Origin: a virus | DNA length: 64,000 nucleotides | Virus record (IMG/VR): IMGVR_UViG_3300046056_000003 | Span: 1-64,000 of that record | Reading direction: 5' to 3' (one strand) | Shown: positions 1 through 64,000 of the stretch, piece after piece | How positions within the stretch are numbered: the first letter of the stretch is position 1 | How the letters are laid out: every line of letters starts with the position of its first letter | The notes under the pieces: model-generated | Seen by the model: only the letters and a program-made list of their open reading frames with translations | Told to the model about the DNA's origin: nothing | Databases searched by the model: none | Translations under genes and position numbers: made by a program

Positions 1-301
1 CTGGCCCCGCTTTACCCGGAAGATCATTGGGTACCTTGGGAGGCCGAGGGCCAATCCCCGCGTGTTTATGCTGTGGGGCAATCACGCCCAGACTTTCTTG
101 ACCGGAGAGAAGCCCGCAATCGATCCCTTTTCCACCACGTGTCTCCGCGCCTCTCATCCGTCCCCAAGGTCCGCCTCCCGCAGCTTCTTCGGCTGTCGCC
201 ACTTCTCAAAGGCCAACGCTGCACTCGAAGAAGAGGGCCATGAGCCTATAGAGTGGCACGCTTCTTTGAATGATCTGGAAAGCCAAGAGGCAGTTGCATA
301 G
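1..301 (+). CDS. ung: uracil-DNA glycosylase, C-terminal part (gene enters from the left edge)
   Basis: Frame 2 translation reads ...NPRVFMLWGNHAQ...LRASHPSPRSASRSFFGCRHFSKANAALEEEGHEPIEW. This matches the family-1 UDG C-terminal signature (LWG.HAQ; HPSPLSA..GFFGC.HFS.AN; PI.W). Confidence 0.85.
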   Translation, partial: WPRFTRKIIGYLGRPRANPRVFMLWGNHAQTFLTGEKPAIDPFSTTCLRASHPSPRSASRSFFGCRHFSKANAALEEEGHEPIEWHASLNDLESQEAVA

Positions 302-322
302 CACAGGGATCAAGGCTTGCAA

Positions 323-366
323 TTGTCTACCCTCTTATCTACACTATAATCAGCGCGATAAGAGGG
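323..366 (+). promoter_or_regulatory. sigma70-like TTGTCT-N16-TATAAT bracketed by a 10-bp inverted repeat (CCCTCTTATC / GATAAGAGGG)
   Basis: TTGTCT lies at 323-328 and TATAAT at 345-350. Perfect 10-bp inverted-repeat arms at 330-339 and 357-366 flank the -10 element like an operator. The site is between the ung stop and the rIIA start. Promoter rules for this host are unknown. Confidence 0.25.
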
Positions 367-394
367 TCCTTCCCTGATCCAGTCCCTTTGTGCC

Positions 395-416
395 CCTGGG
401 GGTCCCTGCCCCCAGG
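395..416 (+). terminator. GC-rich hairpin CCTGGGGG-tccctg-CCCCCAGG
   Basis: Perfect 8-bp stem with a 6-nt loop, followed by cggcattttc, in the ung-rIIA spacer. Confidence 0.4.
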
Positions 417-445
417 CGGCATTTTCATCATTGACTCTATCGCCT

Positions 446-2887
446 ATGAAACTTCCCGACACTCAGCAAGAGGTCGAGACCCTGGGCGAGTCTGACCAGC
501 AAGACTTCACGATGGACGAGTCCTCCATGCATCTAGCCATGGATGCCTTCGTCCAGTACAAGGAGCCCATTGATTCCCTTGTTCGGGAGATTACCTCCAA
601 TGGGTTTGACGCCCACGCAGAAGCACAACGACTGAGAGACCTTCCGCTTGCCTCTCTTCTTGAGCACTCCGATTGGGACTCTCTTCCCTCCTACCAGACC
701 TGGACCTACTTCCAGGAGTGGCTCAGTCTCTTAGACCATCTCGAAGACTGGGAGGAGTCCGGCGTCATTGTCCGGATGTCAGAGAAGTATCCCTCCGGAG
801 GAGAACGCAAGATCGAAATTGAAGACAGAGGTGTGGGCATGGCCCCACGCCACTCCGACATTGAACCAAATGTTGGGATCTACACCACGTTCTTCGAATC
901 CACCAAGCGGGACACCAACGACAAGATTGGCACCTTCGGCATCGGTGCAAAAAGCCCTCTCGGCTACACCGACATGTTCGAAGTGATCTCCCGCTTCAAC
1001 GGCACCAAGTATCACTACGTGGTGTCGAAGGGAGAGAAGGTGCCCCGCATGGACCTCGTAGACCAGGAGCCGACCGACGAACCAAATGGTACAACGGTCA
1101 GGGTCAACATGAAGTCCGTGAGCGATTGGCGATCCTTTAAGGACGCCTGTAAGAAGCAGCTCGCCTACTTTCCGAATGTGCTCTTCGAAGGAGCGCTTTC
1201 CGGAAAGGTCTCCAACGACTTCAACATCTACGAGGGCCAAAACTTTGTTTTTCGGACGGACAATCCCTTCAACGAACTCCACATGTGCATCGGCGGGGTC
1301 TACTACCCGCTTGACTACGAGGCCGTAGACCTTGGGACCACCTACTCGAAGCGGCAGAAGTGGAATGTCCCCATCGCTCTGAAATTCGACATCGGTGAGC
1401 TTCCGATTCTCTGGAACCGGGAGAACGTGAAGTACACCGAAGAGGCGAAAGGAACCATCAAAGAGCGCATTTCCGACGTTCAGGACGAGCTACAGTCGAT
1501 CTTCGATGACTGCTACGGGGACAACGACACCGTTGGGGAGTGGCTGAATGCCTGGAATGCTTCTCAGGGAAGCACGGTGGATCTTACCGAGGACGTAAGT
1601 CTCAGCTTCACGGAGAAGTTTATTGCTTCCTCCGACGTTCCGGAGTTTGAAACCTACGAAAACATTCTCCCGAAGCTTCCCGGTGATCCTTTCTACCTCG
1701 CTAAGATCTACAAAAAGATCGACAAGGGCTACGTCTACCAAGGAGACTGGAGCAAGAAGCTGAAGGAATGCTACTTCAAAGGTCTCGACGGCGGGGTGTA
1801 CTACTGGGTAGAGAATCGCTATAGCCCCAAGACCAACCGCTACATCAATTGGGAGCATGGGCTTCGGAATTTCTATCTGATCAAGCCCAACATCGATGTC
1901 AATCTGGACCTATCTGATGATGAAGACAAGTCTAAGGCCGTTCGCCGCTTCAAAACCTATTACTCAGAGGATTTTGTAGCTCGGGAAGACATCTCCGACC
2001 TGCAACTGAAGACGATGCTTCATTTTGAGAGAAAAGTTCTCAAGCTGATCAGAAGCAAGTGTCGAGACTACAGCACGGAGGAGCCCACCGACGAGTTTAA
2101 GGAGATCGACAAGAATCGAGATCGGAAAAACGGCTCCTCAAACAGCCGCAGCATGAGCAAGAAGAAGCGGCAGGAAACCTTCCCGTGCAAGATGTACAGT
2201 TCCGGGGGTAGCTACTCCGGCTCTAAGTGGAGCCAGAAGCGAATGAAGTGGAAGAAAATCCACAATCCCGATCTGATTATCTACGGCCACCGGAAGCACG
2301 GCGATGACCTTCTCGACGTTGGCGACGTCTTTCATGACTTGAGCTACCTCAGTGACTACAGGTCCAACGGCTTCAAAACCGATCGGGTCTGGGTCATGAA
2401 AATCGCCAAGTCCAGGGTCGAACACTTCGAAGCCCTGGACACCAGCATTTTTATCGACAACGTGTGGGACCACTACTGGGGCTTCCTTCGCCGCAAGTAT
2501 ACGAAGGAGCAGGTCAACAACATCGTCAATCCATCTAGAATCCCCGATGGGCTATCGAAAATGTTTCCCCGAGTGAACGAGCTTTCGGAGACACTCAATT
2601 CCGAGCTAAACAACACGGGAGGACGACTGCCCACGTGGATTAAGGATGAGATTGACACTGACAAATACGTTGACCACCGATACCTACGGATGGCGAAAGA
2701 GCTGAAGGGATGGGTACTTAAATATCCTCTCTTCAAGGCTTTGAATCGGTATCGGGCAAAGAAAAATATGCCCAGTCACGCTACTTTCGATGAGGAGATT
2801 CAGTCCTACATCGAAAGCAAAAGTGAGTGCCATCCACTCCTTACTTATCGTTACCATCAACACAACCAGCAAACATCAAATGGATAG
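446..2887 (+). CDS. rIIA: rIIA-like protein with N-terminal GHKL (Hsp90/histidine-kinase-like) ATPase domain
   Basis: GHKL motifs appear in order: REITSNGFDAH (E..N..DA), IEIEDRGVGM (D.G.GM) and TFGIGAKS (G..G.G). The size is ~810 aa and it sits directly upstream of an rIIB-like gene. I prefer the ATG at 446 over the TTG at 431. Confidence 0.75.
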   Translation: MKLPDTQQEVETLGESDQQDFTMDESSMHLAMDAFVQYKEPIDSLVREITSNGFDAHAEAQRLRDLPLASLLEHSDWDSLPSYQTWTYFQEWLSLLDHLEDWEESGVIVRMSEKYPSGGERKIEIEDRGVGMAPRHSDIEPNVGIYTTFFESTKRDTNDKIGTFGIGAKSPLGYTDMFEVISRFNGTKYHYVVSKGEKVPRMDLVDQEPTDEPNGTTVRVNMKSVSDWRSFKDACKKQLAYFPNVLFEGALSGKVSNDFNIYEGQNFVFRTDNPFNELHMCIGGVYYPLDYEAVDLGTTYSKRQKWNVPIALKFDIGELPILWNRENVKYTEEAKGTIKERISDVQDELQSIFDDCYGDNDTVGEWLNAWNASQGSTVDLTEDVSLSFTEKFIASSDVPEFETYENILPKLPGDPFYLAKIYKKIDKGYVYQGDWSKKLKECYFKGLDGGVYYWVENRYSPKTNRYINWEHGLRNFYLIKPNIDVNLDLSDDEDKSKAVRRFKTYYSEDFVAREDISDLQLKTMLHFERKVLKLIRSKCRDYSTEEPTDEFKEIDKNRDRKNGSSNSRSMSKKKRQETFPCKMYSSGGSYSGSKWSQKRMKWKKIHNPDLIIYGHRKHGDDLLDVGDVFHDLSYLSDYRSNGFKTDRVWVMKIAKSRVEHFEALDTSIFIDNVWDHYWGFLRRKYTKEQVNNIVNPSRIPDGLSKMFPRVNELSETLNSELNNTGGRLPTWIKDEIDTDKYVDHRYLRMAKELKGWVLKYPLFKALNRYRAKKNMPSHATFDEEIQSYIESKSECHPLLTYRYHQHNQQTSNG

Positions 2888-4472
2888 ATCTAACGTCTTT
2901 GCAATGCGGACCTCTGGAGGGTCCGTAAAGGTCGTTTTCGAGGGACAACACTACCTCAAGACCGAGAACGCCGATGAGATTTATGCGGCGGCGCAGCAGC
3001 TTCGAAAAAAGGACACCGAAGAATACCGCGAGCGCCTTCGCAACCTTCTTGATCCCCACTACCGCGAGGTGGTCATGAGTGACCTTGAGCGGGACAACCT
3101 GGGCAACCTGTACCTGGAAGGGTTCAATCAGCCCCTGGGCGAAGGCATGGTCAGTCTGATCGAAGAGCACCACGAGCAGGACCTGCCTACCGCTCCCTTC
3201 AAGGAGTTCTGGAAGCGTCTCCAGCTCAATCCCAACCAGAAGGCGCGGGAGGACTTCTTTGAGTACGTGCGGGACTTCGGCCTCACCATTACGGATGAGG
3301 GCTACGTCATCCTGTACAAGGCCGTTGACCGCAATCCTCACGCGGATCTGGACAACGACCTCGTAGAGTTTGTCGGCCAGGAGTACCTCAAACACCAAGT
3401 CTCCCGGTCGAACCCCAATCCGGAAGATGTCTTCGTCGTAGAAGACGAGGACGGGGAGTACGCCATCGTTGAGGAGGAGGCTACGTCCACGGTTCCTCCC
3501 ATCGAAGACGACGTGGACTTCCTGAACGTCGGTGATCTTTCGGTGACCAACCTCCTCGAAGAGGCAAAAGCTCGGGGTATTGTCGATCAGATCAACGGTC
3601 TCGAATTTCGCTTCGAGGGCATTGACCACGTGCTCGGCCACCTCAAGGATGATGACCCGGACGCCTATCCTCTTCCCGACATTCGGGATGCCCTTCGTAA
3701 AGAGGTGATGTGCCCGAAGGATGTCGTTCTTGCAGATTTCGAGGACGACCCCCGCACCCTGCTTCCCGTCATGAAGCATGAGGGCGTGATTAACGACTAC
3801 GAGTTTCAAGGCATCAACAAGGTGTCCGTTACCAGGGACGGACGTTCTGTCCTCTTGGATAGCCTTGAGAACACAAAGATGGGTGACCGCATGGCCGAGG
3901 ATCTTGCGGCTGCTCGCCCAGACCTCGTGGATCCGACGCCGGATACCACGGAGCTGGAGTATCACGGCACCCTTGCCGAGATGTACACGCTCATCGTGGA
4001 GTCCTCCGATGCTCAGTTCCAGCCCTGGTATGAGGGGGGCGAGTACGGCAACGAGATTGACCTTGGGGAAATGATCTCCATGCCCCGTGAAGAGTGCGAT
4101 CCCAACAGCAACGTCGCTTGCTCTCAGGGCCTTCACGTCGGCAGCCACAAGTACGTCGAGTCCTTCGGCTCCAACATGGACGTGATCCTTGCCTGCGTAG
4201 TCAGTCCACGGGATATTGTGGCGCTACCAGACCGGGACCACAGCAAGGTGCGCTTCTGCCGCTACCTTCCCTACGCGACCATGGAGCGGAATGACGACGG
4301 CTCCTGGGAGGAGATCGAGGCCGTTCAAGTGTCTACCCATCGGTTGGAGGACGACTTCGACTACGGTGGGGCACTTGAGAACCTCGAAAACCAGGAGGAC
4401 CTGAGCGACGTGCAGCAGGATCGGAAGAAGATCCTCGAAGAGCGGGTCCAGCAGCTCCACACAGCGGAGTAA
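2880..4472 (+). CDS. rIIB: rIIB-like protein
   Basis: The C-terminal block ACSQGLHVGSHKYVESFGSNMDVILACVVSPRDIVALPDRDHSKVRFCRY parallels the T4 rIIB C-terminus as I recall it (CSRGLHV.S..Y...FG......V.V.PRDVV.IP.DY...K.R.C.Y). The ATG at 2880 overlaps the rIIA stop (ATGGATAG). Confidence 0.75.
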   Translation: MDRSNVFAMRTSGGSVKVVFEGQHYLKTENADEIYAAAQQLRKKDTEEYRERLRNLLDPHYREVVMSDLERDNLGNLYLEGFNQPLGEGMVSLIEEHHEQDLPTAPFKEFWKRLQLNPNQKAREDFFEYVRDFGLTITDEGYVILYKAVDRNPHADLDNDLVEFVGQEYLKHQVSRSNPNPEDVFVVEDEDGEYAIVEEEATSTVPPIEDDVDFLNVGDLSVTNLLEEAKARGIVDQINGLEFRFEGIDHVLGHLKDDDPDAYPLPDIRDALRKEVMCPKDVVLADFEDDPRTLLPVMKHEGVINDYEFQGINKVSVTRDGRSVLLDSLENTKMGDRMAEDLAAARPDLVDPTPDTTELEYHGTLAEMYTLIVESSDAQFQPWYEGGEYGNEIDLGEMISMPREECDPNSNVACSQGLHVGSHKYVESFGSNMDVILACVVSPRDIVALPDRDHSKVRFCRYLPYATMERNDDGSWEEIEAVQVSTHRLEDDFDYGGALENLENQEDLSDVQQDRKKILEERVQQLHTAE

Positions 4473-4512
4473 GACCGTCTGGAAGCGGTCAGAGGGTGCA
4501 AAAATACTGGAA

Positions 4513-4540
4513 GGGAAGGGCCGTTTGATGGGCCCTTCCC
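4513..4540 (+). terminator. hairpin GGGAAGGGCC-gtttgatg-GGCCCTTCCC after rIIB
   Basis: Perfect 10-bp stem with an 8-nt loop, 41 nt after the rIIB stop. The downstream T-tract is weak. Confidence 0.4.
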
Positions 4541-4548
4541 TGTCCAGT

Positions 4549-4575
4549 CCCTTTACCAACAGTCACAACCAGCAA
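4549..4575 (+). promoter_or_regulatory. conserved G-poor leader motif copy (CCCTTTACCAACAGTCACAACCAGCAA)
   Basis: Near-identical to the copies abutting the ATGs at 48538, 58604 and 61100 on the other strand. It is preceded by CCAGTCCCTTT, which also occurs at 379-389. Confidence 0.4.
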
Positions 4576-4641
4576 AGAAGCGACTATTGGATTTTTCTAT
4601 ATAGGGGCCGCCCCTTGGAAGTTCAAGCTGCCCCGATAAAC

Positions 4642-4680
4642 CCCTTTACTGTCAACTTATTATTCACAACCAACGTTTTC
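4642..4680 (+). promoter_or_regulatory. leader motif variant directly 5' of mazG ATG (CCCTTTACTGTCAAC...CACAACCAACGTTTTC)
   Basis: It has the same CCCTTTAC...CAAC...ACAACCA architecture and ends at the start codon at 4681. Confidence 0.35.
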
Positions 4681-5214
4681 ATGATTAGCGACGAGATTAG
4701 CTCTGTATCCGACTACGTAAAGGCGACTTCTCGCACCTGGAGCAACGAGTTCCACGAGCACCTCCTGGAAGGCCGTGCTCTGGCCGTCGATATGGAAGAG
4801 GTGGCTGATCATCTGGACACCTTCTTAGACGACGCAAAGAAAGCCCTCTTCTACGGAGACGAGGAGACCAGCCGAAAGGAGTGCATAGACTATCTTCTCT
4901 CCAACTGCTTCAAGAGCGAGAAGCAGAAGTACATCCTCCACGCAGCCCTGGGGATCGCCACCGAAGCCGGCGAAATCCTTGAAGCTGTGTCTGCCCGTTT
5001 TATGGGAAACGACATTGACCTCGTCAATCTTTCTGAGGAGATCGGGGACCTCCTGTACTACGTGGCTCGGCTTGCCGATGCCATCGGTGTAGACCTTCTT
5101 GAGGTGATGAAAACCAACATTGAAAAGCTTGAAGAGCGATTTCCCGAAGAGTTCAGTCAGGAGGATGCCCTAAACCGCGACCGAGACCAGGAGCGAGAGG
5201 TTCTGGAATCCTAA
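4681..5214 (+). CDS. mazG: MazG-like nucleoside triphosphate pyrophosphohydrolase
   Basis: ALGIATEAGEILEAV...EEIGDLLYYVARLADAIGVDLLEVMKTNIEKLEERFP is the MazG EXXE / E..GD..wY helical signature. I chose the start at the ATG that follows the leader motif. Confidence 0.8.
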   Translation: MISDEISSVSDYVKATSRTWSNEFHEHLLEGRALAVDMEEVADHLDTFLDDAKKALFYGDEETSRKECIDYLLSNCFKSEKQKYILHAALGIATEAGEILEAVSARFMGNDIDLVNLSEEIGDLLYYVARLADAIGVDLLEVMKTNIEKLEERFPEEFSQEDALNRDRDQEREVLES

Positions 5215-5259
5215 GCGGGCCCTTTCACCAGCTACATCAACCAGCATTGATCTAAATCT

Positions 5260-8200
5260 ATGCCACAACGAGGACTAGAACATACACGTCGATTCTGCCC
5301 CAATGGGACGAGGCCCTATGAAACGGTAGAATGGACGAAGTACGACGCCGTCATTGAAAACCCGAAAACCGGAAAGACCGTCTTCGAGCAGAAGGCCGTG
5401 GTCTTTCCCGAATCCTGGTCCCAGCAGTCCGTCAACATCGTGGCCTCGAAGTACTTCTTCGGGGATCTCGATGCAAAAAACGGAAGTCCTGCCGAGGGAA
5501 ATAGAGAGTATCATCTAAAACAGCTCATTGATCGGGTGGGAGACACCATCGCCGATGAAGGCCACAAACGCGGCTACTTTCGGACCCATGAGGACAAGAT
5601 TGACTTCCTGATGGACCTGAAGTGGCTTCTTCTTCACCAGCATGCAGCCTTCAACAGCCCCGTTTGGTTCAACGTCGGCCTTGGGCAAGCCTACGGCGTG
5701 AAGGAGGGAGACGAGCAGAACCTTCTCTTCAACAAGAACAGCGCCGAAGAGCCCGTCGAAGAGGTGGATCCCTATGTCTTCCCCCAGGCGGCGGCGTGCT
5801 TCATCTTGGAGATCAACGACGACATAGACGCCATCTGGGACACGATGAAAGAGTCTGCACGCCTCTTCAAGTTTGGGTCCGGAGTAGGGGCCGACTGGTC
5901 GAAGCTTCGGTCCTCCAAAGAAAGCGTCTCCGGAGGCGGGACCGCAAGTGGACCTGTGAGCTTCATGCGGGTTCAAGATGCAACCGGGGCAACAATTAAA
6001 TCAGGGGGTAAGACGAGGAGGAGTGCGATAATGGACATCCTACGTGCTGACCATCCAGACATCTGGGAGTTTGTCAACGTCAAGAAGGAGGAAGAAGACA
6101 AGGCCAAATCCCTCATCAAAGATGGGTATGATCCCAGCTTTAATGGGGAAGCCTACGGGACTGCCGATTTCCAGGACGTGAATATGTCTGTCCGGATTGA
6201 CGACGACTTCTTCGAGATGATAGAAGACGATGAGGCTGGAGTGTACAAGACAGAGGCGGTCACGTCTGGAAAAGTCCTTGGGACCTACGCTCCCTACAAG
6301 CTTCTCCGAAGGATTGCGAAGAACACGCATGAATGCGGAGACCCCGGAATTCAGTATGATGGGGCCATTCAGCGGTGGCACACGTGCCCAGAGAGCGGGC
6401 GAATAAACGGCTCTAACCCCTGCTCGGAATTTTTGTTCTTGGACAATACTGCTTGCAACCTCGCCTCCATCAACCTTCGAAAGATGGAGACAGAAGATGG
6501 GTGGGATCCCAAACGCCTCCGGAAGACGGCGGAAATCATGTTCACCGCCCAGGACATCCTCTGCGACATTGCTGGGTATCCGAGCAAAGACATTGCAGAG
6601 ATGTCGGAGAACTTCCGCCCGCTGGGCCTAGGATTTGCCAACCTTGGGGCTACCCTCATGCAAAAGGGCATCGCCTACGACTCCAATAAAGGCCGGGCCA
6701 TTGCTGCGGGGCTGCAAAGCATCATTCACTTTGCGGCCTACAACCGGAGCACGAAGATGGCGAAGGCCCTGGAGCCGTTCTCGAAGTACGAGAAAAACGA
6801 GGACGACTTCCTCAAGGTGATGACGCAGCACAGGAATGCCCTTGCCGATCTGGTTCACGGAGATCACGATTACCTATCGGACATCACCAAAGAGGGCGAC
6901 CTTCCGTGTGAGGATGCGAGCGAACTTATGCTGTACGCCAAGGAGCTGGCCGGAGAGATGTACAAAAGAGGGTCTATATACGGGTATCGAAACTCTCAGG
7001 CCACGGTGATTGCCCCTACGGGCACCATCTCATTCTACATGGGATGCACCACCACAGGCATCGAGCCTTCCCCGGCCCTCGTGCAGTACAAGGCGCTTGC
7101 AGGATCGGAGGACTCGATGATTAAGATCGTCAACGACTGCGTGGGAGAGGCCATTCTTGCTCTGGGCTATGATCCAGATGCAGCCACGCTTGTCGAAGAG
7201 TACGTCAAGTCCAACGATACTATCGAAGGAGTGAACGACGTCCTTTGGGAAAACGGGTATAAGGCTCTCACGAACGAAGAGATGGAAGTCTTCGATACCG
7301 CCATGTCCCAGGGAGACCATTCCATCGACCCTACCGGACACATCGACATGATGGCGTCGGTGCAGCCCTTCGTCAGTGGAGCAATCTCCAAGACGGTCAA
7401 CCTTCCGGAGAATGCCACCGTGGAGGACGTGGAGGACGCATATATGCGCGGGTGGCGTCTTGGTCTCAAAGCCCTTGCTATCTACCGAGATGGGTCCAAA
7501 GATTCTCAGCCCGTCAATACCACCGATGGTTCGGAGAACGCCGATAAATCGGAAAACAATGGTTCAGAGAACGATGAATCCAAAAACTCCGAAGAGGCGG
7601 AGGAAGAGCCAAATGCGTTCGAGCAAGCTCTAGGGGAAGAGATCGAATACGCAGCGGCCATTGAGGTGATTGACTCCGCCTTAGATGACGGAAAGGTTTC
7701 TACAACTGACGTCCTGGACCAGCTCAAGATTGGGATGGGGCCCTTCGAATACGAGACTGCCATCAGAACCATCCAGGAAGCTATTGAGGATGGGGCCGGA
7801 GACCTGTCCATCCTGGGCGACCTTGGCATCACCCCCTCGGAGCTTCCCATCGGGTCCAGTGACCGCCGAAAGCTTCCGGACCAGGCCCCGTCTATCCGAA
7901 AGAAGTTTCAGGTTGGGGCTGCCGAAGGGTACATCCACGTCGGCCTCTATCCGGACACCAAGAAGCCTGGAGAGGTGTTTATCACCGTCTCGAAGGAAGG
8001 CTCCACGCTTGCCGGAGTGATGGACAGCTTTGCTACGTCTATCTCCCTAGCCCTGCAATACGGAGTGCCCCTGGAGGATCTGGTGGAGAAGTTCAAGAAT
8101 CAGAGGTTCGAGCCCTCCGGCTTCACGGGAGACGACATCAAGTCCGCCACCTCCATTGTGGACTACGTGGCGAAGTTCCTCGAACAGGAGTTTTTGAAAG

Positions 8201-8412
8201 AGGACGCTGTAGAGGCCGAGCCTGTAGACTTCTCCAAGCCGCAGGTGACGCAATCCTCGGAAACCTCCGATGAGGCAGACGAAGAGCATGTCGGAGAGAC
8301 CCTCGACGAGTTTGCAGAGAGAGTCTGTGAGAACTGCGGCAGCATCATGCGGCAGGATGGCACATGCTTCGTGTGCCCGACATGCGGTGAGGATACTGGA
8401 TGCGGCGGATAG
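5260..8412 (+). CDS. nrdJ: ribonucleotide reductase, class II (adenosylcobalamin-type, NrdJ-like) with C-terminal Cys4 zinc ribbon
   Basis: RNR core motifs are present: AACFIL, FGSGVGADWSKLRS, NPCSEFLFLDNTACNLASINL and ATVIAPTGTISF. The late block is PGEVFITVSKEGSTLAGVMDSFATSISLALQYGVPLEDLV..RFEPSG, and the C-terminus is CENCGS..QDGTCFVCPTCG. No nrdB-like partner is adjacent. Confidence 0.88.
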   Translation: MPQRGLEHTRRFCPNGTRPYETVEWTKYDAVIENPKTGKTVFEQKAVVFPESWSQQSVNIVASKYFFGDLDAKNGSPAEGNREYHLKQLIDRVGDTIADEGHKRGYFRTHEDKIDFLMDLKWLLLHQHAAFNSPVWFNVGLGQAYGVKEGDEQNLLFNKNSAEEPVEEVDPYVFPQAAACFILEINDDIDAIWDTMKESARLFKFGSGVGADWSKLRSSKESVSGGGTASGPVSFMRVQDATGATIKSGGKTRRSAIMDILRADHPDIWEFVNVKKEEEDKAKSLIKDGYDPSFNGEAYGTADFQDVNMSVRIDDDFFEMIEDDEAGVYKTEAVTSGKVLGTYAPYKLLRRIAKNTHECGDPGIQYDGAIQRWHTCPESGRINGSNPCSEFLFLDNTACNLASINLRKMETEDGWDPKRLRKTAEIMFTAQDILCDIAGYPSKDIAEMSENFRPLGLGFANLGATLMQKGIAYDSNKGRAIAAGLQSIIHFAAYNRSTKMAKALEPFSKYEKNEDDFLKVMTQHRNALADLVHGDHDYLSDITKEGDLPCEDASELMLYAKELAGEMYKRGSIYGYRNSQATVIAPTGTISFYMGCTTTGIEPSPALVQYKALAGSEDSMIKIVNDCVGEAILALGYDPDAATLVEEYVKSNDTIEGVNDVLWENGYKALTNEEMEVFDTAMSQGDHSIDPTGHIDMMASVQPFVSGAISKTVNLPENATVEDVEDAYMRGWRLGLKALAIYRDGSKDSQPVNTTDGSENADKSENNGSENDESKNSEEAEEEPNAFEQALGEEIEYAAAIEVIDSALDDGKVSTTDVLDQLKIGMGPFEYETAIRTIQEAIEDGAGDLSILGDLGITPSELPIGSSDRRKLPDQAPSIRKKFQVGAAEGYIHVGLYPDTKKPGEVFITVSKEGSTLAGVMDSFATSISLALQYGVPLEDLVEKFKNQRFEPSGFTGDDIKSATSIVDYVAKFLEQEFLKEDAVEAEPVDFSKPQVTQSSETSDEADEEHVGETLDEFAERVCENCGSIMRQDGTCFVCPTCGEDTGCGG

Positions 8413-8425
8413 AACATAGAAACTA
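8408..8425. repeat. direct repeat copy 1 (GATAGAACATAGAAACTA)
   Basis: 17 of 18 nt are identical to 9298-9315. It overlaps the nrdJ stop codon. Confidence 0.85.
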
Positions 8426-8430
8426 GAATC

Positions 8431-9276
8431 ATGATGATTGACTCCCTCTCAAACACGTATCGGTATGGCGTAATTGCCCTCGTGGCAGCGCTTGTTCTGT
8501 GGTTTTTGACGAGCGTTGCCCAAGGGCAAACCCTACGCCCTGAAGGCAAGGTGAACATCTCTGCGTGGGCCACGAGCGCTCACTGCTACCAGCACTCCAT
8601 GACCGCCGAAGGAATCCTCCAAGGCACCTGGGGCCCAGCCCTCCTCCGTGCCCGCCTTCAGGTTCGGCGTTGGGGAGCATGTGATTCGAAGATCCAAAGC
8701 TCAATCTTCAACGCCGAGTCTGGGCGGGCCTACAGCAGACGTCAGTCCGTGCTTTTAGGAGTCCGCCTTGGGCAAAAGCCCCGGAAGCTCATCCTGGGGG
8801 CACAGTGGGATCGACGTTCTGCCCATCACGTGTGGAGACACCGGGGCCGGGAAAACCGCCATCCGTGGTTTCCGAAAGACTGGGAAACTGGGCGCAAAGG
8901 ATGCACAGGAAAATCGGTGCCAGACAATCCCCCTGGGGCCTCGTGTCCCGCTCTCGGGTATTGGGATGGGATTCGTCCCTATCTCCAAGTTCATGTGCAT
9001 GGCGTTGAGCTTTCAGCACGTGGGCCACTACTCCGGTGGAAGAACGTTACCCTTCCGTGGCCCTCAGTCATCGGAGAAGCCCGGTACCAGTGGAACCAGT
9101 GGATCGTAAGATTCTGGATGCAACACGGAGGCCCGCAAGACGAGGCCGGAATCGTGTATCTCACGCGGGAGCTTCCGAGTGATGTATACGTTCAGGCATC
9201 CTTTGGGAGACGCCCCCTTCCCGAATGGAAACAGCGGCACGCAGATGTGCTTGCGTTTACCGTTGGTCTTCGGTAA
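8431..9276 (+). CDS. secreted basic Trp/Arg-rich protein, outer-membrane beta-barrel-like (candidate moron)
   Basis: 846 nt are open. The N-terminal signal peptide is YGVIALVAALVLWFLTSVAQG/QT. Alternating hydrophobic patterns occur (RARLQVRRW, YLQVHVHGVELSA, IVRFWMQHG), and the terminal strand is VLAFTVGLR. The composition is strongly basic, unlike the acidic neighbours. Confidence 0.5.
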   Translation: MMIDSLSNTYRYGVIALVAALVLWFLTSVAQGQTLRPEGKVNISAWATSAHCYQHSMTAEGILQGTWGPALLRARLQVRRWGACDSKIQSSIFNAESGRAYSRRQSVLLGVRLGQKPRKLILGAQWDRRSAHHVWRHRGRENRHPWFPKDWETGRKGCTGKSVPDNPPGASCPALGYWDGIRPYLQVHVHGVELSARGPLLRWKNVTLPWPSVIGEARYQWNQWIVRFWMQHGGPQDEAGIVYLTRELPSDVYVQASFGRRPLPEWKQRHADVLAFTVGLR

Positions 9277-9297
9277 CTATTAGGGGCACATCCAGAA

Positions 9298-9315
9298 GAT
9301 AGAACATAGAAGCTA
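9298..9315. repeat. direct repeat copy 2 (GATAGAACATAGAAGCTA)
   Basis: Matches 8408-8425 at 17 of 18 positions, 890 bp downstream, and brackets the single ORF 8431-9276. Confidence 0.85.
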
Positions 9316-9324
9316 AGTACCTTC

Positions 9325-9346
9325 CCTGTGGCCGGGAGGCCGCAGG
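9325..9346 (+). terminator. hairpin CCTGTGGCC-ggga-GGCCGCAGG
   Basis: 9-bp stem (one G-U pair) with a tetraloop, directly after repeat copy 2. A second palindromic element (GGAAAG..CTTTCC) follows. Confidence 0.35.
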
Positions 9347-9460
9347 AAAGTCTTTCGATTCGAAGGGCTTTCCTGGGTCTCTCATTCCCACGCTATACCC
9401 CTCAAACCATAACTCTATACCACATTCACCACACTGCTACTATGCGACCTTCCTTCTAAC

Positions 9461-9805
9461 ATGAACAATTGCGTGAGCACCCAGCAGTACTCCAATGGAA
9501 AGGAAAGCCTTGACCGCCCGACGTCTATAGGCGTAAACATTGAGCAGTCCCAAAAGGATCGATTGGCAAGAATCGCCCACACGATCAACAAGACGCAGGC
9601 CAAAATCGTCCGGAAAGCGCTGGATGACTTTCTTGGTCAACTCGAAGACTTCATAGACGGAGATGACTCCGGAGACAGCGGTCCCGTTCCCATCAACGAA
9701 GAGAACCTTCGAAAGAATGGGGAGGAGGACGAGGTGATTCTGGAGGCGGGGAAGGACTGCAATCTCATTCTTAATATCGAAAAAGCCAAAATTCGTATAT
9801 CATGA
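9461..9805 (+). CDS. ribbon-helix-helix (CopG/Arc-like) DNA-binding protein with acidic tail
   Basis: SIGVNIEQSQKDRLARIAHTINKTQAKIVRKALDDFL fits a beta-strand/helix/helix RHH pattern. ATG start, and the stop overlaps the next start (ATGA). Confidence 0.6.
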   Translation: MNNCVSTQQYSNGKESLDRPTSIGVNIEQSQKDRLARIAHTINKTQAKIVRKALDDFLGQLEDFIDGDDSGDSGPVPINEENLRKNGEEDEVILEAGKDCNLILNIEKAKIRIS

Positions 9806-10206
9806 TGGACGATAGATCTCTAAAGGACCTGATTCAGTCTCATCGCTACCAGTTCACGCTCATTGACCACATGGGTCCGTCCTCCCGGTACCTGTCTTTG
9901 ATAGACGATAGCAGAGAGCACGTGAGGACGCTTGCTCGATTCAAAGACGAGGTAGGAGAGGACGCCATCTCAAAAATAGTGACGATGCTGAATCGTCAGG
10001 CTGACCGCTTCAACGATCCGGTCATTGACCTCTCAACAGACGAGATCCGTTCTCGAATGGAAGAGAGAGGGTTTGACTTATCTGAGATGCACGATATCGA
10101 TCTTCGAGTCTTCGTTGAAGAGCACCTTCGATCGGAAAGCGTCAAGGAGACCCTGATGGAAGAGGTCGAGTTCCAACTGAGTGAACACCTCTTCGGAGAC
10201 GACTAA
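9802..10206 (+). CDS. hypothetical acidic protein, translationally coupled to the RHH gene
   Basis: ATGA overlap with the upstream gene and natural acidic composition. No motif recognised. Confidence 0.6.
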   Translation: MMDDRSLKDLIQSHRYQFTLIDHMGPSSRYLSLIDDSREHVRTLARFKDEVGEDAISKIVTMLNRQADRFNDPVIDLSTDEIRSRMEERGFDLSEMHDIDLRVFVEEHLRSESVKETLMEEVEFQLSEHLFGDD

Positions 10207-10224
10207 TCAATCAACACCATCAAT

Positions 10225-10620
10225 ATGAGTAAACAAAAAAGTGGCATTCAACAAACACGCTTTCACCCAGATGTTGATCTGAAAATTTACGATGACCCAA
10301 AGCACCAGGTATATAGAGACGTATGGCTCCACGCGAGGGCCAAGTTCAAAGACCATCGGGGAAAACTTATTACGGTCGACTTTACCAAGCCTGCATTGTC
10401 TAAAGTGTATCCAGAGGATTATCCGGACAGTGTAGGCTGGTGGGTTTACACAGAACTCCCAGATGAGGTAACTGCAAGAAAAAAGAACTACAAGAATTTA
10501 GGCAAAGCAATCACAAAGATTAACCGAATGGCCGATGGCAGGCATCCAAACGATGATGGAGGCCGTGCTCGTCGGTGGTGGGAGTGTATTTTCAACGAGA
10601 CAAATATCTTTGAAGGCTAA
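10225..10620 (+). CDS. hypothetical basic protein in a visibly lower-GC segment
   Basis: ATG start and Lys-rich sequence. A/T-ending codons (aaa, tta, att) are far more frequent than in the flanking genes. Confidence 0.55.
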   Translation: MSKQKSGIQQTRFHPDVDLKIYDDPKHQVYRDVWLHARAKFKDHRGKLITVDFTKPALSKVYPEDYPDSVGWWVYTELPDEVTARKKNYKNLGKAITKINRMADGRHPNDDGGRARRWWECIFNETNIFEG

Positions 10621-10676
10621 TCCAATCTACCCCAGACACTTCATGTCCGGGTGGGTCTCTGTCGGCCTTTATTCTA

Positions 10677-11177
10677 ATGAGTGATCGTCCCTGCGACGAT
10701 CATTCTCATTCCCTTACAACCATTGAACAAACCCCACACGCTGCTATGAGCCAAGTTGAAGAACAGCTTTCCGAACTCCTCGATCGGCGTACGTTCTTCG
10801 TTAGCACGAACGCGACCGGCCAAGGGAAGGTGTTGTATCGGCACCGCGAAGACGCAAGCAGGATTGCCCAGAAAAACGGACATAACGTAAGTGTTGATCG
10901 TCTCTACGACCTGAAAGAAGAGTTTGGGCCACATTGGGATTTTCCCCTATGGAAGATCGCTGTCCGCGAACGGGCGGAAGATCTTTTCCCTCAAGTCAAG
11001 GAAGAACGGCCAACGCGGCAGCATTCCCCCAACGACCCAATTGAATACAGGGTTGATCGAAAAGGCGGCCACACCGATTGGGTTACTGAAAAAGGCCTCT
11101 GGAATCTTGCCTGGAACCGCGCAATCCGCCAACTGCGGAGCGAAGGGTACGACGTCCCGGATGGGCTGCTGTGGTAG
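10677..11177 (+). CDS. hypothetical protein
   Basis: ATG start, 166 aa, plausible composition. The antisense ORFs here look like shadows. Confidence 0.55.
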   Translation: MSDRPCDDHSHSLTTIEQTPHAAMSQVEEQLSELLDRRTFFVSTNATGQGKVLYRHREDASRIAQKNGHNVSVDRLYDLKEEFGPHWDFPLWKIAVRERAEDLFPQVKEERPTRQHSPNDPIEYRVDRKGGHTDWVTEKGLWNLAWNRAIRQLRSEGYDVPDGLLW

Positions 11178-11229
11178 CTCTTTAGTTTCCTCTTTTTCCT
11201 CCACTCGCCCGCCCTGAACTCTCATCGAA

Positions 11230-11457
11230 ATGCTCAGACCCATGACCAAGCAAGACGTAGAAACTGCCCTCGATCACGCTGTGAACCTCAACTTCCTTCA
11301 GTCTTGGAAGCGCCACGCTGGTGGACAGGTCCAATATAGACCCGTGCGCGGATTTCAGGGTGCAGGTCAAGTCGTCGTACATTGGAAGGAGGCAGGTGAA
11401 TACCTTGCCCAAGAGGGGCTTTTCGACCCCGAGACAGGAGAGACATTAACTCCCTAG
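11230..11457 (+). CDS. hypothetical small protein
   Basis: ATG start, 75 aa, same strand and spacing as its neighbours. Confidence 0.45.
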   Translation: MLRPMTKQDVETALDHAVNLNFLQSWKRHAGGQVQYRPVRGFQGAGQVVVHWKEAGEYLAQEGLFDPETGETLTP

Positions 11458-11537
11458 ATCTATGATCGCCCCACCTTGGACGCAACCAGGATCAAAGTAA
11501 CTTTTTCCAATCTTATAAATATTTCTTCAGTTTTGCC

Positions 11538-11891
11538 ATGCCTACTGTTCTTCGTAAGTCTCACCATTCTGGAACTGGAACTCCCTACTGGATTCTCAAG
11601 GGTATGAGTAGCTCACGGACGCCCAAACCCCTTCGGGCAAAGCTCACGGTTGTAGACCTGTCTCACGAAATCCACAACGCGGAGGCAGACCGAAAATTTA
11701 TGTTGCAGGTGATGGACGATTCTTTTCATCCGTCAACTTCGTACAGCGCCGCAGGAAAAACGATTTACATTGGTCCTCACCACAAGGAGATGCTTTCAGC
11801 CCTAGAAAATACGTTCATGGGGGACCTTGAGTACGGAAATACAGCCGTGACTCGGGAGCACCTGATGAAAAAGCTGAGCGATAAACTCTAG
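11538..11891 (+). CDS. hypothetical protein
   Basis: ATG start, 117 aa. Confidence 0.5.
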   Translation: MPTVLRKSHHSGTGTPYWILKGMSSSRTPKPLRAKLTVVDLSHEIHNAEADRKFMLQVMDDSFHPSTSYSAAGKTIYIGPHHKEMLSALENTFMGDLEYGNTAVTREHLMKKLSDKL

Positions 11892-11908
11892 AACTTCAAA
11901 ATGTTACC

Positions 11909-12100
11909 ATGTCCGAAATTCAAAACAGCACTGAAATTCGAGCACAGCATCGTGATGACGACGGGGATCTAACTCGAACCTCAATTGATCCCGCGAAGAT
12001 TGACGAGATTCATAGTCGTAGAGAGGACATGTCTATGACGATTGTCTTCAAAGACGGGACCGAACTTGAGACTTTTCATCTGTCGTTTGCTACAATCTAA
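11909..12100 (+). CDS. hypothetical small acidic protein
   Basis: ATG start, 63 aa, tight spacing. Confidence 0.45.
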   Translation: MSEIQNSTEIRAQHRDDDGDLTRTSIDPAKIDEIHSRREDMSMTIVFKDGTELETFHLSFATI

Positions 12101-12113
12101 ATCATATTGATCT

Positions 12114-12353
12114 ATGAGCAAACACCTAACAGAAGACGCCACCATTCGAGGGGCCCTTCTCGAACTCATCGAGGGAAATGGTCTATTCGAGGTCGTCATG
12201 ACACTCGACTACATTCTTCAACACCAGGAGCACGAGGACCCTCACGATGATATTCCATACCCGATGCAAGTGGATCTGTCTTTTCCTCGCCGGAGATCCC
12301 TGGCAGAGGAGGGAGACTTAGGTCCTCCACAGCTCGTCATCCACGACAACTAA
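12114..12353 (+). CDS. hypothetical small acidic protein
   Basis: ATG start, 79 aa, 13 nt after the previous stop. Confidence 0.5.
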   Translation: MSKHLTEDATIRGALLELIEGNGLFEVVMTLDYILQHQEHEDPHDDIPYPMQVDLSFPRRRSLAEEGDLGPPQLVIHDN

Positions 12354-12374
12354 TTCAAACCCTTTATCAAAGTT

Positions 12375-12866
12375 ATGAGCGATTCTGACCGACCCGATAG
12401 CAATTTGGGTGTATCCCGATCACCCAGTAAAATCGAAAAAATGAGCCTTCCGGCTTTGGCACACACGCTTTCTGCGCGAGAACGCAAAACCCTCGTGCAG
12501 ATGATCTCGTATTCAGCCCATACACCGGAAATCGGAGAGGGTACCGCAGCTCACCTTAATGACCCTGAAAGCGAAACCAAAGATTTTGTCAGACAGACGG
12601 CAAAGTTTAGCTTTCTGGGCCTAGTGAAGATCATTAACACGAAGCACATGCCCCCTGGGAAGTACACGAAGGAAAAGCCGGACCCAGATACAGGAACGTA
12701 TAAGGGCAAAGGTGCGCAGGGACAGATATACGCAGTGAGCAAGAGGCTTACTCAAAGAGGGGTGGAGCTAGCTCGCTACCTCCGAGAGGGGGACGAAGAA
12801 AACGGCGTTGATCCCGTTCCGCTGAAGCCTGATCACGTATCTGACGTAATGCCCGAATACGAATAA
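12375..12866 (+). CDS. hypothetical protein, possible winged-helix DNA-binding fold
   Basis: LSARERKTLVQMISYS...GLVKIIN...GQIYAVSKRLTQRGVELARYL resembles a MarR-type wHTH layout. This is pattern-level evidence only. Confidence 0.5.
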   Translation: MSDSDRPDSNLGVSRSPSKIEKMSLPALAHTLSARERKTLVQMISYSAHTPEIGEGTAAHLNDPESETKDFVRQTAKFSFLGLVKIINTKHMPPGKYTKEKPDPDTGTYKGKGAQGQIYAVSKRLTQRGVELARYLREGDEENGVDPVPLKPDHVSDVMPEYE

Positions 12867-12889
12867 CGAACCTTTTAGCCAGACCAGAT

Positions 12890-13138
12890 ATGAACCACGC
12901 AACCTTCGATGTCGGAGAGGTTCTCTATGACATTGTTCACAACAGGCAGGTCCGGATCCTCGAACACGTCGAGAACCCCTATGAGGTCTTCGTTCAAGCA
13001 ATCGTTGGCCCAGACAGCTATACCATCGAAAGGAAATACCTCTTCACGGGGGACGAAATCAACAGGGCCTTGGGGCGGAAAGATGCCCGTGAGGACCTTC
13101 AAGACAGCAGGGAGTACCGAAAAGAGCACGTCTCATAA
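12890..13138 (+). CDS. hypothetical small protein
   Basis: ATG start, 82 aa. An overlapping +1 ORF (12909-13148) has Ser/Thr/Arg-rich shadow composition. Confidence 0.5.
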   Translation: MNHATFDVGEVLYDIVHNRQVRILEHVENPYEVFVQAIVGPDSYTIERKYLFTGDEINRALGRKDAREDLQDSREYRKEHVS

Positions 13139-13154
13139 TCCGCCATAAACCGCC

Positions 13155-13394
13155 ATGGGTAGAAAACGAGAGTTCTTTGAAGTCCGCAACCATACGGCAA
13201 GCAACCAATGGGCGCACACCATTGAGACTACGGTCTTCGTGGACGAGAACTTGCCAGAGGAGAAGGCCAAGGAAAAGGCCGTAGAGCACGCCGAACAGGT
13301 ATCCGAAGAGAGAGGAGATCGGCTTTCTGTCATCAAGGTGACGAAGGCGCTCGAAGAGACCTTCGAAGAGAAGCACTCAATCTCTGCCTCTTAG
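13155..13394 (+). CDS. hypothetical small acidic protein
   Basis: ATG start, 79 aa, Glu/Lys-rich helical composition. Confidence 0.5.
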   Translation: MGRKREFFEVRNHTASNQWAHTIETTVFVDENLPEEKAKEKAVEHAEQVSEERGDRLSVIKVTKALEETFEEKHSISAS

Positions 13395-13542
13395 AACCAA
13401 GAATCTTGCTTCAATAATGAAGATAAATACACCGAAAGGACCCCAAAACATTCAGCATCCTCATCACGACCAACCTCCTCCCGGCGATCCTCCCCCGGAG
13501 GTATAGAAGCTTCGAAAACAGGCTCGGCAACAGGCCGAAGAC

Positions 13543-13671
13543 ATGAACCTCGAAGAGCTGAAAGAACGGATTGAAGGGCTGGACGAATATACTCCAGACG
13601 GCCCCGAACAGGCTCGAAAGATGGAGATCCGACTTGAGCAGTGGAAGATCGTTCTTGAAGAAAGAACCTAG
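13543..13671 (+). CDS. possible 42-aa helical micro-protein (MNLEELKERIEGLDEYTPDGPEQARKMEIRLEQWKIVLEERT)
   Basis: ATG to TAG found by hand (below the ORF-track cutoff). Its coiled-coil-like composition looks more natural than the antisense 97-aa ORF covering the same DNA. Confidence 0.3.
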   Translation: MNLEELKERIEGLDEYTPDGPEQARKMEIRLEQWKIVLEERT

Positions 13672-13680
13672 ACTCTAGAT

Positions 13681-14613
13681 TCAAGAGTATTGATACATCG
13701 ACTTCATGTGCCTGTAGGCTTCCGCCTGAATTACCGTTCCAGACTGATTTGGATTTTGCCTCTTGGCCTTCTCTACGGCCTTCTCATGGAGGGAATCGAT
13801 GGTCTCTGAATCGAGGCTATCGATTTCCTCCTGTGAGAGGTCAGACATGAACATGCTAGTCACGTCTACGTCGGGGGCCTCTGTCCGGTCCTCGATTTTC
13901 GTCGTTTCTTGGGGCTGGTCTCTGTCAGAGTGAATGAAAAACTTGATCCGCTTGGCGGCCTGGCCTTCCCGCTCGACGTCGTAGGTGAACGAGATGTCGG
14001 TCTTTTTGCCGATCTCTTTCCGGGCTTTGCTGATGACGTGGTATTTGAGTTGGCTAAAAGCGGAGTAGGACTCTTCGATGCCCAGAATGTCTCTCAGCTC
14101 CTCGACACTTATTCGAAGAATAGAAATGCCCTCCCGCATTTTCAGCAGCTCGTAGATCCGCATCGAGTACGTAGACCGGAGAGGAAGGAAGTGTCCAGCC
14201 TCGTACATCGTAAATCTCCGCTTGAGTTGAAGGAGGTAGGGCTTCATCTCCTCGTTGAACTTCGCCTCGATGTAGCCATCTCCCTCTTTGTACTTACAAC
14301 GGTTCATCAGATTTATGCCGTCGTAGACCCGCTTCCCGTTTTCTTCGGTTTTGATTTCGAGCTTTTTGTCGAGAAGACTAGAGCAGATGTCTTCTGCCCG
14401 GTGGTAGAGGGATTCATCACTGAAGTCAGAACGGTCCATTAACTCTTGAAGATGGAGCTTTTGGTAGCCAAACTCCCGGTCGTCCTTGTCCAGTTGGGAA
14501 ATGAGCACTCCGATGATTCGATGCTCCATCCTGGACAGGGGCATCTTTGCTTGAACCAGCTTGTTGGCCTTGACGATCATGTGGCCCGTGGAGGAGTCTT
14601 CATTTCCCATCAT
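13681..14613 (-). CDS. rep: plasmid-type replication initiator, Rep_3/RepB-like
   Basis: The N-terminus MIVKANKLVQAKMPLSRMEHRIIGVLISQLDKDD matches the Rep_3 hallmark (v.k.N.Li.a.y.Lsl.E.rli...isql). The size is 310 aa and the iteron array lies immediately upstream. Confidence 0.75.
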   Translation of the reverse strand: MMGNEDSSTGHMIVKANKLVQAKMPLSRMEHRIIGVLISQLDKDDREFGYQKLHLQELMDRSDFSDESLYHRAEDICSSLLDKKLEIKTEENGKRVYDGINLMNRCKYKEGDGYIEAKFNEEMKPYLLQLKRRFTMYEAGHFLPLRSTYSMRIYELLKMREGISILRISVEELRDILGIEESYSAFSQLKYHVISKARKEIGKKTDISFTYDVEREGQAAKRIKFFIHSDRDQPQETTKIEDRTEAPDVDVTSMFMSDLSQEEIDSLDSETIDSLHEKAVEKAKRQNPNQSGTVIQAEAYRHMKSMYQYS

Positions 14614-14701
14614 GACTCTTGAATCGGGATATTAGAGATTCCATGTCAAACGGTCCCTGCGGGCGGAAAGATAGCCGTAGACGGCCAGAAATACCACTCC
14701 G

Positions 14702-14839
14702 ACATGGATTAGTTAACACCCCGACTGCTCCACATGGATTAGCTAACACCCCGACATGGATTAGCTAACAGTTTGACATGAATCAGCTAATACCCGACAT
14801 GGATGAGCTAACAGCCTACATGGATTCGCTAACACCCTT
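14702..14839. repeat. six direct iterons (consensus ACATGGATTAGCTAACACCCCG) forming an origin-like or centromere-like array
   Basis: Copies start at 14702, 14732, 14754, 14776, 14797 and 14818, and the last five have a 21-22 bp period. Each contains a palindromic core TTAGCTAA or a one-mismatch variant. An AT-rich tract (about 14882-14912) follows. The array sits between the rep start and the RHH gene stop. Confidence 0.85.
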
Positions 14840-14948
14840 GCTCTGAAATCCTCTTGCGCCCAACGACTTACCCGAACGCATAATAGGTTTAATGTTTTAA
14901 TGTGTAGTAATGGGGTAAAGCGGGCACACGCACGCGGAGGATGTAGCT

Positions 14949-15230
14949 TCAAGAATCTTCAACCTCGAACACACCGGGCACCTCGTACTCACCATTCTCT
15001 TCTTCCAGGCCCTCGACGAGGCTTCTCACGGCATGGTTAACCAAGTCCGCCATGGAGACGTCTTCCTCGTGGCTGATGGTTTTCAGTTTCTCTTTGAGGC
15101 CCGCGTTTAGGTTGGTCGCGTAGGAAATGCGATCTCGATCCTGGAAGCTGTCTAAACCTTCCTTGACGCTTCCTAGATCATATCCGGAGTCTTGATCGAA
15201 ATCGACGCTCATCTTGGACTGTTTGCTCAT
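14949..15230 (-). CDS. ribbon-helix-helix partition/centromere-binding protein (ParG-like)
   Basis: RISYATNLNAGLKEKLKTISHEEDVSMADLVNHAVRSLVEGL fits an RHH fold. It has an ATGA overlap with parA upstream, and its 93-aa size is typical of type Ib partners. Confidence 0.6.
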   Translation of the reverse strand: MSKQSKMSVDFDQDSGYDLGSVKEGLDSFQDRDRISYATNLNAGLKEKLKTISHEEDVSMADLVNHAVRSLVEGLEEENGEYEVPGVFEVEDS

Positions 15231-15943
15231 AGCCGCTGTTGGATTTCGTTTGCAAGAGACTCGTAGTCTTCGGTGGCCGTGGCATCGGGGGAATAGGAGG
15301 GAGGCGGGGTTCCTTCCGCTTCTGCTTCCTTTACCTGAACGGTATTTCGGATGAAGGTGTCGAAGGCCCGGTCCTCGAAGTTCTCTTTGAGGATTCCCGG
15401 CATTTCTCTATCGTTGACCGTACGGAGATCCACTTTACACGCGAAGGCTCCCTCAAAGCGGCTCTGAAAGTCGTTCACGAGGTATATCGTGTCCGTGAGA
15501 CCGTCAATGGCCCCTTGTCCCGTCTGGACTGGTGCTATTACGGCGTCTGAGGCAACGAGAGAGGCAATTACAAGGAAGCCCGTCGAGGGAGGGGGATCGA
15601 TAAGGCATACGTCGTAGCTCTTTCTAGCCACGCTTAGAAGCTTCTCAAGCCTCTGGACAATCTTTTTCACGGGCCTGGACTCCAACGTTGCCAGAGAACG
15701 ATCGGAGGGCACCACGTCAAATCCCCATTCTGTGCCTACCGCAGCATCGGGAGCACCCATATCACCGCTTAGAAAGGACATACATCGGCTCTGAGGCGAG
15801 GCTATCCACCTGGATAGACTGGCCTGGGGGTCCATGTCTACGGCGAGCACGTCGAACTCACGCGACCACAGGTCGGCGAGACTGACCACGGAGGTCGTCT
15901 TTCCGGTCCCGCCCTTCTGATTGAGGAGAGAGAGGGTATTCAT
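15227..15943 (-). CDS. parA: ParA-family partition ATPase (deviant Walker A)
   Basis: LLNQKGGTGKTTSVVSLA (KGG.GKT deviant Walker A), a later VLAVDMDPQ (Walker A'), and VCLIDPPPS (Walker B-like). 238 aa. Confidence 0.85.
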   Translation of the reverse strand: MNTLSLLNQKGGTGKTTSVVSLADLWSREFDVLAVDMDPQASLSRWIASPQSRCMSFLSGDMGAPDAAVGTEWGFDVVPSDRSLATLESRPVKKIVQRLEKLLSVARKSYDVCLIDPPPSTGFLVIASLVASDAVIAPVQTGQGAIDGLTDTIYLVNDFQSRFEGAFACKVDLRTVNDREMPGILKENFEDRAFDTFIRNTVQVKEAEAEGTPPPSYSPDATATEDYESLANEIQQRL

Positions 15944-15946
15944 CTT

Positions 15947-15981
15947 AGGTTCTAGCTGCTACCATATAGACGTTAGAACCA
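15947..15981. promoter_or_regulatory. inverted repeat AGGTTCTA-N19-TAGAACCA just upstream of parA (candidate operator)
   Basis: Arms at 15947-15954 and 15974-15981 are complementary at 7 of 8 positions, starting 4 nt upstream of the parA ATG. Confidence 0.3.
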
Positions 15982-16008
15982 AGATAGGGGGAAGCAAAGC
16001 TTAAATGC

Positions 16009-16046
16009 AAAAAAGGCCCCCGCCAGAACCTTGGCTGACGGGGACC
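16009..16046 (-). terminator. intrinsic terminator oriented on the minus strand
   Basis: The minus strand reads GGTCCCCGTCAG-ccaaggtt-CTGGCGGGGGCC followed by TTTTTT. The stem is 9 bp with one mismatch, plus 2 outer pairs. Confidence 0.5.
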
Positions 16047-16195
16047 TATGGATTTTTCTCTCTCAATCTCCCAATGGGCTGAGTAATCGTTTATCACAGC
16101 CCGTCATCAAAACACCTCTCTCTTGCCCTCATTGTAGCAGGGGCTATTGGAGGGGTTCCACCTGTCATTAAATTATCCACAACCAGCGAAAACCG

Positions 16196-16609
16196 ATGAG
16201 TCTCACCCTGAGCGACATCTTTGACGATGGCCGGTACACGCCTTCCACCAAGATCGAGAAGTTCGTAGGTCAGCTTAACATCGATGAGGGGTCGAAAAGC
16301 GCACTCGTTGAGGCGCTAAAGGGCACGATGCAGCAATCTGTAGAGCGAGACCGGGAGGAGAGGGAGGAAAACGAAAGCAGGAGCACCCTAGGGGACTCTC
16401 TCCCCGAACGTGCCTTAGAGATCCTCACAGACCGTTCGAAGAACTGGATCAACTCCGACGACAGCGACATCCTTGCCCTCCTGAAAATGATGCGGAAGAC
16501 CGACTTTTTCGAAGAGCTGAATGCATCGAAGAGGTTTCTTCGCTCTATCGAGGAAAATGTCGAGCAAGTTGTACACGAGTATCGAGAGTTGGAGTCAGAG
16601 GACGCTTGA
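16196..16609 (+). CDS. hypothetical acidic protein
   Basis: ATG start preceded by the CACAACCAGC leader. 137 aa. Confidence 0.6.
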   Translation: MSLTLSDIFDDGRYTPSTKIEKFVGQLNIDEGSKSALVEALKGTMQQSVERDREEREENESRSTLGDSLPERALEILTDRSKNWINSDDSDILALLKMMRKTDFFEELNASKRFLRSIEENVEQVVHEYRELESEDA

Positions 16610-16672
16610 CTTTCTAAGTGACAACCAGTACCCTAACCAACGCGATAAAGTCACAACCAGCAACCACCCTTT

Positions 16673-17071
16673 ATGAGCCAACAGCAGAACCCCCAAATAG
16701 ACGACGAGCTTCTTGAATCCGCTCCGAGGGACCATCCCTACATGGTCGTTCCCGTCGAATTTCCGGCACTCGGGCGATGCATGTCTTTTGTCCGGATGGA
16801 GGACAAGGCGGTGTTCATCGAAGTGATCGGGGCCTTGGCCTACGACGCCTACCAGGAAGACGAAATCGTGGAGCTGGACGAACTGAAATACCTAGGCGTC
16901 CCCATCGAAACCGCTCAACGACTGGTCATTGACGCGATCAAGGAGCAGGCCGAGGAAGAGGATTCCGTCATTGACCGAAGCGATCTTCAGAAAGTGCTCG
17001 ACAACTTCGAGGACTTCGAGGAAAGCATCGTTGAGGCCGCGACCAGTAGCCAAAAGCCCCAACACAACTGA
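16673..17071 (+). CDS. hypothetical acidic protein
   Basis: ATG preceded by GTCACAACCAGCAACCACCCTTT. 132 aa with natural composition. Confidence 0.6.
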   Translation: MSQQQNPQIDDELLESAPRDHPYMVVPVEFPALGRCMSFVRMEDKAVFIEVIGALAYDAYQEDEIVELDELKYLGVPIETAQRLVIDAIKEQAEEEDSVIDRSDLQKVLDNFEDFEESIVEAATSSQKPQHN

Positions 17072-17427
17072 TGAACTACCCCCTGAAGGATCGGCATCTC
17101 TATCGCATCAACGGGAGGAAGGGGGAACTCGGGATTTTCCTTTCGGGGTCCACACGGCGTTTTGTAACCACGGCCTGCAAGTACGGCCACTTTAGTCTTG
17201 CCGTCGTGGTCCACCGCGAAGACCACGACCGCCATGGGACTGCTCTTCCGGTAAGACCGATGCTCGACAACGTCCCCGACTTCCGGATGCAATCCCAGTT
17301 CCGGGTCCACACCGACGATCATGCCAGAGTACTGAGCTTTCTCAAAACCAGTCTTCTGGAGCATCAGCGGAAGGTGGGCCCGAATTACCTCTCCCAAGAT
17401 AGGGATCCGTTTATAGAAGCTTCTCAA
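16987..17427 (-). CDS. stand-alone LexA/UmuD-like (peptidase S24-like) domain protein
   Basis: It runs parallel to the LexA C-terminal domain. RIPILGEVIRAHLPL matches LPLVGRVAAGEPLL. YSGM matches SGMSM. VGDVVEHRS...MAVVVFAVDHDGKTKVAVL matches DGDLLAVHK..GQVVVARIDDEVTVKRL. ENPEFPLPPVD matches ENSEFKPIVVD. It has a TTG start and no HTH domain. The 3' end overlaps the convergent gene by 85 nt. Confidence 0.4.
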   Translation of the reverse strand: MRSFYKRIPILGEVIRAHLPLMLQKTGFEKAQYSGMIVGVDPELGLHPEVGDVVEHRSYRKSSPMAVVVFAVDHDGKTKVAVLAGRGYKTPCGPRKENPEFPLPPVDAIEMPILQGVVHQLCWGFWLLVAASTMLSSKSSKLSSTF

Positions 17428-17548
17428 TCGTATTTATAGTATTCACAATGGACGGGCCATGATGGCTGTTTTTCAGCCAGACTTGAAAACGGACAGTTGA
17501 AGCGCCAATACAACGCTTTCGCCTCCCCAGAGCGAGATCTGGGGATCC

Positions 17549-17620
17549 TGTGGAGTAGTTCAGTGGCAGAACATCCGGCTGTTACCCGGAAAGTCAGTGG
17601 TTCGAATCCACTCTCCACAG
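17549..17620 (+). tRNA. tRNA-Asn (anticodon GTT)
   Basis: Folded by hand. Acceptor TGTGGAG/CTCCACA (7 bp); D arm GTTC-agtggca-GAAC; anticodon arm TCCGG-ctGTTac-CCGGA; variable loop aagtc; T arm AGTGG-ttcgaat-CCACT; discriminator G. CCA is not encoded. Confidence 0.9.
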
Positions 17621-17682
17621 CCTCTCAATCGCAGCGCAGTTGCGACAAGGCAACCCTCCATCGTGAGTGAGGTCTGAACACT

Positions 17683-18214
17683 GGGGGTGACACGGTTTCG
17701 ACAGAAGCCAACTGATCTCCTTCCACGACCAGAGCACGCCTTACAGACTCTCTTAAATCTCAGTGTGAGGAACCATAGTTGGCACCGTTGTCAACTTCGA
17801 GGATGAGACGGCCTCCATCGCCGATGAGGCCATGGACCGTCTTGCGGAGACCGAAGAGGTCTTCGCGGAAGAGAAGGATGCCCTGGCCGCTTTGGGGTAA
17901 TCCGATAGGTTGGGCCTTGCCCAACCTGCCTCCATTCCAGTCTTGACACCGATAGACAATCGGCCTTACTCGCTCCTAAGTAGATGGCTTTCATCTTGAT
18001 GGAAGACATCGTGATGGGAGAAGGTGTACGGTCGAGTGCTGGAGTGACATTTATCGGTCGATCCCCGAGTTCTTCACGTACAGGGAAAGCAACGTGACTT
18101 GGAGCACCCTGCTCAAGGTCCGGTCCAAGTAAAAAACCACATTGCGCATGGTCGTGACCCATGGACAGAGTGACGGGCTTTTGGACGCGAGTTCGACTCT
18201 CGCCACCTCCACCA
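17683..18214 (+). ncRNA. ssrA: tmRNA (ssrA-like), about 532 nt, with a 39-codon tag frame at 17781-17900
   Basis: The 5' end GGGGGTGACACGGTTTCGAC pairs with 3' CACCTCC, including a G3-U pair. The T arm is GCGAG-ttcgact-CTCGC and ACCA is encoded. AATCTCAGT...ATAGTT precedes the resume codon GGC at 17781. The frame ends ...GCC CTG GCC GCT TTG GGG TAA, followed by the helix GGTTGGGC/GCCCAACC. Confidence 0.85.
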
Positions 18215-18259
18215 CTATCCGCCAAAACCCACCTGTAACACGAAGTAACGGCAGTACCT

Positions 18260-18793
18260 ATGGAAAAGACGAGTCATAAGCCGATTCCTGAAAACTATAA
18301 GGACCAGGCCCTCAAGCCAAAGCAAGTAGAGGTGAACACCTCCCACCTTGTGGACGAGGAGTTCTCCGACAACATTTCCTCGTTGAGAGAAGAGTGGCTG
18401 GAGAAGTACCACCGGAAGGTCCGGGAGGAGATTTACGACCGGATTATCGACGGGGGCATGGATACCCCCTCTATCTTCCAGATGACGTGCCCTTCGGAGT
18501 ATTCAATGACGAAGGAGCTTAAAGATGCAATCTTTTGCAAGGGATACTTCGAAGCCATCTACGGAATTGGCGTTCACCCGAACGTCATGGCGGACTTGAA
18601 AGAAATGTTTACCGGAGCCGTCGACGAGGCCCCAGACATTCCCGAAGTTTTTGGTCTGCCGATGCTAACAGATCCACGGAGAAGCCGGGATGAAGCATTG
18701 TTTTTCAGATCGCCGAAGATCTGGAAGGCATACCAGGAGCTTCTCAACGACGAAGTGCCGACGATGGTCAAGCGACTTCTACAGCTTTCGTAG
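18260..18793 (+). CDS. hypothetical protein
   Basis: ATG start, 177 aa. It is not SmpB-like by eye. Confidence 0.6.
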   Translation: MEKTSHKPIPENYKDQALKPKQVEVNTSHLVDEEFSDNISSLREEWLEKYHRKVREEIYDRIIDGGMDTPSIFQMTCPSEYSMTKELKDAIFCKGYFEAIYGIGVHPNVMADLKEMFTGAVDEAPDIPEVFGLPMLTDPRRSRDEALFFRSPKIWKAYQELLNDEVPTMVKRLLQLS

Positions 18794-18844
18794 ACGCTGG
18801 CGACCCTCATTCACTATTCCTGAACCAAGACAGCACAACCAGTA

Positions 18845-19333
18845 ATGAACAACTCAGACCTAGGACTCGACATCGAGCAGGCCTCCACCGAAGAAGCCAT
18901 GGAGGTCGAGAAGACCACCAACATGAGTTCGAAGTACGCGCCCGTGGCCGAGCAGTGGAAGGAGGCTCGCGGGAACGACGAAAGCCTCATCATCCGTGAC
19001 GTGGAGAAGAGCACGGTGGAAAGCCTCCGCAACTTCTTCTACCGGACCTTCGAGAAGGAGAACGTCATTGTTCGGTCCACGAAGCAGGAGGACGAGAGCT
19101 ACACCGTGACCATTCGGAAGCGCGTGAACGGGGAGTACCTCCAGAACACCGATGAGGAGGGCGAAGGCGAAGAGACCGTCGACGAGGAACCGATGAACGA
19201 GGAGGAGAGTCCCTCGACGCCCGAAGAGACGGAAAAGGCCATCGATGACGAGTTCTTCGACGACAAGAACTACGAGGAGGAAAGCGCCGAGAGGGAGGAT
19301 CCGGTGTCCATGTCCGGTGGCCCGATGGGCTAG
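18845..19333 (+). CDS. hypothetical highly acidic protein
   Basis: ATG preceded by GCACAACCAGTA. 162 aa with a Glu/Asp-rich C-terminal half. Confidence 0.6.
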   Translation: MNNSDLGLDIEQASTEEAMEVEKTTNMSSKYAPVAEQWKEARGNDESLIIRDVEKSTVESLRNFFYRTFEKENVIVRSTKQEDESYTVTIRKRVNGEYLQNTDEEGEGEETVDEEPMNEEESPSTPEETEKAIDDEFFDDKNYEEESAEREDPVSMSGGPMG

Positions 19334-19396
19334 ACATTCCGCTCCGTAGGCCGTAGACTTACGGCAGCTATGAGATAGCGGTGATTTGCTGTCCCT

Positions 19397-19439
19397 GGGG
19401 GCGGCAGCTTCTGTAAAAGGGAGCTGTCGCCCCCTTTTT
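19397..19439 (+). terminator. strong intrinsic terminator at the convergence of the + and - gene blocks
   Basis: GGGGGCGGCAGCT-tctgtaaaaggg-AGCTGTCGCCCCC (12 of 13 bp) followed by TTTTT. Confidence 0.75.
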
Positions 19440-19462
19440 AACGTGTATCTACACGCGGCGTC

Positions 19463-22400
19463 TTACTGCATGTCTGAAATGGAGTTTTCGGACATCCACT
19501 GGAGGCTGTACAGCGAGCTAAAAAACGGCGCTTGCTTCAGCCACTGATCCCGCACGTTATTCGCGGATCCAGGATCGGTGAGAAGTTTCCTGCTAGCGTT
19601 AATGGCCCGACCAAGATCCATGGCCGTGGCCGCAGCAGGGACGGGTTCATTGATGACTTCAATGCCCGTACCGGGCGTTAGGTAAAACGTCGTATCCTGG
19701 TTCAGTCGGAAAAGAACGTTGTGGAGAGTCCGCATGGCAGGCCTGTATTCTTCTTCGTCGTCTTCCCCGAAGAGCATTGCCTGCATCGTCAGCATCGCCA
19801 TCGTCGTTACCGCCCAAAACTTCAGTTCACGAAGGGCCCGGCGAAGATTGAAAGCATCGGTGGGATCGACGCCCAGTTCTTTGGCCTTTGCCTTCGGATC
19901 ATTAGCGCGGTACACCTGGAGGGCCTCGCTGATCCCCACGTCTTTGTCCATGAAAAGCTGCCACGAAGACCTATAGGTTCCTTTGGTGTACTCTTCGAGG
20001 TGGCTGTCGTACTGCTCTTTGCCAAAGCGGTATCTGAAGCCTTCGAACATCCAAGTCTTGAACATAGACAGCATTCGCCCTAATGCGGTCCACTTGAGGG
20101 TGATGGGGGAGGAGGTATCAAAGTTGCCGTGGATCCGCTTGATAAGCTGGACAATGCGGAGTCCATGGCGGTCTATTTCTCGCTCTCCCTCTAGGCTTTG
20201 AAACTCGGGGTTCTTTCCAAACCGCTCTTCGTCCCACTGGCCCTTCTCGTTGAAGGCCTCGTATAGCGTAACCTCCTTGGTTTTACCGTTTTCCGTCACC
20301 TCTACCGTGTGGCCGTTTAGGTAGGCCACCATGGCGATGCCCTGGATGAAGGTTTCAGTTTCGTTCATCAAGAGCATCGGATCTTCCAGGAGCCGCTGCA
20401 CAAACGGGGAGTCCTTTTCCTGTGCTTTCTTTCCGAAAGCAAGCTCGCTGACCTCAAAAAAGATGTTGAACGTCTGCATGAGGTGGGGAATCTTCTGGGA
20501 TCCCGTCCTCCATTCCGACAAGTAGGTGCCGAAGGCCGTCACCAAGTCCCCATCGTCAAAGAACTGCCCACTGGCCGCCTCTATGGAGTTGGCCATGAGG
20601 CCGAAGAGCATGTTGTTCAGGCCGGACAAGGGGCTCCATCCCAGTCCTTGTAGCATCGTAAGCTGCCCCAGGGTGCTTTCCATGAACCGCATGAAGGAGA
20701 ATCGGCGTCCACTGAGTTCCCTCATGCGCTCATCCAGCTCCTCGACCTGTTCTTCGTACTCGGACTGCGTGATGTCCCCACGTTCGAGCTGCTCTTTAAG
20801 CTCCTCGTGCTCCTTCTGAATCTCTCGCCTCTCTCTGTTGGCCCGCACATTGTCCATGATCCCGCCCTGGGTGACGAAGGTGTTGGGGTTCAGTTCTTCC
20901 TTCCGGGCGCTCTCGAACATCAGAGAGTTGATCGTGTGTTGCATTGAGTCCCGAATGACGTTTTGCTGGGACTGAGTGCCCTTCGTAAGTCCAGGTTCTG
21001 CCTCTCCGGTCATTTCGTGAATCACGCGCCCCATAATCTCGACTTTGGGTCGAGCTTCTTTCATGAACTTGTAGGAGGCGACCATCGAGAGGAATTGGTC
21101 GGCCATCTTCTGAATGTCGGGGGTCCGCTCGGCCTCCTCAATCCGGGCATCGCTGAGGTACCGGACAGGGAGGTTTTTCTTGTCGGTCAGCCCCTTGAAG
21201 GCATCGGGGTAGGTCTCTCCCTCTTCGAGACCGACGTCTTCGGTGCTTAGAAAATCGTCGGTGAAGTTATTCCAGACCTCACTGGTGGCTGCCTTCATCC
21301 CGTCGCTCATCATAAACTCCCTCCAATCTTTCCGGACAACGGGGAGGAAGTTGTTCTGCTTCCCTCGCGTCCGGTGTTGCGGAAGCTCGTCCATCAGTTC
21401 GGAAAAGAGGTTCCGGAGGAAGTCGGCGGCCTCTTGCTGCTCTGCTGTCAGCTCGTCGTAGTTGCTGTCCCGCTGTTCGGGCTTTCCAACGAAGTGAAGG
21501 TTTCGGTGGCCCACGTTGAAGGGATTCTGTACCTCCTGATTTTGGAATTCCTGGAGGGCCGTCAGAGGGCTGTTTCTCTCGTCAAACTGCTGCATCCGGC
21601 GATTTCGGTATTCGTCGTCGGTTTCCCCATCTTTCTTTTGGGCGCTTCCGGAGAAGATTTCGGCGTTTACGTTGTCGAGCTTTGCCTGACGTACCGTCTG
21701 GTAGTTGTGCCATGCGTTGAGGGCCTGTTCTGCGGCCTCCTGGCCAACCTGCTCTCCGTATTTGTCTTTGAGATGCTCGATGTACTCTTCCCGACTGGAA
21801 AACTCTCCGTCGTCATTCAGGTCCTCAACCAAGTATCGAATGTCTACCGGGTCATCGACTTCCGTCAGCCCATTGATCAGCTTTCGTTTTGCCGCTTCCA
21901 TTTCTGCGCGGCCATCGGCATGAGGGACCGTGTTGGCAAACTTCTGTAGCACCTCTTGCCTGTGGGTGTAGTATTCCGGCGTGTACGGGTTGATCAGGGA
22001 GATCACCTTGTTTCCATCCTCGTCCTCTTGAAGCAAGGTCTCCAGGTCGTCTACCTTGTCGAGCTTCTCTTGGAGATCGGCTTTTCTCCTCCGAATGTAC
22101 TTGGTCTTCTTTCCCTGCGCGTTTCGAAGATTCTTATCGAACCGTTGGAGAAGAGGTTGTGGAAATGTGGAGAGGTCAAAAGCCCGCCCTGACTGCGTCA
22201 TGATTTCAGACTCATCCGGCATTTCGGTTGCCTCCTCGATCGTAATACGCCCATAGTCTTCCTGAACCTCCTTCAGGGCAATCTCCCGTTCGACCTCCCG
22301 AACCTCCCGTCGAAGACTGTCAAACTCATCGCTAATCTCCCGCAGGGTATCTTCCATCACGCCGCCCTTCTCCTTGCTGTTGAGGTACTGGTTTGTCACG

Positions 22401-22948
22401 GTCTCCCAGTCCCAGGCCCGCACCAGCTTCCCAATGAAGTTCATCTGGGCCATCGAGATATTGGGCATCGATAGCACCTTCTCGATCATCTCCCTGTGAT
22501 TGTCCGCGATGGCCTCTACCTCTTTGGCAGACTTGTTCTTCTTCAGCTCGTTCTTCTGGTTCTGAAGGGTCCGGATTTTCTCGTTGATCTGCTGCTTTTT
22601 GGATTCGGTCTCTGCGGCATTTCGAATGTCCTGGAGACGATCAATGGCCTGTCCAATCTGGGCAAGTACCCCATCGGTGGCGGCCTTTCGAGTAGCCGCC
22701 CCCGTAGAGGGATGCACCGTTGCCACCCGATGGTAGTGTTTGAAGCCAAGGTCGTCCCGATGAACCACGGCCTCAAGGGTCGCTTCTCCGTTTTTGTCCT
22801 GTTGGCCTTCGGGAATGGGTTCATTCTTGACCCGAAGATAGAGGCGAAGAGCTTCGTCCTGGGTCCGTGATACGTCCAGAATCCGCTGGAAAAGGATGGA
22901 CGGCTCCCCGTTGGGGGCATATACGGTGTCTACGGCACAGTCTGCCAT
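19463..22948 (-). CDS. large virion-associated protein (putative internal/ejected), 1161 aa
   Basis: It is the last gene of the late operon, 10 nt after the RNAP-like gene. It has long coiled-coil stretches and hydrophobic segments (LGQLTMLQGLGWSPLSGLNNMLFGLMA, FWAVTTMAMLTMQAMLFG). Confidence 0.65.
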   Translation of the reverse strand: MADCAVDTVYAPNGEPSILFQRILDVSRTQDEALRLYLRVKNEPIPEGQQDKNGEATLEAVVHRDDLGFKHYHRVATVHPSTGAATRKAATDGVLAQIGQAIDRLQDIRNAAETESKKQQINEKIRTLQNQKNELKKNKSAKEVEAIADNHREMIEKVLSMPNISMAQMNFIGKLVRAWDWETVTNQYLNSKEKGGVMEDTLREISDEFDSLRREVREVEREIALKEVQEDYGRITIEEATEMPDESEIMTQSGRAFDLSTFPQPLLQRFDKNLRNAQGKKTKYIRRRKADLQEKLDKVDDLETLLQEDEDGNKVISLINPYTPEYYTHRQEVLQKFANTVPHADGRAEMEAAKRKLINGLTEVDDPVDIRYLVEDLNDDGEFSSREEYIEHLKDKYGEQVGQEAAEQALNAWHNYQTVRQAKLDNVNAEIFSGSAQKKDGETDDEYRNRRMQQFDERNSPLTALQEFQNQEVQNPFNVGHRNLHFVGKPEQRDSNYDELTAEQQEAADFLRNLFSELMDELPQHRTRGKQNNFLPVVRKDWREFMMSDGMKAATSEVWNNFTDDFLSTEDVGLEEGETYPDAFKGLTDKKNLPVRYLSDARIEEAERTPDIQKMADQFLSMVASYKFMKEARPKVEIMGRVIHEMTGEAEPGLTKGTQSQQNVIRDSMQHTINSLMFESARKEELNPNTFVTQGGIMDNVRANRERREIQKEHEELKEQLERGDITQSEYEEQVEELDERMRELSGRRFSFMRFMESTLGQLTMLQGLGWSPLSGLNNMLFGLMANSIEAASGQFFDDGDLVTAFGTYLSEWRTGSQKIPHLMQTFNIFFEVSELAFGKKAQEKDSPFVQRLLEDPMLLMNETETFIQGIAMVAYLNGHTVEVTENGKTKEVTLYEAFNEKGQWDEERFGKNPEFQSLEGEREIDRHGLRIVQLIKRIHGNFDTSSPITLKWTALGRMLSMFKTWMFEGFRYRFGKEQYDSHLEEYTKGTYRSSWQLFMDKDVGISEALQVYRANDPKAKAKELGVDPTDAFNLRRALRELKFWAVTTMAMLTMQAMLFGEDDEEEYRPAMRTLHNVLFRLNQDTTFYLTPGTGIEVINEPVPAAATAMDLGRAINASRKLLTDPGSANNVRDQWLKQAPFFSSLYSLQWMSENSISDMQ

Positions 22949-22958
22949 CTAGATGTGG

Positions 22959-25900
22959 TTAACACTTGGTAATGATATGCTTACGGAGTGTTCGAAAGGT
23001 CTCTCGTTCTTGCTCAGTGAGGGTGCTTAGGAACTCTCCAACGCTTTGCCCCAGCGATTCTTTGTCTCCCTCGATGTAGCGGCGGGTGGACTCATAATTT
23101 CCATTCTGCATGTCTTCCACCGCATCTGCCAACGGATTGTCACTCGTCTCTCCCCCACGCTCTTCGGCGGCCTCCTCTCTTGCGTCGTTGTTGCGCTCTT
23201 TCTTCACCTCGTTTGCCTCTTCATTCCGAGTAGTTTCACCATCTTTCCGCTGGACTTCGACTCTTCCAGTGGAGTGGGTGATGATTTCGTAGGTCCGGTC
23301 TTTGTCGTGTGAGTAGTACTCTTCGGAGCTTAGGCTTTCGTCGGTAGACTTTCCCTGATTGGTCTCTGTACTGCCTTCTGTCTCGAAGAGGCTGGTCTGC
23401 TGCTCGATCGTCATCGTAGAGACGGTTAGCCCTCGTTCCAGAAGACTCCCCCTTTGCACGTCGATGTCTAAAGCTTGTGTAAAGGATCGGACAAACTTTT
23501 TGACGCGGTCGACAATCTTCTCGTAGAGACTTCGGCCCCCATCTATTTGTTGCTCGTTGGCCCACTGTTGGAACTCCGGGTTCGTGAAGAAGGCCACCAG
23601 CGTCTCGTGTGCATTCTCTCCCGCCTTGAAGAGATTGCGCTTCCGATCATTGAACTGGTCAAGCTGCACATCCTCTCCGCTGCGAAGCTCTTCCTGTGTC
23701 CGCAGATACTCGTCGAAGTTCTCAAATTGGTCTCGAAGGAGACTGCGGACGTCGCTGTTAAGCTGCAAGAGAGCGCGTTCTTCCGCCGTTCGGTTGGAGG
23801 GGTCCTTCTCTATGGCCGTGGTGATGGCATCAGCAGTGAGGGCGTGTAGAGCTTCATGAAGCTCCACGGAGGCGGCAAAGTCGGCCTCTGCATCGGCGTT
23901 CCCAATGTCCAGGTTGCTGTTGAGGACGATAGTGTTTGTATCCGGATTGTACTTCCCGTTGACCTCCCCCAAGTCCTTCACCTCGAAGCTTACGCCTAAG
24001 TCTCCCTCCTGCTGGATCCGATTCATGAGCTGGGCCACAAGGCGAAGGCTGCTTCGAACCTCCTTGTCCGAAGAGATCGAGTCCATCACCTCGGATAGTG
24101 ATGCCTCGCTGGAAGCGGGGAGGTGGTGCCTGTAGATGCCGTGGCTTTCGACGGTGGGGCTGGTGATCTTCGTGCCCCCTTCCGGAATGTTGAGGCCATT
24201 GCCGAAGTATTCTGAGGACGCCGTGATCTTCACCGCCGATGACATTTCCGGGACCCCAATGCCTTCCGGGGGAGTGTCTCGGCGCTCAAAAGGATTGTAC
24301 TCCACCATATCCGTGGGCCCACCCGTGGCCGATCCAAGGGTGCTAATCTCCCCGTATCCGGTTCCTTGCCGAGTAAACAGCCGAAATCGGCCTACGTCAC
24401 TGTCGAAAAACGAGATGTACTCGACAAGCTGTGGCCCTCTGGACGTGTACCGCGTTAGCTCCTCGGGCACCTCGTCGTTGATAAACTCAATTTTCGGTCC
24501 CTGAACAGACCCTTTTACTTTATTCTCCACGATCTCATCGGTAAGCCGGGGAGCCTGTGAGGGGTTGTTCTGGAGATACTGTTGCAGGAAAGACGCCCCT
24601 CCGGTGAAGGCATCGAGATTCATATTCTCAATGGCCTTCGTCACCCCTTCTTCGTTGAAGAACTGGGGAGGGATGAGGCTGTCGAAGGTTCTTGGGCTTC
24701 TCTTTTTGCCCTGGATGTACATGGTGTAGAGGACGAGGTCTTTGGCCATCTTCTGTTTCTCCTCGACCGGGGAGGAAAGAAGGCCAGCCAAGTCTTCAAC
24801 GATTCGCATTTCTTCGGTCTCATCCAGCTTGATCGAGTTGTAGTAGAGTTCGTCGGGGGTGTGTGCATAGGTTTTCTGTAGCGCAGTCTCTCCTTCTTCG
24901 TATCCGTATTCCTTGGTCTGATCTTTCAGGTTGATTTCGATGAAGCGAAGGAACGGATGATCGTTGGCCCACCCGTCTTTCCGGGCATTGGAAAGCCTTC
25001 GAGCAAGAGAGGGGCTGTCTTCGGTGGTGTACAGCAAGCGTTTACGCAGATCTGAAAGACTCTCGTCCGTCAGTGCATCTTTTGCGCCGGCGTAGACCAT
25101 CGACTGGAACTCCTTCCACACCTTAAACACCTGCTCCTCGCTCATTCGGTCATCCCTCATCGTCTCCATCTGAGTGATGGCCTCCTGAAATGGAGTGGAA
25201 TCATACTGGAACAGGTTGCCGAAGAGCTTATCAGCAAGCAGGTACGAGTTCTTGGCGTAGTCTCCATGCTCCGTCGTAGGCTTGAAGGAGTGGGCGTTGT
25301 TGGGCACCTGCAACTCTCCCCCGATACTCATGGGGCTGGAGAGGGAAAGATCAAACGCATCTTTTAGGGCCTTCATGTGACGCCGAGACTCCAACAGGTT
25401 CTTTCCAGGGCCCTTCCGGTTCCCGAAGTTGAATGCAGACTGGAGGGTATCAAGCGTCTTGTTCACTTCCAAAAGCCTGCGGAACGCTTCCAGGTAGTTG
25501 TCTTGCCGCCTGTTCCAGGCGTCGTCCCCGGTAGGGTTTTGAAGGTCTTCTAGAAGCTGCTCTGGACCAGAGATCATAGGGCGGCCTTGGCCTCTCCGCG
25601 CTTGCACTTCTTCGATCACGTCGGAGAGAACGCCGAAGGAGGACCCGCTTTTCAGCGCAGACTTGCGCCGATCCACCTCTCCCAAGATGTTTTCGATGAT
25701 CGGCTGCCGCATGAGCCTCGTCACATGCTCCAGGTCAGGCCCAGTGCCCTGCTTGTCCGACATCATAAGCAGGGGGAAGATGGCGTTGGCCGTCTCTTGG
25801 TTGGCTCCCAGAGGCCCCAGGATTAGCTCCTTGGCGTTGTCTACCGCTGCGTTCTGATACAGCGTGATGGCATCATGTGCGGACAAGTCCTCTGCTGAAT

Positions 25901-28900
25901 GCCCAGACCGGATGCTGGTTGTCTTCCCTAACTCGGAAAGTTCTCTGGTTCCCCCATCTCGGCCCTTTACCATGATCGACATGGCGTTTTCTTCATCCTG
26001 CCGGGGAAGGGTCTGGGGATGCTGTTGGAGAATCTCGTTGGTCTGTGCGGCAAGCGAGGAAATCCCGACGAGCCCCTTTCCGTCGAGCTGCCGCCTGTAA
26101 TCCCCTTGCTGCCTGTCCGGAAGAATGAAGTCCTCCCTGTTGAACCCCTCCACGAGAATGTCCTTTTCGGCCCCCAGGTCGTTTCTGTCCAAGGGTTGGA
26201 GGACATTCTTTGCGTGCTCCGGGCTTTGGGCAATGTCCATCATCAGATCGAGATACTGGTCGTCCAGTGCCTTCCGGGTGTCGTAGTCAAACTCCCGTAC
26301 AGACTGCCCAAAGTCGGTCTCTGTACCTTCAGGAATCTCTTTGTCCTTGTCGATCCTGGTTAGATTCCCGTCTTCGTCCAGAGTATACTGCCGGAGCATC
26401 GTGTTCAGCTTGTCCACGTCGAAGTCCGATCCCATCTGGCTTACAATCTCGTCGGGGACGAAGGCCAGGTTGTAGAAGGACGGATCCATGAAGCCGACGA
26501 TCTCGACAGGAAGGCCGCTGTTCGGGCCCTGGTAGGGAATCCGGAATCCGAGAGATTCTAAAAGCGAAGGATCGAGCTTCTCTTCATCGATGACTCTCCG
26601 TCCATCTTCGGTGGTCTTGGTGAACTTCTCCATGGAGATGGTATTGCCGTCGCTGTCGGAGAAGTACCAGGGCACGATGATCTGTGCAGGCTCTGTGGCC
26701 GTTGGATTTCCGTCCTCGTCGGTCTGGACTTTCATGTGGTCCAGTCCGGTGGAGGGGTCGAAATCCTCTTTCATTATCAAGTCGCTCTCCGACATGTCTT
26801 CGAACTTTAGTCCCGCACTGGAGGCCTGGACGAAAGAGCGCCCATGGGCTTTTCTCCGGACAAGCCTATCGGTCACAATCGACATCAGGAGGCTTTCGAT
26901 CTTGGTCCCGCTTCCGGTGAAGGAGAGGGGTTTCTCGAAGTCCGATGCCGTGGTGTCCTTGATCTCTTGAATTTCCAGCTCCGACCAGTTTCTTGCCTGA
27001 GCTTCCCGAAGGACCATCTCTTTGATCTTCTCCCCGTCCGGAAGTACGTCTCTGGACTCCCCTTCGAGATCCGCCCCAAGTTCGTCGGCCAACCTGGACG
27101 CCTCCATTTCCATGATTGCCTTGTTCAGCTTTCGCTTTTGACTCAGCGCTTCCGACTTATCGATCTCACTCCCGTCTTCCCGAACAATGGTAGGATCGGC
27201 CCCCGCAATGGCCAGCTTGTTCATCTGCGTAGAGACGCTGATCTGATCCTGTTTTCGCGGGATCACGAACTGCACCCCAAATCCTGTGCGGTTTAGAGAC
27301 ACCGAAGACTTATCGAGATCCTCCGCAAGTGAGGTTTCCTCTTCGCCGACTTCATTGGGGTCCGGTTCCCGAACGCTGTCATTTTCATCAAAGACGTCCA
27401 CCGGATTCTTCTGCCCGACCTTCACGGCACTTCCGTAGGCTGCGCGGTCCACGCCTCCCCTCTCCATCGCCTTTCGGAGCTTGTCCAGCTCGCTTCCGGA
27501 AGTGAGGTTCGGCACCAGGGGGAAGCTGGAGGACTTCACCATCTGCTGGACATACTGCCCGGCGTCCTCGTCCCAGCGGTGTCCGCTGTAGAACGGCTTC
27601 ATGGGGGCGAGATCCAGCGTCTTCATCTCTTCGGGCGTGAGCCGCCAATCGTAGTTTCCACGGTCCCGTTCTTTCTGGATTCGATCCAGGATCTCCTGCG
27701 CCTCTTCTGGATCTATGCGACCATACTGAATGCCCACCCGAACATGCTCGTCCAAGGTGGTGTACTCCTGGGCATCGGTAGACTCAACGCCCTCAAACCC
27801 TTTAGCCTGCTGTCCGTCGAAGATCTTGGCGTACTCCTCCCGCTCTTTGCTGTCGATGAGCCGATCAGAGAGGGTGACGAAGCTGTGGCTGGCTTCCTCC
27901 CCGAAGCCGTGGCTAATCGTCGGCCCCATGGCCTTCGCCAATCGCTTCTGAAAGTTGCCCAGGGTGGCCTCGATAGTGTCACTACGAGTGTCACCACTTT
28001 TCACAAACTGCGCAGGGTCCCCGTGAAAGAGGCGCATCATCTCCGTAAACCCAAGGACGTGGGAGAGCTGATAGTCCAGGGCGGCATATACCTTGGCGTG
28101 GTTGCCTGAATACTTGTTCGGCGTCTGCTTCCGCAGGTAGTGCTGGTTCATGAGGTCCCACACCTCATTTTGGGACCACTCACGGGCCTTGTCCAGGGTC
28201 TTTCTCTCGATCCAGTTCTTGAGGGCATCGAAAACCGCGTTTCTGGATGCATCATTCTGGTTGGGAGACTTTAGCTTGTAGCTCCCGTCTGCCTGCTTTG
28301 TCCAGATGGCCTTTCTTTGCGCTTCTGAAAGCTGCTCTGGGTTCAGGGGAAAGAGGTAGAACGTCGATGCATTTCTCGCGTAGTCTTCCCCCATCGGATG
28401 GTCTTCAAACGCTCGCTGCTTGGCTTGCTGGTAGGACAGTCCCTCTTCTTGAAAGTAGTTGATCTGCTTTTGCAGATCCCTCTGTACTTTCGTCACCCGA
28501 TTTATCTCAGATAGAGCTGCCCGATAGAGCGCCGACAGCTCCTTATCCCCGATCTCCAGGTCAACGGCCCCGAGCTTGCCTTCTTGTAGGGTTTCTGCCT
28601 CAATCTCCGCGCCCCACATACCCCCCTTGTTTCCAGCCTGTTGGTAGTTGCCCAGATTTGGGACCTGGAGGGCAAAACTCCGCGAGCGGTCACTAAGCGT
28701 GAGACTGTTGATCAGCCGCTCGTCCCTTCCGTTGTTCTGGAAGATGGAGAGGGCCAGGATTTCCTGATCCTTCGGAGAAAGGTTATCCCTCGTGGCCGCC
28801 GCGTTTCTCTTTGATACCGTGAGGCCGTCGAGATAGAAGACGTCGAGGGATTCTCTCGTGGACGTCTGGTCTCCACGCTTCCCGGCCAGTGCTTGTAGCA

Positions 28901-30563
28901 CCGGAGATTTTCTCTGGAAGGGATCCCGAAGGCGCTTTTGAGCGGTGTCTGGATCTTTGACTCTCTGGACTTCACGAGTAATGCGCTCGTGGTCCTGGAT
29001 CGCGTAGTACTTCTTGTTGACGACGTTGGTGAAGGACGGGGCCCAAATGTCACTGCGGTAGTCCACAGAGTTGTGGGCCATGTCTCGGAGCCTACTGGTC
29101 GCCGTCTCATCGTTTAGCGGAGTCACTTCCGGAAGCGTAGGATCGCCCTCCTCGTCGGAGTTCTTCAAGAGGGACTGGAAGACAGACTCCACAATGCCAT
29201 TCTCATCGGCATTGGCGAAGTTGAACTCCCACTCCCGGTTTACCTTTCCGTCTTGAAAAGCCTCCAGTGCCGGGATGGGCATCGAAATTCCCATCCTTTC
29301 AAGAATACCGTGGACTCGGTGTAGATACGCGCTGGATTGAAAGTCCACGTCGCCTTGGAGGCCGCTGTGATACTCGTCCATCAGCGACCGGACCTTCTCT
29401 TCATCTACGCGGACGTTGTCTCTCTCGTCGTAGTAGGTGATGTCCGCTTGGCGGAGGGTATCTTTCCATTCCTCTACGACGGCTTCTCCCCGCTGAATGC
29501 GGTCGGAGTCTCCCACGTAGGTCTGCCACCCGCCCCTCTTCTTTCTGCTAATGAGGCTGTACTTGAACTTCGCGTAGTGCTTTCCGAAGGCGTTCACGAA
29601 GTCTTGCTGCACTGAATCCGGCGTGCTTTCTGCCTGGAAGGTCTCCGCAATTTTTCGGGCAAGCGGGTTATGCGTGCCCTTCTCTTCGAGAACGTCCATG
29701 TAGTGCTCAAAAGTACGTGGAAACTCGTCGGACAGTAGGTGTGCTGTCATATTCCACGCCTTCGAGAGGTTCACGAAGGACGGCATTCCGATGTAGTTGC
29801 GGCGCTCCTCCAGGAGTGGATTGCCATGCTCATCGGTTTTCATGGTGCCGCCCTCATCCCGCTGAAACTGGACGTCCTTCATGTGGGACAGCACCATCTT
29901 CACGGTGGCCGACGCGGTGTCTTTGTTGTTCACCGTGAATCTAAAATTATCCTCCCATGCCTTCTGTTCGAAGTCCCCGCCGCGTTGGGGCCTGTAAGCC
30001 CCGTTCTCCGGCTTGATGCCCATGTCCTTGAACTGCTGCTGGACATCAGTCCAGAACTCATCGAAGTTGTCCAGCGCTTTGCCTAGTTCAGACTCGATAA
30101 AGGCGTATGCTTTTGCCCTCCCTTCCGGAGCATCCTCTTTGCTGCTGCGGGCCCCGTCTCTTTTGGTCTCTAGCTGCGAGCGGGTCTGCGCTTTCAAAGA
30201 CTCCGGATCAACTTGGATATGCTGTACCTTGCTGCCCGGATCGTTTTTCGCCTCTTCTGCCTGATTGAACAGTTCCAACAAGGACTCATGCGCCAGATAC
30301 CGGATGGTATCGGTCATCTGCTGCTGCGTGCGCGGGGTAAACCCGTCAATCAGGCTGGGGAGATAGTCACGAATGATCCGCTCAGGATCTCCGTGATTGG
30401 CGACAAACCGTTTTAGCGCCTCTTCTGCATCCTCGGACTCTTCGAGGTACCGCTGGTATTTTTGTAGATCCTCGTCGGAGGCAAACTCAACCTTCAGGTC
30501 TCCCTGCTCACAGATCGGCATCGGCGTGGGGGCAAGATGTGAAAAGAAGGCCCCGTAGGACAA
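22959..30563 (-). CDS. giant virion RNA polymerase-like protein (crAss-type single-chain double-psi beta-barrel RNAP) with C-terminal HExxH motif
   Basis: GFRIPYQGPNSGLPVEIVGF...VSQMGSDFDVDKLN parallels the RNAP beta-prime segment R.P.LH...NADFDGDQM. DFDVD is encoded at 26412-26426 (about residues 1380-1384). VELHEALHAL (HExxH) is encoded at 23844-23858. Its position after the nozzle and internal-protein genes is also consistent. The start is either the TTG at 30563 or the ATG at 30521. Confidence 0.65.
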   Translation of the reverse strand: MSYGAFFSHLAPTPMPICEQGDLKVEFASDEDLQKYQRYLEESEDAEEALKRFVANHGDPERIIRDYLPSLIDGFTPRTQQQMTDTIRYLAHESLLELFNQAEEAKNDPGSKVQHIQVDPESLKAQTRSQLETKRDGARSSKEDAPEGRAKAYAFIESELGKALDNFDEFWTDVQQQFKDMGIKPENGAYRPQRGGDFEQKAWEDNFRFTVNNKDTASATVKMVLSHMKDVQFQRDEGGTMKTDEHGNPLLEERRNYIGMPSFVNLSKAWNMTAHLLSDEFPRTFEHYMDVLEEKGTHNPLARKIAETFQAESTPDSVQQDFVNAFGKHYAKFKYSLISRKKRGGWQTYVGDSDRIQRGEAVVEEWKDTLRQADITYYDERDNVRVDEEKVRSLMDEYHSGLQGDVDFQSSAYLHRVHGILERMGISMPIPALEAFQDGKVNREWEFNFANADENGIVESVFQSLLKNSDEEGDPTLPEVTPLNDETATSRLRDMAHNSVDYRSDIWAPSFTNVVNKKYYAIQDHERITREVQRVKDPDTAQKRLRDPFQRKSPVLQALAGKRGDQTSTRESLDVFYLDGLTVSKRNAAATRDNLSPKDQEILALSIFQNNGRDERLINSLTLSDRSRSFALQVPNLGNYQQAGNKGGMWGAEIEAETLQEGKLGAVDLEIGDKELSALYRAALSEINRVTKVQRDLQKQINYFQEEGLSYQQAKQRAFEDHPMGEDYARNASTFYLFPLNPEQLSEAQRKAIWTKQADGSYKLKSPNQNDASRNAVFDALKNWIERKTLDKAREWSQNEVWDLMNQHYLRKQTPNKYSGNHAKVYAALDYQLSHVLGFTEMMRLFHGDPAQFVKSGDTRSDTIEATLGNFQKRLAKAMGPTISHGFGEEASHSFVTLSDRLIDSKEREEYAKIFDGQQAKGFEGVESTDAQEYTTLDEHVRVGIQYGRIDPEEAQEILDRIQKERDRGNYDWRLTPEEMKTLDLAPMKPFYSGHRWDEDAGQYVQQMVKSSSFPLVPNLTSGSELDKLRKAMERGGVDRAAYGSAVKVGQKNPVDVFDENDSVREPDPNEVGEEETSLAEDLDKSSVSLNRTGFGVQFVIPRKQDQISVSTQMNKLAIAGADPTIVREDGSEIDKSEALSQKRKLNKAIMEMEASRLADELGADLEGESRDVLPDGEKIKEMVLREAQARNWSELEIQEIKDTTASDFEKPLSFTGSGTKIESLLMSIVTDRLVRRKAHGRSFVQASSAGLKFEDMSESDLIMKEDFDPSTGLDHMKVQTDEDGNPTATEPAQIIVPWYFSDSDGNTISMEKFTKTTEDGRRVIDEEKLDPSLLESLGFRIPYQGPNSGLPVEIVGFMDPSFYNLAFVPDEIVSQMGSDFDVDKLNTMLRQYTLDEDGNLTRIDKDKEIPEGTETDFGQSVREFDYDTRKALDDQYLDLMMDIAQSPEHAKNVLQPLDRNDLGAEKDILVEGFNREDFILPDRQQGDYRRQLDGKGLVGISSLAAQTNEILQQHPQTLPRQDEENAMSIMVKGRDGGTRELSELGKTTSIRSGHSAEDLSAHDAITLYQNAAVDNAKELILGPLGANQETANAIFPLLMMSDKQGTGPDLEHVTRLMRQPIIENILGEVDRRKSALKSGSSFGVLSDVIEEVQARRGQGRPMISGPEQLLEDLQNPTGDDAWNRRQDNYLEAFRRLLEVNKTLDTLQSAFNFGNRKGPGKNLLESRRHMKALKDAFDLSLSSPMSIGGELQVPNNAHSFKPTTEHGDYAKNSYLLADKLFGNLFQYDSTPFQEAITQMETMRDDRMSEEQVFKVWKEFQSMVYAGAKDALTDESLSDLRKRLLYTTEDSPSLARRLSNARKDGWANDHPFLRFIEINLKDQTKEYGYEEGETALQKTYAHTPDELYYNSIKLDETEEMRIVEDLAGLLSSPVEEKQKMAKDLVLYTMYIQGKKRSPRTFDSLIPPQFFNEEGVTKAIENMNLDAFTGGASFLQQYLQNNPSQAPRLTDEIVENKVKGSVQGPKIEFINDEVPEELTRYTSRGPQLVEYISFFDSDVGRFRLFTRQGTGYGEISTLGSATGGPTDMVEYNPFERRDTPPEGIGVPEMSSAVKITASSEYFGNGLNIPEGGTKITSPTVESHGIYRHHLPASSEASLSEVMDSISSDKEVRSSLRLVAQLMNRIQQEGDLGVSFEVKDLGEVNGKYNPDTNTIVLNSNLDIGNADAEADFAASVELHEALHALTADAITTAIEKDPSNRTAEERALLQLNSDVRSLLRDQFENFDEYLRTQEELRSGEDVQLDQFNDRKRNLFKAGENAHETLVAFFTNPEFQQWANEQQIDGGRSLYEKIVDRVKKFVRSFTQALDIDVQRGSLLERGLTVSTMTIEQQTSLFETEGSTETNQGKSTDESLSSEEYYSHDKDRTYEIITHSTGRVEVQRKDGETTRNEEANEVKKERNNDAREEAAEERGGETSDNPLADAVEDMQNGNYESTRRYIEGDKESLGQSVGEFLSTLTEQERETFRTLRKHIITKC

Positions 30564-30565
30564 GC

Positions 30566-33500
30566 CTAGCGCTCACATCGAAGTGTAAAGCGGTCATCCT
30601 GTGCAGGGGCGCTTATCTCGTAGTTACTCTCCCCTATTATTGTTTCTCCAACCGACATAAGAGTAGGTTCGCTTGCGGATTCGCTAGACCCAGGCGCAGG
30701 ACGTGTGCTAAAGATGTCGTCAACAACAGGATCGTCGGTTTTCTCATCGACCTTCTCGGTAATATCGTCGTCGGCCTTCGCTTCCACGTCAGACCCTGTA
30801 GATGTGGTCTCCCCACTTTCCTGCCGCAGCTTACTGACAGTTTGCTCGTCGTTGTAGCTGTCGGGGTAGTCGTACTTCTCTTTCAGGAAGGTGCGCAGGT
30901 CATTCCGAATGTCTTCGTCGGCCTTGCTCATCTCTTCGAGGAGATTGGCCTGTTCTCCCTTGGTCGTCCGACCCACAAACTGCTCCATCACGGCCTTGAA
31001 CATCGGCTCTGAAAGGTTGTCCAAAGACGGCCCCTCTTCTGTTATTGCAGGTTCAGACTTCGCGTCTTCCGCGTCTTTTTCTGCGTCTTCCGCGTCTTCG
31101 GCTCCTTGCTGTTCTTGCTCGACTGCCTCTTCGGTCTGATCTTCGATGTCTGCCTCTGCAATAACAGAAGAGATATCTCTTTCAACGCCGTGTTCTTGCT
31201 GGAGTCTCTCTTCCAGAGCATTTAAGAACGCAACATCCCCCTCAGAAAGCGTCTCAAGGGTGCTCGCTGTTTGAAGAAGCGTCTGGAAGGCACTATCCAG
31301 GGCAGCACCGTCTCCATCATCGTAGACGTCCGGCATCACCGGAGACTGGGCCTCCTCTCGAACGTCGGCCACCTCACTGTCGGAGGTTTCTTCGTCACCC
31401 GTAGGCCGATCATCGCTCTGCCGCTCGGGGAAGGAGTCATTGTCGATGGGAATGGACTCTACGCCCTCTGCTCCTAACGTAAGCGTGACTGTGGGCTGCT
31501 CAAAGTAGCGCCCCACCTCTCCGTTGTCTTCGGTGCTGGTTGTCTCCTCGTGGAGATCTGTGCGGAGATGTTGGGCGAGGAACTGGTTGTAGCTATCATA
31601 TTCGGTTCCCGCAACCTCAAAGCTTCCAAGGCCGGAGACGTCCTCTGACCTGTTGATCTCTTCGAGGTTGACGTTGAGCCACATGTTGTTCAGCAGGCGG
31701 CGAACCTCGTTCTCATTGCCTTCAATGCCTTCATAGCGGCTGTCCTCGTCCTCGATAAGGTCGGGGTTGTTGGTGTACAGGCCGCCTTGCTGAGACCCGA
31801 TGTACACCCCGGTTCCGTCATTGCTTGCAATGAGATACGTCCGGTCCCCCTTGATATCCTTTCGCTGGAAGAATTTTCGGGGATCGGCGATCGTGGTGAA
31901 CGCGAGCTTCTGGATTTCTTCTATTTCTCCTTTCTTGATCATACCCAGCAGGAAGTTTGCCGCCGGAAGCCCCTCGATGCTCACGTCTCTAATCTTAGGA
32001 ACCTCGACGGGAACGGCCACCTTGTCGCCGTTGGCCGAGGGAAGGATAATGCCCACCGACCCTTCGAGAAACTGGCCTTCCTGATTGAAGTCGTTTACCA
32101 GCTCCTCATCCGGCTTTTGCTGCCCTCTGATTCGGGGTTCTCCATTTCGGATGACGTAGATCTGGAAGTCGGCGTTTTGAAGGTTTCGATCCTGGTCTAC
32201 CAGGGCCGGAACTGCCTCTTTCAGGGGCCGCATGTCTCGCTTGAGGTTTTCGTCTTCGTCTTTCTCCAGGACCGTCTCTCCGTTCTCATTTTCTCCCTCC
32301 TGGTAATGCACAGAGACGTGTCCACCTCTCTTTCCGGATACGCGACCAGGAATCCCGTCTTGGGGGTTGTCTTGCTGCTTGGCCTGCCCGATGATCTTGG
32401 CTCGGAGTTGCAGGTTCTCCTCCTGCTGCCTTTGGATGTTGTCTTCGACGTTTTCGGTTTGGGTAACGGTGGTCTCCTTCTCAATGAAATCGAGTTCATG
32501 GACATACCCTACCAGCTCCCCATCGTGGCGCACTTCGATCTCAATGCCCCCGATGTCCTCTACGCTGTCCAAATCGATGTCCTCCTCAATTTGGGGGTCG
32601 GTCACGTGAAAGGTCACGCGGCTTCCTTCGCCGAAGCTCTCGGTCTCTACAAGAGGGTTCAGTCCCTCGCTGCGGTCATTGGACACCGGGGTTGTCCGAT
32701 CCCCCTCTTCGGTCTCTTTCGACGCATAGGCCAGTGCTGTGCCTGACTGAACCAGCTTCTTGCGGCTGTGCTCATCCTGGGTCCCCTCCGCAGTTTTGCC
32801 CTTGGTTTCCTGGAAATCCTCCTGGGGCGTCTGCGGGGGTTCATCGATTTCACTTCGACTCTCCGTGTCCGTAGCATCCTTCAGGTCGTTTTCTTCGATG
32901 TCATTCTTCTCCGATACAACGAGGTCCTCCACTTCCGTATAGTCGAAGGGTCGGCCTTCCACCTTGGCCCTCGCCGCCTTCTCTACGTTCTCTTTCTTGG
33001 TCTCCTTGTCGAAGTCCTCGTTGGACCGGATTTGGGCAAAGGTCTCTTCCAATTCATTGCGAATTTGCTGTAGCTCCTGCTCGGACTTCGCGGCCTCTGC
33101 AAGTGGATTGAAGTCTTCGGATCCATCCTCTTCCGTCGAGGAATCCTCGTCAGTTGTTGCCTCCGTTGTAGCCTCTTCGCTGGTGGTGTCCTCCCCGCCT
33201 TGCTCCTCTTGCATGTCTTCGACGGCATCTTCCAGCGGGTTTACCGATTCATTCGTAGACTCCTGATCGCCGGATTCTTCATCTACAGATGACACCTCTT
33301 CGGCGGTGGCTTCCCGTTCCCGTTTTCTTTCTTTTCGCTCCTCCGTCTTTTTTTCTTCGGCGGCGCTTTGGGCCTCTTGCTCGACGGTGGTAGACTCATT
33401 GGGGCTAAGACCATCGGCTGCATCCTGCGCATCTTCCGCCGTGTCCTCTTCTTCAACCTTCCGCCGAGCCTCCTCTGCACGCTGTTGCTCCAGACGCGCT

Positions 33501-36157
33501 TGCTCTTTGCCCATGCGCTTCAGCATGTCGGCCCTTTTCTCCGGGTTCCGGTATGCCTTGTAGTCCTCGTAGAGCCGTTCTTTTTGCCTCCGAAGAGTCT
33601 CTTTCCGCATCCTTGTGGTGCGAAAGCTTGCCCGGTTTTCCGGGTCCATCTTGACAACCGCATCGGGGATAGACTCCATCTGGGTTTCTGATTCGGCCTG
33701 CTCTTTGGCCTGATTCATCAGTTCCTTCGGGCCCCGGAAGCGGGAAGACTGAGTGAGCGTCTTCAGCTCCTTCTCGACGCCATTCCGCATGAACTCGTTG
33801 AACTGCTCTTCGGTAAAGCGACCGTCTTCCCCGATCAGTCCTTCCTTTCGGCCTCGTTGTCGAAGGGCCTCCATCACGCTATCAATGTCGGCCTCACTTA
33901 CCACCTGTCCTTCGTCTTTCGGAAGGGGTTCCTGTACTTCCCGCTCGCTGTCCTCTCTACGGCGCTTGTTCACGATGTTTTGGAGGGCCCCAGCAAGGGC
34001 TTCCTGTCGAAGCTGCACCAGGGATTCCATTTCCCCCTTGATGTTCTCTTTGACCATCTCTGGATCCTTCTGATCAATGGTGGCCTCGTCTTCCCCTGGA
34101 AGCTCTTCGAAAGACTCAATCAGGTCTTGCTCCTCCTGTGACAGTTCCTCAAGCGTCGGGTCAATGAGGCGGGCACTGCCATACAGACGCCACGCCTTTT
34201 CGGCCATCCGTCCCCCGGCCTCCTCTGGGCTCTGTCGCATGTTGGACTCGATGTCCTCCTTCTTCTGGGACAGCTCGTCGACGAGATCAATGTAGTCGTC
34301 AATCGTCTTCTCGTAATGGAAGTCCGAGTCTTCGTCGGTCTCGAAGTTGTGCTTCTCGCTTGCTTCCTGGTTGTCTAAGTTCTTCCAATCCTGGGCAATC
34401 CTCTTCATCTGCTCTTCCACTCCCGCCTGGATGGAGCCAAGGATGGTGGCCGACATGATCTTCCGCCGCCCCTCCAGAATCTTGGAGGTGTCGTTTTCAT
34501 TGGCCCCCTCGTTTATCAGCTTCCGCCCTTCCTCAAGTTCTTTGGCCCGTTCGATGAAGTGCTCCTTTTTCCGGTTGAAGTCGTAGATCTCCTGCTCGGT
34601 CTGAAGGGTCTTCGCCGACACCTTGTCTCCAGTCATTCCCGACACGCCGGATTTCTCTGCTACCCAGTTGGCAATGGCCCCGAGCTTTCCCTGCGAACTG
34701 TCCTGGGCGTCGATTTCCCCTTCCTCAATGGCTTTCTGAATGGCCTCTGGGCGCTCGTGGATGGGAAGTCCCCGAACGGTCATGTCCTGCATCTTGCCCC
34801 CCATGGCCCCCATGGCTGCCGCATAAGCCCCCTCCCCCGTGAACACGTTGTCTACAAACCGCTCCCCGGCCTTCGAGAAGGACGTCTGGTCTGCCTTGCC
34901 TTCCGCCTGGGCAAACACGTTGGCGACCTCCTCTGCGGACTCTTGAAGAGGCTCTTTGCCGTGTCTCCACGCCCACGTGCTCTTTGGCACCGAGTACCCC
35001 ATTCCCTCCACGCGGCTTACCATCTCGTCTATACTCTCTCCCGATTTCTTGGTGAGGCCCATCTTCGACATGTTTTTCATGATCTTCGGGCTCCGGAAGA
35101 GGGGCGTAAGCCCGGTGAAGTTCAGGGTGCCGACGAGGGCAGTGTTGATTGCGGCAATTCGAGAAGCCTTCTTCGCGGCAGCGGCCTTCGCAAGTCTCCG
35201 GGCTTCTTTGGGAGACTTTCCCTGCTCCAGATGGGCTTGCTTTGCCTTCCTGTATAGCTTGGGCATCTGTCGCATGGCCTCTCCCATCCCTTCCGCGTTG
35301 GCGAGGGCGTATCCACTGGCCCCTTGAGATGCATACTGTGCCCCCTTTATTGCTTTTTGGTTTCCGCCCATCGCTTTGGCTAACCCCATGATCCCACGAC
35401 CTATCGTTGCCCGAAGGGCCCCGGAGATCCCCGCAAATGCGCCCACCGATTGGGTAAGCTCCGACAGGCTTTGTGCGTAGTCACTCGGGTCCGTAGGGTC
35501 AAAGATGAGGCCCGGCTGGGAATGCGTTTCCAGGGCGTCGACGCTGTTTAGACTTTCTCGCCACTCCTTCATCTGGCGGGTAATTCGATTCCCCATGTCT
35601 TCGGCGTCGATGTCCTCCTGTTGAAAAACCTGATCTTCTGACGCCACACCCGCCAATCCCTGCGTCAAAGAGATAAATTCTTTGAGCTGGTCTTCCCAGG
35701 ACTCGACGTCGGCCATGTGGGCTACGTTCTCCACAAAGCGCATCCCGGTCAGTGGGATAAGTTTGGTCCCCTCTTTGGCGAGGGTCCCGGCCAACGTCTG
35801 TGCTTCATCTTTGAGCACTTCTGCTTCCCTTCGTGACGTGATTTTCGGGTTGACTGGGCGGCCAATCTCATCTTCGAGTTCCGACACATCCCTTCCAGGA
35901 TAGGCTTCCGCACCAGAAACTGTAAGGTCGCTTACAAGCTGGGAGTTGTCGAGAGACTGGCTTTCTAGCAGACCCACACCCTCCTCGTTATCGTCGGTAT
36001 CGGCGTTTTCAGATCCGTCATCGGTGATGACAGGCTCCGAAGAGTTGTCCGACGAAGGGTTCATTTCTTCATCCTTCTCCTCCAGAGACTCCTGCGTGTC
36101 TTGCTCTCTCTCTTCGGAAAAGGACGGGGTATCGCTTGGGAGGTTAGAGATTTCCAT
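30566..36157 (-). CDS. giant acidic coiled-coil virion protein (putative internal/ejected), 1863 aa
   Basis: A continuous ORF with an ATG start. It has extensive Glu/Asp-rich low-complexity sequence and a Gly/Ala-rich segment (GISGALRATIGRGIMGLAKAMGGNQ...). Confidence 0.65.
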   Translation of the reverse strand: MEISNLPSDTPSFSEEREQDTQESLEEKDEEMNPSSDNSSEPVITDDGSENADTDDNEEGVGLLESQSLDNSQLVSDLTVSGAEAYPGRDVSELEDEIGRPVNPKITSRREAEVLKDEAQTLAGTLAKEGTKLIPLTGMRFVENVAHMADVESWEDQLKEFISLTQGLAGVASEDQVFQQEDIDAEDMGNRITRQMKEWRESLNSVDALETHSQPGLIFDPTDPSDYAQSLSELTQSVGAFAGISGALRATIGRGIMGLAKAMGGNQKAIKGAQYASQGASGYALANAEGMGEAMRQMPKLYRKAKQAHLEQGKSPKEARRLAKAAAAKKASRIAAINTALVGTLNFTGLTPLFRSPKIMKNMSKMGLTKKSGESIDEMVSRVEGMGYSVPKSTWAWRHGKEPLQESAEEVANVFAQAEGKADQTSFSKAGERFVDNVFTGEGAYAAAMGAMGGKMQDMTVRGLPIHERPEAIQKAIEEGEIDAQDSSQGKLGAIANWVAEKSGVSGMTGDKVSAKTLQTEQEIYDFNRKKEHFIERAKELEEGRKLINEGANENDTSKILEGRRKIMSATILGSIQAGVEEQMKRIAQDWKNLDNQEASEKHNFETDEDSDFHYEKTIDDYIDLVDELSQKKEDIESNMRQSPEEAGGRMAEKAWRLYGSARLIDPTLEELSQEEQDLIESFEELPGEDEATIDQKDPEMVKENIKGEMESLVQLRQEALAGALQNIVNKRRREDSEREVQEPLPKDEGQVVSEADIDSVMEALRQRGRKEGLIGEDGRFTEEQFNEFMRNGVEKELKTLTQSSRFRGPKELMNQAKEQAESETQMESIPDAVVKMDPENRASFRTTRMRKETLRRQKERLYEDYKAYRNPEKRADMLKRMGKEQARLEQQRAEEARRKVEEEDTAEDAQDAADGLSPNESTTVEQEAQSAAEEKKTEERKERKREREATAEEVSSVDEESGDQESTNESVNPLEDAVEDMQEEQGGEDTTSEEATTEATTDEDSSTEEDGSEDFNPLAEAAKSEQELQQIRNELEETFAQIRSNEDFDKETKKENVEKAARAKVEGRPFDYTEVEDLVVSEKNDIEENDLKDATDTESRSEIDEPPQTPQEDFQETKGKTAEGTQDEHSRKKLVQSGTALAYASKETEEGDRTTPVSNDRSEGLNPLVETESFGEGSRVTFHVTDPQIEEDIDLDSVEDIGGIEIEVRHDGELVGYVHELDFIEKETTVTQTENVEDNIQRQQEENLQLRAKIIGQAKQQDNPQDGIPGRVSGKRGGHVSVHYQEGENENGETVLEKDEDENLKRDMRPLKEAVPALVDQDRNLQNADFQIYVIRNGEPRIRGQQKPDEELVNDFNQEGQFLEGSVGIILPSANGDKVAVPVEVPKIRDVSIEGLPAANFLLGMIKKGEIEEIQKLAFTTIADPRKFFQRKDIKGDRTYLIASNDGTGVYIGSQQGGLYTNNPDLIEDEDSRYEGIEGNENEVRRLLNNMWLNVNLEEINRSEDVSGLGSFEVAGTEYDSYNQFLAQHLRTDLHEETTSTEDNGEVGRYFEQPTVTLTLGAEGVESIPIDNDSFPERQSDDRPTGDEETSDSEVADVREEAQSPVMPDVYDDGDGAALDSAFQTLLQTASTLETLSEGDVAFLNALEERLQQEHGVERDISSVIAEADIEDQTEEAVEQEQQGAEDAEDAEKDAEDAKSEPAITEEGPSLDNLSEPMFKAVMEQFVGRTTKGEQANLLEEMSKADEDIRNDLRTFLKEKYDYPDSYNDEQTVSKLRQESGETTSTGSDVEAKADDDITEKVDEKTDDPVVDDIFSTRPAPGSSESASEPTLMSVGETIIGESNYEISAPAQDDRFTLRCER
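31062..31100. repeat. short tandem GCGTCTTCC-type repeat inside the 1863-aa gene
   Basis: The sequence gcgtcttcc gcgtctttttct gcgtcttcc gcgtcttcgg encodes AEDAEDAEKDAEDAK on the minus strand. Confidence 0.6.
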
Positions 36158-36175
36158 CGATGGTGGTGATTAAGG

Positions 36176-38215
36176 CTAAAACTTTTGTCCCCACTGAAAG
36201 GCCGCCCATCGGTTTTGGAACCGAATGTTCTGGTCTAGGGCTTTTTTTTCCTCCTCGGAAAGCTCTTTTTCGTCGACTTGCAGATAATTTTTCAGTCCCC
36301 GTTTTGTCATTCGAATGCCGTTGTTTCTGGCCGTTTCTGCAATCTTTGCGTAGTCATCGTCTTTTTCTGACTGCGGCTTGTCGCTGTTCTGCACTTGCTT
36401 GGCCGCTTCCCGGTAACTCAAGGATTTGTTTCCTGGACGTACCTCAAATCGGGGCTCTAAGACACCTTTACTCATATTTCCCTGTGCCTGCATGCGCATG
36501 TCAACCCCGCCACCAACGTCTGTCCACGTGTTATCGATCTCAATGCCTTCGAGCTTCTGATTCCCCTTAATCATTTGGGAAACCTGTCCACCGAGAATAT
36601 TTTCTGCTGCCAGCTCATTTCGGATTTGCTGAGTAGCCTCGATAAAGTAGGTTTCTTGGGGCTTCATGTTTTCGACGTTTCCCCCGCCTTCGTATTGCAT
36701 CTTGATCATGTCCCCCTGTCCAGAAAGACCCTGGAAGGTAGAGTTTTTCCAAACGTCTCTTTTTTCCTCCTTGATGGTAATTCCACCAAAAGTGTCTGGG
36801 AGCCACGGGTCCCCCTTGAGCTTTGGAATTTCAAGGGTAGACCCGTCGCCGACAACGGTATCCAAAACATTCTTTATTCGGCCCCGCTCCTGGTCCTGGT
36901 TAATACTGATGAAGTTAAGACCGACGCTCTGATTTTCCATCTGTCTTCGGTCTTCCTCGATATTCTTAAATGTCTGGTAGGTGCCCTCTCCCCACTCGTT
37001 TTTGACGGCCTGCTTGAGACTCTGGTTACTACTGGGCCGAAAACTTCCCGGCTTTGCGCTGACAGTGGATGGCTGCCCGTCAGGACCTGTGTGCTTTTTC
37101 TTCATCTCCAGATACTTCTGGAAATCTTGTCGATCCACGCCCCCTTCCGGTCTTCTTTTCCAGTACTGATTCCATAGTTGGTTTCTCACGCCCTTCGCCA
37201 TGGCGCGGGTATCCGAATCCGCATTCCGGGGCATGTCTGACACTGACACCTGCCGCCCGGTGTACTGGATGATTCCCTCTTTGGTGGCGTTATCCTGGGC
37301 GCTGGCCTTTGGATCTGAATCCGGGTTGCCTTTCACCGTGGTCCGGGTGCCTCCCTGTGTCATCTGGTTTACCGCTCCTCGAACAGAGCTTCGCAGGCGA
37401 TTGCGCACACGCCTCTCTACTTTGTTTTCCAACTCTTCCCCACTGAGGTTTTCGTTATTTGCCTGGAGTGACTGACGAATCCTCGCTCTTTCTGCTTGAA
37501 GCCAGTTGGCAAGTCCTGGGTCCCTTGGGCTTTGAATGCGCTGTAGCTCCCCGTTTTCGGTTTTCTGGAAGCCCAAGGTCCGGAGGGCCTCTTGCTCAAT
37601 GCGGGCTGGGCGCACCCCCTTAAAGGTGCTTTTGGTAATCGTGTCTCCAGGCGTGGGCCGAACCTGTTGCGTGAGCGTCTGCTTGAAGTTCAGGTCGGAA
37701 AGGACTTCGTCGGGCGTCTTTGCTTCCCCGAACATGCGCTTCTGTGAAAGGCCGCCTGCGAGCTTTCCGTCCTGGACTCCGATGTTGGCTTGCTTCCGAA
37801 GCTGGCGTTCTAAGGCTGCCCGCTGCTGGGGCGTGTATCCTTTTCCTTCCAGCTCTTTGCGGGACTCTTCGAGGGCTTTCTGATTCTCCTTAAACCGCTG
37901 TACACGCTTAGAGAACTCCCGCTTCAAGCGCTTGACTTCGGCACTCTTGTCCACCAGATCGTTCTGCTGGGCGATCTCCGACAGCTTCTGTTTGAATGGC
38001 TGGGCCATCGCACGGAAAGCCTGCCGATTGTTGGGCAGTACCTCCTGTTCGGCAATGTTGGTGAGCGCCTGATCCATCGTGTCCTTCACGGCAGTTCTCC
38101 GCTTCTGGAACCGCTGGGCAGATTGGGCAATCTGCCTAACCGGAAGCGGCTGTCGCTTGGGGACCAGATTGTTTGCGGATCCCGGCGCTGGTTTGCTAAA
38201 TGGACTTATCGCCAT
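36176..38215 (-). CDS. basic Gln/Arg/Lys-rich virion protein (putative internal protein), 679 aa
   Basis: ATG start. The composition is strikingly basic in an otherwise acidic proteome. It sits between the glycine-zipper protein and the giant acidic protein. Confidence 0.6.
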   Translation of the reverse strand: MAISPFSKPAPGSANNLVPKRQPLPVRQIAQSAQRFQKRRTAVKDTMDQALTNIAEQEVLPNNRQAFRAMAQPFKQKLSEIAQQNDLVDKSAEVKRLKREFSKRVQRFKENQKALEESRKELEGKGYTPQQRAALERQLRKQANIGVQDGKLAGGLSQKRMFGEAKTPDEVLSDLNFKQTLTQQVRPTPGDTITKSTFKGVRPARIEQEALRTLGFQKTENGELQRIQSPRDPGLANWLQAERARIRQSLQANNENLSGEELENKVERRVRNRLRSSVRGAVNQMTQGGTRTTVKGNPDSDPKASAQDNATKEGIIQYTGRQVSVSDMPRNADSDTRAMAKGVRNQLWNQYWKRRPEGGVDRQDFQKYLEMKKKHTGPDGQPSTVSAKPGSFRPSSNQSLKQAVKNEWGEGTYQTFKNIEEDRRQMENQSVGLNFISINQDQERGRIKNVLDTVVGDGSTLEIPKLKGDPWLPDTFGGITIKEEKRDVWKNSTFQGLSGQGDMIKMQYEGGGNVENMKPQETYFIEATQQIRNELAAENILGGQVSQMIKGNQKLEGIEIDNTWTDVGGGVDMRMQAQGNMSKGVLEPRFEVRPGNKSLSYREAAKQVQNSDKPQSEKDDDYAKIAETARNNGIRMTKRGLKNYLQVDEKELSEEEKKALDQNIRFQNRWAAFQWGQKF

Positions 38216-38228
38216 GACTATGCGTCAA

Positions 38229-39848
38229 TTACAGAGAGTTCAGGAAACGCTGAAGCTGCTGTTTCTGCGGGCCCTCCGGAAGCGTGGGAATGATGGCTTC
38301 CAGTTCTTTTCTCTTCGTGGCGTCGTCCATGCCTGCGAGAGAGGCCATAATTGCAGTGGTCGAGCGGCTTTGCATCTGATCATTGGCTTGCCTGCGGGCC
38401 ATTGTCTGGGAGAATTGCCCGATGCCTTTCGATAGCATGTTGTCCTTGGCGGCGTCGGCCTTTAGCTGTAGGTGACGATTTCGGGCCCTCGCCTGCTGGT
38501 TCAGCTTGGTCCTCGTCCTATCGTTTATACTTTGGGCCTGGGAAATTGCCCGTGCCTTCTGGTTTTTCATCTTCTGCTCTTCCCGCCGTGCCTGCCCCAA
38601 CGTCTTTCGCTTCTGCTTCAGAGACTTGGCAAACGCGGATTGCCTGCCTGCCGGAGACACGTTGGGATTGGTCACCACATTCCGAAGACTCTGGTCAATC
38701 TCGTTGAGCTGGGGCCGAACGTTTACGTCGGTGTCTATACGACGCAGCGTATTTACATTCCGGTCGGAAACCGTCGCCAACTGAGGATCTCCTACATCAC
38801 TGTCGCCGAAGACTCCCCGTGCAATGTTGACGGCTGCCGGAAGGAACTGTGCAGCCGTTGAGGCGGCGCTTCCATAGTCAAACCCCTCAGACCCCCCACC
38901 GGACTCTCCTGCCGCCTGGACGTTACCGTTAGCGTTGACTCCTGCAAGATCGTTGGTCCCGATGTCCATCATGGCCCCGTCTCCCGGTGCAGGACTCGAT
39001 GTTACAGGCTCCGGAGAGGCCACCGGAACTTCGCTTGGGCCCCCGAGGCTCGCAAAGGGAAACTCTTCAACAGTCGGAGGCTGGTTGAACATTCCCGGTC
39101 CATCGCCTCCACTTGGAGAAGGATTCGTGGAAACGCTCGGGGAAGCTGTAGCTGGGGAGGCCTGGTTTCCGGAAGGGTTGGGGTTTGGGGCTAGTCCTTT
39201 TCCAGTGACCGGGTTGTAGTACGGAGAGAAGTTTTTTCCTACCCCTGGTCTCGCCAGTGGAGCGGGATTTGGACCTGGATCAACGAAGCCACCTGTAGCC
39301 ATCTTGTTGGACGTAGAACTGTTGGGATTGGAGCTGCGGCCCGTGGTCTTCTCTTGCTGTGCGGCGAGCTTCTTGATCTGCCTTTCCGATGCCCCCTTTT
39401 CTTTCATCCGTTCGTGAACGTCGGCGAAGGTCTTGTTGGTGCCAGGGACGTTGACCCGATCGGAAAAGACGTAGGATTGAAGGTCAATCTGGTCAATGGT
39501 CTCCCCGCCTTCAGCTTCTGCGCCTCCGGGAAGCGGGATTCCTCCTTGCTCGTGGGACGGGCCTTTCAGCTTCCCTTCTGGCATGGTTACAGGCAGAGTT
39601 CCGCCCCGAGCAAACCCTTGGGATCCGGACGTGCCTCCATACTCAAAATCGGATGCGTTGACATTAGGCTCTGGAAGAGGCACGCTGTCATCTCCACCCC
39701 CATCTCCACCCCCAAACAAACCCCCCACGACACCCCCGAGGGCACTGCCCACGCTCATTCCAATGGGAGCGGGAATGCCAATCGCCTGGGATGCCGCCCC
39801 TGCCGCCGTTCCTACAGCGGATCCGATTTGCCTGCCTTGTTTGGACAT
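38229..39848 (-). CDS. virion protein with N-terminal glycine-zipper and Pro/Ser-rich linker (putative membrane-inserting ejected protein), 539 aa
   Basis: GSAVGTAAGAASQAIGIPAPIGMSVGSALGGVVGGLFGGG is a glycine-zipper-like segment. The C-terminus is basic and coiled-coil. The gene follows the nozzle-like gene directly, as T7 gp14 follows gp12/gp13. Confidence 0.6.
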   Translation of the reverse strand: MSKQGRQIGSAVGTAAGAASQAIGIPAPIGMSVGSALGGVVGGLFGGGDGGGDDSVPLPEPNVNASDFEYGGTSGSQGFARGGTLPVTMPEGKLKGPSHEQGGIPLPGGAEAEGGETIDQIDLQSYVFSDRVNVPGTNKTFADVHERMKEKGASERQIKKLAAQQEKTTGRSSNPNSSTSNKMATGGFVDPGPNPAPLARPGVGKNFSPYYNPVTGKGLAPNPNPSGNQASPATASPSVSTNPSPSGGDGPGMFNQPPTVEEFPFASLGGPSEVPVASPEPVTSSPAPGDGAMMDIGTNDLAGVNANGNVQAAGESGGGSEGFDYGSAASTAAQFLPAAVNIARGVFGDSDVGDPQLATVSDRNVNTLRRIDTDVNVRPQLNEIDQSLRNVVTNPNVSPAGRQSAFAKSLKQKRKTLGQARREEQKMKNQKARAISQAQSINDRTRTKLNQQARARNRHLQLKADAAKDNMLSKGIGQFSQTMARRQANDQMQSRSTTAIMASLAGMDDATKRKELEAIIPTLPEGPQKQQLQRFLNSL

Positions 39849-39851
39849 GGA

Positions 39852-42800
39852 TTATCTTCTTGATGAGCGGTGTACTAACAATGCGTTTAGCAAGTGTATT
39901 GTTCGTTGGTCTGTCGCTTTCCCAAACGAAAGCTCAATGTGGTGTACGTTATCCGAAAGTCTACTTAAATCCGACCGTCGAGTAGGCTGAGCAATGCCGT
40001 CTCTGAGGTTGTTGATTTTCCACACTCGATCAGTCTTTCTAGCATTGACGCGGTTTCGTCGCTGTCCCCGATCTCCAATCAGGGGCCGAATAATGATTTC
40101 CCCCGTGTCCTGGTAGTCGTTGTAGACCCGAACGGAATCGAAGATCTTTCTCTCAAGTTCTCTTCCCGCATCGTCGAACACGGAGGCGTCGATGTAGAGG
40201 GACTGTACGATTTGGTTTTCCGGCCTTCGGTCTGCGCTGACGAAGGCCACCTCGAAGGGATGAATGCTCCCGTAGTAGTTTCCGTACTGGCCTTCTCCAA
40301 TGGTGTAGATGTTGTCGTTTCGAAAGAGATGGCCTTTATCTCGGCCAAAGAAATACTTGCCGGGATCCAGGTCGTGAAAGCTCACCCACTGCTCTCTGAG
40401 CGGGTTGTAGGAGAGGGTCCAGTCGGATCCGGACACAAAGACCCGTTCTTCTTCGGGATCAACTCCAATTTCGATGTCAGTTCCGATGTGGCTCTGAAAC
40501 CATTGCCGAAGGCCCTTTCGAGAGATGCTCTTCGGCCCCTCGTTTCCCCACTGGTACACAGTTTGGTTCTCGATGTCCACCCAGACGTATCCCCACGGTG
40601 TTGAAATTCCGTGTGTCGGGTGGGAGAGACCCGCAAATCCCGCCTCGGACTGCCGAAGTTGCTGAGGCTTGACGCGAAAGATATTCCCGCTTCCGAGATA
40701 GACGCTGTCCCCCTGAATGTCCATCTGCTGCCGCCCCTTGGTCCGAAAGAGGGCGTCTTCGGCATGAATAGTGAGCCCGTTTGTAGAAGCAACGAGTTTC
40801 TGAATGGCTCCACGGTTTTGCGGAAGGTCGGTCTTGTCTTCCGGTCGAAACTCCCGCCATGCCGTTCGTGGACCGCCTTCTTTTGACTCTGCGCTTCGAA
40901 TAACGCGGGTTGGGAAATTCGTGGAGGAGATCGCCTTTTCCTGGAACGGGAACGCGGGCTTTAGCCTTGCATCCTCCGAATACAAATCGTTGTACTTATA
41001 CCAGTTGTCCACGTCCCGAAAGAAGCGGAAGAACCACCGGGTCTTGGCCTTTGCCTCCTCTGTATCGTCGAGCTGGTCAAATTTATTGGGAAGGGCCCCA
41101 ACTGGAGGCTGGCTTACCCAGGAGGCCTCAGATTTCCCGAATATCTCTTGAATGGGAGCGAAAGTTTCGTCTCTGCTTTCCCCTGGGACCCGCCCCATGG
41201 TCGGTAGGTCTCTGGTTTCGTTGCACTGAAACCACGTCGTTCCGATAGCCAACGGAAGGTTGTTCACGTCGGCTGTATTTCCGATCAGTTCCTGAATGGC
41301 GCTGACCACGCCGTTTCTCTCGTCTTCATCTTCGTTTTGTCCGAAGATCTCTCGGTGGATAGTCCAGAGAAGGGCGTTTTTGATGTTGTTCTCATCGTGG
41401 TTGCCTCCCCACCAACTGTCCCCTTGTCCCCAAAAGTCCGGATCCGCAAGGGCCAAGAGGGTGTGTTCTTTGTGCCACCACCGGGCAACGTGGATGTCTC
41501 CCGCCCCAATTGCTTTTTGAACAACGCTTCTTCCGGTGCTCATGTCCTTCTCGATGCCCGTGTAGACGAGTTCCTGCTGATCAAAGGGAAAGTGAACGTC
41601 TTTCTTGAGCTGGCAGAGATCCAAGACGTGGAGGCTATCGAGGAAGAATCCTTTTTCGGTCTCGCAGACGACCTTTGACTCCCCAAACAGGTTGTCGTAG
41701 TCTCTGGTAAACCCCTGGCTTTCCAGGGACACCGACCGCTGATTCTGGTCGATGTACGAGATGGCCTCGACCTTTGTAATCAGGTTGTGAGAGCTGATGT
41801 TCAAGGTCCCGTCCTTCCACCATACGCTTCCCACGTCTTCGGTGAATACTCCGTACCAGTCGTCGTCTTTGGTAATTCGGAGAACTTCCTTGACGTGAGT
41901 AATGCCTTGAAGTGGAAGGTTTCTCCGGAGGGACTCGAAGGGTTGAAGCTCAAAGAGATTGCCGTCTACGTCCCACCGTTTCTCATCAAAGAAGTACGTC
42001 GTTGGCGGAAATCCGTGAGCCGCCCACACGTCGGAGCTGAAGATGCTGTTGGTCTGTTGGTAAGGGCGTTCATTGTCCGAATCATCATGCCACCCTTGAT
42101 GCCCAAGAGACTGGTCCATGATCAGCCGATCTTCCGGATCCTTTCTCGCGTAGTAGAACCGGGCTGATTTAATTTTTCCTTCCAGCTCGTCAGGAATGTG
42201 AATGTTGTTGAAGGAGACCTGAATAATCGTCGGGTCCGTAAGGCCAAACTGACTGTCTTCGTCTACGTAGGGCATCTCGTCGTTTCCGAGAATGCGGTGA
42301 TGACGGACGTTCTCTCCCCTGTAGTTGTCTACCACGTCTCCGCTGTCATCAACGACGTCCCAACGCTGGTTGTCCGGATAAGACTCATTCTCATTCTGCC
42401 AAAAGCCCGTAGACAGAGACGAGGTGGAGGGGTTGACGTGAAAGTTGCGAAGGGTTCCAAACTCGCTTTCGTATTCTTTCAGGGGATGGGAGTCGGGAAT
42501 CTCTGAAAGCTCGTTTCCCGATCCTCCTCCACCCTCCCAGTCTTCAATTGTAAGAGAGAAGCTAAACGCGCTGTCGAAGTATGGGGTGTCCCCGTTAAAC
42601 CGATCGGTTCCAGTATCATCTGTGGCCGTGATCGTGGTCGTGTTCTGGGTAAAAGTAATGTCGTCGTACCCAGCATTATTCTGGCTTTCGGTAAAGAGTT
42701 TGTCGGCAACGGTTTGCGCAGAGGCCCCTGGAGCAACCTCGAACGTGATAAACTCGGTAGTACTTGGGACCCAGTCGGCCTCCACCGAAATCTTGTCCGT

Positions 42801-44732
42801 CGAAGAATCCCAGCCCCCGTCAAGACTTCCGCTCTCGTAGTCATTGCTGTTGTTAACCGCCCCTACGGAAAAAGAAGCGTTGTACTTGTTTCCAATCTGG
42901 TCGGCCTCGATCGTGAGGGTTCCATCTCCGTTGTCCGTGGCGGTAAACTTGTCGGTGAAGTTCGAATTGTTGCCCAAGGCAGTCATGTAGGCGGAGGCCA
43001 CCGTAGCGGCGCTATCCTGCCCGTTGACTGTTACGGGTGTCGTAACATTGTTTCCGTCATAGGCCACCAGAATTTCTCTATCTTCCGGTCCATCATCATC
43101 TTTTCCTCCGTCAACGGTGGTGCTATTAGTGGTGTAGTTGAAGTCCGCACTGCTGACAATTTCGATTCCGTACCCGTTCCACTGAGCCCCGGTACTCAGT
43201 GCGATCATGCTCATCGAATAGCCTCCCGTATCGTAGTTATAGGCCCCTTGTAGATCGAAGTCGTTTCCGAAATGTCCGTTTTCCAGTACCGTCTCGATAT
43301 TGTTGGCAATCTCGTCTTCGCTATCTCCAGACGTGTAATTCACCGTGTAGGTCTCGATGACATTTCCACTATCGTCCCGGTATTCAATGTCTACACTGCC
43401 ATCGGAAGAAGCCCCCGATGTGAGAGTAAACATTCCACTTCTGGCCTTTTCTCCCTGGCCGGGAACGTCCGAACAGGTGATAGTGCCTTCGGACTTGGCG
43501 TCGTCGGGATCAGGGGCTGCATCATCAATTGTGATCGAGGCCTCTCCTTTTAGGGTCCCGGTTCCCCCCTCTGCCCGTCGCCCAGGGATGTGAAAGGCTT
43601 CCGTTTCAGTTCCGTCTTCCAGGACGAAGCTGACGTAGAAGGCGTACACCTCTCCCCGCTTGAAAGTCTTGAGGTTGAAAGCCGCTTCGGTATTGAGGAG
43701 ATCATTTCGGTTTTCGGTGGCCTCATAAGCGTCATTGGTATAGTTCGACAGGATGGCCTTCTCGTGCTCCTGTTGAAAGGTTACCCCAATGTCATTGACG
43801 TGACGCTGGAGGTCTACCCGGTCTTCTTTTTCCAGGTTGCCCATGTACAGGGTCCCGTCCTGCTGCTCGATGGTTCGGGCGCGGCTGTAGGTCTCCTGAT
43901 CAACAATGACCTCGTCTAAGGTGCCGTCCACCGAGGATTCGTTTCCGGTATAGCTATACTTGAGGGTTCCAGAATCCGGAATGGGAATGTCCGGAAGAAT
44001 GTCTACCGTGGTCCCATGGACGGCCACCACGCGGAGACTCTCGTATTCGGTATCGAGATTCTCCAGGGTGAAGTCAATTTTCCGGCCTGTTTTCTCGTCG
44101 GGGTCCTCCCCAAACCCTTCCTGGTTGGAGATGGGAATGGGTCTGGTGGTCTTGAAGTAGTTCGTTACCGACTCATCAGAATTGATGTAGGCGAACGCAA
44201 GCTGGTAGGTCCCACCGAAAAGACTCCCTCCCGCCTTCGAGACATAGTCCAGCTTAAAGTCTGTCTTGGTGTTAATGACGGGAAAGAGACGAAGGGACTG
44301 AAGCTTGTTTGGGGGCCCGTCCTGAAGGGTCTTGTCGACGTTGAGAAGACGAGGGGGATTGGCATCGTCGGTCAAGTAAACCACCCGGTCTCCGTTGGAA
44401 AGCACCCGGTACACCGATTCGACGTACTCGCCAAAGCTAATATCCTCCTCGAAGTCTTCGTCGCTGAGAACAGAAGTGAGGGATTCGGATTCGGGATCCC
44501 AGATTTTGATGTGGTCTGTCGAATCCCCCTTGACAAAAAGAAGAAAGGCGTTGTTCGAAAACTCTTTCCAGCCGATGATGTCCCCGCCAACATCGGTTCT
44601 CAATGAAGGCCCTCGTTCCCGACGCAGCTCTCCGTCTTCGGTGCCGATAATCGCATTTCGGGCGTCCCTGTAGCTTCCATCGGGCTGAAGCCGGGGATCG
44701 ACGTCTCTCTGAAGTCCTTTGTTGAACGGCAT
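39852..44732 (-). CDS. giant tail nozzle protein, T7 gp12 (tail tubular protein B)-like, 1626 aa
   Basis: The N-terminus NKGLQRDVDPRLQPDGSYRDARN resembles gp12 LKGGISQQPDILRYPDQGSRQVN. The late motif EQWVSFHDLDPG resembles gp12 QSWSHWDFG. This rests on my recollection of the T7 sequence. Confidence 0.45.
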   Translation of the reverse strand: MPFNKGLQRDVDPRLQPDGSYRDARNAIIGTEDGELRRERGPSLRTDVGGDIIGWKEFSNNAFLLFVKGDSTDHIKIWDPESESLTSVLSDEDFEEDISFGEYVESVYRVLSNGDRVVYLTDDANPPRLLNVDKTLQDGPPNKLQSLRLFPVINTKTDFKLDYVSKAGGSLFGGTYQLAFAYINSDESVTNYFKTTRPIPISNQEGFGEDPDEKTGRKIDFTLENLDTEYESLRVVAVHGTTVDILPDIPIPDSGTLKYSYTGNESSVDGTLDEVIVDQETYSRARTIEQQDGTLYMGNLEKEDRVDLQRHVNDIGVTFQQEHEKAILSNYTNDAYEATENRNDLLNTEAAFNLKTFKRGEVYAFYVSFVLEDGTETEAFHIPGRRAEGGTGTLKGEASITIDDAAPDPDDAKSEGTITCSDVPGQGEKARSGMFTLTSGASSDGSVDIEYRDDSGNVIETYTVNYTSGDSEDEIANNIETVLENGHFGNDFDLQGAYNYDTGGYSMSMIALSTGAQWNGYGIEIVSSADFNYTTNSTTVDGGKDDDGPEDREILVAYDGNNVTTPVTVNGQDSAATVASAYMTALGNNSNFTDKFTATDNGDGTLTIEADQIGNKYNASFSVGAVNNSNDYESGSLDGGWDSSTDKISVEADWVPSTTEFITFEVAPGASAQTVADKLFTESQNNAGYDDITFTQNTTTITATDDTGTDRFNGDTPYFDSAFSFSLTIEDWEGGGGSGNELSEIPDSHPLKEYESEFGTLRNFHVNPSTSSLSTGFWQNENESYPDNQRWDVVDDSGDVVDNYRGENVRHHRILGNDEMPYVDEDSQFGLTDPTIIQVSFNNIHIPDELEGKIKSARFYYARKDPEDRLIMDQSLGHQGWHDDSDNERPYQQTNSIFSSDVWAAHGFPPTTYFFDEKRWDVDGNLFELQPFESLRRNLPLQGITHVKEVLRITKDDDWYGVFTEDVGSVWWKDGTLNISSHNLITKVEAISYIDQNQRSVSLESQGFTRDYDNLFGESKVVCETEKGFFLDSLHVLDLCQLKKDVHFPFDQQELVYTGIEKDMSTGRSVVQKAIGAGDIHVARWWHKEHTLLALADPDFWGQGDSWWGGNHDENNIKNALLWTIHREIFGQNEDEDERNGVVSAIQELIGNTADVNNLPLAIGTTWFQCNETRDLPTMGRVPGESRDETFAPIQEIFGKSEASWVSQPPVGALPNKFDQLDDTEEAKAKTRWFFRFFRDVDNWYKYNDLYSEDARLKPAFPFQEKAISSTNFPTRVIRSAESKEGGPRTAWREFRPEDKTDLPQNRGAIQKLVASTNGLTIHAEDALFRTKGRQQMDIQGDSVYLGSGNIFRVKPQQLRQSEAGFAGLSHPTHGISTPWGYVWVDIENQTVYQWGNEGPKSISRKGLRQWFQSHIGTDIEIGVDPEEERVFVSGSDWTLSYNPLREQWVSFHDLDPGKYFFGRDKGHLFRNDNIYTIGEGQYGNYYGSIHPFEVAFVSADRRPENQIVQSLYIDASVFDDAGRELERKIFDSVRVYNDYQDTGEIIIRPLIGDRGQRRNRVNARKTDRVWKINNLRDGIAQPTRRSDLSRLSDNVHHIELSFGKATDQRTIHLLNALLVHRSSRR

Positions 44733-45241
44733 TAGAGGCTTTGGGGAATGTCAGGAATCTCAGTGTCGAAGGTCTTTAAGGGCGCGGTGTCCTCTACAGG
44801 CTCTGGATCTGGTTTCCAGGCCATAGGATCTAACATCGCCCGAATCTCTCCCATATTTACCTTTGTCCCCGGACACGTCTTGTTGTCGTTGTACCGCCGA
44901 TGGCCGTGGACTTTCGAGCTTCGAATTTGGTACTTCTCATAGCACTCTCGAAAGAGGCGCAGAAGCGTGCCTTTCTGGGCATCGGTGAAGGAGTTCTTGT
45001 CGCCGTGCCCTTGAAAGCTGATTCCCAGAGACCGCGTGTTCATCCCGTTGTCCCGGCAGTGGGCCCCGTGCATGTCCTCCTCTCGTCCCTGCTCTAGAGT
45101 GCCATCCTTGTGGATGAAATAATGATATCCGCACATTCTGAACCCCCTTCGGCGGTGCCACTGGTCAATGTCTTCAATGTCGTAGCCCGTACCTTCGTGG
45201 GCGGCAGTATGGATGATCAGAAACTCCGGGTGGTTTTGCAT
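44732..45241 (-). CDS. N-acetylmuramoyl-L-alanine amidase (Amidase_2 / PGRP / T7 lysozyme family)
   Basis: LIIHTAAHEG...DIDQWHRRRGF..CGYHYFIHKDGTLEQGR...GAHC...N..SLGISFQG...VHGHRRYN.NKTCPG are the Zn-ligand and core motifs of this family. Confidence 0.85.
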   Translation of the reverse strand: MQNHPEFLIIHTAAHEGTGYDIEDIDQWHRRRGFRMCGYHYFIHKDGTLEQGREEDMHGAHCRDNGMNTRSLGISFQGHGDKNSFTDAQKGTLLRLFRECYEKYQIRSSKVHGHRRYNDNKTCPGTKVNMGEIRAMLDPMAWKPDPEPVEDTAPLKTFDTEIPDIPQSL

Positions 45242-46683
45242 TAGGTCACGAGCTTCAGCCGGTAGGTAAGGCGAAGAAGCTCTCCCGGAGGCACATCTAC
45301 GGGGGCATCAAGCACATGACGGGCCGTCATGGTAGAGTATCGCATGTATTCAGTTTTATAGTAGGAATTTCCGGTATATAAAGCCGTTTCTTTGACCGTA
45401 ACGGTGGTGGATCCTCGATTCTCCAAAATACGTGTGACGTCAAAGTACACCTCATTATTAGCCTCATCGGTGACAATATCTTCAACCACGGTTCCGTAAT
45501 ATACAAGCTCGTCGTCTCCAAATCCATGAGGAATTTGGCTATCGTTGTCGTTATTGTCAGTCAATGCGTAATTTGTGTTGGACACCGGTTTTGTAGAACC
45601 CCCCGGAACCGGACCCACAAACTGTCCCAGAACCCCATTTCGACGAGTATCCGGATGCGTATTTCCACCTGTAGCTGATAACAACCACTGCCCCGCACTT
45701 TCTTCATGGTCTCGATCCGAATTGTTTATATCTTTTGCAACACGATCTCTTTGCCTATGCTGCCGATAAAGCTGCTGGTGAAACTGGGCCATTACACCCC
45801 CATTCCCGTCATTTTGGATGGTCATCGTGTAGTCGACCGTGACCGACTTTCCGGAGGCCACCGTAAAGCTTTCGACGTTATCGCGGGCCATAAGAACACT
45901 TTTGTAGTTACTGTTGGCCCCTCTGCATATAACCCCAATTTCTCCGACCTCAATGTCGTGATCCTGATTGTTAGTAAACGTACGCGAGTAGGTAATTTCA
46001 CTCTTTGTCGTCTGCACGGCGGGCTCGGACACCGTAGTTTCGGTCCTGTTAAGCTGCCGAAGGCGGTTTTCAAGCCACCAGTCTTCAACACCCGCGTCTT
46101 TATTGGGAAGGTTGGCCCCCAAGACAACATTTGGATTTTCAAGTGTATCTTTTTCTCGATTACAATTTCCCCAACCGAACATTACAAACCAGGCTTCTTC
46201 GTTCCAGTTGCTTCCGTCTTCGGACCAAGTGACGGAAGGTCCTTGAACTACAGTTCCTGTTGCGCGGTCAAACGTGTCTAGCTCATATAATTTAAGGTTA
46301 TAATTACCACCTCCGTTATAGTAAAACCCTTTCATTTCATCGACGTTCGAGTCAATATATAAAACCTTTGGTGAGCCATCTACATGACTCATATAATAAC
46401 CAAGGTCTATTTCAACTGGGTCTCTGTCCCAGTAAATATTGTCTATTCTGTTACCTTTCTGATCGTGATTCAACTTTCTATAATCATTTCCAACTCTTTG
46501 TATAATTCGACGACCATCTTTATCTCCTCGAACCTCTCCCATCATGCCGTACAGCAATCGGAGAAAGTTTCCTACCAGAGAGTCGGCTTGGCGGTTGATT
46601 ATCGTTTCTCCCTCCATGGAGACTTCCATGTGGAGGTCTACACCTGCTTCCTTCGTGATAATGTCGCTCTGAATCTCTTTCAT
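45241..46683 (-). CDS. tail-associated structural protein, 480 aa
   Basis: It has 1-nt stop/start overlaps with both neighbours and a beta-rich Asn/Gly/Thr composition. Confidence 0.6.
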   Translation of the reverse strand: MKEIQSDIITKEAGVDLHMEVSMEGETIINRQADSLVGNFLRLLYGMMGEVRGDKDGRRIIQRVGNDYRKLNHDQKGNRIDNIYWDRDPVEIDLGYYMSHVDGSPKVLYIDSNVDEMKGFYYNGGGNYNLKLYELDTFDRATGTVVQGPSVTWSEDGSNWNEEAWFVMFGWGNCNREKDTLENPNVVLGANLPNKDAGVEDWWLENRLRQLNRTETTVSEPAVQTTKSEITYSRTFTNNQDHDIEVGEIGVICRGANSNYKSVLMARDNVESFTVASGKSVTVDYTMTIQNDGNGGVMAQFHQQLYRQHRQRDRVAKDINNSDRDHEESAGQWLLSATGGNTHPDTRRNGVLGQFVGPVPGGSTKPVSNTNYALTDNNDNDSQIPHGFGDDELVYYGTVVEDIVTDEANNEVYFDVTRILENRGSTTVTVKETALYTGNSYYKTEYMRYSTMTARHVLDAPVDVPPGELLRLTYRLKLVT

Positions 46684-47420
46684 TAGGATATGCTGGTTGT
46701 AAGACTGGTGGTAAAGGAGGAAACCTCTCGGGTAAAGGTTTTCAGTTCCGTAGAAGCGAACTTTTTGGTACTGGGACTGGACGTATTTCCATCGATCATT
46801 TGCGGGTCAATGGTGCCTCTAAAATACCCATCCCCCACGAGATACTCGACGAGCTTTTGCACCTTCGACTCAAACACCTTCAGCTTTGGCCGTGGCACAA
46901 GGTCTCTCTCGAACTCAAGCTGGATGGTGTCCCCTGTATTGAAGTAGTAGATTCCCGATTGCTCGTCGATGTCCGGGCAGTCGGAGGCCTCAGCGTTGAT
47001 CTTGAAGGCATACAGGCTTGACGGGTCTACCCCGAAGAAAAACTCGTGGTGTTTTTTCTCTTCAGAGGCGTCTTGGATCGTCTTCTCGAACGTGGGGCTG
47101 TCCTCGTTCTCCGGGTTTCCCACGTAGTCGATACTGATGTCCGAGTTTTCGTTGGTGCTTACCACCACGCGGGCAATTCCGCCTCTCTGAATCCGCTCAG
47201 AGCCGTCATGACGGAACTGGTCTTCCTGTCCCATCACATTGTAGATGTCCAGCACCAACTCTTCGCACGGCGTACCTTGCTCGTCCCCACAGTCGGTAAG
47301 CTGCACCGACAATTGGGAGCGCAGTGTTAGCGGAGACTCGCGGGCCACGTCCTCAATGTCTGGATGATCGACACCGGAGGCCCGTGGGTTTCCTCTGGAA
47401 AAATCGGAAGACCCTGCCAT
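46683..47420 (-). CDS. hypothetical structural protein, 245 aa
   Basis: ATG start, coupled to the downstream gene by a 1-nt overlap. Confidence 0.6.
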   Translation of the reverse strand: MAGSSDFSRGNPRASGVDHPDIEDVARESPLTLRSQLSVQLTDCGDEQGTPCEELVLDIYNVMGQEDQFRHDGSERIQRGGIARVVVSTNENSDISIDYVGNPENEDSPTFEKTIQDASEEKKHHEFFFGVDPSSLYAFKINAEASDCPDIDEQSGIYYFNTGDTIQLEFERDLVPRPKLKVFESKVQKLVEYLVGDGYFRGTIDPQMIDGNTSSPSTKKFASTELKTFTREVSSFTTSLTTSIS

Positions 47421-47488
47421 AGAGGTGGTGGTTGTTGGATGTGCTATCAGTTACAATGACAGCACCTCTATGACGTTCCCTATCGGAC

Positions 47489-48538
47489 TTACTTGCTATT
47501 CTCGTAGCGAGTAAGGTATCCGCGCCCGGAATCCCGATGAAAACATACCCAATTGTCCCCGTCGATCACGACCGTATCCCACAGGGCAATGGCGTCATCG
47601 CGGACCACCTTGAGCGCCGGAATCTTGCCCTTGTGGGCCGGGAGAGGATTGTTGATGTAGTAGTGCTGGTTGAAGATCATCTCCCGGCCCTGCACGTCGC
47701 TGTTTCCCGGCACAAAGCCGAGTTCATCCTGCACACTGGTTTTCACGGCCTTTCCGTTGTTCGAGTGCGCCGGAGAGTTAATGCGCCCGGCAGGAAACCG
47801 GCGAAAAGACCGCGTGTGAATGGCGGGCACCTCGTCTCTGGAGTAGTGCCCATCATCAGGCTCCTTGTCTAACCAGATCATCCCCACGCCGGAGACCCGG
47901 TCTCGCTCTGCATCTAGGACCGTTCTCCACACGAGGTGGTCGTCGGAGCAGAAGACGTAGATGCGGTGGGAGATTTGGAGGTAGTTATTACTGCCAGGGT
48001 AGTCGGTCCCAGTCTGCTGTAGGCGACTAAAAAACCCTCCTCCAGGTCTTTCATTTTTATCTTTCGTATCTTCTTTATGCTGCCACGCCCTCTGGTTCTG
48101 GTAGTAGTTACTTCGAAACACGAAGTTGCTCGGGTTCTTCTTGCTGTTCCACCCAGACACGCCATTGGTTGGCGGATCGGCGATGACTAAAAAGTGACAG
48201 TACTTCCATGAACTGAGCATAAAGCACGCGGCGGTGTCTCCGCTGTCCAGGGCCGGGTCGTTGGAAAAGTACACTCCGTCTACGGTCCCGCTGTCGTACC
48301 CGCTTGAATCTTCGTTGTATGACGTGCTTCCAGTGGAGGCGTCCGATTGAAACCCTTGAAGTCCGGCGGGTGTAGGGCTAGATCCTGTGATACGCCCAAA
48401 GGACGCTGATCCTACAGATAGGACCTCATCTAGCATCTTTACGATCTCCCCGACTCTCGATGTGCCATCGGGAATGAGCTTTCCGCCCAAGTCAGGATCG
48501 TTGGGGTCGAAGTTAGTTGCAAGGTTGCTCAAAGCCAT
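47489..48538 (-). CDS. hypothetical structural protein, 349 aa
   Basis: The ATG is directly preceded by the best copy of the leader motif. Confidence 0.6.
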   Translation of the reverse strand: MALSNLATNFDPNDPDLGGKLIPDGTSRVGEIVKMLDEVLSVGSASFGRITGSSPTPAGLQGFQSDASTGSTSYNEDSSGYDSGTVDGVYFSNDPALDSGDTAACFMLSSWKYCHFLVIADPPTNGVSGWNSKKNPSNFVFRSNYYQNQRAWQHKEDTKDKNERPGGGFFSRLQQTGTDYPGSNNYLQISHRIYVFCSDDHLVWRTVLDAERDRVSGVGMIWLDKEPDDGHYSRDEVPAIHTRSFRRFPAGRINSPAHSNNGKAVKTSVQDELGFVPGNSDVQGREMIFNQHYYINNPLPAHKGKIPALKVVRDDAIALWDTVVIDGDNWVCFHRDSGRGYLTRYENSK

Positions 48539-48540
48539 GG

Positions 48541-48567
48541 TTTTGCTGGTTACTTGTTGGTAAAGGG
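48541..48567 (-). promoter_or_regulatory. conserved leader motif copy (minus strand CCCTTTACCAACAAGTAACCAGCAAAA, then CC-ATG)
   Basis: It fills almost the entire 33-nt spacer between the fibre gene stop and the ATG at 48538. Confidence 0.45.
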
Positions 48568-48571
48568 ATGG

Positions 48572-51500
48572 TTACTTAATGGTGATATTGTCCCACCATG
48601 TGTAGTGCCTACTTGTTTCTCCGACTCGTTCTCCAAGACCGATCTTGGCAACGTCTACGCCGTGTTTTAGTTGCCGGGTTCCACTTCTTGTATCTCCGGT
48701 CTGTAGGTCTTCCATGTAGTAGTTATATTCCCCGTTAGCCCAATCGAAGGTAATCTCGTAGTAAATCCAGCGGTCGTACCCGTTGGCCCCCCAAATCTCG
48801 TCATTCATTCCGGTGCCATCCCACGCCTGCCACTGTGGGTTTTGCGTGCCCAGGGCCACCTCCAAATTTCCGTTGGAGTTTATGAAGTGGAAGGCGCTTC
48901 CGTACTGGGTGCCGTCTTCGTTCCAGTACCACGAGGCTTTCGAGGGCTGTTGCAGATGGGATCCCATTTGCCTCTCGATGGCGAGGCCACTAGAGGGAAG
49001 ACTACTATATGAGTCTGCCCCCGCCGCCTGAGAGCCCTCATAGACCCGGTCGGTCTTGATCTCGAAGGGAGAGTAATTGACCGTCCATTCGGAAAGGTCT
49101 CCCTCGAAGTCTTCGAAGAAGCTCGGCTTGATGACATCAGAGAAAGGTCCTGTTTGCCCAGCAACGTCGGTCACACGCGCCTTGTAGACATGGCCTTTGG
49201 ACTCATCGTAGTTGTTGTCAGTGTAGTCCGTGGGAAGGAGTGGGTAGGTGATCTTTTCAATCAAGCTGTACGACGTGTCTCCATCTGCCTTTCGGTGAAC
49301 CTCCAGGGCCTCGATGTCGATTTCCGTTGTTTTAACTCCAAACGTGGCTTCCCCCGCACTTCCGTCGAAGTCTTTCGCCTGAGTGGCAGGAGCTATGGGG
49401 AGTTTGTTTTCAAACAACGCCTCACTTTCTCCCACCGCCAAGGTAGGCACTGTTACCTCCATGCTCGTCTCAGCCCCGCTTGAGTCTTTGACTCCGACCG
49501 TGTAGGTGCTTCCCTCCTCCACCGAGAAGGTATTGCTGCTTTGCCACGTCCCCCCGTCGAGGTTGTATTCGAGTCCCCCGTTGTCGCTTTGGGAATCGAC
49601 GATTATCTCGTAGCCGTTGGCATCGGTATTCTGGGCGGTAATTGCTCGGAGGTTTACGGCGTTTCCGGAGCCCGTCCGTACTCCCCGCTCTTTTGATCGC
49701 CCCAGCGACTCTTCCCCGTTGGAATTGGCCGACTTTAGCGCGTAGTAGTACGTGGTAAAGGCGTCTAGTCCGGTGTCCGCCCAGGACCCAGACTTCGACG
49801 TTACAGACAGGCTCTTGACGTTACTATAGCTTCCATCCGGACCCCCGGTGGTACGGAGGAATTCTACAGTGTCTACCCCTTCGAGCGTCGATAGCAAATA
49901 TTCAACGGTAGCTTCCTGAACGGCAGACAATCCCGCTTCCGCTTCTGGAGTTGGCGGGCTTACGTAAGGGACAATTGAAATGTCGATAAGATGCGGATTC
50001 CGCTGCATCTCGTTTCCCAGAAGCTCAATGAAGTCGTAGGAAGCCCCCGGATTGATGACATTCGGATCTCTCTCCATGGCCCTCGCCAGAAGAGCTTTAA
50101 ACTCTAGCTGTCTCTCAAAATCAATCAGGTGGGGATCTCTCTGTATGGTCTTCCCCAGAAGCTGCTGGAACTCCATCTGCTCCCGCATTGCGGAAACGAA
50201 GATGTAGATGATGGGGAAGTCCCACAGAGTGCTTGCCCTCCATAGGAAGTGTTCTTCGGACTGCCTCTCATCTTCACTCTGGTTGCTGAGGGCCCACCAG
50301 AAAAACTTGAAGATGTGGTGGGGGCCTTTGTCGGACCAAGCCTCATCCATGAAGGCGGCGCTCTCGCTGTTGGCCCCGATGAGGCCATAGCGTTTATCAT
50401 CCCCAATCATCGGGTCCGACATGGTTTGGTAATCCTGCCGGTCTGTATTCAGCCACTTCTCTTTCTGGTAGTCTGAGGAGCCTCTTTTCTGAAAGAGGAA
50501 TTGAATGAGACCTTCGGTGATCTCGTCAAAGTTGTAGTTGGTCATGTTGTCGCTGTCGTACTGGCTCCCGTTGTGGTGGCTATCGAAGCCAATCCGGTTT
50601 TTACGGTAATCTGGGGCCGACAGCCGGAAGTATTCATTTCGATCGAAGCTGAGTACCATTCCCTCTCCGGCGTTATCCCGGACTACTCTAGTATCAATGA
50701 GGAGGGTCGTTCTCATTTTCTCGATAGTGTCGCTGTTGGCCGGATCAAAGTGGACACCATCTAGGGCCAGTGTCTGATCATCTCCCATCATAAATGCACC
50801 GCCGTTTCCCTCGACGGCCACCTCACGGGCCTCAACTGTGCAAAGCTGGCCGGTATCATGAGAGGTGCCCGCTAGTCCTGCCGCTATACGTTCGGGAAGA
50901 AAGTCAGAAACCCTTCCCATTTCGGTGTAATTGGTGCCATCGGTGGAGTATCGATAAATGATCTCCCTGTTTTTTCGCTCTAACTGAAGCCACACCGGGT
51001 TTTCACTGGTGAACTGTGGAGATACATCCGTTCCCAGGCTTCCCCCATCGTGGTTGTTGTTTCCATTGTAGCTTTTTCGGACAGTGCCACGTATTCCGTT
51101 GTTTGGAACAACGATATTAAGAGCACAAGGAGCCCTCTCGTAGACATCTGATGTGATATAGGGACCAAACTTTGCATATTGGTTTGTATTTTCTTGAAGA
51201 ATAATCTTACAAGTAATTTTACAGTCCCCAACAACAGGTTTAAATAGAAACTCCCCGTGACTAGTGTTATCATAAATATCATCTCCACCACACTCGAAAG
51301 TGTAGGACTGTCCGCCGTTGTGAGTGACTGATCCTTCGTTGGAGGTCCCCGCAAAGGTTGATTTTTGCCACCCTTCGGGAAGGTGATCGTGAATGTAGTT
51401 GATCGTCACTCCACTTTGGTCGGACACGCGATTGTCGTCCAGCTCTCCGGGAAGCATGAGAAACTGAACGTCGGGGATCTCCGCGTAGAAGTCGTCGGCA

Positions 51501-53668
51501 AACGCCTGACGTCCTGCGGGAGTGCCGTCCCTTTCAGGACTATCGGGATCGTCGAACCAGATGAGGTAGGTTTGGTCGACAGTCGGATCAAAACTGGGGT
51601 CGGAGAAGAGGATCTTCCCCTCTTTTCTAGACTTGTCCCAGTCGTAGAGTACCATCGGACAGGTGGTCCCATCCGGTTTCCGGATGCGAATGTCATCTCC
51701 GTTGTCTTTGACGTACTTCCAAAAAATTGCTTCGGCCAGCGTGGACAGGTCGTAACCTAAAAATCCCGGATATGCGCTCACCGTATTTGCCGGAAGGGTC
51801 ACGTCCACGCTTTGGTCCTGCGGCACATCCTCCGGAGTGACGCTGATTTCATTCGAGTAGTCCGATTCATTGGGCTCTGAGTCGTCGGTATTGGGCCCCT
51901 CGTCGTAGCTGGTGGCCACGTAAAAGTACTCGGTGTCCATCTCCGTGCCATCGTCTACCCACGTCTCCTCGTCGCTTTGGCTGGAAATCTGCTTAACGAG
52001 GGTATAGGGGCCGCCGCTGCTTTGGGACCTGTAGATGTTGTATCCCTCCAGGTCTGTGGTATCAGAGATTGTGACCGTAATCTCGACGTCGTTTTCCCCA
52101 AAGTACTTTTGCCCGCCGCTAATCGACGGGGTGGCCGGGGGCGTGCGGTCAGGAAAGGGTGTGGCCTCTGCCCGATCAGACTGCGAGGATTCATTGGGCA
52201 CCTCATCGAAGGACGTGACCTTGTAGTAGTAGGTCTGGTCAAACTCTACGTCGTTGTCTGTCCAGGAGGCCGATCCCGACGTGGTGTTGATCTGGTGAAC
52301 TTGGCTGTGAGCGCTGACCGTCCCATCCTCTTGCTCCTGGGCCCGGTAGATGTTGTACCCCTGAAGATCGTCGGTATCCCCAAGCGTGATCGATAGGTCG
52401 ACCTCCTCTTCGTCTTCGGTCACAGAAGCGCTTACCGAAGGAACCGCAGGGGGAGTCTCGTCTGCGGGAATCACGCTTTCGGTATTGGATGCTACGGATT
52501 CATTTTCGGCCTCATCAACTGCGGTGGCGTAGTAGTGATACTGGGTGCTGTTTTCGAGACCGGTGTCGGTGTAGCTAGTCCCTTCGAGCGTGGCAATGAT
52601 TGTCCAGGTGCTCCCTCCATCCTCTGATCGGTATAGGTTGTACTCCTGGACATCTCCGGATGAAGAGGCGTCCCAGGCAATGTCGGCCTCCATATTGCCG
52701 CTGCTAGTAGATAAATTGGTTGCCGGATTTGGAGCTGCGTCATCGGTAAAGGTGACGGCCAGCTCGTCGGATACCCCGGATTCGTTGCCACGAGCATCCA
52801 TAGCCGTGATCCGGTAATAGTAGGTCTCATCATGAAACACGGCTCGATCTTTCCAGTGGGGATTCTGCCACTCCTCATCGGTGGATCCAGGATTCAGTCC
52901 TCCATCTACGTCATCGGCGTACAGGTTGCCGGGACCCGGACTAAAACCCTGGGTTTTTGATCGGTAGACTCGGTAGCCAGTAACCCAGGTCTCGTCGTCG
53001 CTGGACTTGTCCCAGTCAATTCGAAGGCTCTCTCCTTCGTCTACGTCGGATGGCGTAAGATTCGAGGGTGCCGTAGGACCGTCTTGATCTTCGACATTCG
53101 AGATGGTGACAGTTTTTGAAACCGCGCATCCCCACTCATCTCGAACCTTGATCGTGTACTCTCCTTCGTCAAGCCCTTCCCACTTGAAGGTCCGCCCATC
53201 TTTCTCTATCCACTCCCCACCGTTGACCTTCACCTCCACCGGAGCATCGCTCATGGTGGAGACGGTCATTTCAATGAACCCGTCCTGGAGGTCGTAAAAC
53301 TCGTCCTCGTAGACAAACTGATCGATAGTCAAATCACAGGCGATCACTTCGATGACCCCGTGGACGATGCATCCGGTGTTATCGTTCTCTACGAACACGT
53401 CGTAGGTGCCCGGCTGGACCCCAACAAACTCATTGCTATCTTGCCACGTGCCTAGCCCTATCCGGTAGTTGAAGTCCGGATTTTCATCCCCGTCATCGAC
53501 GGCCTCGATGGTGATCGTCTGCGTAGGGCGGTCCAGATTGATTTCATCGATGTACAGTTGTGAACATCCGGCCTCCCATTCTTCCGCAGATGTCCCCTTC
53601 GACGGGTTTCCCCGTCGATATTGGTTCTCCTGCCGAACCAGAATCACTTTTTCAACGTGCTTCGGCAT
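48572..53668 (-). CDS. tail fibre / receptor-binding protein with SprB-like repeats, 4-5 fibronectin type III domains and a C-terminal lectin/LamG-like domain, 1698 aa
   Basis: SprB-like units: GTYDVFVENDNTGCIVHGVIEV, GEYTIKVRDEWGCAVSKTVTI and STYTVGVKDSSGAETSMEVTV. FN3-like units: GYRVYRS...YYYRITAMDARGNES, YNLYRSEDGGSTW..YHYYATAVDEAENES, YNIYRAQ..YYYKVTSFDEVPNES and YNIYRSQSSGGPY..YFYVATSYDEGPN. The C-terminus is ...WIYYEITFDWANGEYNYYMEDL...YTWWDNITIK. Confidence 0.7.
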   Translation of the reverse strand: MPKHVEKVILVRQENQYRRGNPSKGTSAEEWEAGCSQLYIDEINLDRPTQTITIEAVDDGDENPDFNYRIGLGTWQDSNEFVGVQPGTYDVFVENDNTGCIVHGVIEVIACDLTIDQFVYEDEFYDLQDGFIEMTVSTMSDAPVEVKVNGGEWIEKDGRTFKWEGLDEGEYTIKVRDEWGCAVSKTVTISNVEDQDGPTAPSNLTPSDVDEGESLRIDWDKSSDDETWVTGYRVYRSKTQGFSPGPGNLYADDVDGGLNPGSTDEEWQNPHWKDRAVFHDETYYYRITAMDARGNESGVSDELAVTFTDDAAPNPATNLSTSSGNMEADIAWDASSSGDVQEYNLYRSEDGGSTWTIIATLEGTSYTDTGLENSTQYHYYATAVDEAENESVASNTESVIPADETPPAVPSVSASVTEDEEEVDLSITLGDTDDLQGYNIYRAQEQEDGTVSAHSQVHQINTTSGSASWTDNDVEFDQTYYYKVTSFDEVPNESSQSDRAEATPFPDRTPPATPSISGGQKYFGENDVEITVTISDTTDLEGYNIYRSQSSGGPYTLVKQISSQSDEETWVDDGTEMDTEYFYVATSYDEGPNTDDSEPNESDYSNEISVTPEDVPQDQSVDVTLPANTVSAYPGFLGYDLSTLAEAIFWKYVKDNGDDIRIRKPDGTTCPMVLYDWDKSRKEGKILFSDPSFDPTVDQTYLIWFDDPDSPERDGTPAGRQAFADDFYAEIPDVQFLMLPGELDDNRVSDQSGVTINYIHDHLPEGWQKSTFAGTSNEGSVTHNGGQSYTFECGGDDIYDNTSHGEFLFKPVVGDCKITCKIILQENTNQYAKFGPYITSDVYERAPCALNIVVPNNGIRGTVRKSYNGNNNHDGGSLGTDVSPQFTSENPVWLQLERKNREIIYRYSTDGTNYTEMGRVSDFLPERIAAGLAGTSHDTGQLCTVEAREVAVEGNGGAFMMGDDQTLALDGVHFDPANSDTIEKMRTTLLIDTRVVRDNAGEGMVLSFDRNEYFRLSAPDYRKNRIGFDSHHNGSQYDSDNMTNYNFDEITEGLIQFLFQKRGSSDYQKEKWLNTDRQDYQTMSDPMIGDDKRYGLIGANSESAAFMDEAWSDKGPHHIFKFFWWALSNQSEDERQSEEHFLWRASTLWDFPIIYIFVSAMREQMEFQQLLGKTIQRDPHLIDFERQLEFKALLARAMERDPNVINPGASYDFIELLGNEMQRNPHLIDISIVPYVSPPTPEAEAGLSAVQEATVEYLLSTLEGVDTVEFLRTTGGPDGSYSNVKSLSVTSKSGSWADTGLDAFTTYYYALKSANSNGEESLGRSKERGVRTGSGNAVNLRAITAQNTDANGYEIIVDSQSDNGGLEYNLDGGTWQSSNTFSVEEGSTYTVGVKDSSGAETSMEVTVPTLAVGESEALFENKLPIAPATQAKDFDGSAGEATFGVKTTEIDIEALEVHRKADGDTSYSLIEKITYPLLPTDYTDNNYDESKGHVYKARVTDVAGQTGPFSDVIKPSFFEDFEGDLSEWTVNYSPFEIKTDRVYEGSQAAGADSYSSLPSSGLAIERQMGSHLQQPSKASWYWNEDGTQYGSAFHFINSNGNLEVALGTQNPQWQAWDGTGMNDEIWGANGYDRWIYYEITFDWANGEYNYYMEDLQTGDTRSGTRQLKHGVDVAKIGLGERVGETSRHYTWWDNITIK

Positions 53669-54204
53669 TACTCAAGCGATCCTTCGACCAGAAGGTACGC
53701 CGTTGTGAGAAGGGTAGCGACGTTTCCGTTGGCCAGGTCGTTTCCATCGGTGTTTTCGAGAAGGACGAAGGTCTTCACCAGTTGTCCTTCCGAAAGAGAG
53801 AGATCGACAATGTAGGCATACTGGACGGGGGACAGGCTGTGGCTTTCTCCCTGCGTATCATCGGGGGAGAGAAGCGTCTTGTCGTCGGCTTTCCGAATGG
53901 TCAAGTTGAATCCAGTGAAGTCCCGCCCCTCTTCCAGGTCAATCCGTATGGAAAAGTCTTCCCCTCTGTAGACTCGAAAAACCAGTGGGTGCTCGTCGTA
54001 GTAGGCCACCGCTTCAAGAAGATCCTCGGTCCATTGAAGCTGGGTGTCCGAAGAGCTTTCGTCCAGCTTCTTGAAGGCGTTCTGGATGTCTGCCTGAAGA
54101 TTAGGCTTTGCATCCTGGACGTTTTCGCTCACGAGAAGCGTGAGGACCTCATGGGGGTTGTCAAACAGGTCCAGCTTGTCGTAAACAGAATTGACAATGT
54201 TCAT
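53668..54204 (-). CDS. hypothetical structural protein, 178 aa
   Basis: ATG start, with a 1-nt overlap with the fibre gene start. Confidence 0.6.
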   Translation of the reverse strand: MNIVNSVYDKLDLFDNPHEVLTLLVSENVQDAKPNLQADIQNAFKKLDESSSDTQLQWTEDLLEAVAYYDEHPLVFRVYRGEDFSIRIDLEEGRDFTGFNLTIRKADDKTLLSPDDTQGESHSLSPVQYAYIVDLSLSEGQLVKTFVLLENTDGNDLANGNVATLLTTAYLLVEGSLE

Positions 54205-54209
54205 GAAAG

Positions 54210-54443
54210 CTAGTTATCTGCTAATTCGAGAGGATTGTTTTTGGAAAGCTCCCAACTAGACTTGATGAACGAGGTCACGTCTTCAGCGTCGAGGAGGGTC
54301 CACTTGTCTTTGGTATAGATCTCCCCCTCTTCGTTCTTGACGAACAGCTTGATGATGTAGTCCGAGTCTGTGTTTTCGACCGGACAACACTCCAAGACCT
54401 TTTTCTCGTCATCTGCGATAAGGCAAAAACAGTCCGAAGCCAT
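54210..54443 (-). CDS. hypothetical small protein, 77 aa (start trimmed to ATG 54443)
   Basis: The internal Met (MASDCF...) gives a TAATG overlap with the upstream stop, matching the coupling pattern of the operon. Confidence 0.5.
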   Translation of the reverse strand: MASDCFCLIADDEKKVLECCPVENTDSDYIIKLFVKNEEGEIYTKDKWTLLDAEDVTSFIKSSWELSKNNPLELADN

Positions 54444-55234
54444 TAGCTCACGTGATCTTGGCCGTAGGCGCCACCTCCCTTTCTGGTACCCGTCGATCCT
54501 TTCCATCGGTTGTTGACAAACCGCACCCAGCTCCGCATGAAGTGGTCATATTCATCGGGATCGGGCATCTTGGACTTCCGTCGCGCTTTAGCTGCATAGT
54601 CTTTCCACTGCTGACGGGCCGCCTTAAAGCCAAACTCCGGGTGGTTGTAGCCCCGAAGAATGAGCTTCATCACGATCCTCCAGAAGAGGGCTTCCTTGAC
54701 CCTTGCATCATCGGGAACGAGGGGATACCCTTTTTCATCGGTGGCAAACCCCTTGTACGCCAGGATCACCAGTCCCCTCTCGAAAGAGGTGTGGATGGTG
54801 CCGGGATTCAGTTCGTAGGATTCAGCAACCGTCTGGTGGGCCCGGTCAGTTTCTTTCTTTCCAATACCGTCCTGAAGCGGCGATGCTCGCTCCTGCGTAA
54901 GCTGTGTGTTGCCTTTTCGGGGGACCCGGTACTTTGGGGTATCCTGGGCCTCCTTCTCGTTATAGACGAGCGTAGAGCCGCTGTAGTGAAAGTCCACGTC
55001 CCGAAAAAGGAAGAGCCCTTCGAGAAGCGCCATGTCAGAGGGTAGGGCCAGCTTGTGGCTTTCTACGGCGTGAACTTCTTGCCGCTTCTCGGTGGGCATC
55101 GTCCCACCCATAAGGTCGAGGCCGTGGCCAATCCACTCGATAGCGTCGACCTCCCAGTTGGTATCGTCAATCTGTAGGTCCCTGTACACCCGGCTGATGG
55201 TCTCCTGGGCACTGACGGTATTGTAGATGGACAT
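54443..55234 (-). CDS. hypothetical structural protein, 263 aa
   Basis: ATG start, coupled at both ends. Confidence 0.6.
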   Translation of the reverse strand: MSIYNTVSAQETISRVYRDLQIDDTNWEVDAIEWIGHGLDLMGGTMPTEKRQEVHAVESHKLALPSDMALLEGLFLFRDVDFHYSGSTLVYNEKEAQDTPKYRVPRKGNTQLTQERASPLQDGIGKKETDRAHQTVAESYELNPGTIHTSFERGLVILAYKGFATDEKGYPLVPDDARVKEALFWRIVMKLILRGYNHPEFGFKAARQQWKDYAAKARRKSKMPDPDEYDHFMRSWVRFVNNRWKGSTGTRKGGGAYGQDHVS

Positions 55235-55365
55235 TAAGAGACGTGGATGTGCGTGAACAGCCAGATGATAATTTCAACGAGCTTCCAAATCCCGAGTGGG
55301 GCAAGAATGAAAAAGGCCACAAAGAAATACTGGAGGCCCTCCATGAATCCTCTGGTCGGCATCAT
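55234..55365 (-). CDS. 43-aa hydrophobic micro-protein (MMPTRGFMEGLQYFFVAFFILAPLGIWKLVEIIIWLFTHIHVS)
   Basis: Found by hand. The ATG lies 4 nt after the upstream stop and the TAA overlaps the next ATG (TAATG). It has one clear transmembrane span. Confidence 0.45.
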   Translation of the reverse strand: MMPTRGFMEGLQYFFVAFFILAPLGIWKLVEIIIWLFTHIHVS

Positions 55366-55369
55366 AGCG

Positions 55370-55864
55370 TTAGTCGTTGCTGATGAGCTTGAAGTCGAGG
55401 TGAGCAAGATCCTCCTCGCGGAGGCGCTTCTTCAACTTGGTCTTATTGCCCTTGTCCCCCCGTGTGGCCCGAAATGCATAGGCGCTCTTGTTCGGTACTC
55501 GGCACCGGGACTTTTGCCAGTAGAAGCGGGCATACCAGTCGTCGGTGTGGTATATGAAATACTTAATTCCTTCGGGATTGTCCTTCGAGTACAAGTCTTC
55601 CTCGTCGTACCCCTCCTCGTTTAGAAGCCGCTCTTTGTTTTCCATCGTCGATTTCCAATCGACTGCGGGATTGGAGTAGTCCCGCTCTATCCGGACAATG
55701 GATAGGGTGGCGAGTCCGAATCCCAGAGGGAGCGCTTCTCCCTGTAGAACTTGGTTCATCGCCTTCATATTGTACTTCTCACAAATGTCCCGAAAGAGGT
55801 CGTAGGGAATGTCCCCTCCGTCCTCCTTGTAGGCCTGGTGCATATTCGGTACCGTATGGGCCAT
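55370..55864 (-). CDS. hypothetical protein, possibly HU/IHF-like DNA-binding fold
   Basis: LQGEALPLGFGLATLSIVRIERDYSNP resembles the G..v.L.gfG.f.v..r arm region of HU/IHF. This is a weak pattern-level call. Confidence 0.5.
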   Translation of the reverse strand: MAHTVPNMHQAYKEDGGDIPYDLFRDICEKYNMKAMNQVLQGEALPLGFGLATLSIVRIERDYSNPAVDWKSTMENKERLLNEEGYDEEDLYSKDNPEGIKYFIYHTDDWYARFYWQKSRCRVPNKSAYAFRATRGDKGNKTKLKKRLREEDLAHLDFKLISND

Positions 55865-55879
55865 GGGCTCTCCGTCTGT

Positions 55880-56644
55880 TTATTGAGCGGCCTCGTTGTC
55901 TGCTGGCTCGCTATTGACAGGGAGATGGTCACTTTCGGTATCGAATGGGGCTTTCCGGAGCACTCGTCCTTCGCCCCTCAAGATGGACTGCGTGATGCGC
56001 TGAACAAGGTCCTCCGGCGTGGCCGGATACTCTTCGTCCGGGTTATAGGGACGATCCTCCCGAAACTGGTAAACGACGATGGGATTGCTAAATATACCCT
56101 CCACTCGAACGGTGGTAATGCCGTCGTCTAGGTCCTCGGTGGTCGTTTCTTCAAAGTCTTTGCTCCCGTCCTCCAGGTCGTTGATGAGCTGGGCCACCTC
56201 GTCGGACGTGATGTACAGGTGGTCATCTTGGACGAAAGAACGAGGGACATCGGCAGTATACTTGTTGTACTGCTGATAGCGTGCTGTAGCTGGCTGAGTG
56301 ACGCTGTACGCCTCTTGAAGGTCGGGGGAGGTGACACTGGTCAACGGGCGGCGCTTCCGCAAATGAATGCGCTGAGGAAGCTCCCTGTTGGATCGTAGAA
56401 TTGCGTGGGGCCGCTCCCTGTATTTGCCCACGTCCTGATGGACGACAGACATCGAGAGAAGCCCCAGGGACTGCTCGTACTCCTTGGACCGCTTGTAGAA
56501 TCCAGTGTCCCGGCGAATGAGAAGCTCCCGGTAGTACCGCACGGCGAAGGCCACCTGACGAGGACTGATGGGATTGTCCGTCGTGGAGGCCCCGCCGGAG
56601 AGGGTGTTTCTGATGTTGTGCGTGATCTCGTTAAGAGACGCCAT
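55880..56644 (-). CDS. hypothetical structural protein, 254 aa
   Basis: ATG start, with a 14-nt overlap with the upstream gene. Confidence 0.6.
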   Translation of the reverse strand: MASLNEITHNIRNTLSGGASTTDNPISPRQVAFAVRYYRELLIRRDTGFYKRSKEYEQSLGLLSMSVVHQDVGKYRERPHAILRSNRELPQRIHLRKRRPLTSVTSPDLQEAYSVTQPATARYQQYNKYTADVPRSFVQDDHLYITSDEVAQLINDLEDGSKDFEETTTEDLDDGITTVRVEGIFSNPIVVYQFREDRPYNPDEEYPATPEDLVQRITQSILRGEGRVLRKAPFDTESDHLPVNSEPADNEAAQ

Positions 56645-57140
56645 GCAGGATCAGGGAGTAGGGCTTTGAGCCCGAGGGATTATCAATAGGTATGGCCCTG
56701 CACGTATTATCGCGCCTACTGTTTCCCTTACAAAGAGCCTTGAAAGTAAACTCTGTCTCGTTTCCCTTGAGTACCTCGTTGTGGTTCTCTTTGATCTTTT
56801 GAAGCTCTCTTGGGCGTACGTCCTCGTAGGAGCATTTTCCAATCATCTCCCTCAAACTGCGCCCCTTCCAGTCCAGGTATTCTTCTGAGGCGGCAACCAA
56901 ATGGCCTTTCCCATCATGAAGGCTACGCTTCCCAGAGAGTTTAGGGTCTTGAGGATTGGTCAGAATCCAGCTATGACTCTTTAATTCGAGGGGAAAGGGG
57001 CGGACGCCCTCTCCCAGTATGCTTTCTGCCGTTTCTAGGGTTTGGTCGAAGCTGGACCGAAGCATCGAGCTTTTCGTCTTCAGCCCAACAATTTTTCCTT
57101 TTCGATTATCGACAATCTCAAACAGGGGACAGTCATGCAT
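56631..57140 (-). CDS. PAS-like domain protein, 169 aa
   Basis: EEYLDWKGRSLREMIGKCSYEDVRPRELQKIKENHNEVLKGNETEFTFKALCKGNSRRDNTCRAIPIDNPSGSKPYSLILH follows the PAS layout (..w.G.s.eEliGk....d...p......e.l.G...f......G......pi.d..g...). Confidence 0.5.
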   Translation of the reverse strand: MHDCPLFEIVDNRKGKIVGLKTKSSMLRSSFDQTLETAESILGEGVRPFPLELKSHSWILTNPQDPKLSGKRSLHDGKGHLVAASEEYLDWKGRSLREMIGKCSYEDVRPRELQKIKENHNEVLKGNETEFTFKALCKGNSRRDNTCRAIPIDNPSGSKPYSLILHGVS

Positions 57141-57296
57141 AAGTACTGCAAGGTGGGTGGTGGTGAAAGACCTGTGACGAAGCGCTTTTAATGTAACGGC
57201 CCCGTTTTTTGGTTTAAAGCCTGTAGTGTGAAGAAAGATTGCCTTTGGTCATCCGTTAGTCACACCGACAGGGGATTCCCCAATCCAAAAGAGACG

Positions 57297-58604
57297 CTAC
57301 CACCACGTCTTCTCCTTGTGCCAGCGGCGTTTGCCACTGGGCGAAAACACATCGAGCTGCGCGGTCTTTGGCACCCCGGTAAATCCGTTGTCGAACTCGT
57401 ACTTGTTTTGCGGCCCCACTGACCGGAGGAAGTTTACCTCACACCCAACAGAGTCGACCGTGTGGAGGATTTTGTACTTCTTCTTGTGATGAATATCGCC
57501 GAGAAACATCACTCGGAAATCGGCCTCCGACCACCGCTCTTCGGCTTCGGTGGCCATGTTCAAGGGCAGCCGCTCAACGCGCTTCTGACTTTTGGTCTCG
57601 TTGCCGTGGCTGTAGCCAAGCAGGACGTCTCCTTCAAGGCGATACTTTCTCTTCAGACGCCTATGGTCTACGGACACGTCATCGGCATTCCGGTAGACAT
57701 GGCGAAGAACTTCCCCGAGGTAGAAGGTTTTGTCGGGCGCGTGATTTCCCGGCACCATGATTACCTCCAGCTCGTTGAGAATCTGCCGGGCAGCGTCAAT
57801 GCAGCGCCGAACCATGTCCAGCCCCGCCGAGAATGCCGTGTGCCAGTCGATATTGACCTTCTGCGGGGTCCCGTTCTTCGTCATCATCAGGTCCCCGTTG
57901 GTATTGAAGAGGTCGTGGCCTAGTGGAAAATGAGCCTTGGTGACGTTGTTCTCTTCCAGGATGTGGAGAAACTCGATGAAGGACTCCTCGAAGTTTCGAA
58001 TGTTGTCTTGCATGGTCGCGTCACTGGCCTCCGCTGTTTCGGTGGCTAAGGCCAGCTTGTCAATGTGGGCGTCATACAAGTTGATGATGCCCAAATTCCC
58101 CCGGTCCTGGAGGTTTACATTGGCCGATCCCGTTACCGTAGGCGGCGTGTAGTTCTCGAAGTGATCTTCTAGTAGGTCAAGGAGCGCCTGTTGGCTCTTC
58201 CCTTCTTCCTCGTTGTACTTCTGAACGATCGAGAAGCGGTGCTCCCCCGACATCGTCTGCCAGTACTTCACGCTGTCTACCTCCTCTTCGGTAAGCCCGA
58301 GACTCTCTAAGTGCTCCTGGTAGGCGTCTTCGGCGGTCGGCGGAATGTCGTCGTCCCTGGTGCTGCTGGTGGACTTTGATTCGTTCTCCGTGGACTCTTC
58401 TTCGGTCTCTGTGTGGTCATCGGCGGCTTGGTTCCCACCATATCGGTATTGCTCTTCCCGCCTCAAGATCTTCTTGGCCGTCTCCTTTGCCTCTCGTGCT
58501 TCACCGAGGCCGATGCCCAGCCTGTCTGCTACTTTTTCATCACCGCATTTCAGGTAGCTCTGTTTGTCAAGGAGAAACTCGATAGGGTCGACGTTGGAGG
58601 CCAT
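57297..58604 (-). CDS. calcineurin-like metallophosphoesterase with acidic N-terminal extension, 435 aa
   Basis: Ordered motifs are IINLYDAHID (D.H), VIMVPGNHAPD (GNH), LLGYSHGNE and FLGDIHH. The N-terminus (DEKVADRLGIGLGEAREAKE) is HTH-like. The ATG abuts a leader motif copy. Confidence 0.6.
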   Translation of the reverse strand: MASNVDPIEFLLDKQSYLKCGDEKVADRLGIGLGEAREAKETAKKILRREEQYRYGGNQAADDHTETEEESTENESKSTSSTRDDDIPPTAEDAYQEHLESLGLTEEEVDSVKYWQTMSGEHRFSIVQKYNEEEGKSQQALLDLLEDHFENYTPPTVTGSANVNLQDRGNLGIINLYDAHIDKLALATETAEASDATMQDNIRNFEESFIEFLHILEENNVTKAHFPLGHDLFNTNGDLMMTKNGTPQKVNIDWHTAFSAGLDMVRRCIDAARQILNELEVIMVPGNHAPDKTFYLGEVLRHVYRNADDVSVDHRRLKRKYRLEGDVLLGYSHGNETKSQKRVERLPLNMATEAEERWSEADFRVMFLGDIHHKKKYKILHTVDSVGCEVNFLRSVGPQNKYEFDNGFTGVPKTAQLDVFSPSGKRRWHKEKTWW

Positions 58605-58629
58605 TGCTGGTTAGCTGTTGGTTAAAGGG
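58605..58629 (-). promoter_or_regulatory. conserved leader motif copy (minus strand CCCTTTAACCAACAGCTAACCAGCA-ATG)
   Basis: It spans the stop codon of the upstream gene (TAA within CCCTTTAA) and runs up to the ATG at 58604. Confidence 0.45.
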
Positions 58630-59281
58630 AAAAAAGAGGCCTCAACAGCGTGACCTGATGCTTCATCACGAAGGGGTTCACCTGATAGACGACACTGAAC
58701 TTCCCCGGAAATCGGACTCCCCCTCCCACATATGCGTCGAGGTAGGCGGCGTTGGCGGCCACGCTTCCAGCCCCCAAGACTTCCAATCGGGGGCGCTGTA
58801 TGCGCGTGGTCCGTCGAGAAATCCGGTGGGTCACTGTTCTATCAATGGTCCACTTCTGGACGCTCAGATCAACGGTCTGTTGAAGTAGCTCGCCCTGCAC
58901 CACGGAGGTTATGGTTCCGTTGATGCGGGGCTGAGTGATGGTCCTGTTGTATGAGAGCAGGGGCTGTGTTTTTGACACATACACCGTGTCGTGCTTCACA
59001 GAATCCCTCATCGTCGGCTTCATGCCCGCCAACGTGGTCGGGCACGTAAAGACTGTATCCGTCGTGGCTTCCTGGAGGGTGTCAGAGGGTTGAGCGCCGG
59101 ACAGAAACCACTGTATATCCGTCAGGCTTTTGGTAGTGTCGGCGGATACAGACCGCGTAGAATCTACTGTCGTCTGGACTTCACCTGTAAAGGGGGAGGT
59201 AAAGAACAGCGCGGCGGAAAGAATGAGGATCAGGACTGTCTGTGCGCCTGCAATTCGCAAAAGCCATTTCGAGCTAATCAT
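58622..59281 (-). CDS. membrane-anchored or secreted protein, 219 aa
   Basis: The N-terminal hydrophobic span is LLRIAGAQTVLILILSAALFFTS. ATG start, overlapping the upstream stop by 8 nt. Confidence 0.6.
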   Translation of the reverse strand: MISSKWLLRIAGAQTVLILILSAALFFTSPFTGEVQTTVDSTRSVSADTTKSLTDIQWFLSGAQPSDTLQEATTDTVFTCPTTLAGMKPTMRDSVKHDTVYVSKTQPLLSYNRTITQPRINGTITSVVQGELLQQTVDLSVQKWTIDRTVTHRISRRTTRIQRPRLEVLGAGSVAANAAYLDAYVGGGVRFPGKFSVVYQVNPFVMKHQVTLLRPLFSL

Positions 59282-59783
59282 TGTAGACGTATTTGGTCAC
59301 AAAGCTGGTCTTTTCGACGGCCTGTATCCAGTGGCGCTCTCCGCGAGACACCAGATACCAGCCCTCGACCTTGGTCTCCGGGATCATGGCGGTCTTCTCT
59401 TCGACTTTCTCCGGGGGGACTAAAATATCCCCGTCGTAGCTCCCCTCCGTCCAGTTGATGAGCTTGCCGGTGATCGGGTAGATAAGCTGATCAAACGACG
59501 GATGGGCGTGTTTTTGGATGGCTGCTCCCTGCTCCATGTCACACCGGGCCACGAAGAGGCACCCGGAGGGGTGGGCATCGAAGTTGCTCCACGCCACCGT
59601 TCCAATGGTGAGGTTCTTGGCTTGCTTCAAGAACTCCCTTGGAAAGTTTTTGCCGAGAGGAAGATGGGTCTCGGGGCTTTCTTCTTTCCGAAGTTTCTCC
59701 TTGAGCCCTTTCATTTTTTCGTCCACTTCGGACTCCAGATGTTTTGTATCCTCTCGGAATGACTGAAAAAATAGGCCGAACAT
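59274..59783 (-). CDS. cupin-domain protein, 169 aa (start trimmed to MFGLFF)
   Basis: Cupin motif 1 is GAAIQKHAHPSFDQLIYPITG (G.5-H.H-3-D-7-G). The motif 2-like segment is GWYLVSRGERHWIQ. The longer ORF-track start would overlap the upstream gene by 190 nt. Confidence 0.55.
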   Translation of the reverse strand: MFGLFFQSFREDTKHLESEVDEKMKGLKEKLRKEESPETHLPLGKNFPREFLKQAKNLTIGTVAWSNFDAHPSGCLFVARCDMEQGAAIQKHAHPSFDQLIYPITGKLINWTEGSYDGDILVPPEKVEEKTAMIPETKVEGWYLVSRGERHWIQAVEKTSFVTKYVYND

Positions 59784-59785
59784 GG

Positions 59786-60130
59786 TTAGTTGGAGATCTC
59801 GTCTTGAAGATCTTCGATCTCTCCCTGCACCTTGTCCAGCGTGCGATTTACGTCCTTGATGTCGTTCCTCATAGGGGTGAACATCTCCATCTTGGATTCT
59901 ACCATCTGCATCAGTCCGAGCATTTTCTGGAGATGGTCGTAGTGGCGCTGCTCTAGCTTCCGATTCTTCTTCCACAAGAGGTAAGCTATGGCCCCAAGGA
60001 CGAAGATCAGAGCACCGTACGCAGCCCCGGAATAGGGATCAACTTTGAGCGCCTTTTCCGCTAACTTGGTGCTCTGAAGCAGAAGGAACACACGCAGACC
60101 TGTCGGCAGAAGAGTACTGGAAAACAACAA
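59786..60130 (-). CDS. single-pass membrane protein with C-terminal coiled coil, up to 114 aa
   Basis: The TM span is AAYGALIFVLGAIAYLLW, followed by KKNRKLEQ... The start is uncertain: TTG at 60130, with no early ATG. Confidence 0.45.
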   Translation of the reverse strand: MLFSSTLLPTGLRVFLLLQSTKLAEKALKVDPYSGAAYGALIFVLGAIAYLLWKKNRKLEQRHYDHLQKMLGLMQMVESKMEMFTPMRNDIKDVNRTLDKVQGEIEDLQDEISN

Positions 60131-60140
60131 ACCCCCCGCC

Positions 60141-60167
60141 CCCCTGGGTGTGACCAGGACCCAGGGG
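60141..60167 (-). terminator. hairpin CCCCTGGGT-N9-ACCCAGGGG directly after the capsid-candidate gene
   Basis: 9-bp perfect stem. On the minus strand it is followed by GGCGGGGGGTTTGTTGTTTT. This would fit a partial terminator after a highly expressed gene. Confidence 0.45.
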
Positions 60168-60185
60168 GAATCGGAGGAACAGGAC

Positions 60186-61100
60186 TTAGAAGTTGACGCC
60201 CTGGTTTTCGAAGAAGGAGTTCAGGTGCGTGAAGTCGTTGGACGTCTCCAGGGCCAGCTTGATGTCCTGGAACTTATTGGCCGGATTGATGGCCTCATCG
60301 TAGTTGGTTTCCACCCGAAGGGTGATGAGGTTGTAGTCTCCATCCGGGTCCGCAAAAACCTTTGGATCCGGTTGGCGACCAAGAATGCCGTCATCCACCT
60401 GCGTCCGCCCGAGGATGCCGAAGACGTTCTCTTCCATCTCCACGACCTGTGCCCCAGTACCACTTCCGGGGGTGGGATCGGTATCCCGCGTGACCGTCGC
60501 TTCGAGGTCCCCAAGGATGGCAACGTGGAAGATATCCCCGACGTTGTCGGCTTCGAGAACGAGATTGTCACTGCCGTTCACGGAGGCAGTAACGTCGACG
60601 TCGCCCTCGCCGTTGACTCCATCTTCCAGCTCGTTGATCCGATCACGGAAGCGTTCAGAGATGTCGGCCTTCGTCATCGAGGAGTCGGCCTGGAAGGTGA
60701 TGCTCTGCCGATCATACGGATACGTGTTCTGCTTCACCGAGGAGATCTTGATGCCGACGACCGTCTCTTCGTCAACCGTCTCCGGGGCCACAATCGTCTT
60801 CTGAAGCGAGGGGGCCTGGTAGGAAAGAGAACTGACCTCCGTCTCTCCGGCGACAAAGGGATTGGTTCGGCGGGGAGCCTCTCCCTCTTCGGTTCCAAGA
60901 ACCGCGATAATGCGGCCCTGGTCCTCGAACTTCGCGTTGTTGGTGTCGTTGAGATTAATCGAGTTGCCACCGGAAGTGGCCGGGAAGAAGGCAAGAACGC
61001 CTTCGGGAACGTCGGAAGGCGTTTCATAGTCGCCGTTTCCATCTGGACCACCGATCTCTCCGGCTGCGTCGTTGTGCGTAAGGACTGTGTTCAAAGCCAT
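60186..61100 (-). CDS. abundant virion structural protein, major capsid protein candidate, 304 aa
   Basis: The ATG abuts a leader motif copy and a hairpin lies directly downstream. The composition is Asp/Gly/Thr/Asn-rich, and the perfectly antisense 321-aa ORF is Arg/Leu/Val-rich shadow. No capsid fold can be verified by eye. Confidence 0.6.
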   Translation of the reverse strand: MALNTVLTHNDAAGEIGGPDGNGDYETPSDVPEGVLAFFPATSGGNSINLNDTNNAKFEDQGRIIAVLGTEEGEAPRRTNPFVAGETEVSSLSYQAPSLQKTIVAPETVDEETVVGIKISSVKQNTYPYDRQSITFQADSSMTKADISERFRDRINELEDGVNGEGDVDVTASVNGSDNLVLEADNVGDIFHVAILGDLEATVTRDTDPTPGSGTGAQVVEMEENVFGILGRTQVDDGILGRQPDPKVFADPDGDYNLITLRVETNYDEAINPANKFQDIKLALETSNDFTHLNSFFENQGVNF

Positions 61101-61119
61101 GGTGACTGCTGGTAAAGGG
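61101..61119 (-). promoter_or_regulatory. conserved leader motif copy (minus strand CCCTTTACCAGCAGTCACC-ATG)
   Basis: It occupies the 21-nt spacer between the stop at 61122 and the ATG at 61100. Confidence 0.45.
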
Positions 61120-61121
61120 AG

Positions 61122-61877
61122 TTATTCGTCTGATGGTGAACGCTGCGGCCTTTTCTGGAGGAAGAGGCGTACAGCGCGGTTCACAAGCTCTCGATGTAGA
61201 TCATCGGGAAGCTCGCTTGTCTGCCCAGTCCCCTCGATAGTGATCCTCTTAGGAGACCGGATATAGTTGATGATAATGCGATCCACTATGAACTCGCTTG
61301 TGGTATAGACATTTATCCGATCATTGTTTAGATCGGAAAGTGGCCTATGATGCACAGGTTCGTGGAATGGATCGGTTGCCATTGAATACAACCGCTGTCC
61401 CTGCGTCATCTTCAGCGGGACCGTCTTTTCATCGTAGCTTTGGCTCGGGGCTGCTATGCGTTTATCGTAGTCCGTTTCCTCGTAGGTCGCGGTGGTAATG
61501 TCCCACGTAAAGTCTTCTCTGCGCCCGTTCTTGAAGTCCGTAGAGACGTGGAGGACACCTCTCGCGCTTACCAGATGGAGGTAGTCGGACGGCAGGAAGG
61601 TTTCATCGGACTCAATCCCCTTTACGGCGGACTCGACGCCCCCGTAGATGGTCTCGGTCTCACAGTCTTGCCTGTAGAATACGCGAAGGTCGTCGATCAG
61701 GTCTTGGGACTGCTCGAACCCCTGCACCGACGTCCGCTTTCCCGCAAACTTGTCCTTGACGAAGTTCTCCTGGGCCCGATTCAGGAAATACAGGATATCC
61801 TTGGTCTCCACCCGTGGAGCGCGGTCCCCCTGGTGAATTTCCGTCTGGAAGGCCCGAATAAGCTCGTGAGCGTTCAT
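61122..61877 (-). CDS. hypothetical virion protein, 251 aa (paralogue of the next gene)
   Basis: It shares ILYFLNRAQENFVKDKF with LDYYINRAIRNFVNKNR. It also shares the C-terminal ELPDDLHRELVNRAVRLFLQKRP with DLPEETHQRIIDMTVMLLKRDLP. Confidence 0.6.
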   Translation of the reverse strand: MNAHELIRAFQTEIHQGDRAPRVETKDILYFLNRAQENFVKDKFAGKRTSVQGFEQSQDLIDDLRVFYRQDCETETIYGGVESAVKGIESDETFLPSDYLHLVSARGVLHVSTDFKNGRREDFTWDITTATYEETDYDKRIAAPSQSYDEKTVPLKMTQGQRLYSMATDPFHEPVHHRPLSDLNNDRINVYTTSEFIVDRIIINYIRSPKRITIEGTGQTSELPDDLHRELVNRAVRLFLQKRPQRSPSDE

Positions 61878-62821
61878 TACTCGTCACCCTCTTGGTTTTT
61901 GTCGGAGGACGCTTGAGGGAGATCCCTCTTCAGAAGCATCACGGTCATGTCGATGATCCGCTGATGCGTCTCTTCGGGAAGGTCTAGGGTCTGTGGCTGC
62001 TTCCCTACCGTCTTGTTCAAGGTTGCGCTGGGATCGGTGGGCACATCTACCCCAATGTCTGAGGCCGAAAGGTGGCTGTTGTACCCGGAAAGAAGAACGG
62101 TGTCCGGAGAGGAGCTTCCGACCACCAGTCCGGTCTCGTTGTAGACCTTTTGCCCCTTTTCGTCTATGAACTTCTGGACGCTCTTTTCGGCGGTGCTGTC
62201 CCAGACCAGGGTGTAGGCAGTGCCGTCGATCAGAATGTCGGAGTCGTTGGATCCAGTGCCGCTTCCCACCTCGATCTCCACTGTCATCTCCGAGGATACA
62301 GGCTGGAAGGTTTTCAGGTACGTCAGCATGAACGCTTCCGGGTCCTGCATCATGTCCGCTGCACGGATGACCCAGAGGTACCCGTCCTTTTCCGTGATTG
62401 GAGGACGCCGGAAATGCGGTTTGTTGTAGGTCGTCTGAGCGTGTTCGAGAAAGGCGTCCGTGGTCATCTTCCGGCAGTTGGCCTTGTAGTCATCCCCCAT
62501 CAGGCGGCCAGCGATGAAGTACTCGTAGTCGGGGACAAGGGAGAGGTCCATCCTGTGGCCTCTCTCTACGCCCGTTAGGGAACTGATGTCAATCTGATCA
62601 AAGTGGTGGACTCCGATCAGCGTCCGGAGGTTGTCGTGGGCCTCCTCCGCCTGGGCATTCGAGCGCTCTTCCCGGATGATGGGCCTATTCTTGTTGACGA
62701 AGTTCCGGATGGCCCGATTGATGTAGTAGTCCAGCTCCTCCGCAAGGAAGTTGTCCAGCGTCTGCGCGGCCACAGACTGAAACTGGGTCCGGACCCCTCT
62801 ATGGAGCTTTCGTACGGTCAT
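61877..62821 (-). CDS. hypothetical virion protein, 314 aa (paralogue with an inserted beta-rich domain)
   Basis: It has a 1-nt overlap with the downstream paralogue. The extra segment is VEIEVGSGTGSNDSDILIDGTAYTLVWDST... Confidence 0.6.
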   Translation of the reverse strand: MTVRKLHRGVRTQFQSVAAQTLDNFLAEELDYYINRAIRNFVNKNRPIIREERSNAQAEEAHDNLRTLIGVHHFDQIDISSLTGVERGHRMDLSLVPDYEYFIAGRLMGDDYKANCRKMTTDAFLEHAQTTYNKPHFRRPPITEKDGYLWVIRAADMMQDPEAFMLTYLKTFQPVSSEMTVEIEVGSGTGSNDSDILIDGTAYTLVWDSTAEKSVQKFIDEKGQKVYNETGLVVGSSSPDTVLLSGYNSHLSASDIGVDVPTDPSATLNKTVGKQPQTLDLPEETHQRIIDMTVMLLKRDLPQASSDKNQEGDE

Positions 62822-62847
62822 AGCCTCTCAGACACATTTCTGTTATA

Positions 62848-62866
62848 GCGCGTGCGTGTGCGCGTG
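62848..62866. repeat. 19-nt perfect alternating purine-pyrimidine tract (GCGCGTGCGTGTGCGCGTG)
   Basis: It lies in the 52-nt spacer between late genes. Its reverse complement contains the 13-mer GCACACGCACGCG, which also occurs at 14924-14936 next to the iteron/AT-rich region. Confidence 0.7.
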
Positions 62867-62873
62867 AAAAGAT

Positions 62874-63104
62874 TTACTCGCCGCTTCCGCTGTTCGCGCT
62901 GTCAATCGCTAGGACCACCGCAGAAACGAGCACCGCAAAGGAGATGGCGGCGATGAAAAGAGACTCTACGGTGCCGTCAGCGCCCTTGCTAACGAAGAAC
63001 GACAGGACTGCCGCCCAGCAAAGCACGCCGCCAACGTTGATCCACCCATTGGGGGTCAGTTCACCGAGATTCAGGCGGTCGAGAATGCTACTTGAGGTTG
63101 CCAT
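62874..63104 (-). CDS. small two-span membrane protein, 76 aa
   Basis: The hydrophobic spans are WINVGGVLCWAAVLSFFV and LFIAAISFAVLVSAVVLAI. ATG start. Confidence 0.55.
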   Translation of the reverse strand: MATSSSILDRLNLGELTPNGWINVGGVLCWAAVLSFFVSKGADGTVESLFIAAISFAVLVSAVVLAIDSANSGSGE

Positions 63105-63166
63105 GTTGAGTTCTGCTTGCTTTGGATAAAAGACAAGTGTTCAGGTAAAAGCAGTGCCTGTTGGAG

Positions 63167-63979
63167 TTACCGCTTTGCTTCCTCCAGCTTGGCACGGAGG
63201 GTGTTCACGTCGGAGCTGTTGCGCTTATTCTTGAACCACGCCACCGCCTCCTCCATCGTGGCCCCGATCACCTCGTCCATGTACATGATCTGGTTGCCGA
63301 CCTTACGGAGAATCTCGTGCTCCAGCATTTGGAGGATTTCGGCTTGGTGCTCCAGGTCCTCGTCCTGGGCGGTCTTGATGAACTTCTTGGGGTCGTTGCT
63401 GAGGACGGTATCAAGCTGATTTTCCTTCTGTGCGTCGGTCATTTTCTCCGGGCGCTGCTGGGTAAGGACGCGGATCATGAGATCCATCTTGTCCTCGTCC
63501 TCCTTCATTTTCGCAAACTCGGTGTAGGCCTGCGTGCGGAGTTGCACTTTCTGGTTCTCCTTCTTCTCCACGCGCTCGGGGTCGTGAATCCAATAGTCCT
63601 TGTTGGGGTCGGATTCGGCCTCTTCTTTGCTGTCGGCCACCAGGGGGTGCTTCTGCGCCCACTGAAAGGTGATCCAGTCATTGAGATTGATCGGTTCCCC
63701 GTTGTTTTCGCCGACCTCCAGGCGAAGACCACCGGAGGGAATTTTGTGGCTCTTTTCGGCCCAAAACTGCTGGACCTTCTCTCCAAACTCGCGGTGATCG
63801 GGGGACACGCCGATGATGTGCGGTAGATACTCCTTCTCTTCGGCGAAACTGAGGCCGGAGAGGGGCCGCTGGTTGTCGAGAACGGAAGACAGCTTTTTGG
63901 TCGCTTCCGAGAGAATTGCAGGCGGAAGGTGCGAGTTTCGATTCTCAACCCGCATGATACTAATCTCGTGAGACGGCAT
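63167..63979 (-). CDS. hypothetical helical acidic protein, 270 aa (head-assembly region)
   Basis: ATG start. The central and C-terminal parts are highly charged and helical, and the gene lies upstream of the capsid-candidate genes. Function is not recognisable. Confidence 0.55.
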   Translation of the reverse strand: MPSHEISIMRVENRNSHLPPAILSEATKKLSSVLDNQRPLSGLSFAEEKEYLPHIIGVSPDHREFGEKVQQFWAEKSHKIPSGGLRLEVGENNGEPINLNDWITFQWAQKHPLVADSKEEAESDPNKDYWIHDPERVEKKENQKVQLRTQAYTEFAKMKEDEDKMDLMIRVLTQQRPEKMTDAQKENQLDTVLSNDPKKFIKTAQDEDLEHQAEILQMLEHEILRKVGNQIMYMDEVIGATMEEAVAWFKNKRNSSDVNTLRAKLEEAKR

Positions 63980-64000
63980 GATAGTAAGTTCTTTTGTGAG

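Follow-up and report, generated by a model that had tools for sequence, protein, structure and literature searches.

A replication and partition cassette that is, to judge from homology, a plasmid backbone of Salinibacteraceae origin is carried in the genome of a crAss-like phage. The cassette occupies the minus strand (13681-15943) of a 64,000-nucleotide stretch, hereafter the window, of a 96,427-bp viral contig (IMGVR_UViG_3300046056_000003). In order of transcription it consists of parA, the gene for a 93-amino acid partner, an AT-rich tract, six iterons, an inverted iteron, and rep (Table 1). We consider it rather probable that this is a working plasmid backbone which became fixed in a crAss-like lineage and allows persistence as a low-copy episome. 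An earlier note on this DNA had proposed an iteron-Rep plus ParA cassette, and a re-check of the sequence recovered every element that it listed. Profile matches, repeat statistics, and matches to solved structures identify a genuine iteron/Rep_3 replicon with a small-ParA operon.

Table 1. Features of the cassette and of the surrounding phage genome (positions in the window)
Feature	Position	Strand	Description
rep	13681-14613	-	310 aa; Rep_3-family initiator (WH1 + WH2)
Exchangeable rep-ori module (AT-rich tract + iterons + rep)	13695-14925	-	81.6% nt identity to plasmid-like L070/L071 over 1238 nt
Inverted iteron	14630-14647	+	differs from the iteron at 4 of 18 positions; about 34 nt before the rep ATG; belongs to inverted repeat I1
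Six direct iterons	14699-14837	-	TGTTAGCTAATCCATGTC on the rep-sense strand
AT-rich tract	14879-14912	.	A+T reaches 80% in the richest 30 nt; near position -296 relative to the rep ATG
93-aa ParA partner	14949-15230	-	overlaps parA by ATGA (translational coupling)
parA	15227-15943	-	238 aa; small partition ATPase with deviant Walker A, without N-terminal DNA-binding extension
Inverted repeat	15948-15980	.	GGTTCTAAC-N15-GCTAGAACC; just upstream of the parA start
Strong terminator-like hairpin	16014-16047	-	lies upstream of the parA promoter region, with 13 pairs and a T run
2534-aa virion protein, crAss-type RNA polymerase signature	22959-30563	-	homology; phrog_16227, 3.6e-45
crAss tail ring proteins	54443-55234, 55880-56644, 61122-61877	-	CrAss_Ring families; genes assigned via the 100%-identical Logan contig

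Initiator and partition genes

Both winged-helix domains of the Rep_3 initiators are present in Rep. The matches to Rep3_N (3.6e-35, 121.8 bits with a cutoff of 22.4) and Rep3_C (6.8e-14, 52.3 bits with a cutoff of 21.1) are above the Pfam gathering scores, and the protein also matches phrog_4402 (6.5e-40). Among solved structures it matches the iteron-binding initiators R6K pi, F RepE, and pPS10 RepA (PDB 2nra, 1rep, 1hkq), and the Rep_3-type assignment of the earlier note is well founded. The parA with a deviant Walker A motif was likewise borne out. The motif reads KGGTGKTT (residues 10-17), and Pfam AAA_31 (2.7e-28) and CbiA (7.6e-15) are both matched above gathering score. The match to phrog_164, 'ParA-like partition protein', is at 3.9e-44, and that to NCBIfam ParA_partition (7.3e-23) is under that profile's cutoff. 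The profile match begins at residue 1-4, and the nearest solved structures are Soj, ParA, and ParF.

The 93-amino acid partner is probably a ribbon-helix-helix (RHH) centromere-binding protein. The open reading frame and its ATGA coupling are as first described, and for the RHH identity the profile matches are weak. They comprise PHROG Arc-like repressors (3.1e-5 and 4.8e-4), NCBIfam PrgO (0.066), and, among homologues of the partner, Pfam RHH_3 (7.7e-4), ParG (0.05), and Antitox_RHH (0.15). The partners share a conserved block, R-x-R-I-S-[YF]-x-T-N-L-N-A-G, which is followed by two predicted helices. AF2 models built from the single sequence and from 12 sequences were of low confidence (pLDDT 54-56), and a profile search of the PDB returned no match. 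On plasmid-like contigs, homologous partners of 95-99 amino acids come after ParA.

K-mer and motif searches around the par operon found no centromere repeat array and only one inverted repeat. This repeat, just upstream of parA, is a weak candidate for an operator or centromere element, and its motif shows no enrichment across the window. The 285-nt intergenic stretch around it shows 96% identity between the window and a sister phage (L001) and is better conserved than the coding flanks. The stretch matches no Rfam family, its fold z-score is -1.6, and we do not claim it as an RNA. The terminator-like hairpin is also conserved in the sister phage. In the plasmid homologues L073 and L075, TCATGA-type repeat clusters flank the par operons.

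Defence-system profiles had no match in the cassette, and its base composition is not separable from that of the phage or of the plasmids. A sigma-70 promoter scan found nothing, which may be expected for a Bacteroidota-type host.

Structural features of the origin

The six direct repeats form a single array upstream of rep, as originally reported. A 17-nt core (ACATGGATTAGCTAACA, up to 3 mismatches) occurs six times in the window versus 0.03 expected, always within the array, and none of 100 shuffles reached six copies. The iterons lie at -221, -200, -179, -157, -135, and -105 relative to the rep ATG, with a spacing of 30/22/22/21/21 on the plus strand, which is 21-21-22-22-30 on the rep-sense strand. 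The palindromic TTAGCTAA core once attributed to each repeat did not hold up, being exact in only two copies and not a feature of the family. Across the family the conserved half of the repeat is TGTTAG(C), and in the replicons compared the 3' half varies with the Rep allele. The specificity half of the phage iteron is CTAATCCATGT versus CG(A/T)(A/T)TGGATGT in the closest replicon, and it is unmatched among the replicons sampled.

The inverted iteron near the rep start is a candidate operator for autorepression by Rep, and an inverted copy was found at -22 to -52 in all of the replicons examined (8/8). The AT-rich tract, another element that the earlier note had seen, is a candidate DNA-unwinding element. 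It recurs at the same position and with near-identical sequence (CATTAAAACATTAAACCTATTAT) in the plasmid-like replicons L066, L070, and L002. DnaA boxes are present in the origins of many, not all, Rep_3/iteron-type members. Within the 420 nt before rep, neither the phage nor any homologous replicon has one (TTATCCACA, up to 1 mismatch).

The repeats had been suggested to serve Rep, the RHH protein, or both. On the comparative evidence they serve Rep as iterons, and the centromere role falls away. The layout of the origin matches that of Salinibacter and Salinivenus replicons position for position, and the repeats travel and co-vary with Rep even in plasmids where parA is kilobases away.

Plasmid relatives of the cassette

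Rep is 84% identical to P0002, a protein in a plasmid context. The neighbours of the closest Reps (81-84%) are plasmid genes, such as restriction genes and ParA-RHH genes of their own, and one of these contigs also has CRISPR-Cas; CRISPR-Cas, restriction-modification, and McrA-like nucleases are found on the related plasmid-like contigs. Rep is about 62% identical to the Rep of closed S. ruber plasmids, and its top PLSDB matches are nine S. ruber plasmid records (36-62% identity). For ParA, the closest homologues (56-63% identity) come from Salinibacter plasmid-like contigs. Plasmid-like contigs likewise carry the closest ParA-partner pairs, which adjoin Rep_3 in L072 and probably in L073.

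Plasmid-type replicons of Salinibacter ruber, S. altiplanensis, and Salinivenus share the whole arrangement: an AT-rich tract (-296), then six iterons (-221 to -105), then an inverted iteron (about -34). The Salinibacter and Salinivenus replicons compared (closed NZ_CP030372.1 and NC_007678.1; plasmid-like L002-L008 and L066-L070) encode Reps 57-84% identical to that of the phage, and have an origin of identical layout, with the AT-rich tract, six iterons at the 21-21-22-22-30 spacing, and the inverted iteron before rep. ParA and the small coupled partner come from the same lineages. Unlike these plasmids, the phage carries the backbone within a crAss-like genome of about 96 kb. Its parA-partner pair is directly upstream of the origin, whereas in most of the plasmids it is kilobases away or downstream of rep, and its iteron specificity half is unique among those sampled.

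Plasmid homology is what points to a host within the Salinibacteraceae. CRISPR spacers of the fetched Salinibacteraceae loci gave only one marginal 23-nt match and hence no link to a host. No NCBI Salinibacter assembly of the protein collection encodes ParA or Rep at 90% identity or above, and sequenced isolates thus give no indication of carriage. The 'Crass' of a saltern paper (PMC5228507) is a CRISPR assembly tool and is irrelevant here.

Selection and module exchange

In the sister phage, whose DNA differs by 10-15%, the cassette occupies the same position. All three cassette genes are under purifying selection, with dN/dS values between the two phages (parA 0.12, partner 0.07, rep 0.17) similar to those of flanking phage genes.

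The rep-ori module has a history of its own. In the window it is 81.6% identical to the plasmid-like L070/L071 over 1238 nt, iterons included. Against the sister phage, only the rep ORF of the module aligns (76.8%), and homology of the phage backbone resumes at 14880. The dS of rep is 1.03 versus about 0.4 in the flanks. In the Rep tree the two phage Reps are not sisters, each being nearest a different Rep clade, and plasmid-context members are confirmed only in the clade of the window Rep. Because the sister phage has at the same site a different rep-iteron allele, nearer to other plasmid-type Reps, the module has been swapped with plasmids.

An independent Logan assembly (a 49.5-kb contig) is 100% identical across the cassette-phage junction. 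Scans of IMG/VR with Rep, a Rep alignment, three flanking phage genes, and a ParA alignment found one related phage contig only, and a metagenome scan for relatives yielded only plasmid-like or short contigs.

The surrounding phage genome

By homology the surrounding genome is crAss-like, as the earlier note had recognized. Window ORFs match CrAss_Ring_1 (1.5e-33), CrAss_Ring_2 (2.1e-22), and CrAss_Ring_3_4 (2.2e-10). Residues 926-1432 of the 2534-aa virion protein match proteins of Flavobacterium FpV, Bacteroides crAss001-type, and Cellulophaga phages, and within this region, at residue 1380, is the motif DFDVD. A DFDxD motif is described as a hallmark of the crAss-type virion RNA polymerase (bioRxiv 10.1101/2020.03.07.982082). 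The major capsid protein, portal, and large terminase genes were not recognized within the 64-kb window; they probably lie in the other 32 kb of the genome. Virion and lysis genes share one contig with the plasmid replication and partition genes, and this contiguity is backed by the Logan assembly and by the sister phage. A phage-encoded tmRNA is present near the cassette.

Integrase, recombinase, and transposase families were absent from the window ORFs scanned, in keeping with the earlier observation that no integrase is visible in the 64 kb. Other proposals fared less well. Neither the supposed RHH regulator at 9461 nor the S24-like ORF at 16987 matches any Pfam or PHROG family, and no outer-membrane family was found among the window ORFs to back the moron-like gene; hence there is no evidence for a lysogeny switch from these genes. 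We detected neither a repressor nor an antirepressor, nor any other gene of a lysogeny switch, in the window. The presence of rIIA and rIIB and the overall gene content resemble a virulent phage.

A model of episomal maintenance and its alternatives

Gene content, plasmid ancestry, and purifying selection together make a plasmid-prophage lifestyle a reasonable expectation. Rep monomers would bind the six phased iterons, open the adjoining AT-rich tract, and bring in the host replisome, so that theta replication can begin. Rep dimers on the inverted iteron would repress the rep promoter, and iteron-bound Rep would cap copy number via handcuffing. The ParA ATPase and its small coupled DNA-binding partner would segregate the copies. 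The phage genome of about 96 kb would be kept as a low-copy episome (a phage-plasmid or a stable carrier state) in Salinibacter-type hosts, replacing integration. Recombination of the rep-ori unit with co-resident plasmids would alter iteron specificity and hence incompatibility. Origin firing in vivo, copy control, partition activity, circularization, silencing of lytic genes, and the episomal state are what we infer. The closest phage-borne Rep homologues include those of D6, KS14, and phiSemix9P1, which we take to be plasmid prophages. Many of the ParA matches in phages are from mycobacteriophages, some of which use parABS instead of an integrase and form extrachromosomal prophages.

The same parts could serve productive infection, with Rep and the iterons as initiator and origin for early theta replication, ParA and its partner positioning DNA or regulating early transcription, and no plasmid state at all. 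Lambda O and its ori repeats are an example of a phage initiator and origin in lytic replication, and some apparently virulent phages, such as a Lactococcus skunavirus, encode Rep_3/RepB-type proteins. The cassette has nucleotide-metabolism and rII genes as neighbours in the early region, and the 64-kb window holds neither a recognizable lysogeny switch nor another visible initiator. However, resident host plasmids have replicons of the same layout and with 82% DNA identity to this one. A putative autorepression operator and phased iterons would limit copy number, which is the opposite of what a burst needs; nor is it obvious what a dedicated ParA-partner operon, maintained by purifying selection, would do in one. 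The GenBank crAss-like phages also have no detectable homologue of Rep. We regard a purely lytic origin as unlikely.

We give very little credence to the idea that the cassette is an incompatibility weapon, whose plasmid-type iterons and Rep would disturb or displace defence-carrying Salinibacter plasmids, with allele switching that tracks the targets. The CRISPR-Cas, restriction-modification, and McrA-like nucleases of related plasmid-like contigs would supply a motive, and the sister phages do carry differing rep-ori alleles, each nearest another Rep clade (with plasmid-context members confirmed for that of the window only). None of the sampled plasmids has iterons identical to those of the phage, though, which fits incompatibility avoidance rather than targeting, and interference needs neither a full partition operon nor an autoregulated rep. 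The module is plainly plasmid-derived and lies in a variable part of the genome, as would be expected of a functionless recent plasmid capture or a plasmid-phage assembly chimera. This explanation, the least credible of all, is largely refuted by the same junctions in the independent assembly (at 100% identity) and in a sister phage that has diverged in sequence, by three intact genes with dN/dS of 0.07-0.17, and by the conservation (96%) of the intergenic stretch upstream of parA.

Relationship to known systems

Like P1, P7, D6, and the SSU5-type phage-plasmids, the present phage combines a tailed-phage genome, an iteron-controlled initiator of the RepA/RepE fold, and a ParA partition operon with the absence of an integrase (here, from the 64-kb window). 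The Rep of D6 is a detectable homologue of the window Rep (25% identity). P1 differs in its partition system, which is of type Ia (ParA-ParB-parS, the ParA large and the ParB of HTH type), where here there is a small ParA and the 93-aa partner; in a second iteron control locus, incA, where here one iteron cluster was found in 64 kb; and in a separate lytic replicon, RepL, with C1 immunity, where here no immunity gene was found in the window (P1 properties in part from PMC10983915). The par operon is like the type Ib systems (TP228 ParF-ParG-parH, pB171 ParA-ParB, pSM19035 delta-omega, pCF10 PrgP-PrgO) in its small Walker-type ParA without an N-terminal DNA-binding domain. It is also like them in its coupled small partner, in which a disordered N-terminal tail precedes a predicted strand-helix-helix and which gives the weak ParG, PrgO, and RHH_3 matches. 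Sequence similarity to the named systems is marginal, however, and around the par operon here no centromere-like repeat array was found.

Plasmid persistence has been proposed for Carjivirus communis, the prototypic crAssphage, which has plasmid-type replication genes and no integrase (PMC10983915; PMC7969092; PMC11652158). It infects gut Bacteroidales and has two RepL (PF01719) genes and a toxin-antitoxin system; the preprint does not report a Rep_3, an iteron array, or a ParA operon and leaves iterons unmentioned (PMC10983915). The present phage is likewise of crAss type, with plasmid-type replication genes and no integrase in the 64-kb window. It differs in its iteron-Rep_3 replicon and par operon of traceable host-plasmid ancestry and in its hypersaline, Salinibacteraceae setting. 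The 35-kb virus EM1 shows episomal pseudolysogeny in Salinibacter ruber M1; it is without a partition or synchronous-replication marker and is lost asymmetrically (PMC12064560). EM1 is thus a non-integrating virus kept in growing cells of the same host group (the host here being assigned from plasmid homology), and the present phage carries exactly the markers that EM1 lacks.

Implications for crAss-like phages

It has long been asked how crAss-type phages can persist in such abundance without integrases. RepL-based plasmid maintenance in gut crAssphage is the only concrete proposal so far, and with it the idea of a plasmid lifestyle for these phages is no longer new (PMC10983915; PMC7969092). 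The maintenance module of the present lineage is far more explicit, an iteron replicon and par operon whose host-plasmid ancestry can be traced base by base. Somewhat more tentatively, at close to an even call, we propose that the non-gut crAss-like phages include true phage-plasmids with the complete replication-partition backbone of host plasmids, in which the rep-iteron unit is repeatedly swapped with those plasmids to give a new incompatibility group. The rep-ori alleles exchanged among sister phages and plasmids offer a clean example, from nature, of how incompatibility determinants pass between a phage and plasmids. Since the host group is culturable and episomal carriage has been shown for an unrelated virus without such genes, the phage-plasmid hypothesis for crAss-like phages becomes directly testable. 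If the hypothesis is true, this lineage, with culturable Salinibacter as host, would offer a genetically tractable model for crAss-type persistence without integration, and a crAss-like phage would be seen to exchange genes, directly and to this day, with the defence-carrying plasmids of its host.

Structure of the replication and partition cassette

The minus-strand layout that an earlier note had read from the sequence alone, with parA, its partner ORF, an AT-rich tract, direct repeats and rep in that order, was borne out exactly and at the same coordinates (Table). The Rep_3 and ParA assignments were checked by profile searches, and both families exceeded Pfam thresholds. The parA product matches AAA_31 and CbiA as well as the PHROG 'ParA-like partition protein' (3.9e-44), and Rep matches by sequence the solved initiators R6K pi, F RepE and pPS10 RepA. 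Across the 64 kb the repeat core has six occurrences, every one within the cassette array (0.03 expected). The six direct copies counted previously stand, and an inverted copy had been overlooked.

Table. Features of the phage window and of related contigs
Feature	Sequence	Position	Strand	Remarks
rIIA-/rIIB-like genes	window	431-4472	+	head of early region
Small ORFs, about seven	window	10222-12113, 12364-12889		no family matches
rep	window	14613-13681	-	310 aa; both Rep_3 winged-helix domains above threshold
17-nt inverted repeat	window	13678-13694 / 14609-14625		GATTCAAGAGTATTGAT / ATCATGACTCTTGAATC; 88% complementary
Inverted repeat copy	window	14630-14647		about 34 nt upstream of rep start
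Six direct repeats	window	14837-14699		downstream of partner ORF; cassette array
AT-rich tract	window	about 14912-14879		downstream of partner ORF
93-aa partner ORF	window	15230-14949	-	ATGA overlap with parA stop
parA	window	15943-15227	-	238 aa; deviant Walker A KGGTGKTT
tRNA-Asn	window	17549-17622	+	adjoins tmRNA
tmRNA	window	17683-18214	+	full length
Acidic 162-aa ORF	window	18845-19333	+	
Homologues of 162-aa ORF	L015; L051; L037	12327-12614; 2974-3282; 1348-1539		plasmid-like Rhodothermales contigs
TCATGA-type repeat clusters	L073	1-1231, 2269-2400		
TCATGA-type repeat clusters	L075	9740-10000, 11035-11160		
TCATGA-type repeat clusters	L072	9740-10000		

The 17-nt inverted repeat brackets the rep ORF almost exactly, and its CATGACTCTTGAATC motif recurs just upstream of parA on the plasmid-like contig L073. 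The repeat might mark the edge of a module or serve as a binding site. In the plasmid homologues, the parA-partner operon has clusters of short TCATGA-type repeats on its upstream side, and in L073 and L075 on its downstream side as well. These clusters are likely centromeres of the partner family in the plasmid homologues; the par operon of the phage has no obvious equivalent.

The direct repeats as iterons of Rep

A common origin plan is present in every replicon of the phage's Rep family examined. Relative to the rep ATG, the AT-rich tract lies near -296, six direct repeats are placed at about -221, -200, -179, -157, -135 and -105 (spacing 21-21-22-22-30), and a single inverted copy is found at -22 to -52. 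Across the family TGTTAG(C) is constant and the other half of the repeat varies in step with the Rep allele, also in plasmids with the parA operon 5-6 kb distant. Between the phage and its sister phage (L001, an IMG/VR contig with the cassette at the same site) parA and partner are about 90% identical and Rep 75%, and the repeats are unalignable. The shared plan, the covariation with Rep and the decoupling from parA and partner identify the repeats as iterons of Rep and not a centromere, which answers the question of whether they serve Rep or the partner. The palindromic TTAGCTAA described previously is present and is restricted to the phage's own allele. The inverted copy occupies the classical autorepression position and is a putative operator.

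Plasmid ancestry and exchange of the replication module

In a search of 5.8 billion sequences, the closest Reps were metagenomic or carried an annotation to Salinibacter altiplanensis or S. ruber. Contigs encoding the 60-84% homologues are plasmid-like where readable, with a cargo of RND efflux pumps, UmuC/DinB, toxin-antitoxins, restriction systems, CRISPR-Cas and their own ParA-RHH pairs. In PLSDB, S. ruber plasmid records account for all of the nine best matches to Rep (36-62% identity), and GTDB genomes with this Rep family belong to Salinivenus, Salinibacter, Rhodothermales and Rubrivirga. After sister-phage-type sequences, the best ParA matches (56-63%) come from plasmid-like contigs of Salinibacter, where a coupled homologue of the phage partner, 95-99 aa long, follows in each case. 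The pair adjoins a Rep_3 gene in the contig L072 and apparently in L073. By these matches the replication and partition genes trace to Salinibacteraceae plasmids, and because both Rep and ParA do so, the host is likely a member of that family. No CRISPR spacer link to a host was found, nor any isolate genome carrying the phage in the ParA and Rep searches.

The sister phage is syntenic with the window over 19 kb (85-90% nucleotide identity). dN/dS values of parA (0.12), partner (0.07) and rep (0.17) are in keeping with those of the phage genes on either side (0.09-0.18). Upstream of parA, the intergenic DNA shows 96% identity between the phages and so exceeds the coding DNA in conservation. 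The dS of rep is 1.03 versus about 0.4 for its neighbours. The segment 13695-14925, containing rep, iterons and AT-rich tract, aligns end to end with the plasmid-like contigs L070 and L071 (81.6%); its alignment with the sister phage is limited to the rep ORF (76.8%), and phage-phage homology restarts at 14880, within the conserved AT-rich tract. In a distance tree the window Rep clusters with plasmid-context Reps (L070, L066 and S. altiplanensis), and the sister-phage Rep falls in another clade. The rep dS, the alignment breakpoints and the tree placement indicate that this unit has been replaced by a plasmid-type allele through recombination after the phages diverged.

Window 13741-63268 is matched at 100% identity by a separate Logan assembly built from another read set, which excludes an assembly chimera. 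The Logan contig (SRR18079250_221, 49,528 bp) ends at window 13741, 60 nt short of the stop codon of rep and near the homology breakpoint of the module (13663-13695). This end may reflect co-existing alleles in the sample, or coincidence.

The phage genome around the cassette

Pfam families matched by window ORFs include CrAss_Ring_1 (1.5e-33), CrAss_Ring_2 (2.1e-22) and CrAss_Ring_3_4 (2.2e-10). A 2534-aa ORF aligns over residues 926-1432 with virion proteins of Flavobacterium FpV, Bacteroides crAss001-type and Cellulophaga phages, and this segment contains DFDVD at residue 1380. The motif is said to be a signature of the virion RNA polymerase in all crAss-like phages (10.1101/2020.03.07.982082). 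The ring-protein families and the DFDVD-bearing ORF agree with the crAss-type genome proposed earlier, and on this evidence the genome is crAss-like. No capsid, portal or terminase gene was seen, which keeps any formal assignment to Crassvirales provisional.

The early region on the plus strand encodes rIIA, rIIB and ribonucleotide reductase. Lysis inhibition has been proposed as a trait of episomal carriage in the S. ruber EM1 study (PMC12064560), and the rIIA/rIIB-like genes may be relevant to the lifestyle question. The scan of 41 further window ORFs found no integrase, in line with the earlier note, and no recombinase or transposase family. It also found no S24 peptidase, HTH/RHH regulator or outer-membrane family, and three genes cited there in support of a prophage, an RHH regulator at 9461, an S24-like ORF at 16987 and a moron-like outer-membrane gene, are thus unsupported.

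Hypervariable accessory DNA flanks the cassette. The two segments with the small ORFs are missing from the sister phage, which instead has 600 bp inserted at the point corresponding to window 17440-17445. On plasmid-like contigs, homologues of the acidic 162-aa ORF (37-44% identical) follow rep at a distance of 0.5-1.3 kb, and this ORF may be one more early-region gene that the phage derived from plasmids.

The tmRNA scores 73.7 bits with Rfam RF00023 (gathering score 47, E about 1e-28). The alignment covers the whole model and includes some 190 inserted nt; the gene was not called by ARAGORN. It is kept in the sister phage (76.4 bits), and 17445-17983 is the best-conserved block between the two phages (95%). 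The acceptor stem is canonical (G3-U70). A candidate tag frame has 39 codons, ends in ALAALG and is unusually long and acidic: GTVVNFEDETASIADEAMDRLAETEEVFAEEKDALAALG*. Because the tmRNA occupies the region, a minus-strand ORF at 17791-18225 is probably spurious.

Proposed role of the cassette

We are confident that selection acts on the cassette and that it is a genuine replicon and par operon of plasmid type. A backbone from host plasmids would put copying of the phage genome by the host replisome under the control of the iterons, and the par operon would partition the genome copies. Together they would produce a phage-plasmid or a stable carrier state. That the cassette confers episomal persistence is the explanation we lean towards, assessed on about two thirds of the phage genome. 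Its weak points are that no repressor was found in the window ORFs scanned, motif searches of the par operon identified no centromere, profile searches and structure models did not confirm an RHH fold for the partner, the origin has no DnaA box, and the ParA and Rep searches turned up no isolate genome with the phage.

The main rival, that the replicon is a lytic origin, is rather unlikely given the copy-limiting architecture, the presence of a par operon and the fact that GenBank crAss-like phages show no homologue of this Rep. Less likely than either is a role in incompatibility against plasmids, which we consider improbable: no sampled plasmid shares the phage's iteron specificity half, and this fits incompatibility escape better than plasmid targeting. 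Passive cargo or artefact is the most improbable reading.

Relationship to known phage-plasmids

Phage-plasmids that combine ParA with an iteron initiator are familiar (P1, D6 and SSU5). The few phages with detectable homologues of the present Rep include D6, KS14 and phiSemix9P1. CrAssphage has been proposed as a phage-plasmid from two RepL genes and culture data, with repL in only 19 further Crassvirales (PMC10983915; PMC7969092; PMC11652158), and the preprint mentions neither iterons nor a Rep_3-ParA cassette (PMC10983915). The replication genes there are RepL, whereas the present phage has iteron-Rep_3 and par. S. ruber virus EM1 persists as an episome without a partition marker and with asymmetric loss (PMC12064560); in contrast, the present phage has a par operon. 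CrAss-like contigs were already known from hypersaline brines (PMC7290462).

Unrelated viral contigs of IMG/VR sample 3300045988 (L133-L138, L148 and L156; 31-115 kb) encode a ParA (26-27% identity) with a distant Rep_3 (25%) lying upstream of it by about 1 kb. They have no crAss-like genes in common with the window and are probably other phage-plasmids.

Comparison with the P1-type, crAssphage and EM1 systems places the present lineage among the phage-plasmids as a probable further member. We found no earlier crAss-like example of a complete iteron-Rep_3 and par backbone. The lineage has demonstrable host-plasmid ancestry and a culturable host group.

Follow-up and report, generated by a model that had tools for sequence, protein, structure and literature searches.

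The locus described here raises the question of whether a phage may carry a working tmRNA whose tag template is unusually long, very acidic and extended beyond the customary ending, and of what such an RNA would do in an infected cell. A small percentage of phage genomes contain the gene (about 2.3%, 402 of 18,146; PMC9004378), and the role of phage tmRNAs has so far been guesswork. They are known in Bxz1-like mycobacteriophages and Bacillus phage G (PMC4131195) and in huge phages (PMC7162821), and in mycobacteriophage Wildcat the tmRNA is the lytic gene with the highest expression (PMC7474061). The stretch of DNA that we analyzed, hereafter the window, comprises 64,000 nucleotides (positions 1 to 64,000 of IMG/VR record IMGVR_UViG_3300046056_000003), about two thirds of a 96-kb contig.

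The gene products of the window include the Crassvirus muzzle protein, the ring proteins of the tail (1, 2 and 3/4), rIIA, rIIB, ParA, an SbcD-like nuclease, a ribonucleotide reductase and an initiator of the Rep3 type; the window also holds a block of giant minus-strand reading frames of 1161 to 2534 aa. By the muzzle protein (23% identity), its nearest neighbours in GenBank are crAss-like and infect Bacteroides, Flavobacterium and Cellulophaga. Judged by this gene content the element is a crAss-like (Crassvirales-type) phage, and its host is probably a member of Bacteroidota, an assignment drawn from the crAss-like affiliation alone. The tmRNA gene had been described as lying between a tRNA-Asn gene and ordinary phage genes, and this is its position. 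The tRNA-Asn (anticodon GTT; 17549-17622, plus strand) was called by ARAGORN and scored 70.6 bits with Rfam model RF00005; it ends 60 nt upstream of the tmRNA, an arrangement repeated in both relatives discussed below, and the two RNAs are probably co-transcribed. A scan for sigma-70 promoters and terminators near the gene gave nothing convincing, Bacteroidota-type promoters falling outside the models of the scan. A leader motif supposedly shared by the two flanks of the RNA genes had a single candidate, TCTCAATCG at 17422 and 17623, which flanks the tRNA-Asn and does not rise above chance. No SmpB or protease family was found among the 47 reading frames of the window compared with Pfam. Base composition is even along the window and phage genes flank the RNA genes on either side, and these two features together exclude a host ssrA gene lying beside a prophage. 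For these reasons, and because the gene is conserved in related phage contigs, we rejected the reading of the DNA as bacterial chromosome into which a prophage has integrated at ssrA.

The identity of the RNA rests on a covariance match. A complete tmRNA had been proposed at 17683-18214, and the match to Rfam RF00023 has identical coordinates (plus strand) and covers the full model (positions 1-374), with 73.7 bits against a gathering threshold of 47 and an E value of 9.2e-27. We annotate this segment of 532 nt as ssrA, a complete one-piece tmRNA, on the strength of the full-length match and of homologues in two related contigs. A split or permuted tmRNA was considered and rejected. The RNA begins with GGGGGUGA..GGUUUCGAC, and the 5' half of the tRNA-like domain (17683-17702, plus strand) consists, in the covariance alignment and consensus fold, of the acceptor strand GGGGGUG followed by GGUUUCGAC. 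The 3' half (18187-18214, plus strand) contributes the T arm, GCGAG-UUCGACU-CUCGC, the acceptor strand CACCUCC, the discriminator A and an encoded CCA, so that ACCA is encoded in full. The acceptor stem of 7 bp (GGGGGUG/CACCUCC) includes a G3-U pair, the alanine identity pair. Each of these elements, the acceptor with its G3-U, the T arm, ACCA and the conserved 5' motif, had been named in the preliminary description and is seen in the sequence and the alignment. In the alignment of the three homologues, acceptor pairs 1-7 with 571-577 are invariant, with G-U at position 3 throughout, and the T stem carries a compensatory G-C to C-G change in one relative (L121; pair 554-570). The two programs suggested for verification gave different answers: the Rfam model confirmed both gene and resume codon, whereas ARAGORN called no tmRNA at 17683-18214.

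Resumption at GGC 17781, as originally proposed, is confirmed both by the covariance alignment, which sets the resume codon there with top posterior probability, and by the spacing of the frame-setting element UAGUU (17776-17780, plus strand). This element aligns to AAUAAuU of the model. Its A17777 corresponds to A86 of E. coli and stands four bases 5' of the resume codon (-4), a spacing by which the E. coli frame is set (PMC2481249). The tag reading frame (17781-17900, plus strand) comprises 39 codons and the stop TAA at 17898-17900, and its product, GTVVNFEDETASIADEAMDRLAETEEVFAEEKDALAALG, has 39 residues, a net charge of -10 and the ending ALAALG; translation and charge computation thus bear out the length, stop, charge and C-terminus claimed earlier. 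Most tmRNAs examined have frames of 9-15 codons. Taken alone, an open frame of 39 codons is not significant, since at this base composition it arises by chance with P of about 0.20.

By comparison with the 9-residue tags of cellular tmRNAs, the peptide appears to consist of a normal start, GTVVNF (compare GNYNY), an in-frame acidic insertion of 27 codons (EDETASIADEAMDRLAETEEVFAEEKD; 17799-17879, plus strand), the tetrapeptide ALAA (17880-17891) and two extra codons, UUG GGG, that add LG (17892-17897, plus strand). The C-terminal stretch of the tag is expected to read ...A-GTVVNFEDETASIADEAMDR / LAETEEVFAEEK / DALAALG. A single-sequence AlphaFold model predicts one helix spanning residues 6-38 (mean pLDDT 87). 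Searches of PDB and Pfam with the tag peptide returned no match, and no paralogue of the 27-codon insert was found elsewhere in the window. The earlier reading of a canonical ALAA followed by LG holds for the window; ALAA itself is not conserved, since both relatives read ALAVLG, and it is the LG ending that all three share. None of the three ends in L/M/V-A-A-COOH, the C-terminus of the canonical ssrA degron.

Only two diverged relatives carry the tRNA-Asn and tmRNA pair, so the comparison comprises three distinct sequences in all. One lies on contig L121 (IMG/VR 3300021446_000035), with a tmRNA of 519 nt at 4437-4955 that scores 76.4 bits with RF00023; the other is found on contigs L128/L129 (ERZ27230169, SRR6651928), with a tmRNA of 565 nt (L128:367-931) scoring 79.9 bits. 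Both specify the tag GTLVNFEDETASIADEAMDRLAETEEVFAEEQDALAVLG, again of 39 codons and ending GCC CUG GCC GUU CUG GGG (ALAVLG), and both stop at the identical codon, which is TAG in L121 and TAA in L128. Across the three homologues, 5 of the 117 sites of the tag frame are variable (4.3%) and there are no indels, which sets the conservation of the tag region on a par with that of the RNA core (5' core, 3.1% variable, no gap columns). Variation is greater in the pseudoknot domain (9.5%, 63 gap columns), in the 3' part (11.6%, no gap columns) and in the stop and helix-5 region (30%, 2 gap columns). Overall the tmRNA is 90-95% conserved among phages whose adjacent gene reaches a pS of 0.39 (pS 0.24-0.39 and pN 0.05-0.09 against the relatives). 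On this comparison, the RNA, its long template included, is under purifying selection.

The lineage is rare. Within a set of 5.8 billion proteins, four homologues turned up for the adjacent protein of 177 aa and three for the 1161-aa neighbour, two of the latter being distant and encoded on short contigs without a tmRNA; scans of IMG/VR with either protein recovered one and the same contig. When the region was compared by blastn with 50,697 phage records, only the tRNA-Asn gave matches and the tmRNA none. A strict sequence pattern of the family was absent from JGI metagenome contigs in two scans; a generic 5' pattern retrieved from viral contigs chiefly permuted tmRNAs of the alphaproteobacterial type.

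The predicted structure of the RNA follows the tmRNA plan with local enlargements. In the covariance alignment, pseudoknot 1 (AGAGC..CUUACAG..CUCU..UGUGAGG; 17731-17770, plus strand; consensus helix 57-63/82-88) ends 10 nt 5' of the resume codon, where a spacing of about 10-12 nt is expected, and its helix shows a U-G to C-G change in L128. The segment 17765-17945 is predicted to form a row of hairpins (-81.5 kcal/mol, z -4.1). Two stable hairpins are predicted for the acidic expansion (17805-17843 and 17844-17866), and the consensus fold of the three homologues places two more at or after the stop (17876-17926, plus strand). The first of these, helix-5-like, spans 17876-17903 and contains the stop codon in its 3' strand; the second, GGUUGGGC-CUU-GCCCAACC (17908-17926), carries a U-A to C-G change in L128 (pair 229-241). 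Beyond lies an enlarged pseudoknot domain (17927-18165, plus strand), which carries a 187-nt insert in the covariance alignment and so exceeds the Rfam consensus by about 190 nt. Its length varies among the relatives, with 63 gap columns across the three homologues and a 47-nt duplication in L128. An intron or reading frame within this domain was considered and rejected. Compensatory changes occur in the T stem, in the post-stop hairpin and in the pseudoknot domain.

One predicted element is puzzling. The resume codon and A17777 fall inside a predicted hairpin of 8 bp (17777-17796) whose loop varies among the relatives while its stem does not, and similar pairing around the resume codon is predicted for several cellular tmRNAs of the FCB type. 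A helix at the resume-codon site has been proposed for E. coli tmRNA (PMC1168896), and stabilizing a helix there was reported to be harmful (PMC2481249). Given that harm, the predicted hairpin counts against a functional tmRNA.

Comparison with cellular tmRNAs shows what is ordinary and what is peculiar in this molecule. Among 185,579 species genomes (one genome per species) the strict family pattern had no match, so that a host tmRNA carrying the same long ...ALAALG tag, a simple explanation that had to be checked, was found in none of the genomes scanned. Cellular tmRNAs with the resume context AUARUU-GGC belong mostly to Zixibacteria, Bacteroidia and Ignavibacteria. Their tags are mostly of 9 residues (for example GESNYAMAA, GNYNYAMAA and GENNYALAA) and end in AMAA or ALAA, in keeping with the short, ALAA-type tags expected in the preliminary description; 12 of the 13 cellular tags called end in AA. 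These FCB-group tmRNAs resemble the window RNA in the 5' motif, the pre-resume sequence, the Gly resume codon, a tag start of the form G-x-x-N-Y/F and the pairing potential around the resume codon. They differ in their tags of 8-9 residues ending in AMAA/ALAA, in their RNA length of 355-380 nt, and in having neither the 27-codon insertion nor the LG extension. Permissive global alignments gave identities of 0.69-0.75 over aligned positions for all of them and were uninformative as to the host. Long tags are also found in Mycoplasma (27 residues in M. pneumoniae), where they are thought to be adapted to Lon in the absence of ClpXP (PMC8403727). Unlike the tag of the window, that of Mycoplasma is cellular, unrelated in sequence and not similarly acidic; it offers a precedent for a long tag and a different C-terminus accompanying a change of protease, not a loss of degradation.

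Other phage tmRNAs provide closer parallels. In Bxz1 and the cluster C mycobacteriophages (tmRNA Website; PMC4131195), the gene is phage-borne and sits within a cluster of tRNA genes, and the RNA is complete, one-piece and long (435 nt). The Bxz1 tag, ATDTDATVTDAEIEAFFAEEAAALV, has 25 residues and a charge of -7 and ends in ALV; like that of the window it is long, strongly acidic and without an AA end, and towards the end of each tag lies an (E)xFAEE..A(L)A.L motif. The two RNAs nevertheless have no detectable nucleotide similarity, and they differ in phage family, in host phylum, in resume codon (Ala in Bxz1, Gly in the window), in tag size and charge (39 residues and -10, with a terminal Gly, in the window) and in that ARAGORN recognizes the tag of Bxz1 and misses the window gene.

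Among phages of Bacteroidota, the crAss-like Cellulophaga phage phi14:2 (Crassvirales, Steigviridae) holds an unannotated tmRNA (L150:4031-4502) that scores 46.0 bits with RF00023, just under the threshold of 47. ARAGORN assigns it a tag of 11 residues, whereas the Rfam-aligned resume codon lies 27 codons upstream in the same frame and yields GNDTDNTQLKANMTVVHNILNGSDALIGSSVQKLAMVA, 38 residues with a charge of -1. Calle_1, a Cellulophaga phage unrelated to phi14:2 (Calle_1/phi38:1, Pervagoviridae), has the tag GNNTNAVNAQIEANMEAVNAILNLEVAVGV, of 30 residues, charge -3 and ending AVGV. Both resume at a Gly codon, as does the window tmRNA, and both have long frames (38 and 30 codons), non-canonical ends (LAMVA and AVGV) and poor automatic annotation; phi14:2 is moreover crAss-like, as is the window phage. 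They differ from the window in tags that are unrelated and not acidic, in AT-rich genomes and in the genomic position of the gene. Neither of the two alternative frames stays open for more than 4-12 codons in these phages, and their tags share the motif ANM..V.N.ILN with synonymous differences. Since the alternative frames are closed and the shared motif is kept through synonymous change, these comparisons provide good evidence that ribosomes do read the long tags of phages.

Further long tags were found on viral contigs, of 37 residues ending ...QFAYA (L039), 26 residues ending ...LLATV (L126), 28 residues ending ...VAIAA (L148/L149) and 28-29 residues ending ...VALAA (L078 and L110). Some of these loci may belong to bacterial DNA that flanks a prophage. 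Ordinary ALAA tags are encoded by many of the other tmRNAs of viral contigs, at lengths of 10-15 residues, and all tags called by ARAGORN among the 126 viral loci scanned end in AA. The window tmRNA combines a tag of at least 25 residues lacking an AA end with a place beside a tRNA gene in a phage genome; beyond universal tmRNA features, no sequence homology to a known long-tag phage tmRNA was found, the tags being unrelated except for a short FAEE motif in common with Bxz1. As far as these comparisons go, the likeness is therefore one of kind and not of descent. No other tag found is as long or as acidic as that of the window, and none of the others has a terminal Gly. Long non-canonical tags are a recurring phage trait, already in databases but under-described. 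The preliminary description had seen in the locus a new kind of host-translation takeover; this novelty does not stand, because phage tmRNAs with long tags not ending in LAA are already at hand in Bxz1, where the tag is also acidic, and in phi14:2, Calle_1, L126 and L039.

We favor, with reasonable though far from complete confidence, the view that an uncultivated crAss-like phage here encodes a working one-piece tmRNA of its own, the template being an expanded canonical tag. The identity of the RNA, its frame, its phage location and its indel-free conservation are established; the charging of the RNA, its tagging of proteins in the cell and altered proteolysis, if any, are inferred, the steps of rescue by homology with all tmRNAs. 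The host AlaRS would charge the phage tmRNA with alanine through G3-U; the alanyl-tmRNA would then bind host SmpB and EF-Tu and enter stalled ribosomes of the infected cell. Translation would resume at GGC 17781 and the ribosome would be released at TAA 17898. The phage could in this way retain the use of the host's translation machinery, for instance where mRNAs or tRNAs are being cleaved by nucleases of the host or of its defences. The appended peptide would be a 39-residue acidic predicted alpha-helix without LAA-COOH, about four times the length of a cellular tag. E. coli ClpX reads the C-terminal LAA-COOH. Since the tag lacks this signal, rescued products would most likely meet a fate different from that of host-tagged ones, be it slower degradation, another protease or none. 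Such a change of fate is plausible from the rules established for E. coli ClpX and from the Mycoplasma precedent, and under those E. coli rules the products may escape ClpXP. A non-polar ...ALG end could still serve as a degron for other proteases.

Several other explanations were weighed against this functional reading, the most searching of which sets the peptide aside. The tmRNA might be mainly a rescue and release device, or a competitor for SmpB, EF-Tu or AlaRS, with the peptide irrelevant and the 81-nt expansion a set of hairpins selected as RNA; we consider this unlikely on balance, while granting it a substantial chance of being correct. The hairpins might then, for instance, protect the RNA from host RNases, assist its folding, or control how accessible the resume codon is, and the open in-phase frame would be largely chance or the outcome of weak selection against premature stops. 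Synonymous change speaks for it. Between the window and L128, the adjacent gene has a pS of 0.386 and a pN of 0.087, whereas the tag frame has a pS of 0.073 (2 of 27.3 sites) and a pN of 0.033 (3 of 89.7 sites), with pN/pS of about 0.45; some 10.5 synonymous differences were expected in the tag frame and 2 were observed (P 0.0003). Synonymous sites of the tag frame (pS 0.07) are about five-fold more conserved than those of the adjacent gene (pS 0.30-0.39; P 0.0003-0.005). Of the 6 substitutions in the frame and stop, 4 affect bases predicted to lie in a loop or bulge, another replaces G-U by G-C, and the last disrupts a long-range pair that is itself doubtful; at least 4 of 6 would fall in the unpaired 27% of columns with a chance of about 0.05. 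Selection on the RNA could thus explain the conservation, given the low pS, the strong predicted fold and substitutions that are mostly in loops or neutral to pairing. A stop-free, in-phase insert of 27 codons has a chance of about 0.33 x 1/3, and in E. coli the tag template is replaceable and tag identity dispensable for phage growth (PMC2481249), which also supports this explanation. The comparative signal is accordingly at the level of nucleotides or structure and not specifically coding, and for these three sequences nucleotide or structural constraint appears at least as good an explanation as constraint on the peptide. What weighs on the side of the peptide is that the long frames of phi14:2 and Calle_1 are uniquely open, with amino acids conserved despite synonymous changes, that canonical tag elements (GxxxNF ... 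ALAA) stand at either end of the window's frame, that the position of the stop is kept through a TAA/TAG change, and that 117 nt have remained free of indels while the remaining RNA has many.

The gene might alternatively be a passenger, a decaying copy of a host ssrA acquired for example by integration at the host tmRNA gene, with a tag that drifted once the original stop was lost. The gene ssrA is a common attachment site of prophages and its fragments occur in phages (PMC9004378), in support of such an origin, and the ending GCU-UUG-GGG-UAA does resemble GCU-UAA with six bases inserted. Yet the gene is full length with both tRNA-like halves, it is conserved across diverged phages with compensatory changes, it has no counterpart in the cellular genomes scanned, and no integrase family was found among the 47 reading frames of the window compared with Pfam; we judge a passenger improbable. 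A different resume frame, such as one entered at GCA 17782 to give a basic peptide of 54 residues or some other product, could invoke the frame starting at 17779, which stays open for 55 codons, and the fact that GCA (Ala) is the commonest resume codon among tmRNAs. Against it stand the placement of GGC by the covariance alignment with high posterior probability, the distance of exactly four bases from A17777 to G17781, the Gly with which all cellular tmRNAs bearing AUARUUGGC begin their tags, and the ALAA-type ending, which occurs in the GGC frame only. We give this frame hardly any credence, and it was rejected in favor of GGC 17781.

The window RNA is thus a real phage tmRNA and, as far as sequence comparison can tell, probably a functional one; it stands at the extreme of a class of variants that has received little description. 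ARAGORN misses or mis-calls the long-tag genes of the window, L121, L128, L126, L039 and phi14:2; since most phage surveys have used this program, published counts of phage tmRNAs and lists of their tags are biased toward canonical tags. A bolder generalization, which we put forward as speculative and on present evidence rather doubtful, is that phage tmRNAs may form a functionally distinct class whose tags have repeatedly been lengthened and have lost the LAA degron, so that the tagged chains would be spared ClpXP or marked by an acidic helix for another, possibly phage-controlled, fate. Such a class would cover Crassvirales, Pervagoviridae, cluster C mycobacteriophages and several uncultivated phages, with the RNA of the window as its most extreme representative. 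If phage tags proved to be systematically long and without the ClpX degron, the phage copy would be more than extra rescue capacity, and the fate of truncated proteins in the infected cell would be altered. The value of the locus lies less in a single gene than in this testable generalization, that phage tmRNAs may avoid the host degron.

The tmRNAs with long tag frames were recovered by Rfam and were missed or mis-called by ARAGORN at six loci: the window (17683-18214), its two diverged relatives L121 (4437-4955) and L128 (367-931), the viral contigs L126 (1662-1977, minus strand) and L039 (567-933), and the crAss-like Cellulophaga phage phi14:2 (L150:4031-4502). In phi14:2, the 11 residues that ARAGORN reports as the tag are encoded, in phase, at the 3' end of a reading frame of 38 codons. 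Canonical tags are therefore over-represented in surveys of phage tmRNAs that rely on ARAGORN.

The GenBank record of phi14:2 (KC821624) carries no annotation for the tmRNA (within L150:4000-4519); small ORFs labelled 'hypothetical protein' (gp012-gp014) lie across the locus. In the Cellulophaga phage Calle_1 (MT732432, L155), a tmRNA feature is annotated at 43002-43361 versus an Rfam match at 42950-43311, an offset of about 50 nt. The tmRNA gene of the window is itself overlapped by ORFs of 144 aa (17791-18225, minus strand) and 55 aa (17779-17946, plus strand); both are most likely spurious, and automatic pipelines could mis-annotate them as genes.

Comparison of the window with L121 and L128 revealed a tag frame with no indels, in contrast to a plastic pseudoknot domain. 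The pseudoknot domain of the L128 homologue contains a 47-nt insertion (L128:635-681) that resembles a tandem duplication of the adjoining ATAG(A/G)(C/T)AATCGGCCTT segment, and relative to both homologues the window tmRNA carries an insertion of 15 nt at 17985-18007. Around the start of the tag frame (17777-17796), predicted base pairing joins the pre-resume sequence and resume codon to tag codons 3-6 (AGUUGGCA/UGUCAACU); the loop of this predicted hairpin is CCGU in the window and CUCU in the relatives, with the stem retained. Analogous 8-bp pairings (UAUAGUUG/CAACUAUG) are predicted in the resume regions of some cellular FCB-type tmRNAs (L131, L136 and L140).

Four viral contigs of 78-190 kb (L034, L038, L049 and L109) encode small one-piece tmRNAs of about 305-310 nt that share the 5' 22-nt pattern of the window tmRNA. 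Their tags are of the ANDDVENFEDFALAA type. Both the V-x-NFED motif and the base string AAYTTCGAGGA reappear early in the window tag, which may reflect a distant relationship or coincidence. Two genome-collection contigs, L142 (Legionellales UBA7366) and L143 (uncultured bacterium), harbor tmRNAs that share the AUAAUUGGC resume context of the window tmRNA and have long tags, GKTKATKRVAANDARFAEVAKAA and GKTSLIDYANKALAGVIDKTLYATA, respectively. Long tags are therefore probably not exclusive to phages; these contigs may be cellular or prophage.

The tRNA-Asn gene upstream of the tmRNA is closely flanked on both sides by TCTCAATCG (17422-17430 and 17623-17631), the only copies in the window, a number not above chance (33 of 100 shuffles). 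Upstream of the tRNA/tmRNA pair, at a distance of 2-4 kb, this crAss-like phage carries genes for a Rep3-type plasmid replication initiator (13684-14613, minus strand; Rep3_N, 3.6e-35, and Rep3_C) and a ParA/MinD-type ATPase (15230-15943, minus strand), which hint at a plasmid-like maintenance of the phage, as a carrier state or a phage-plasmid.
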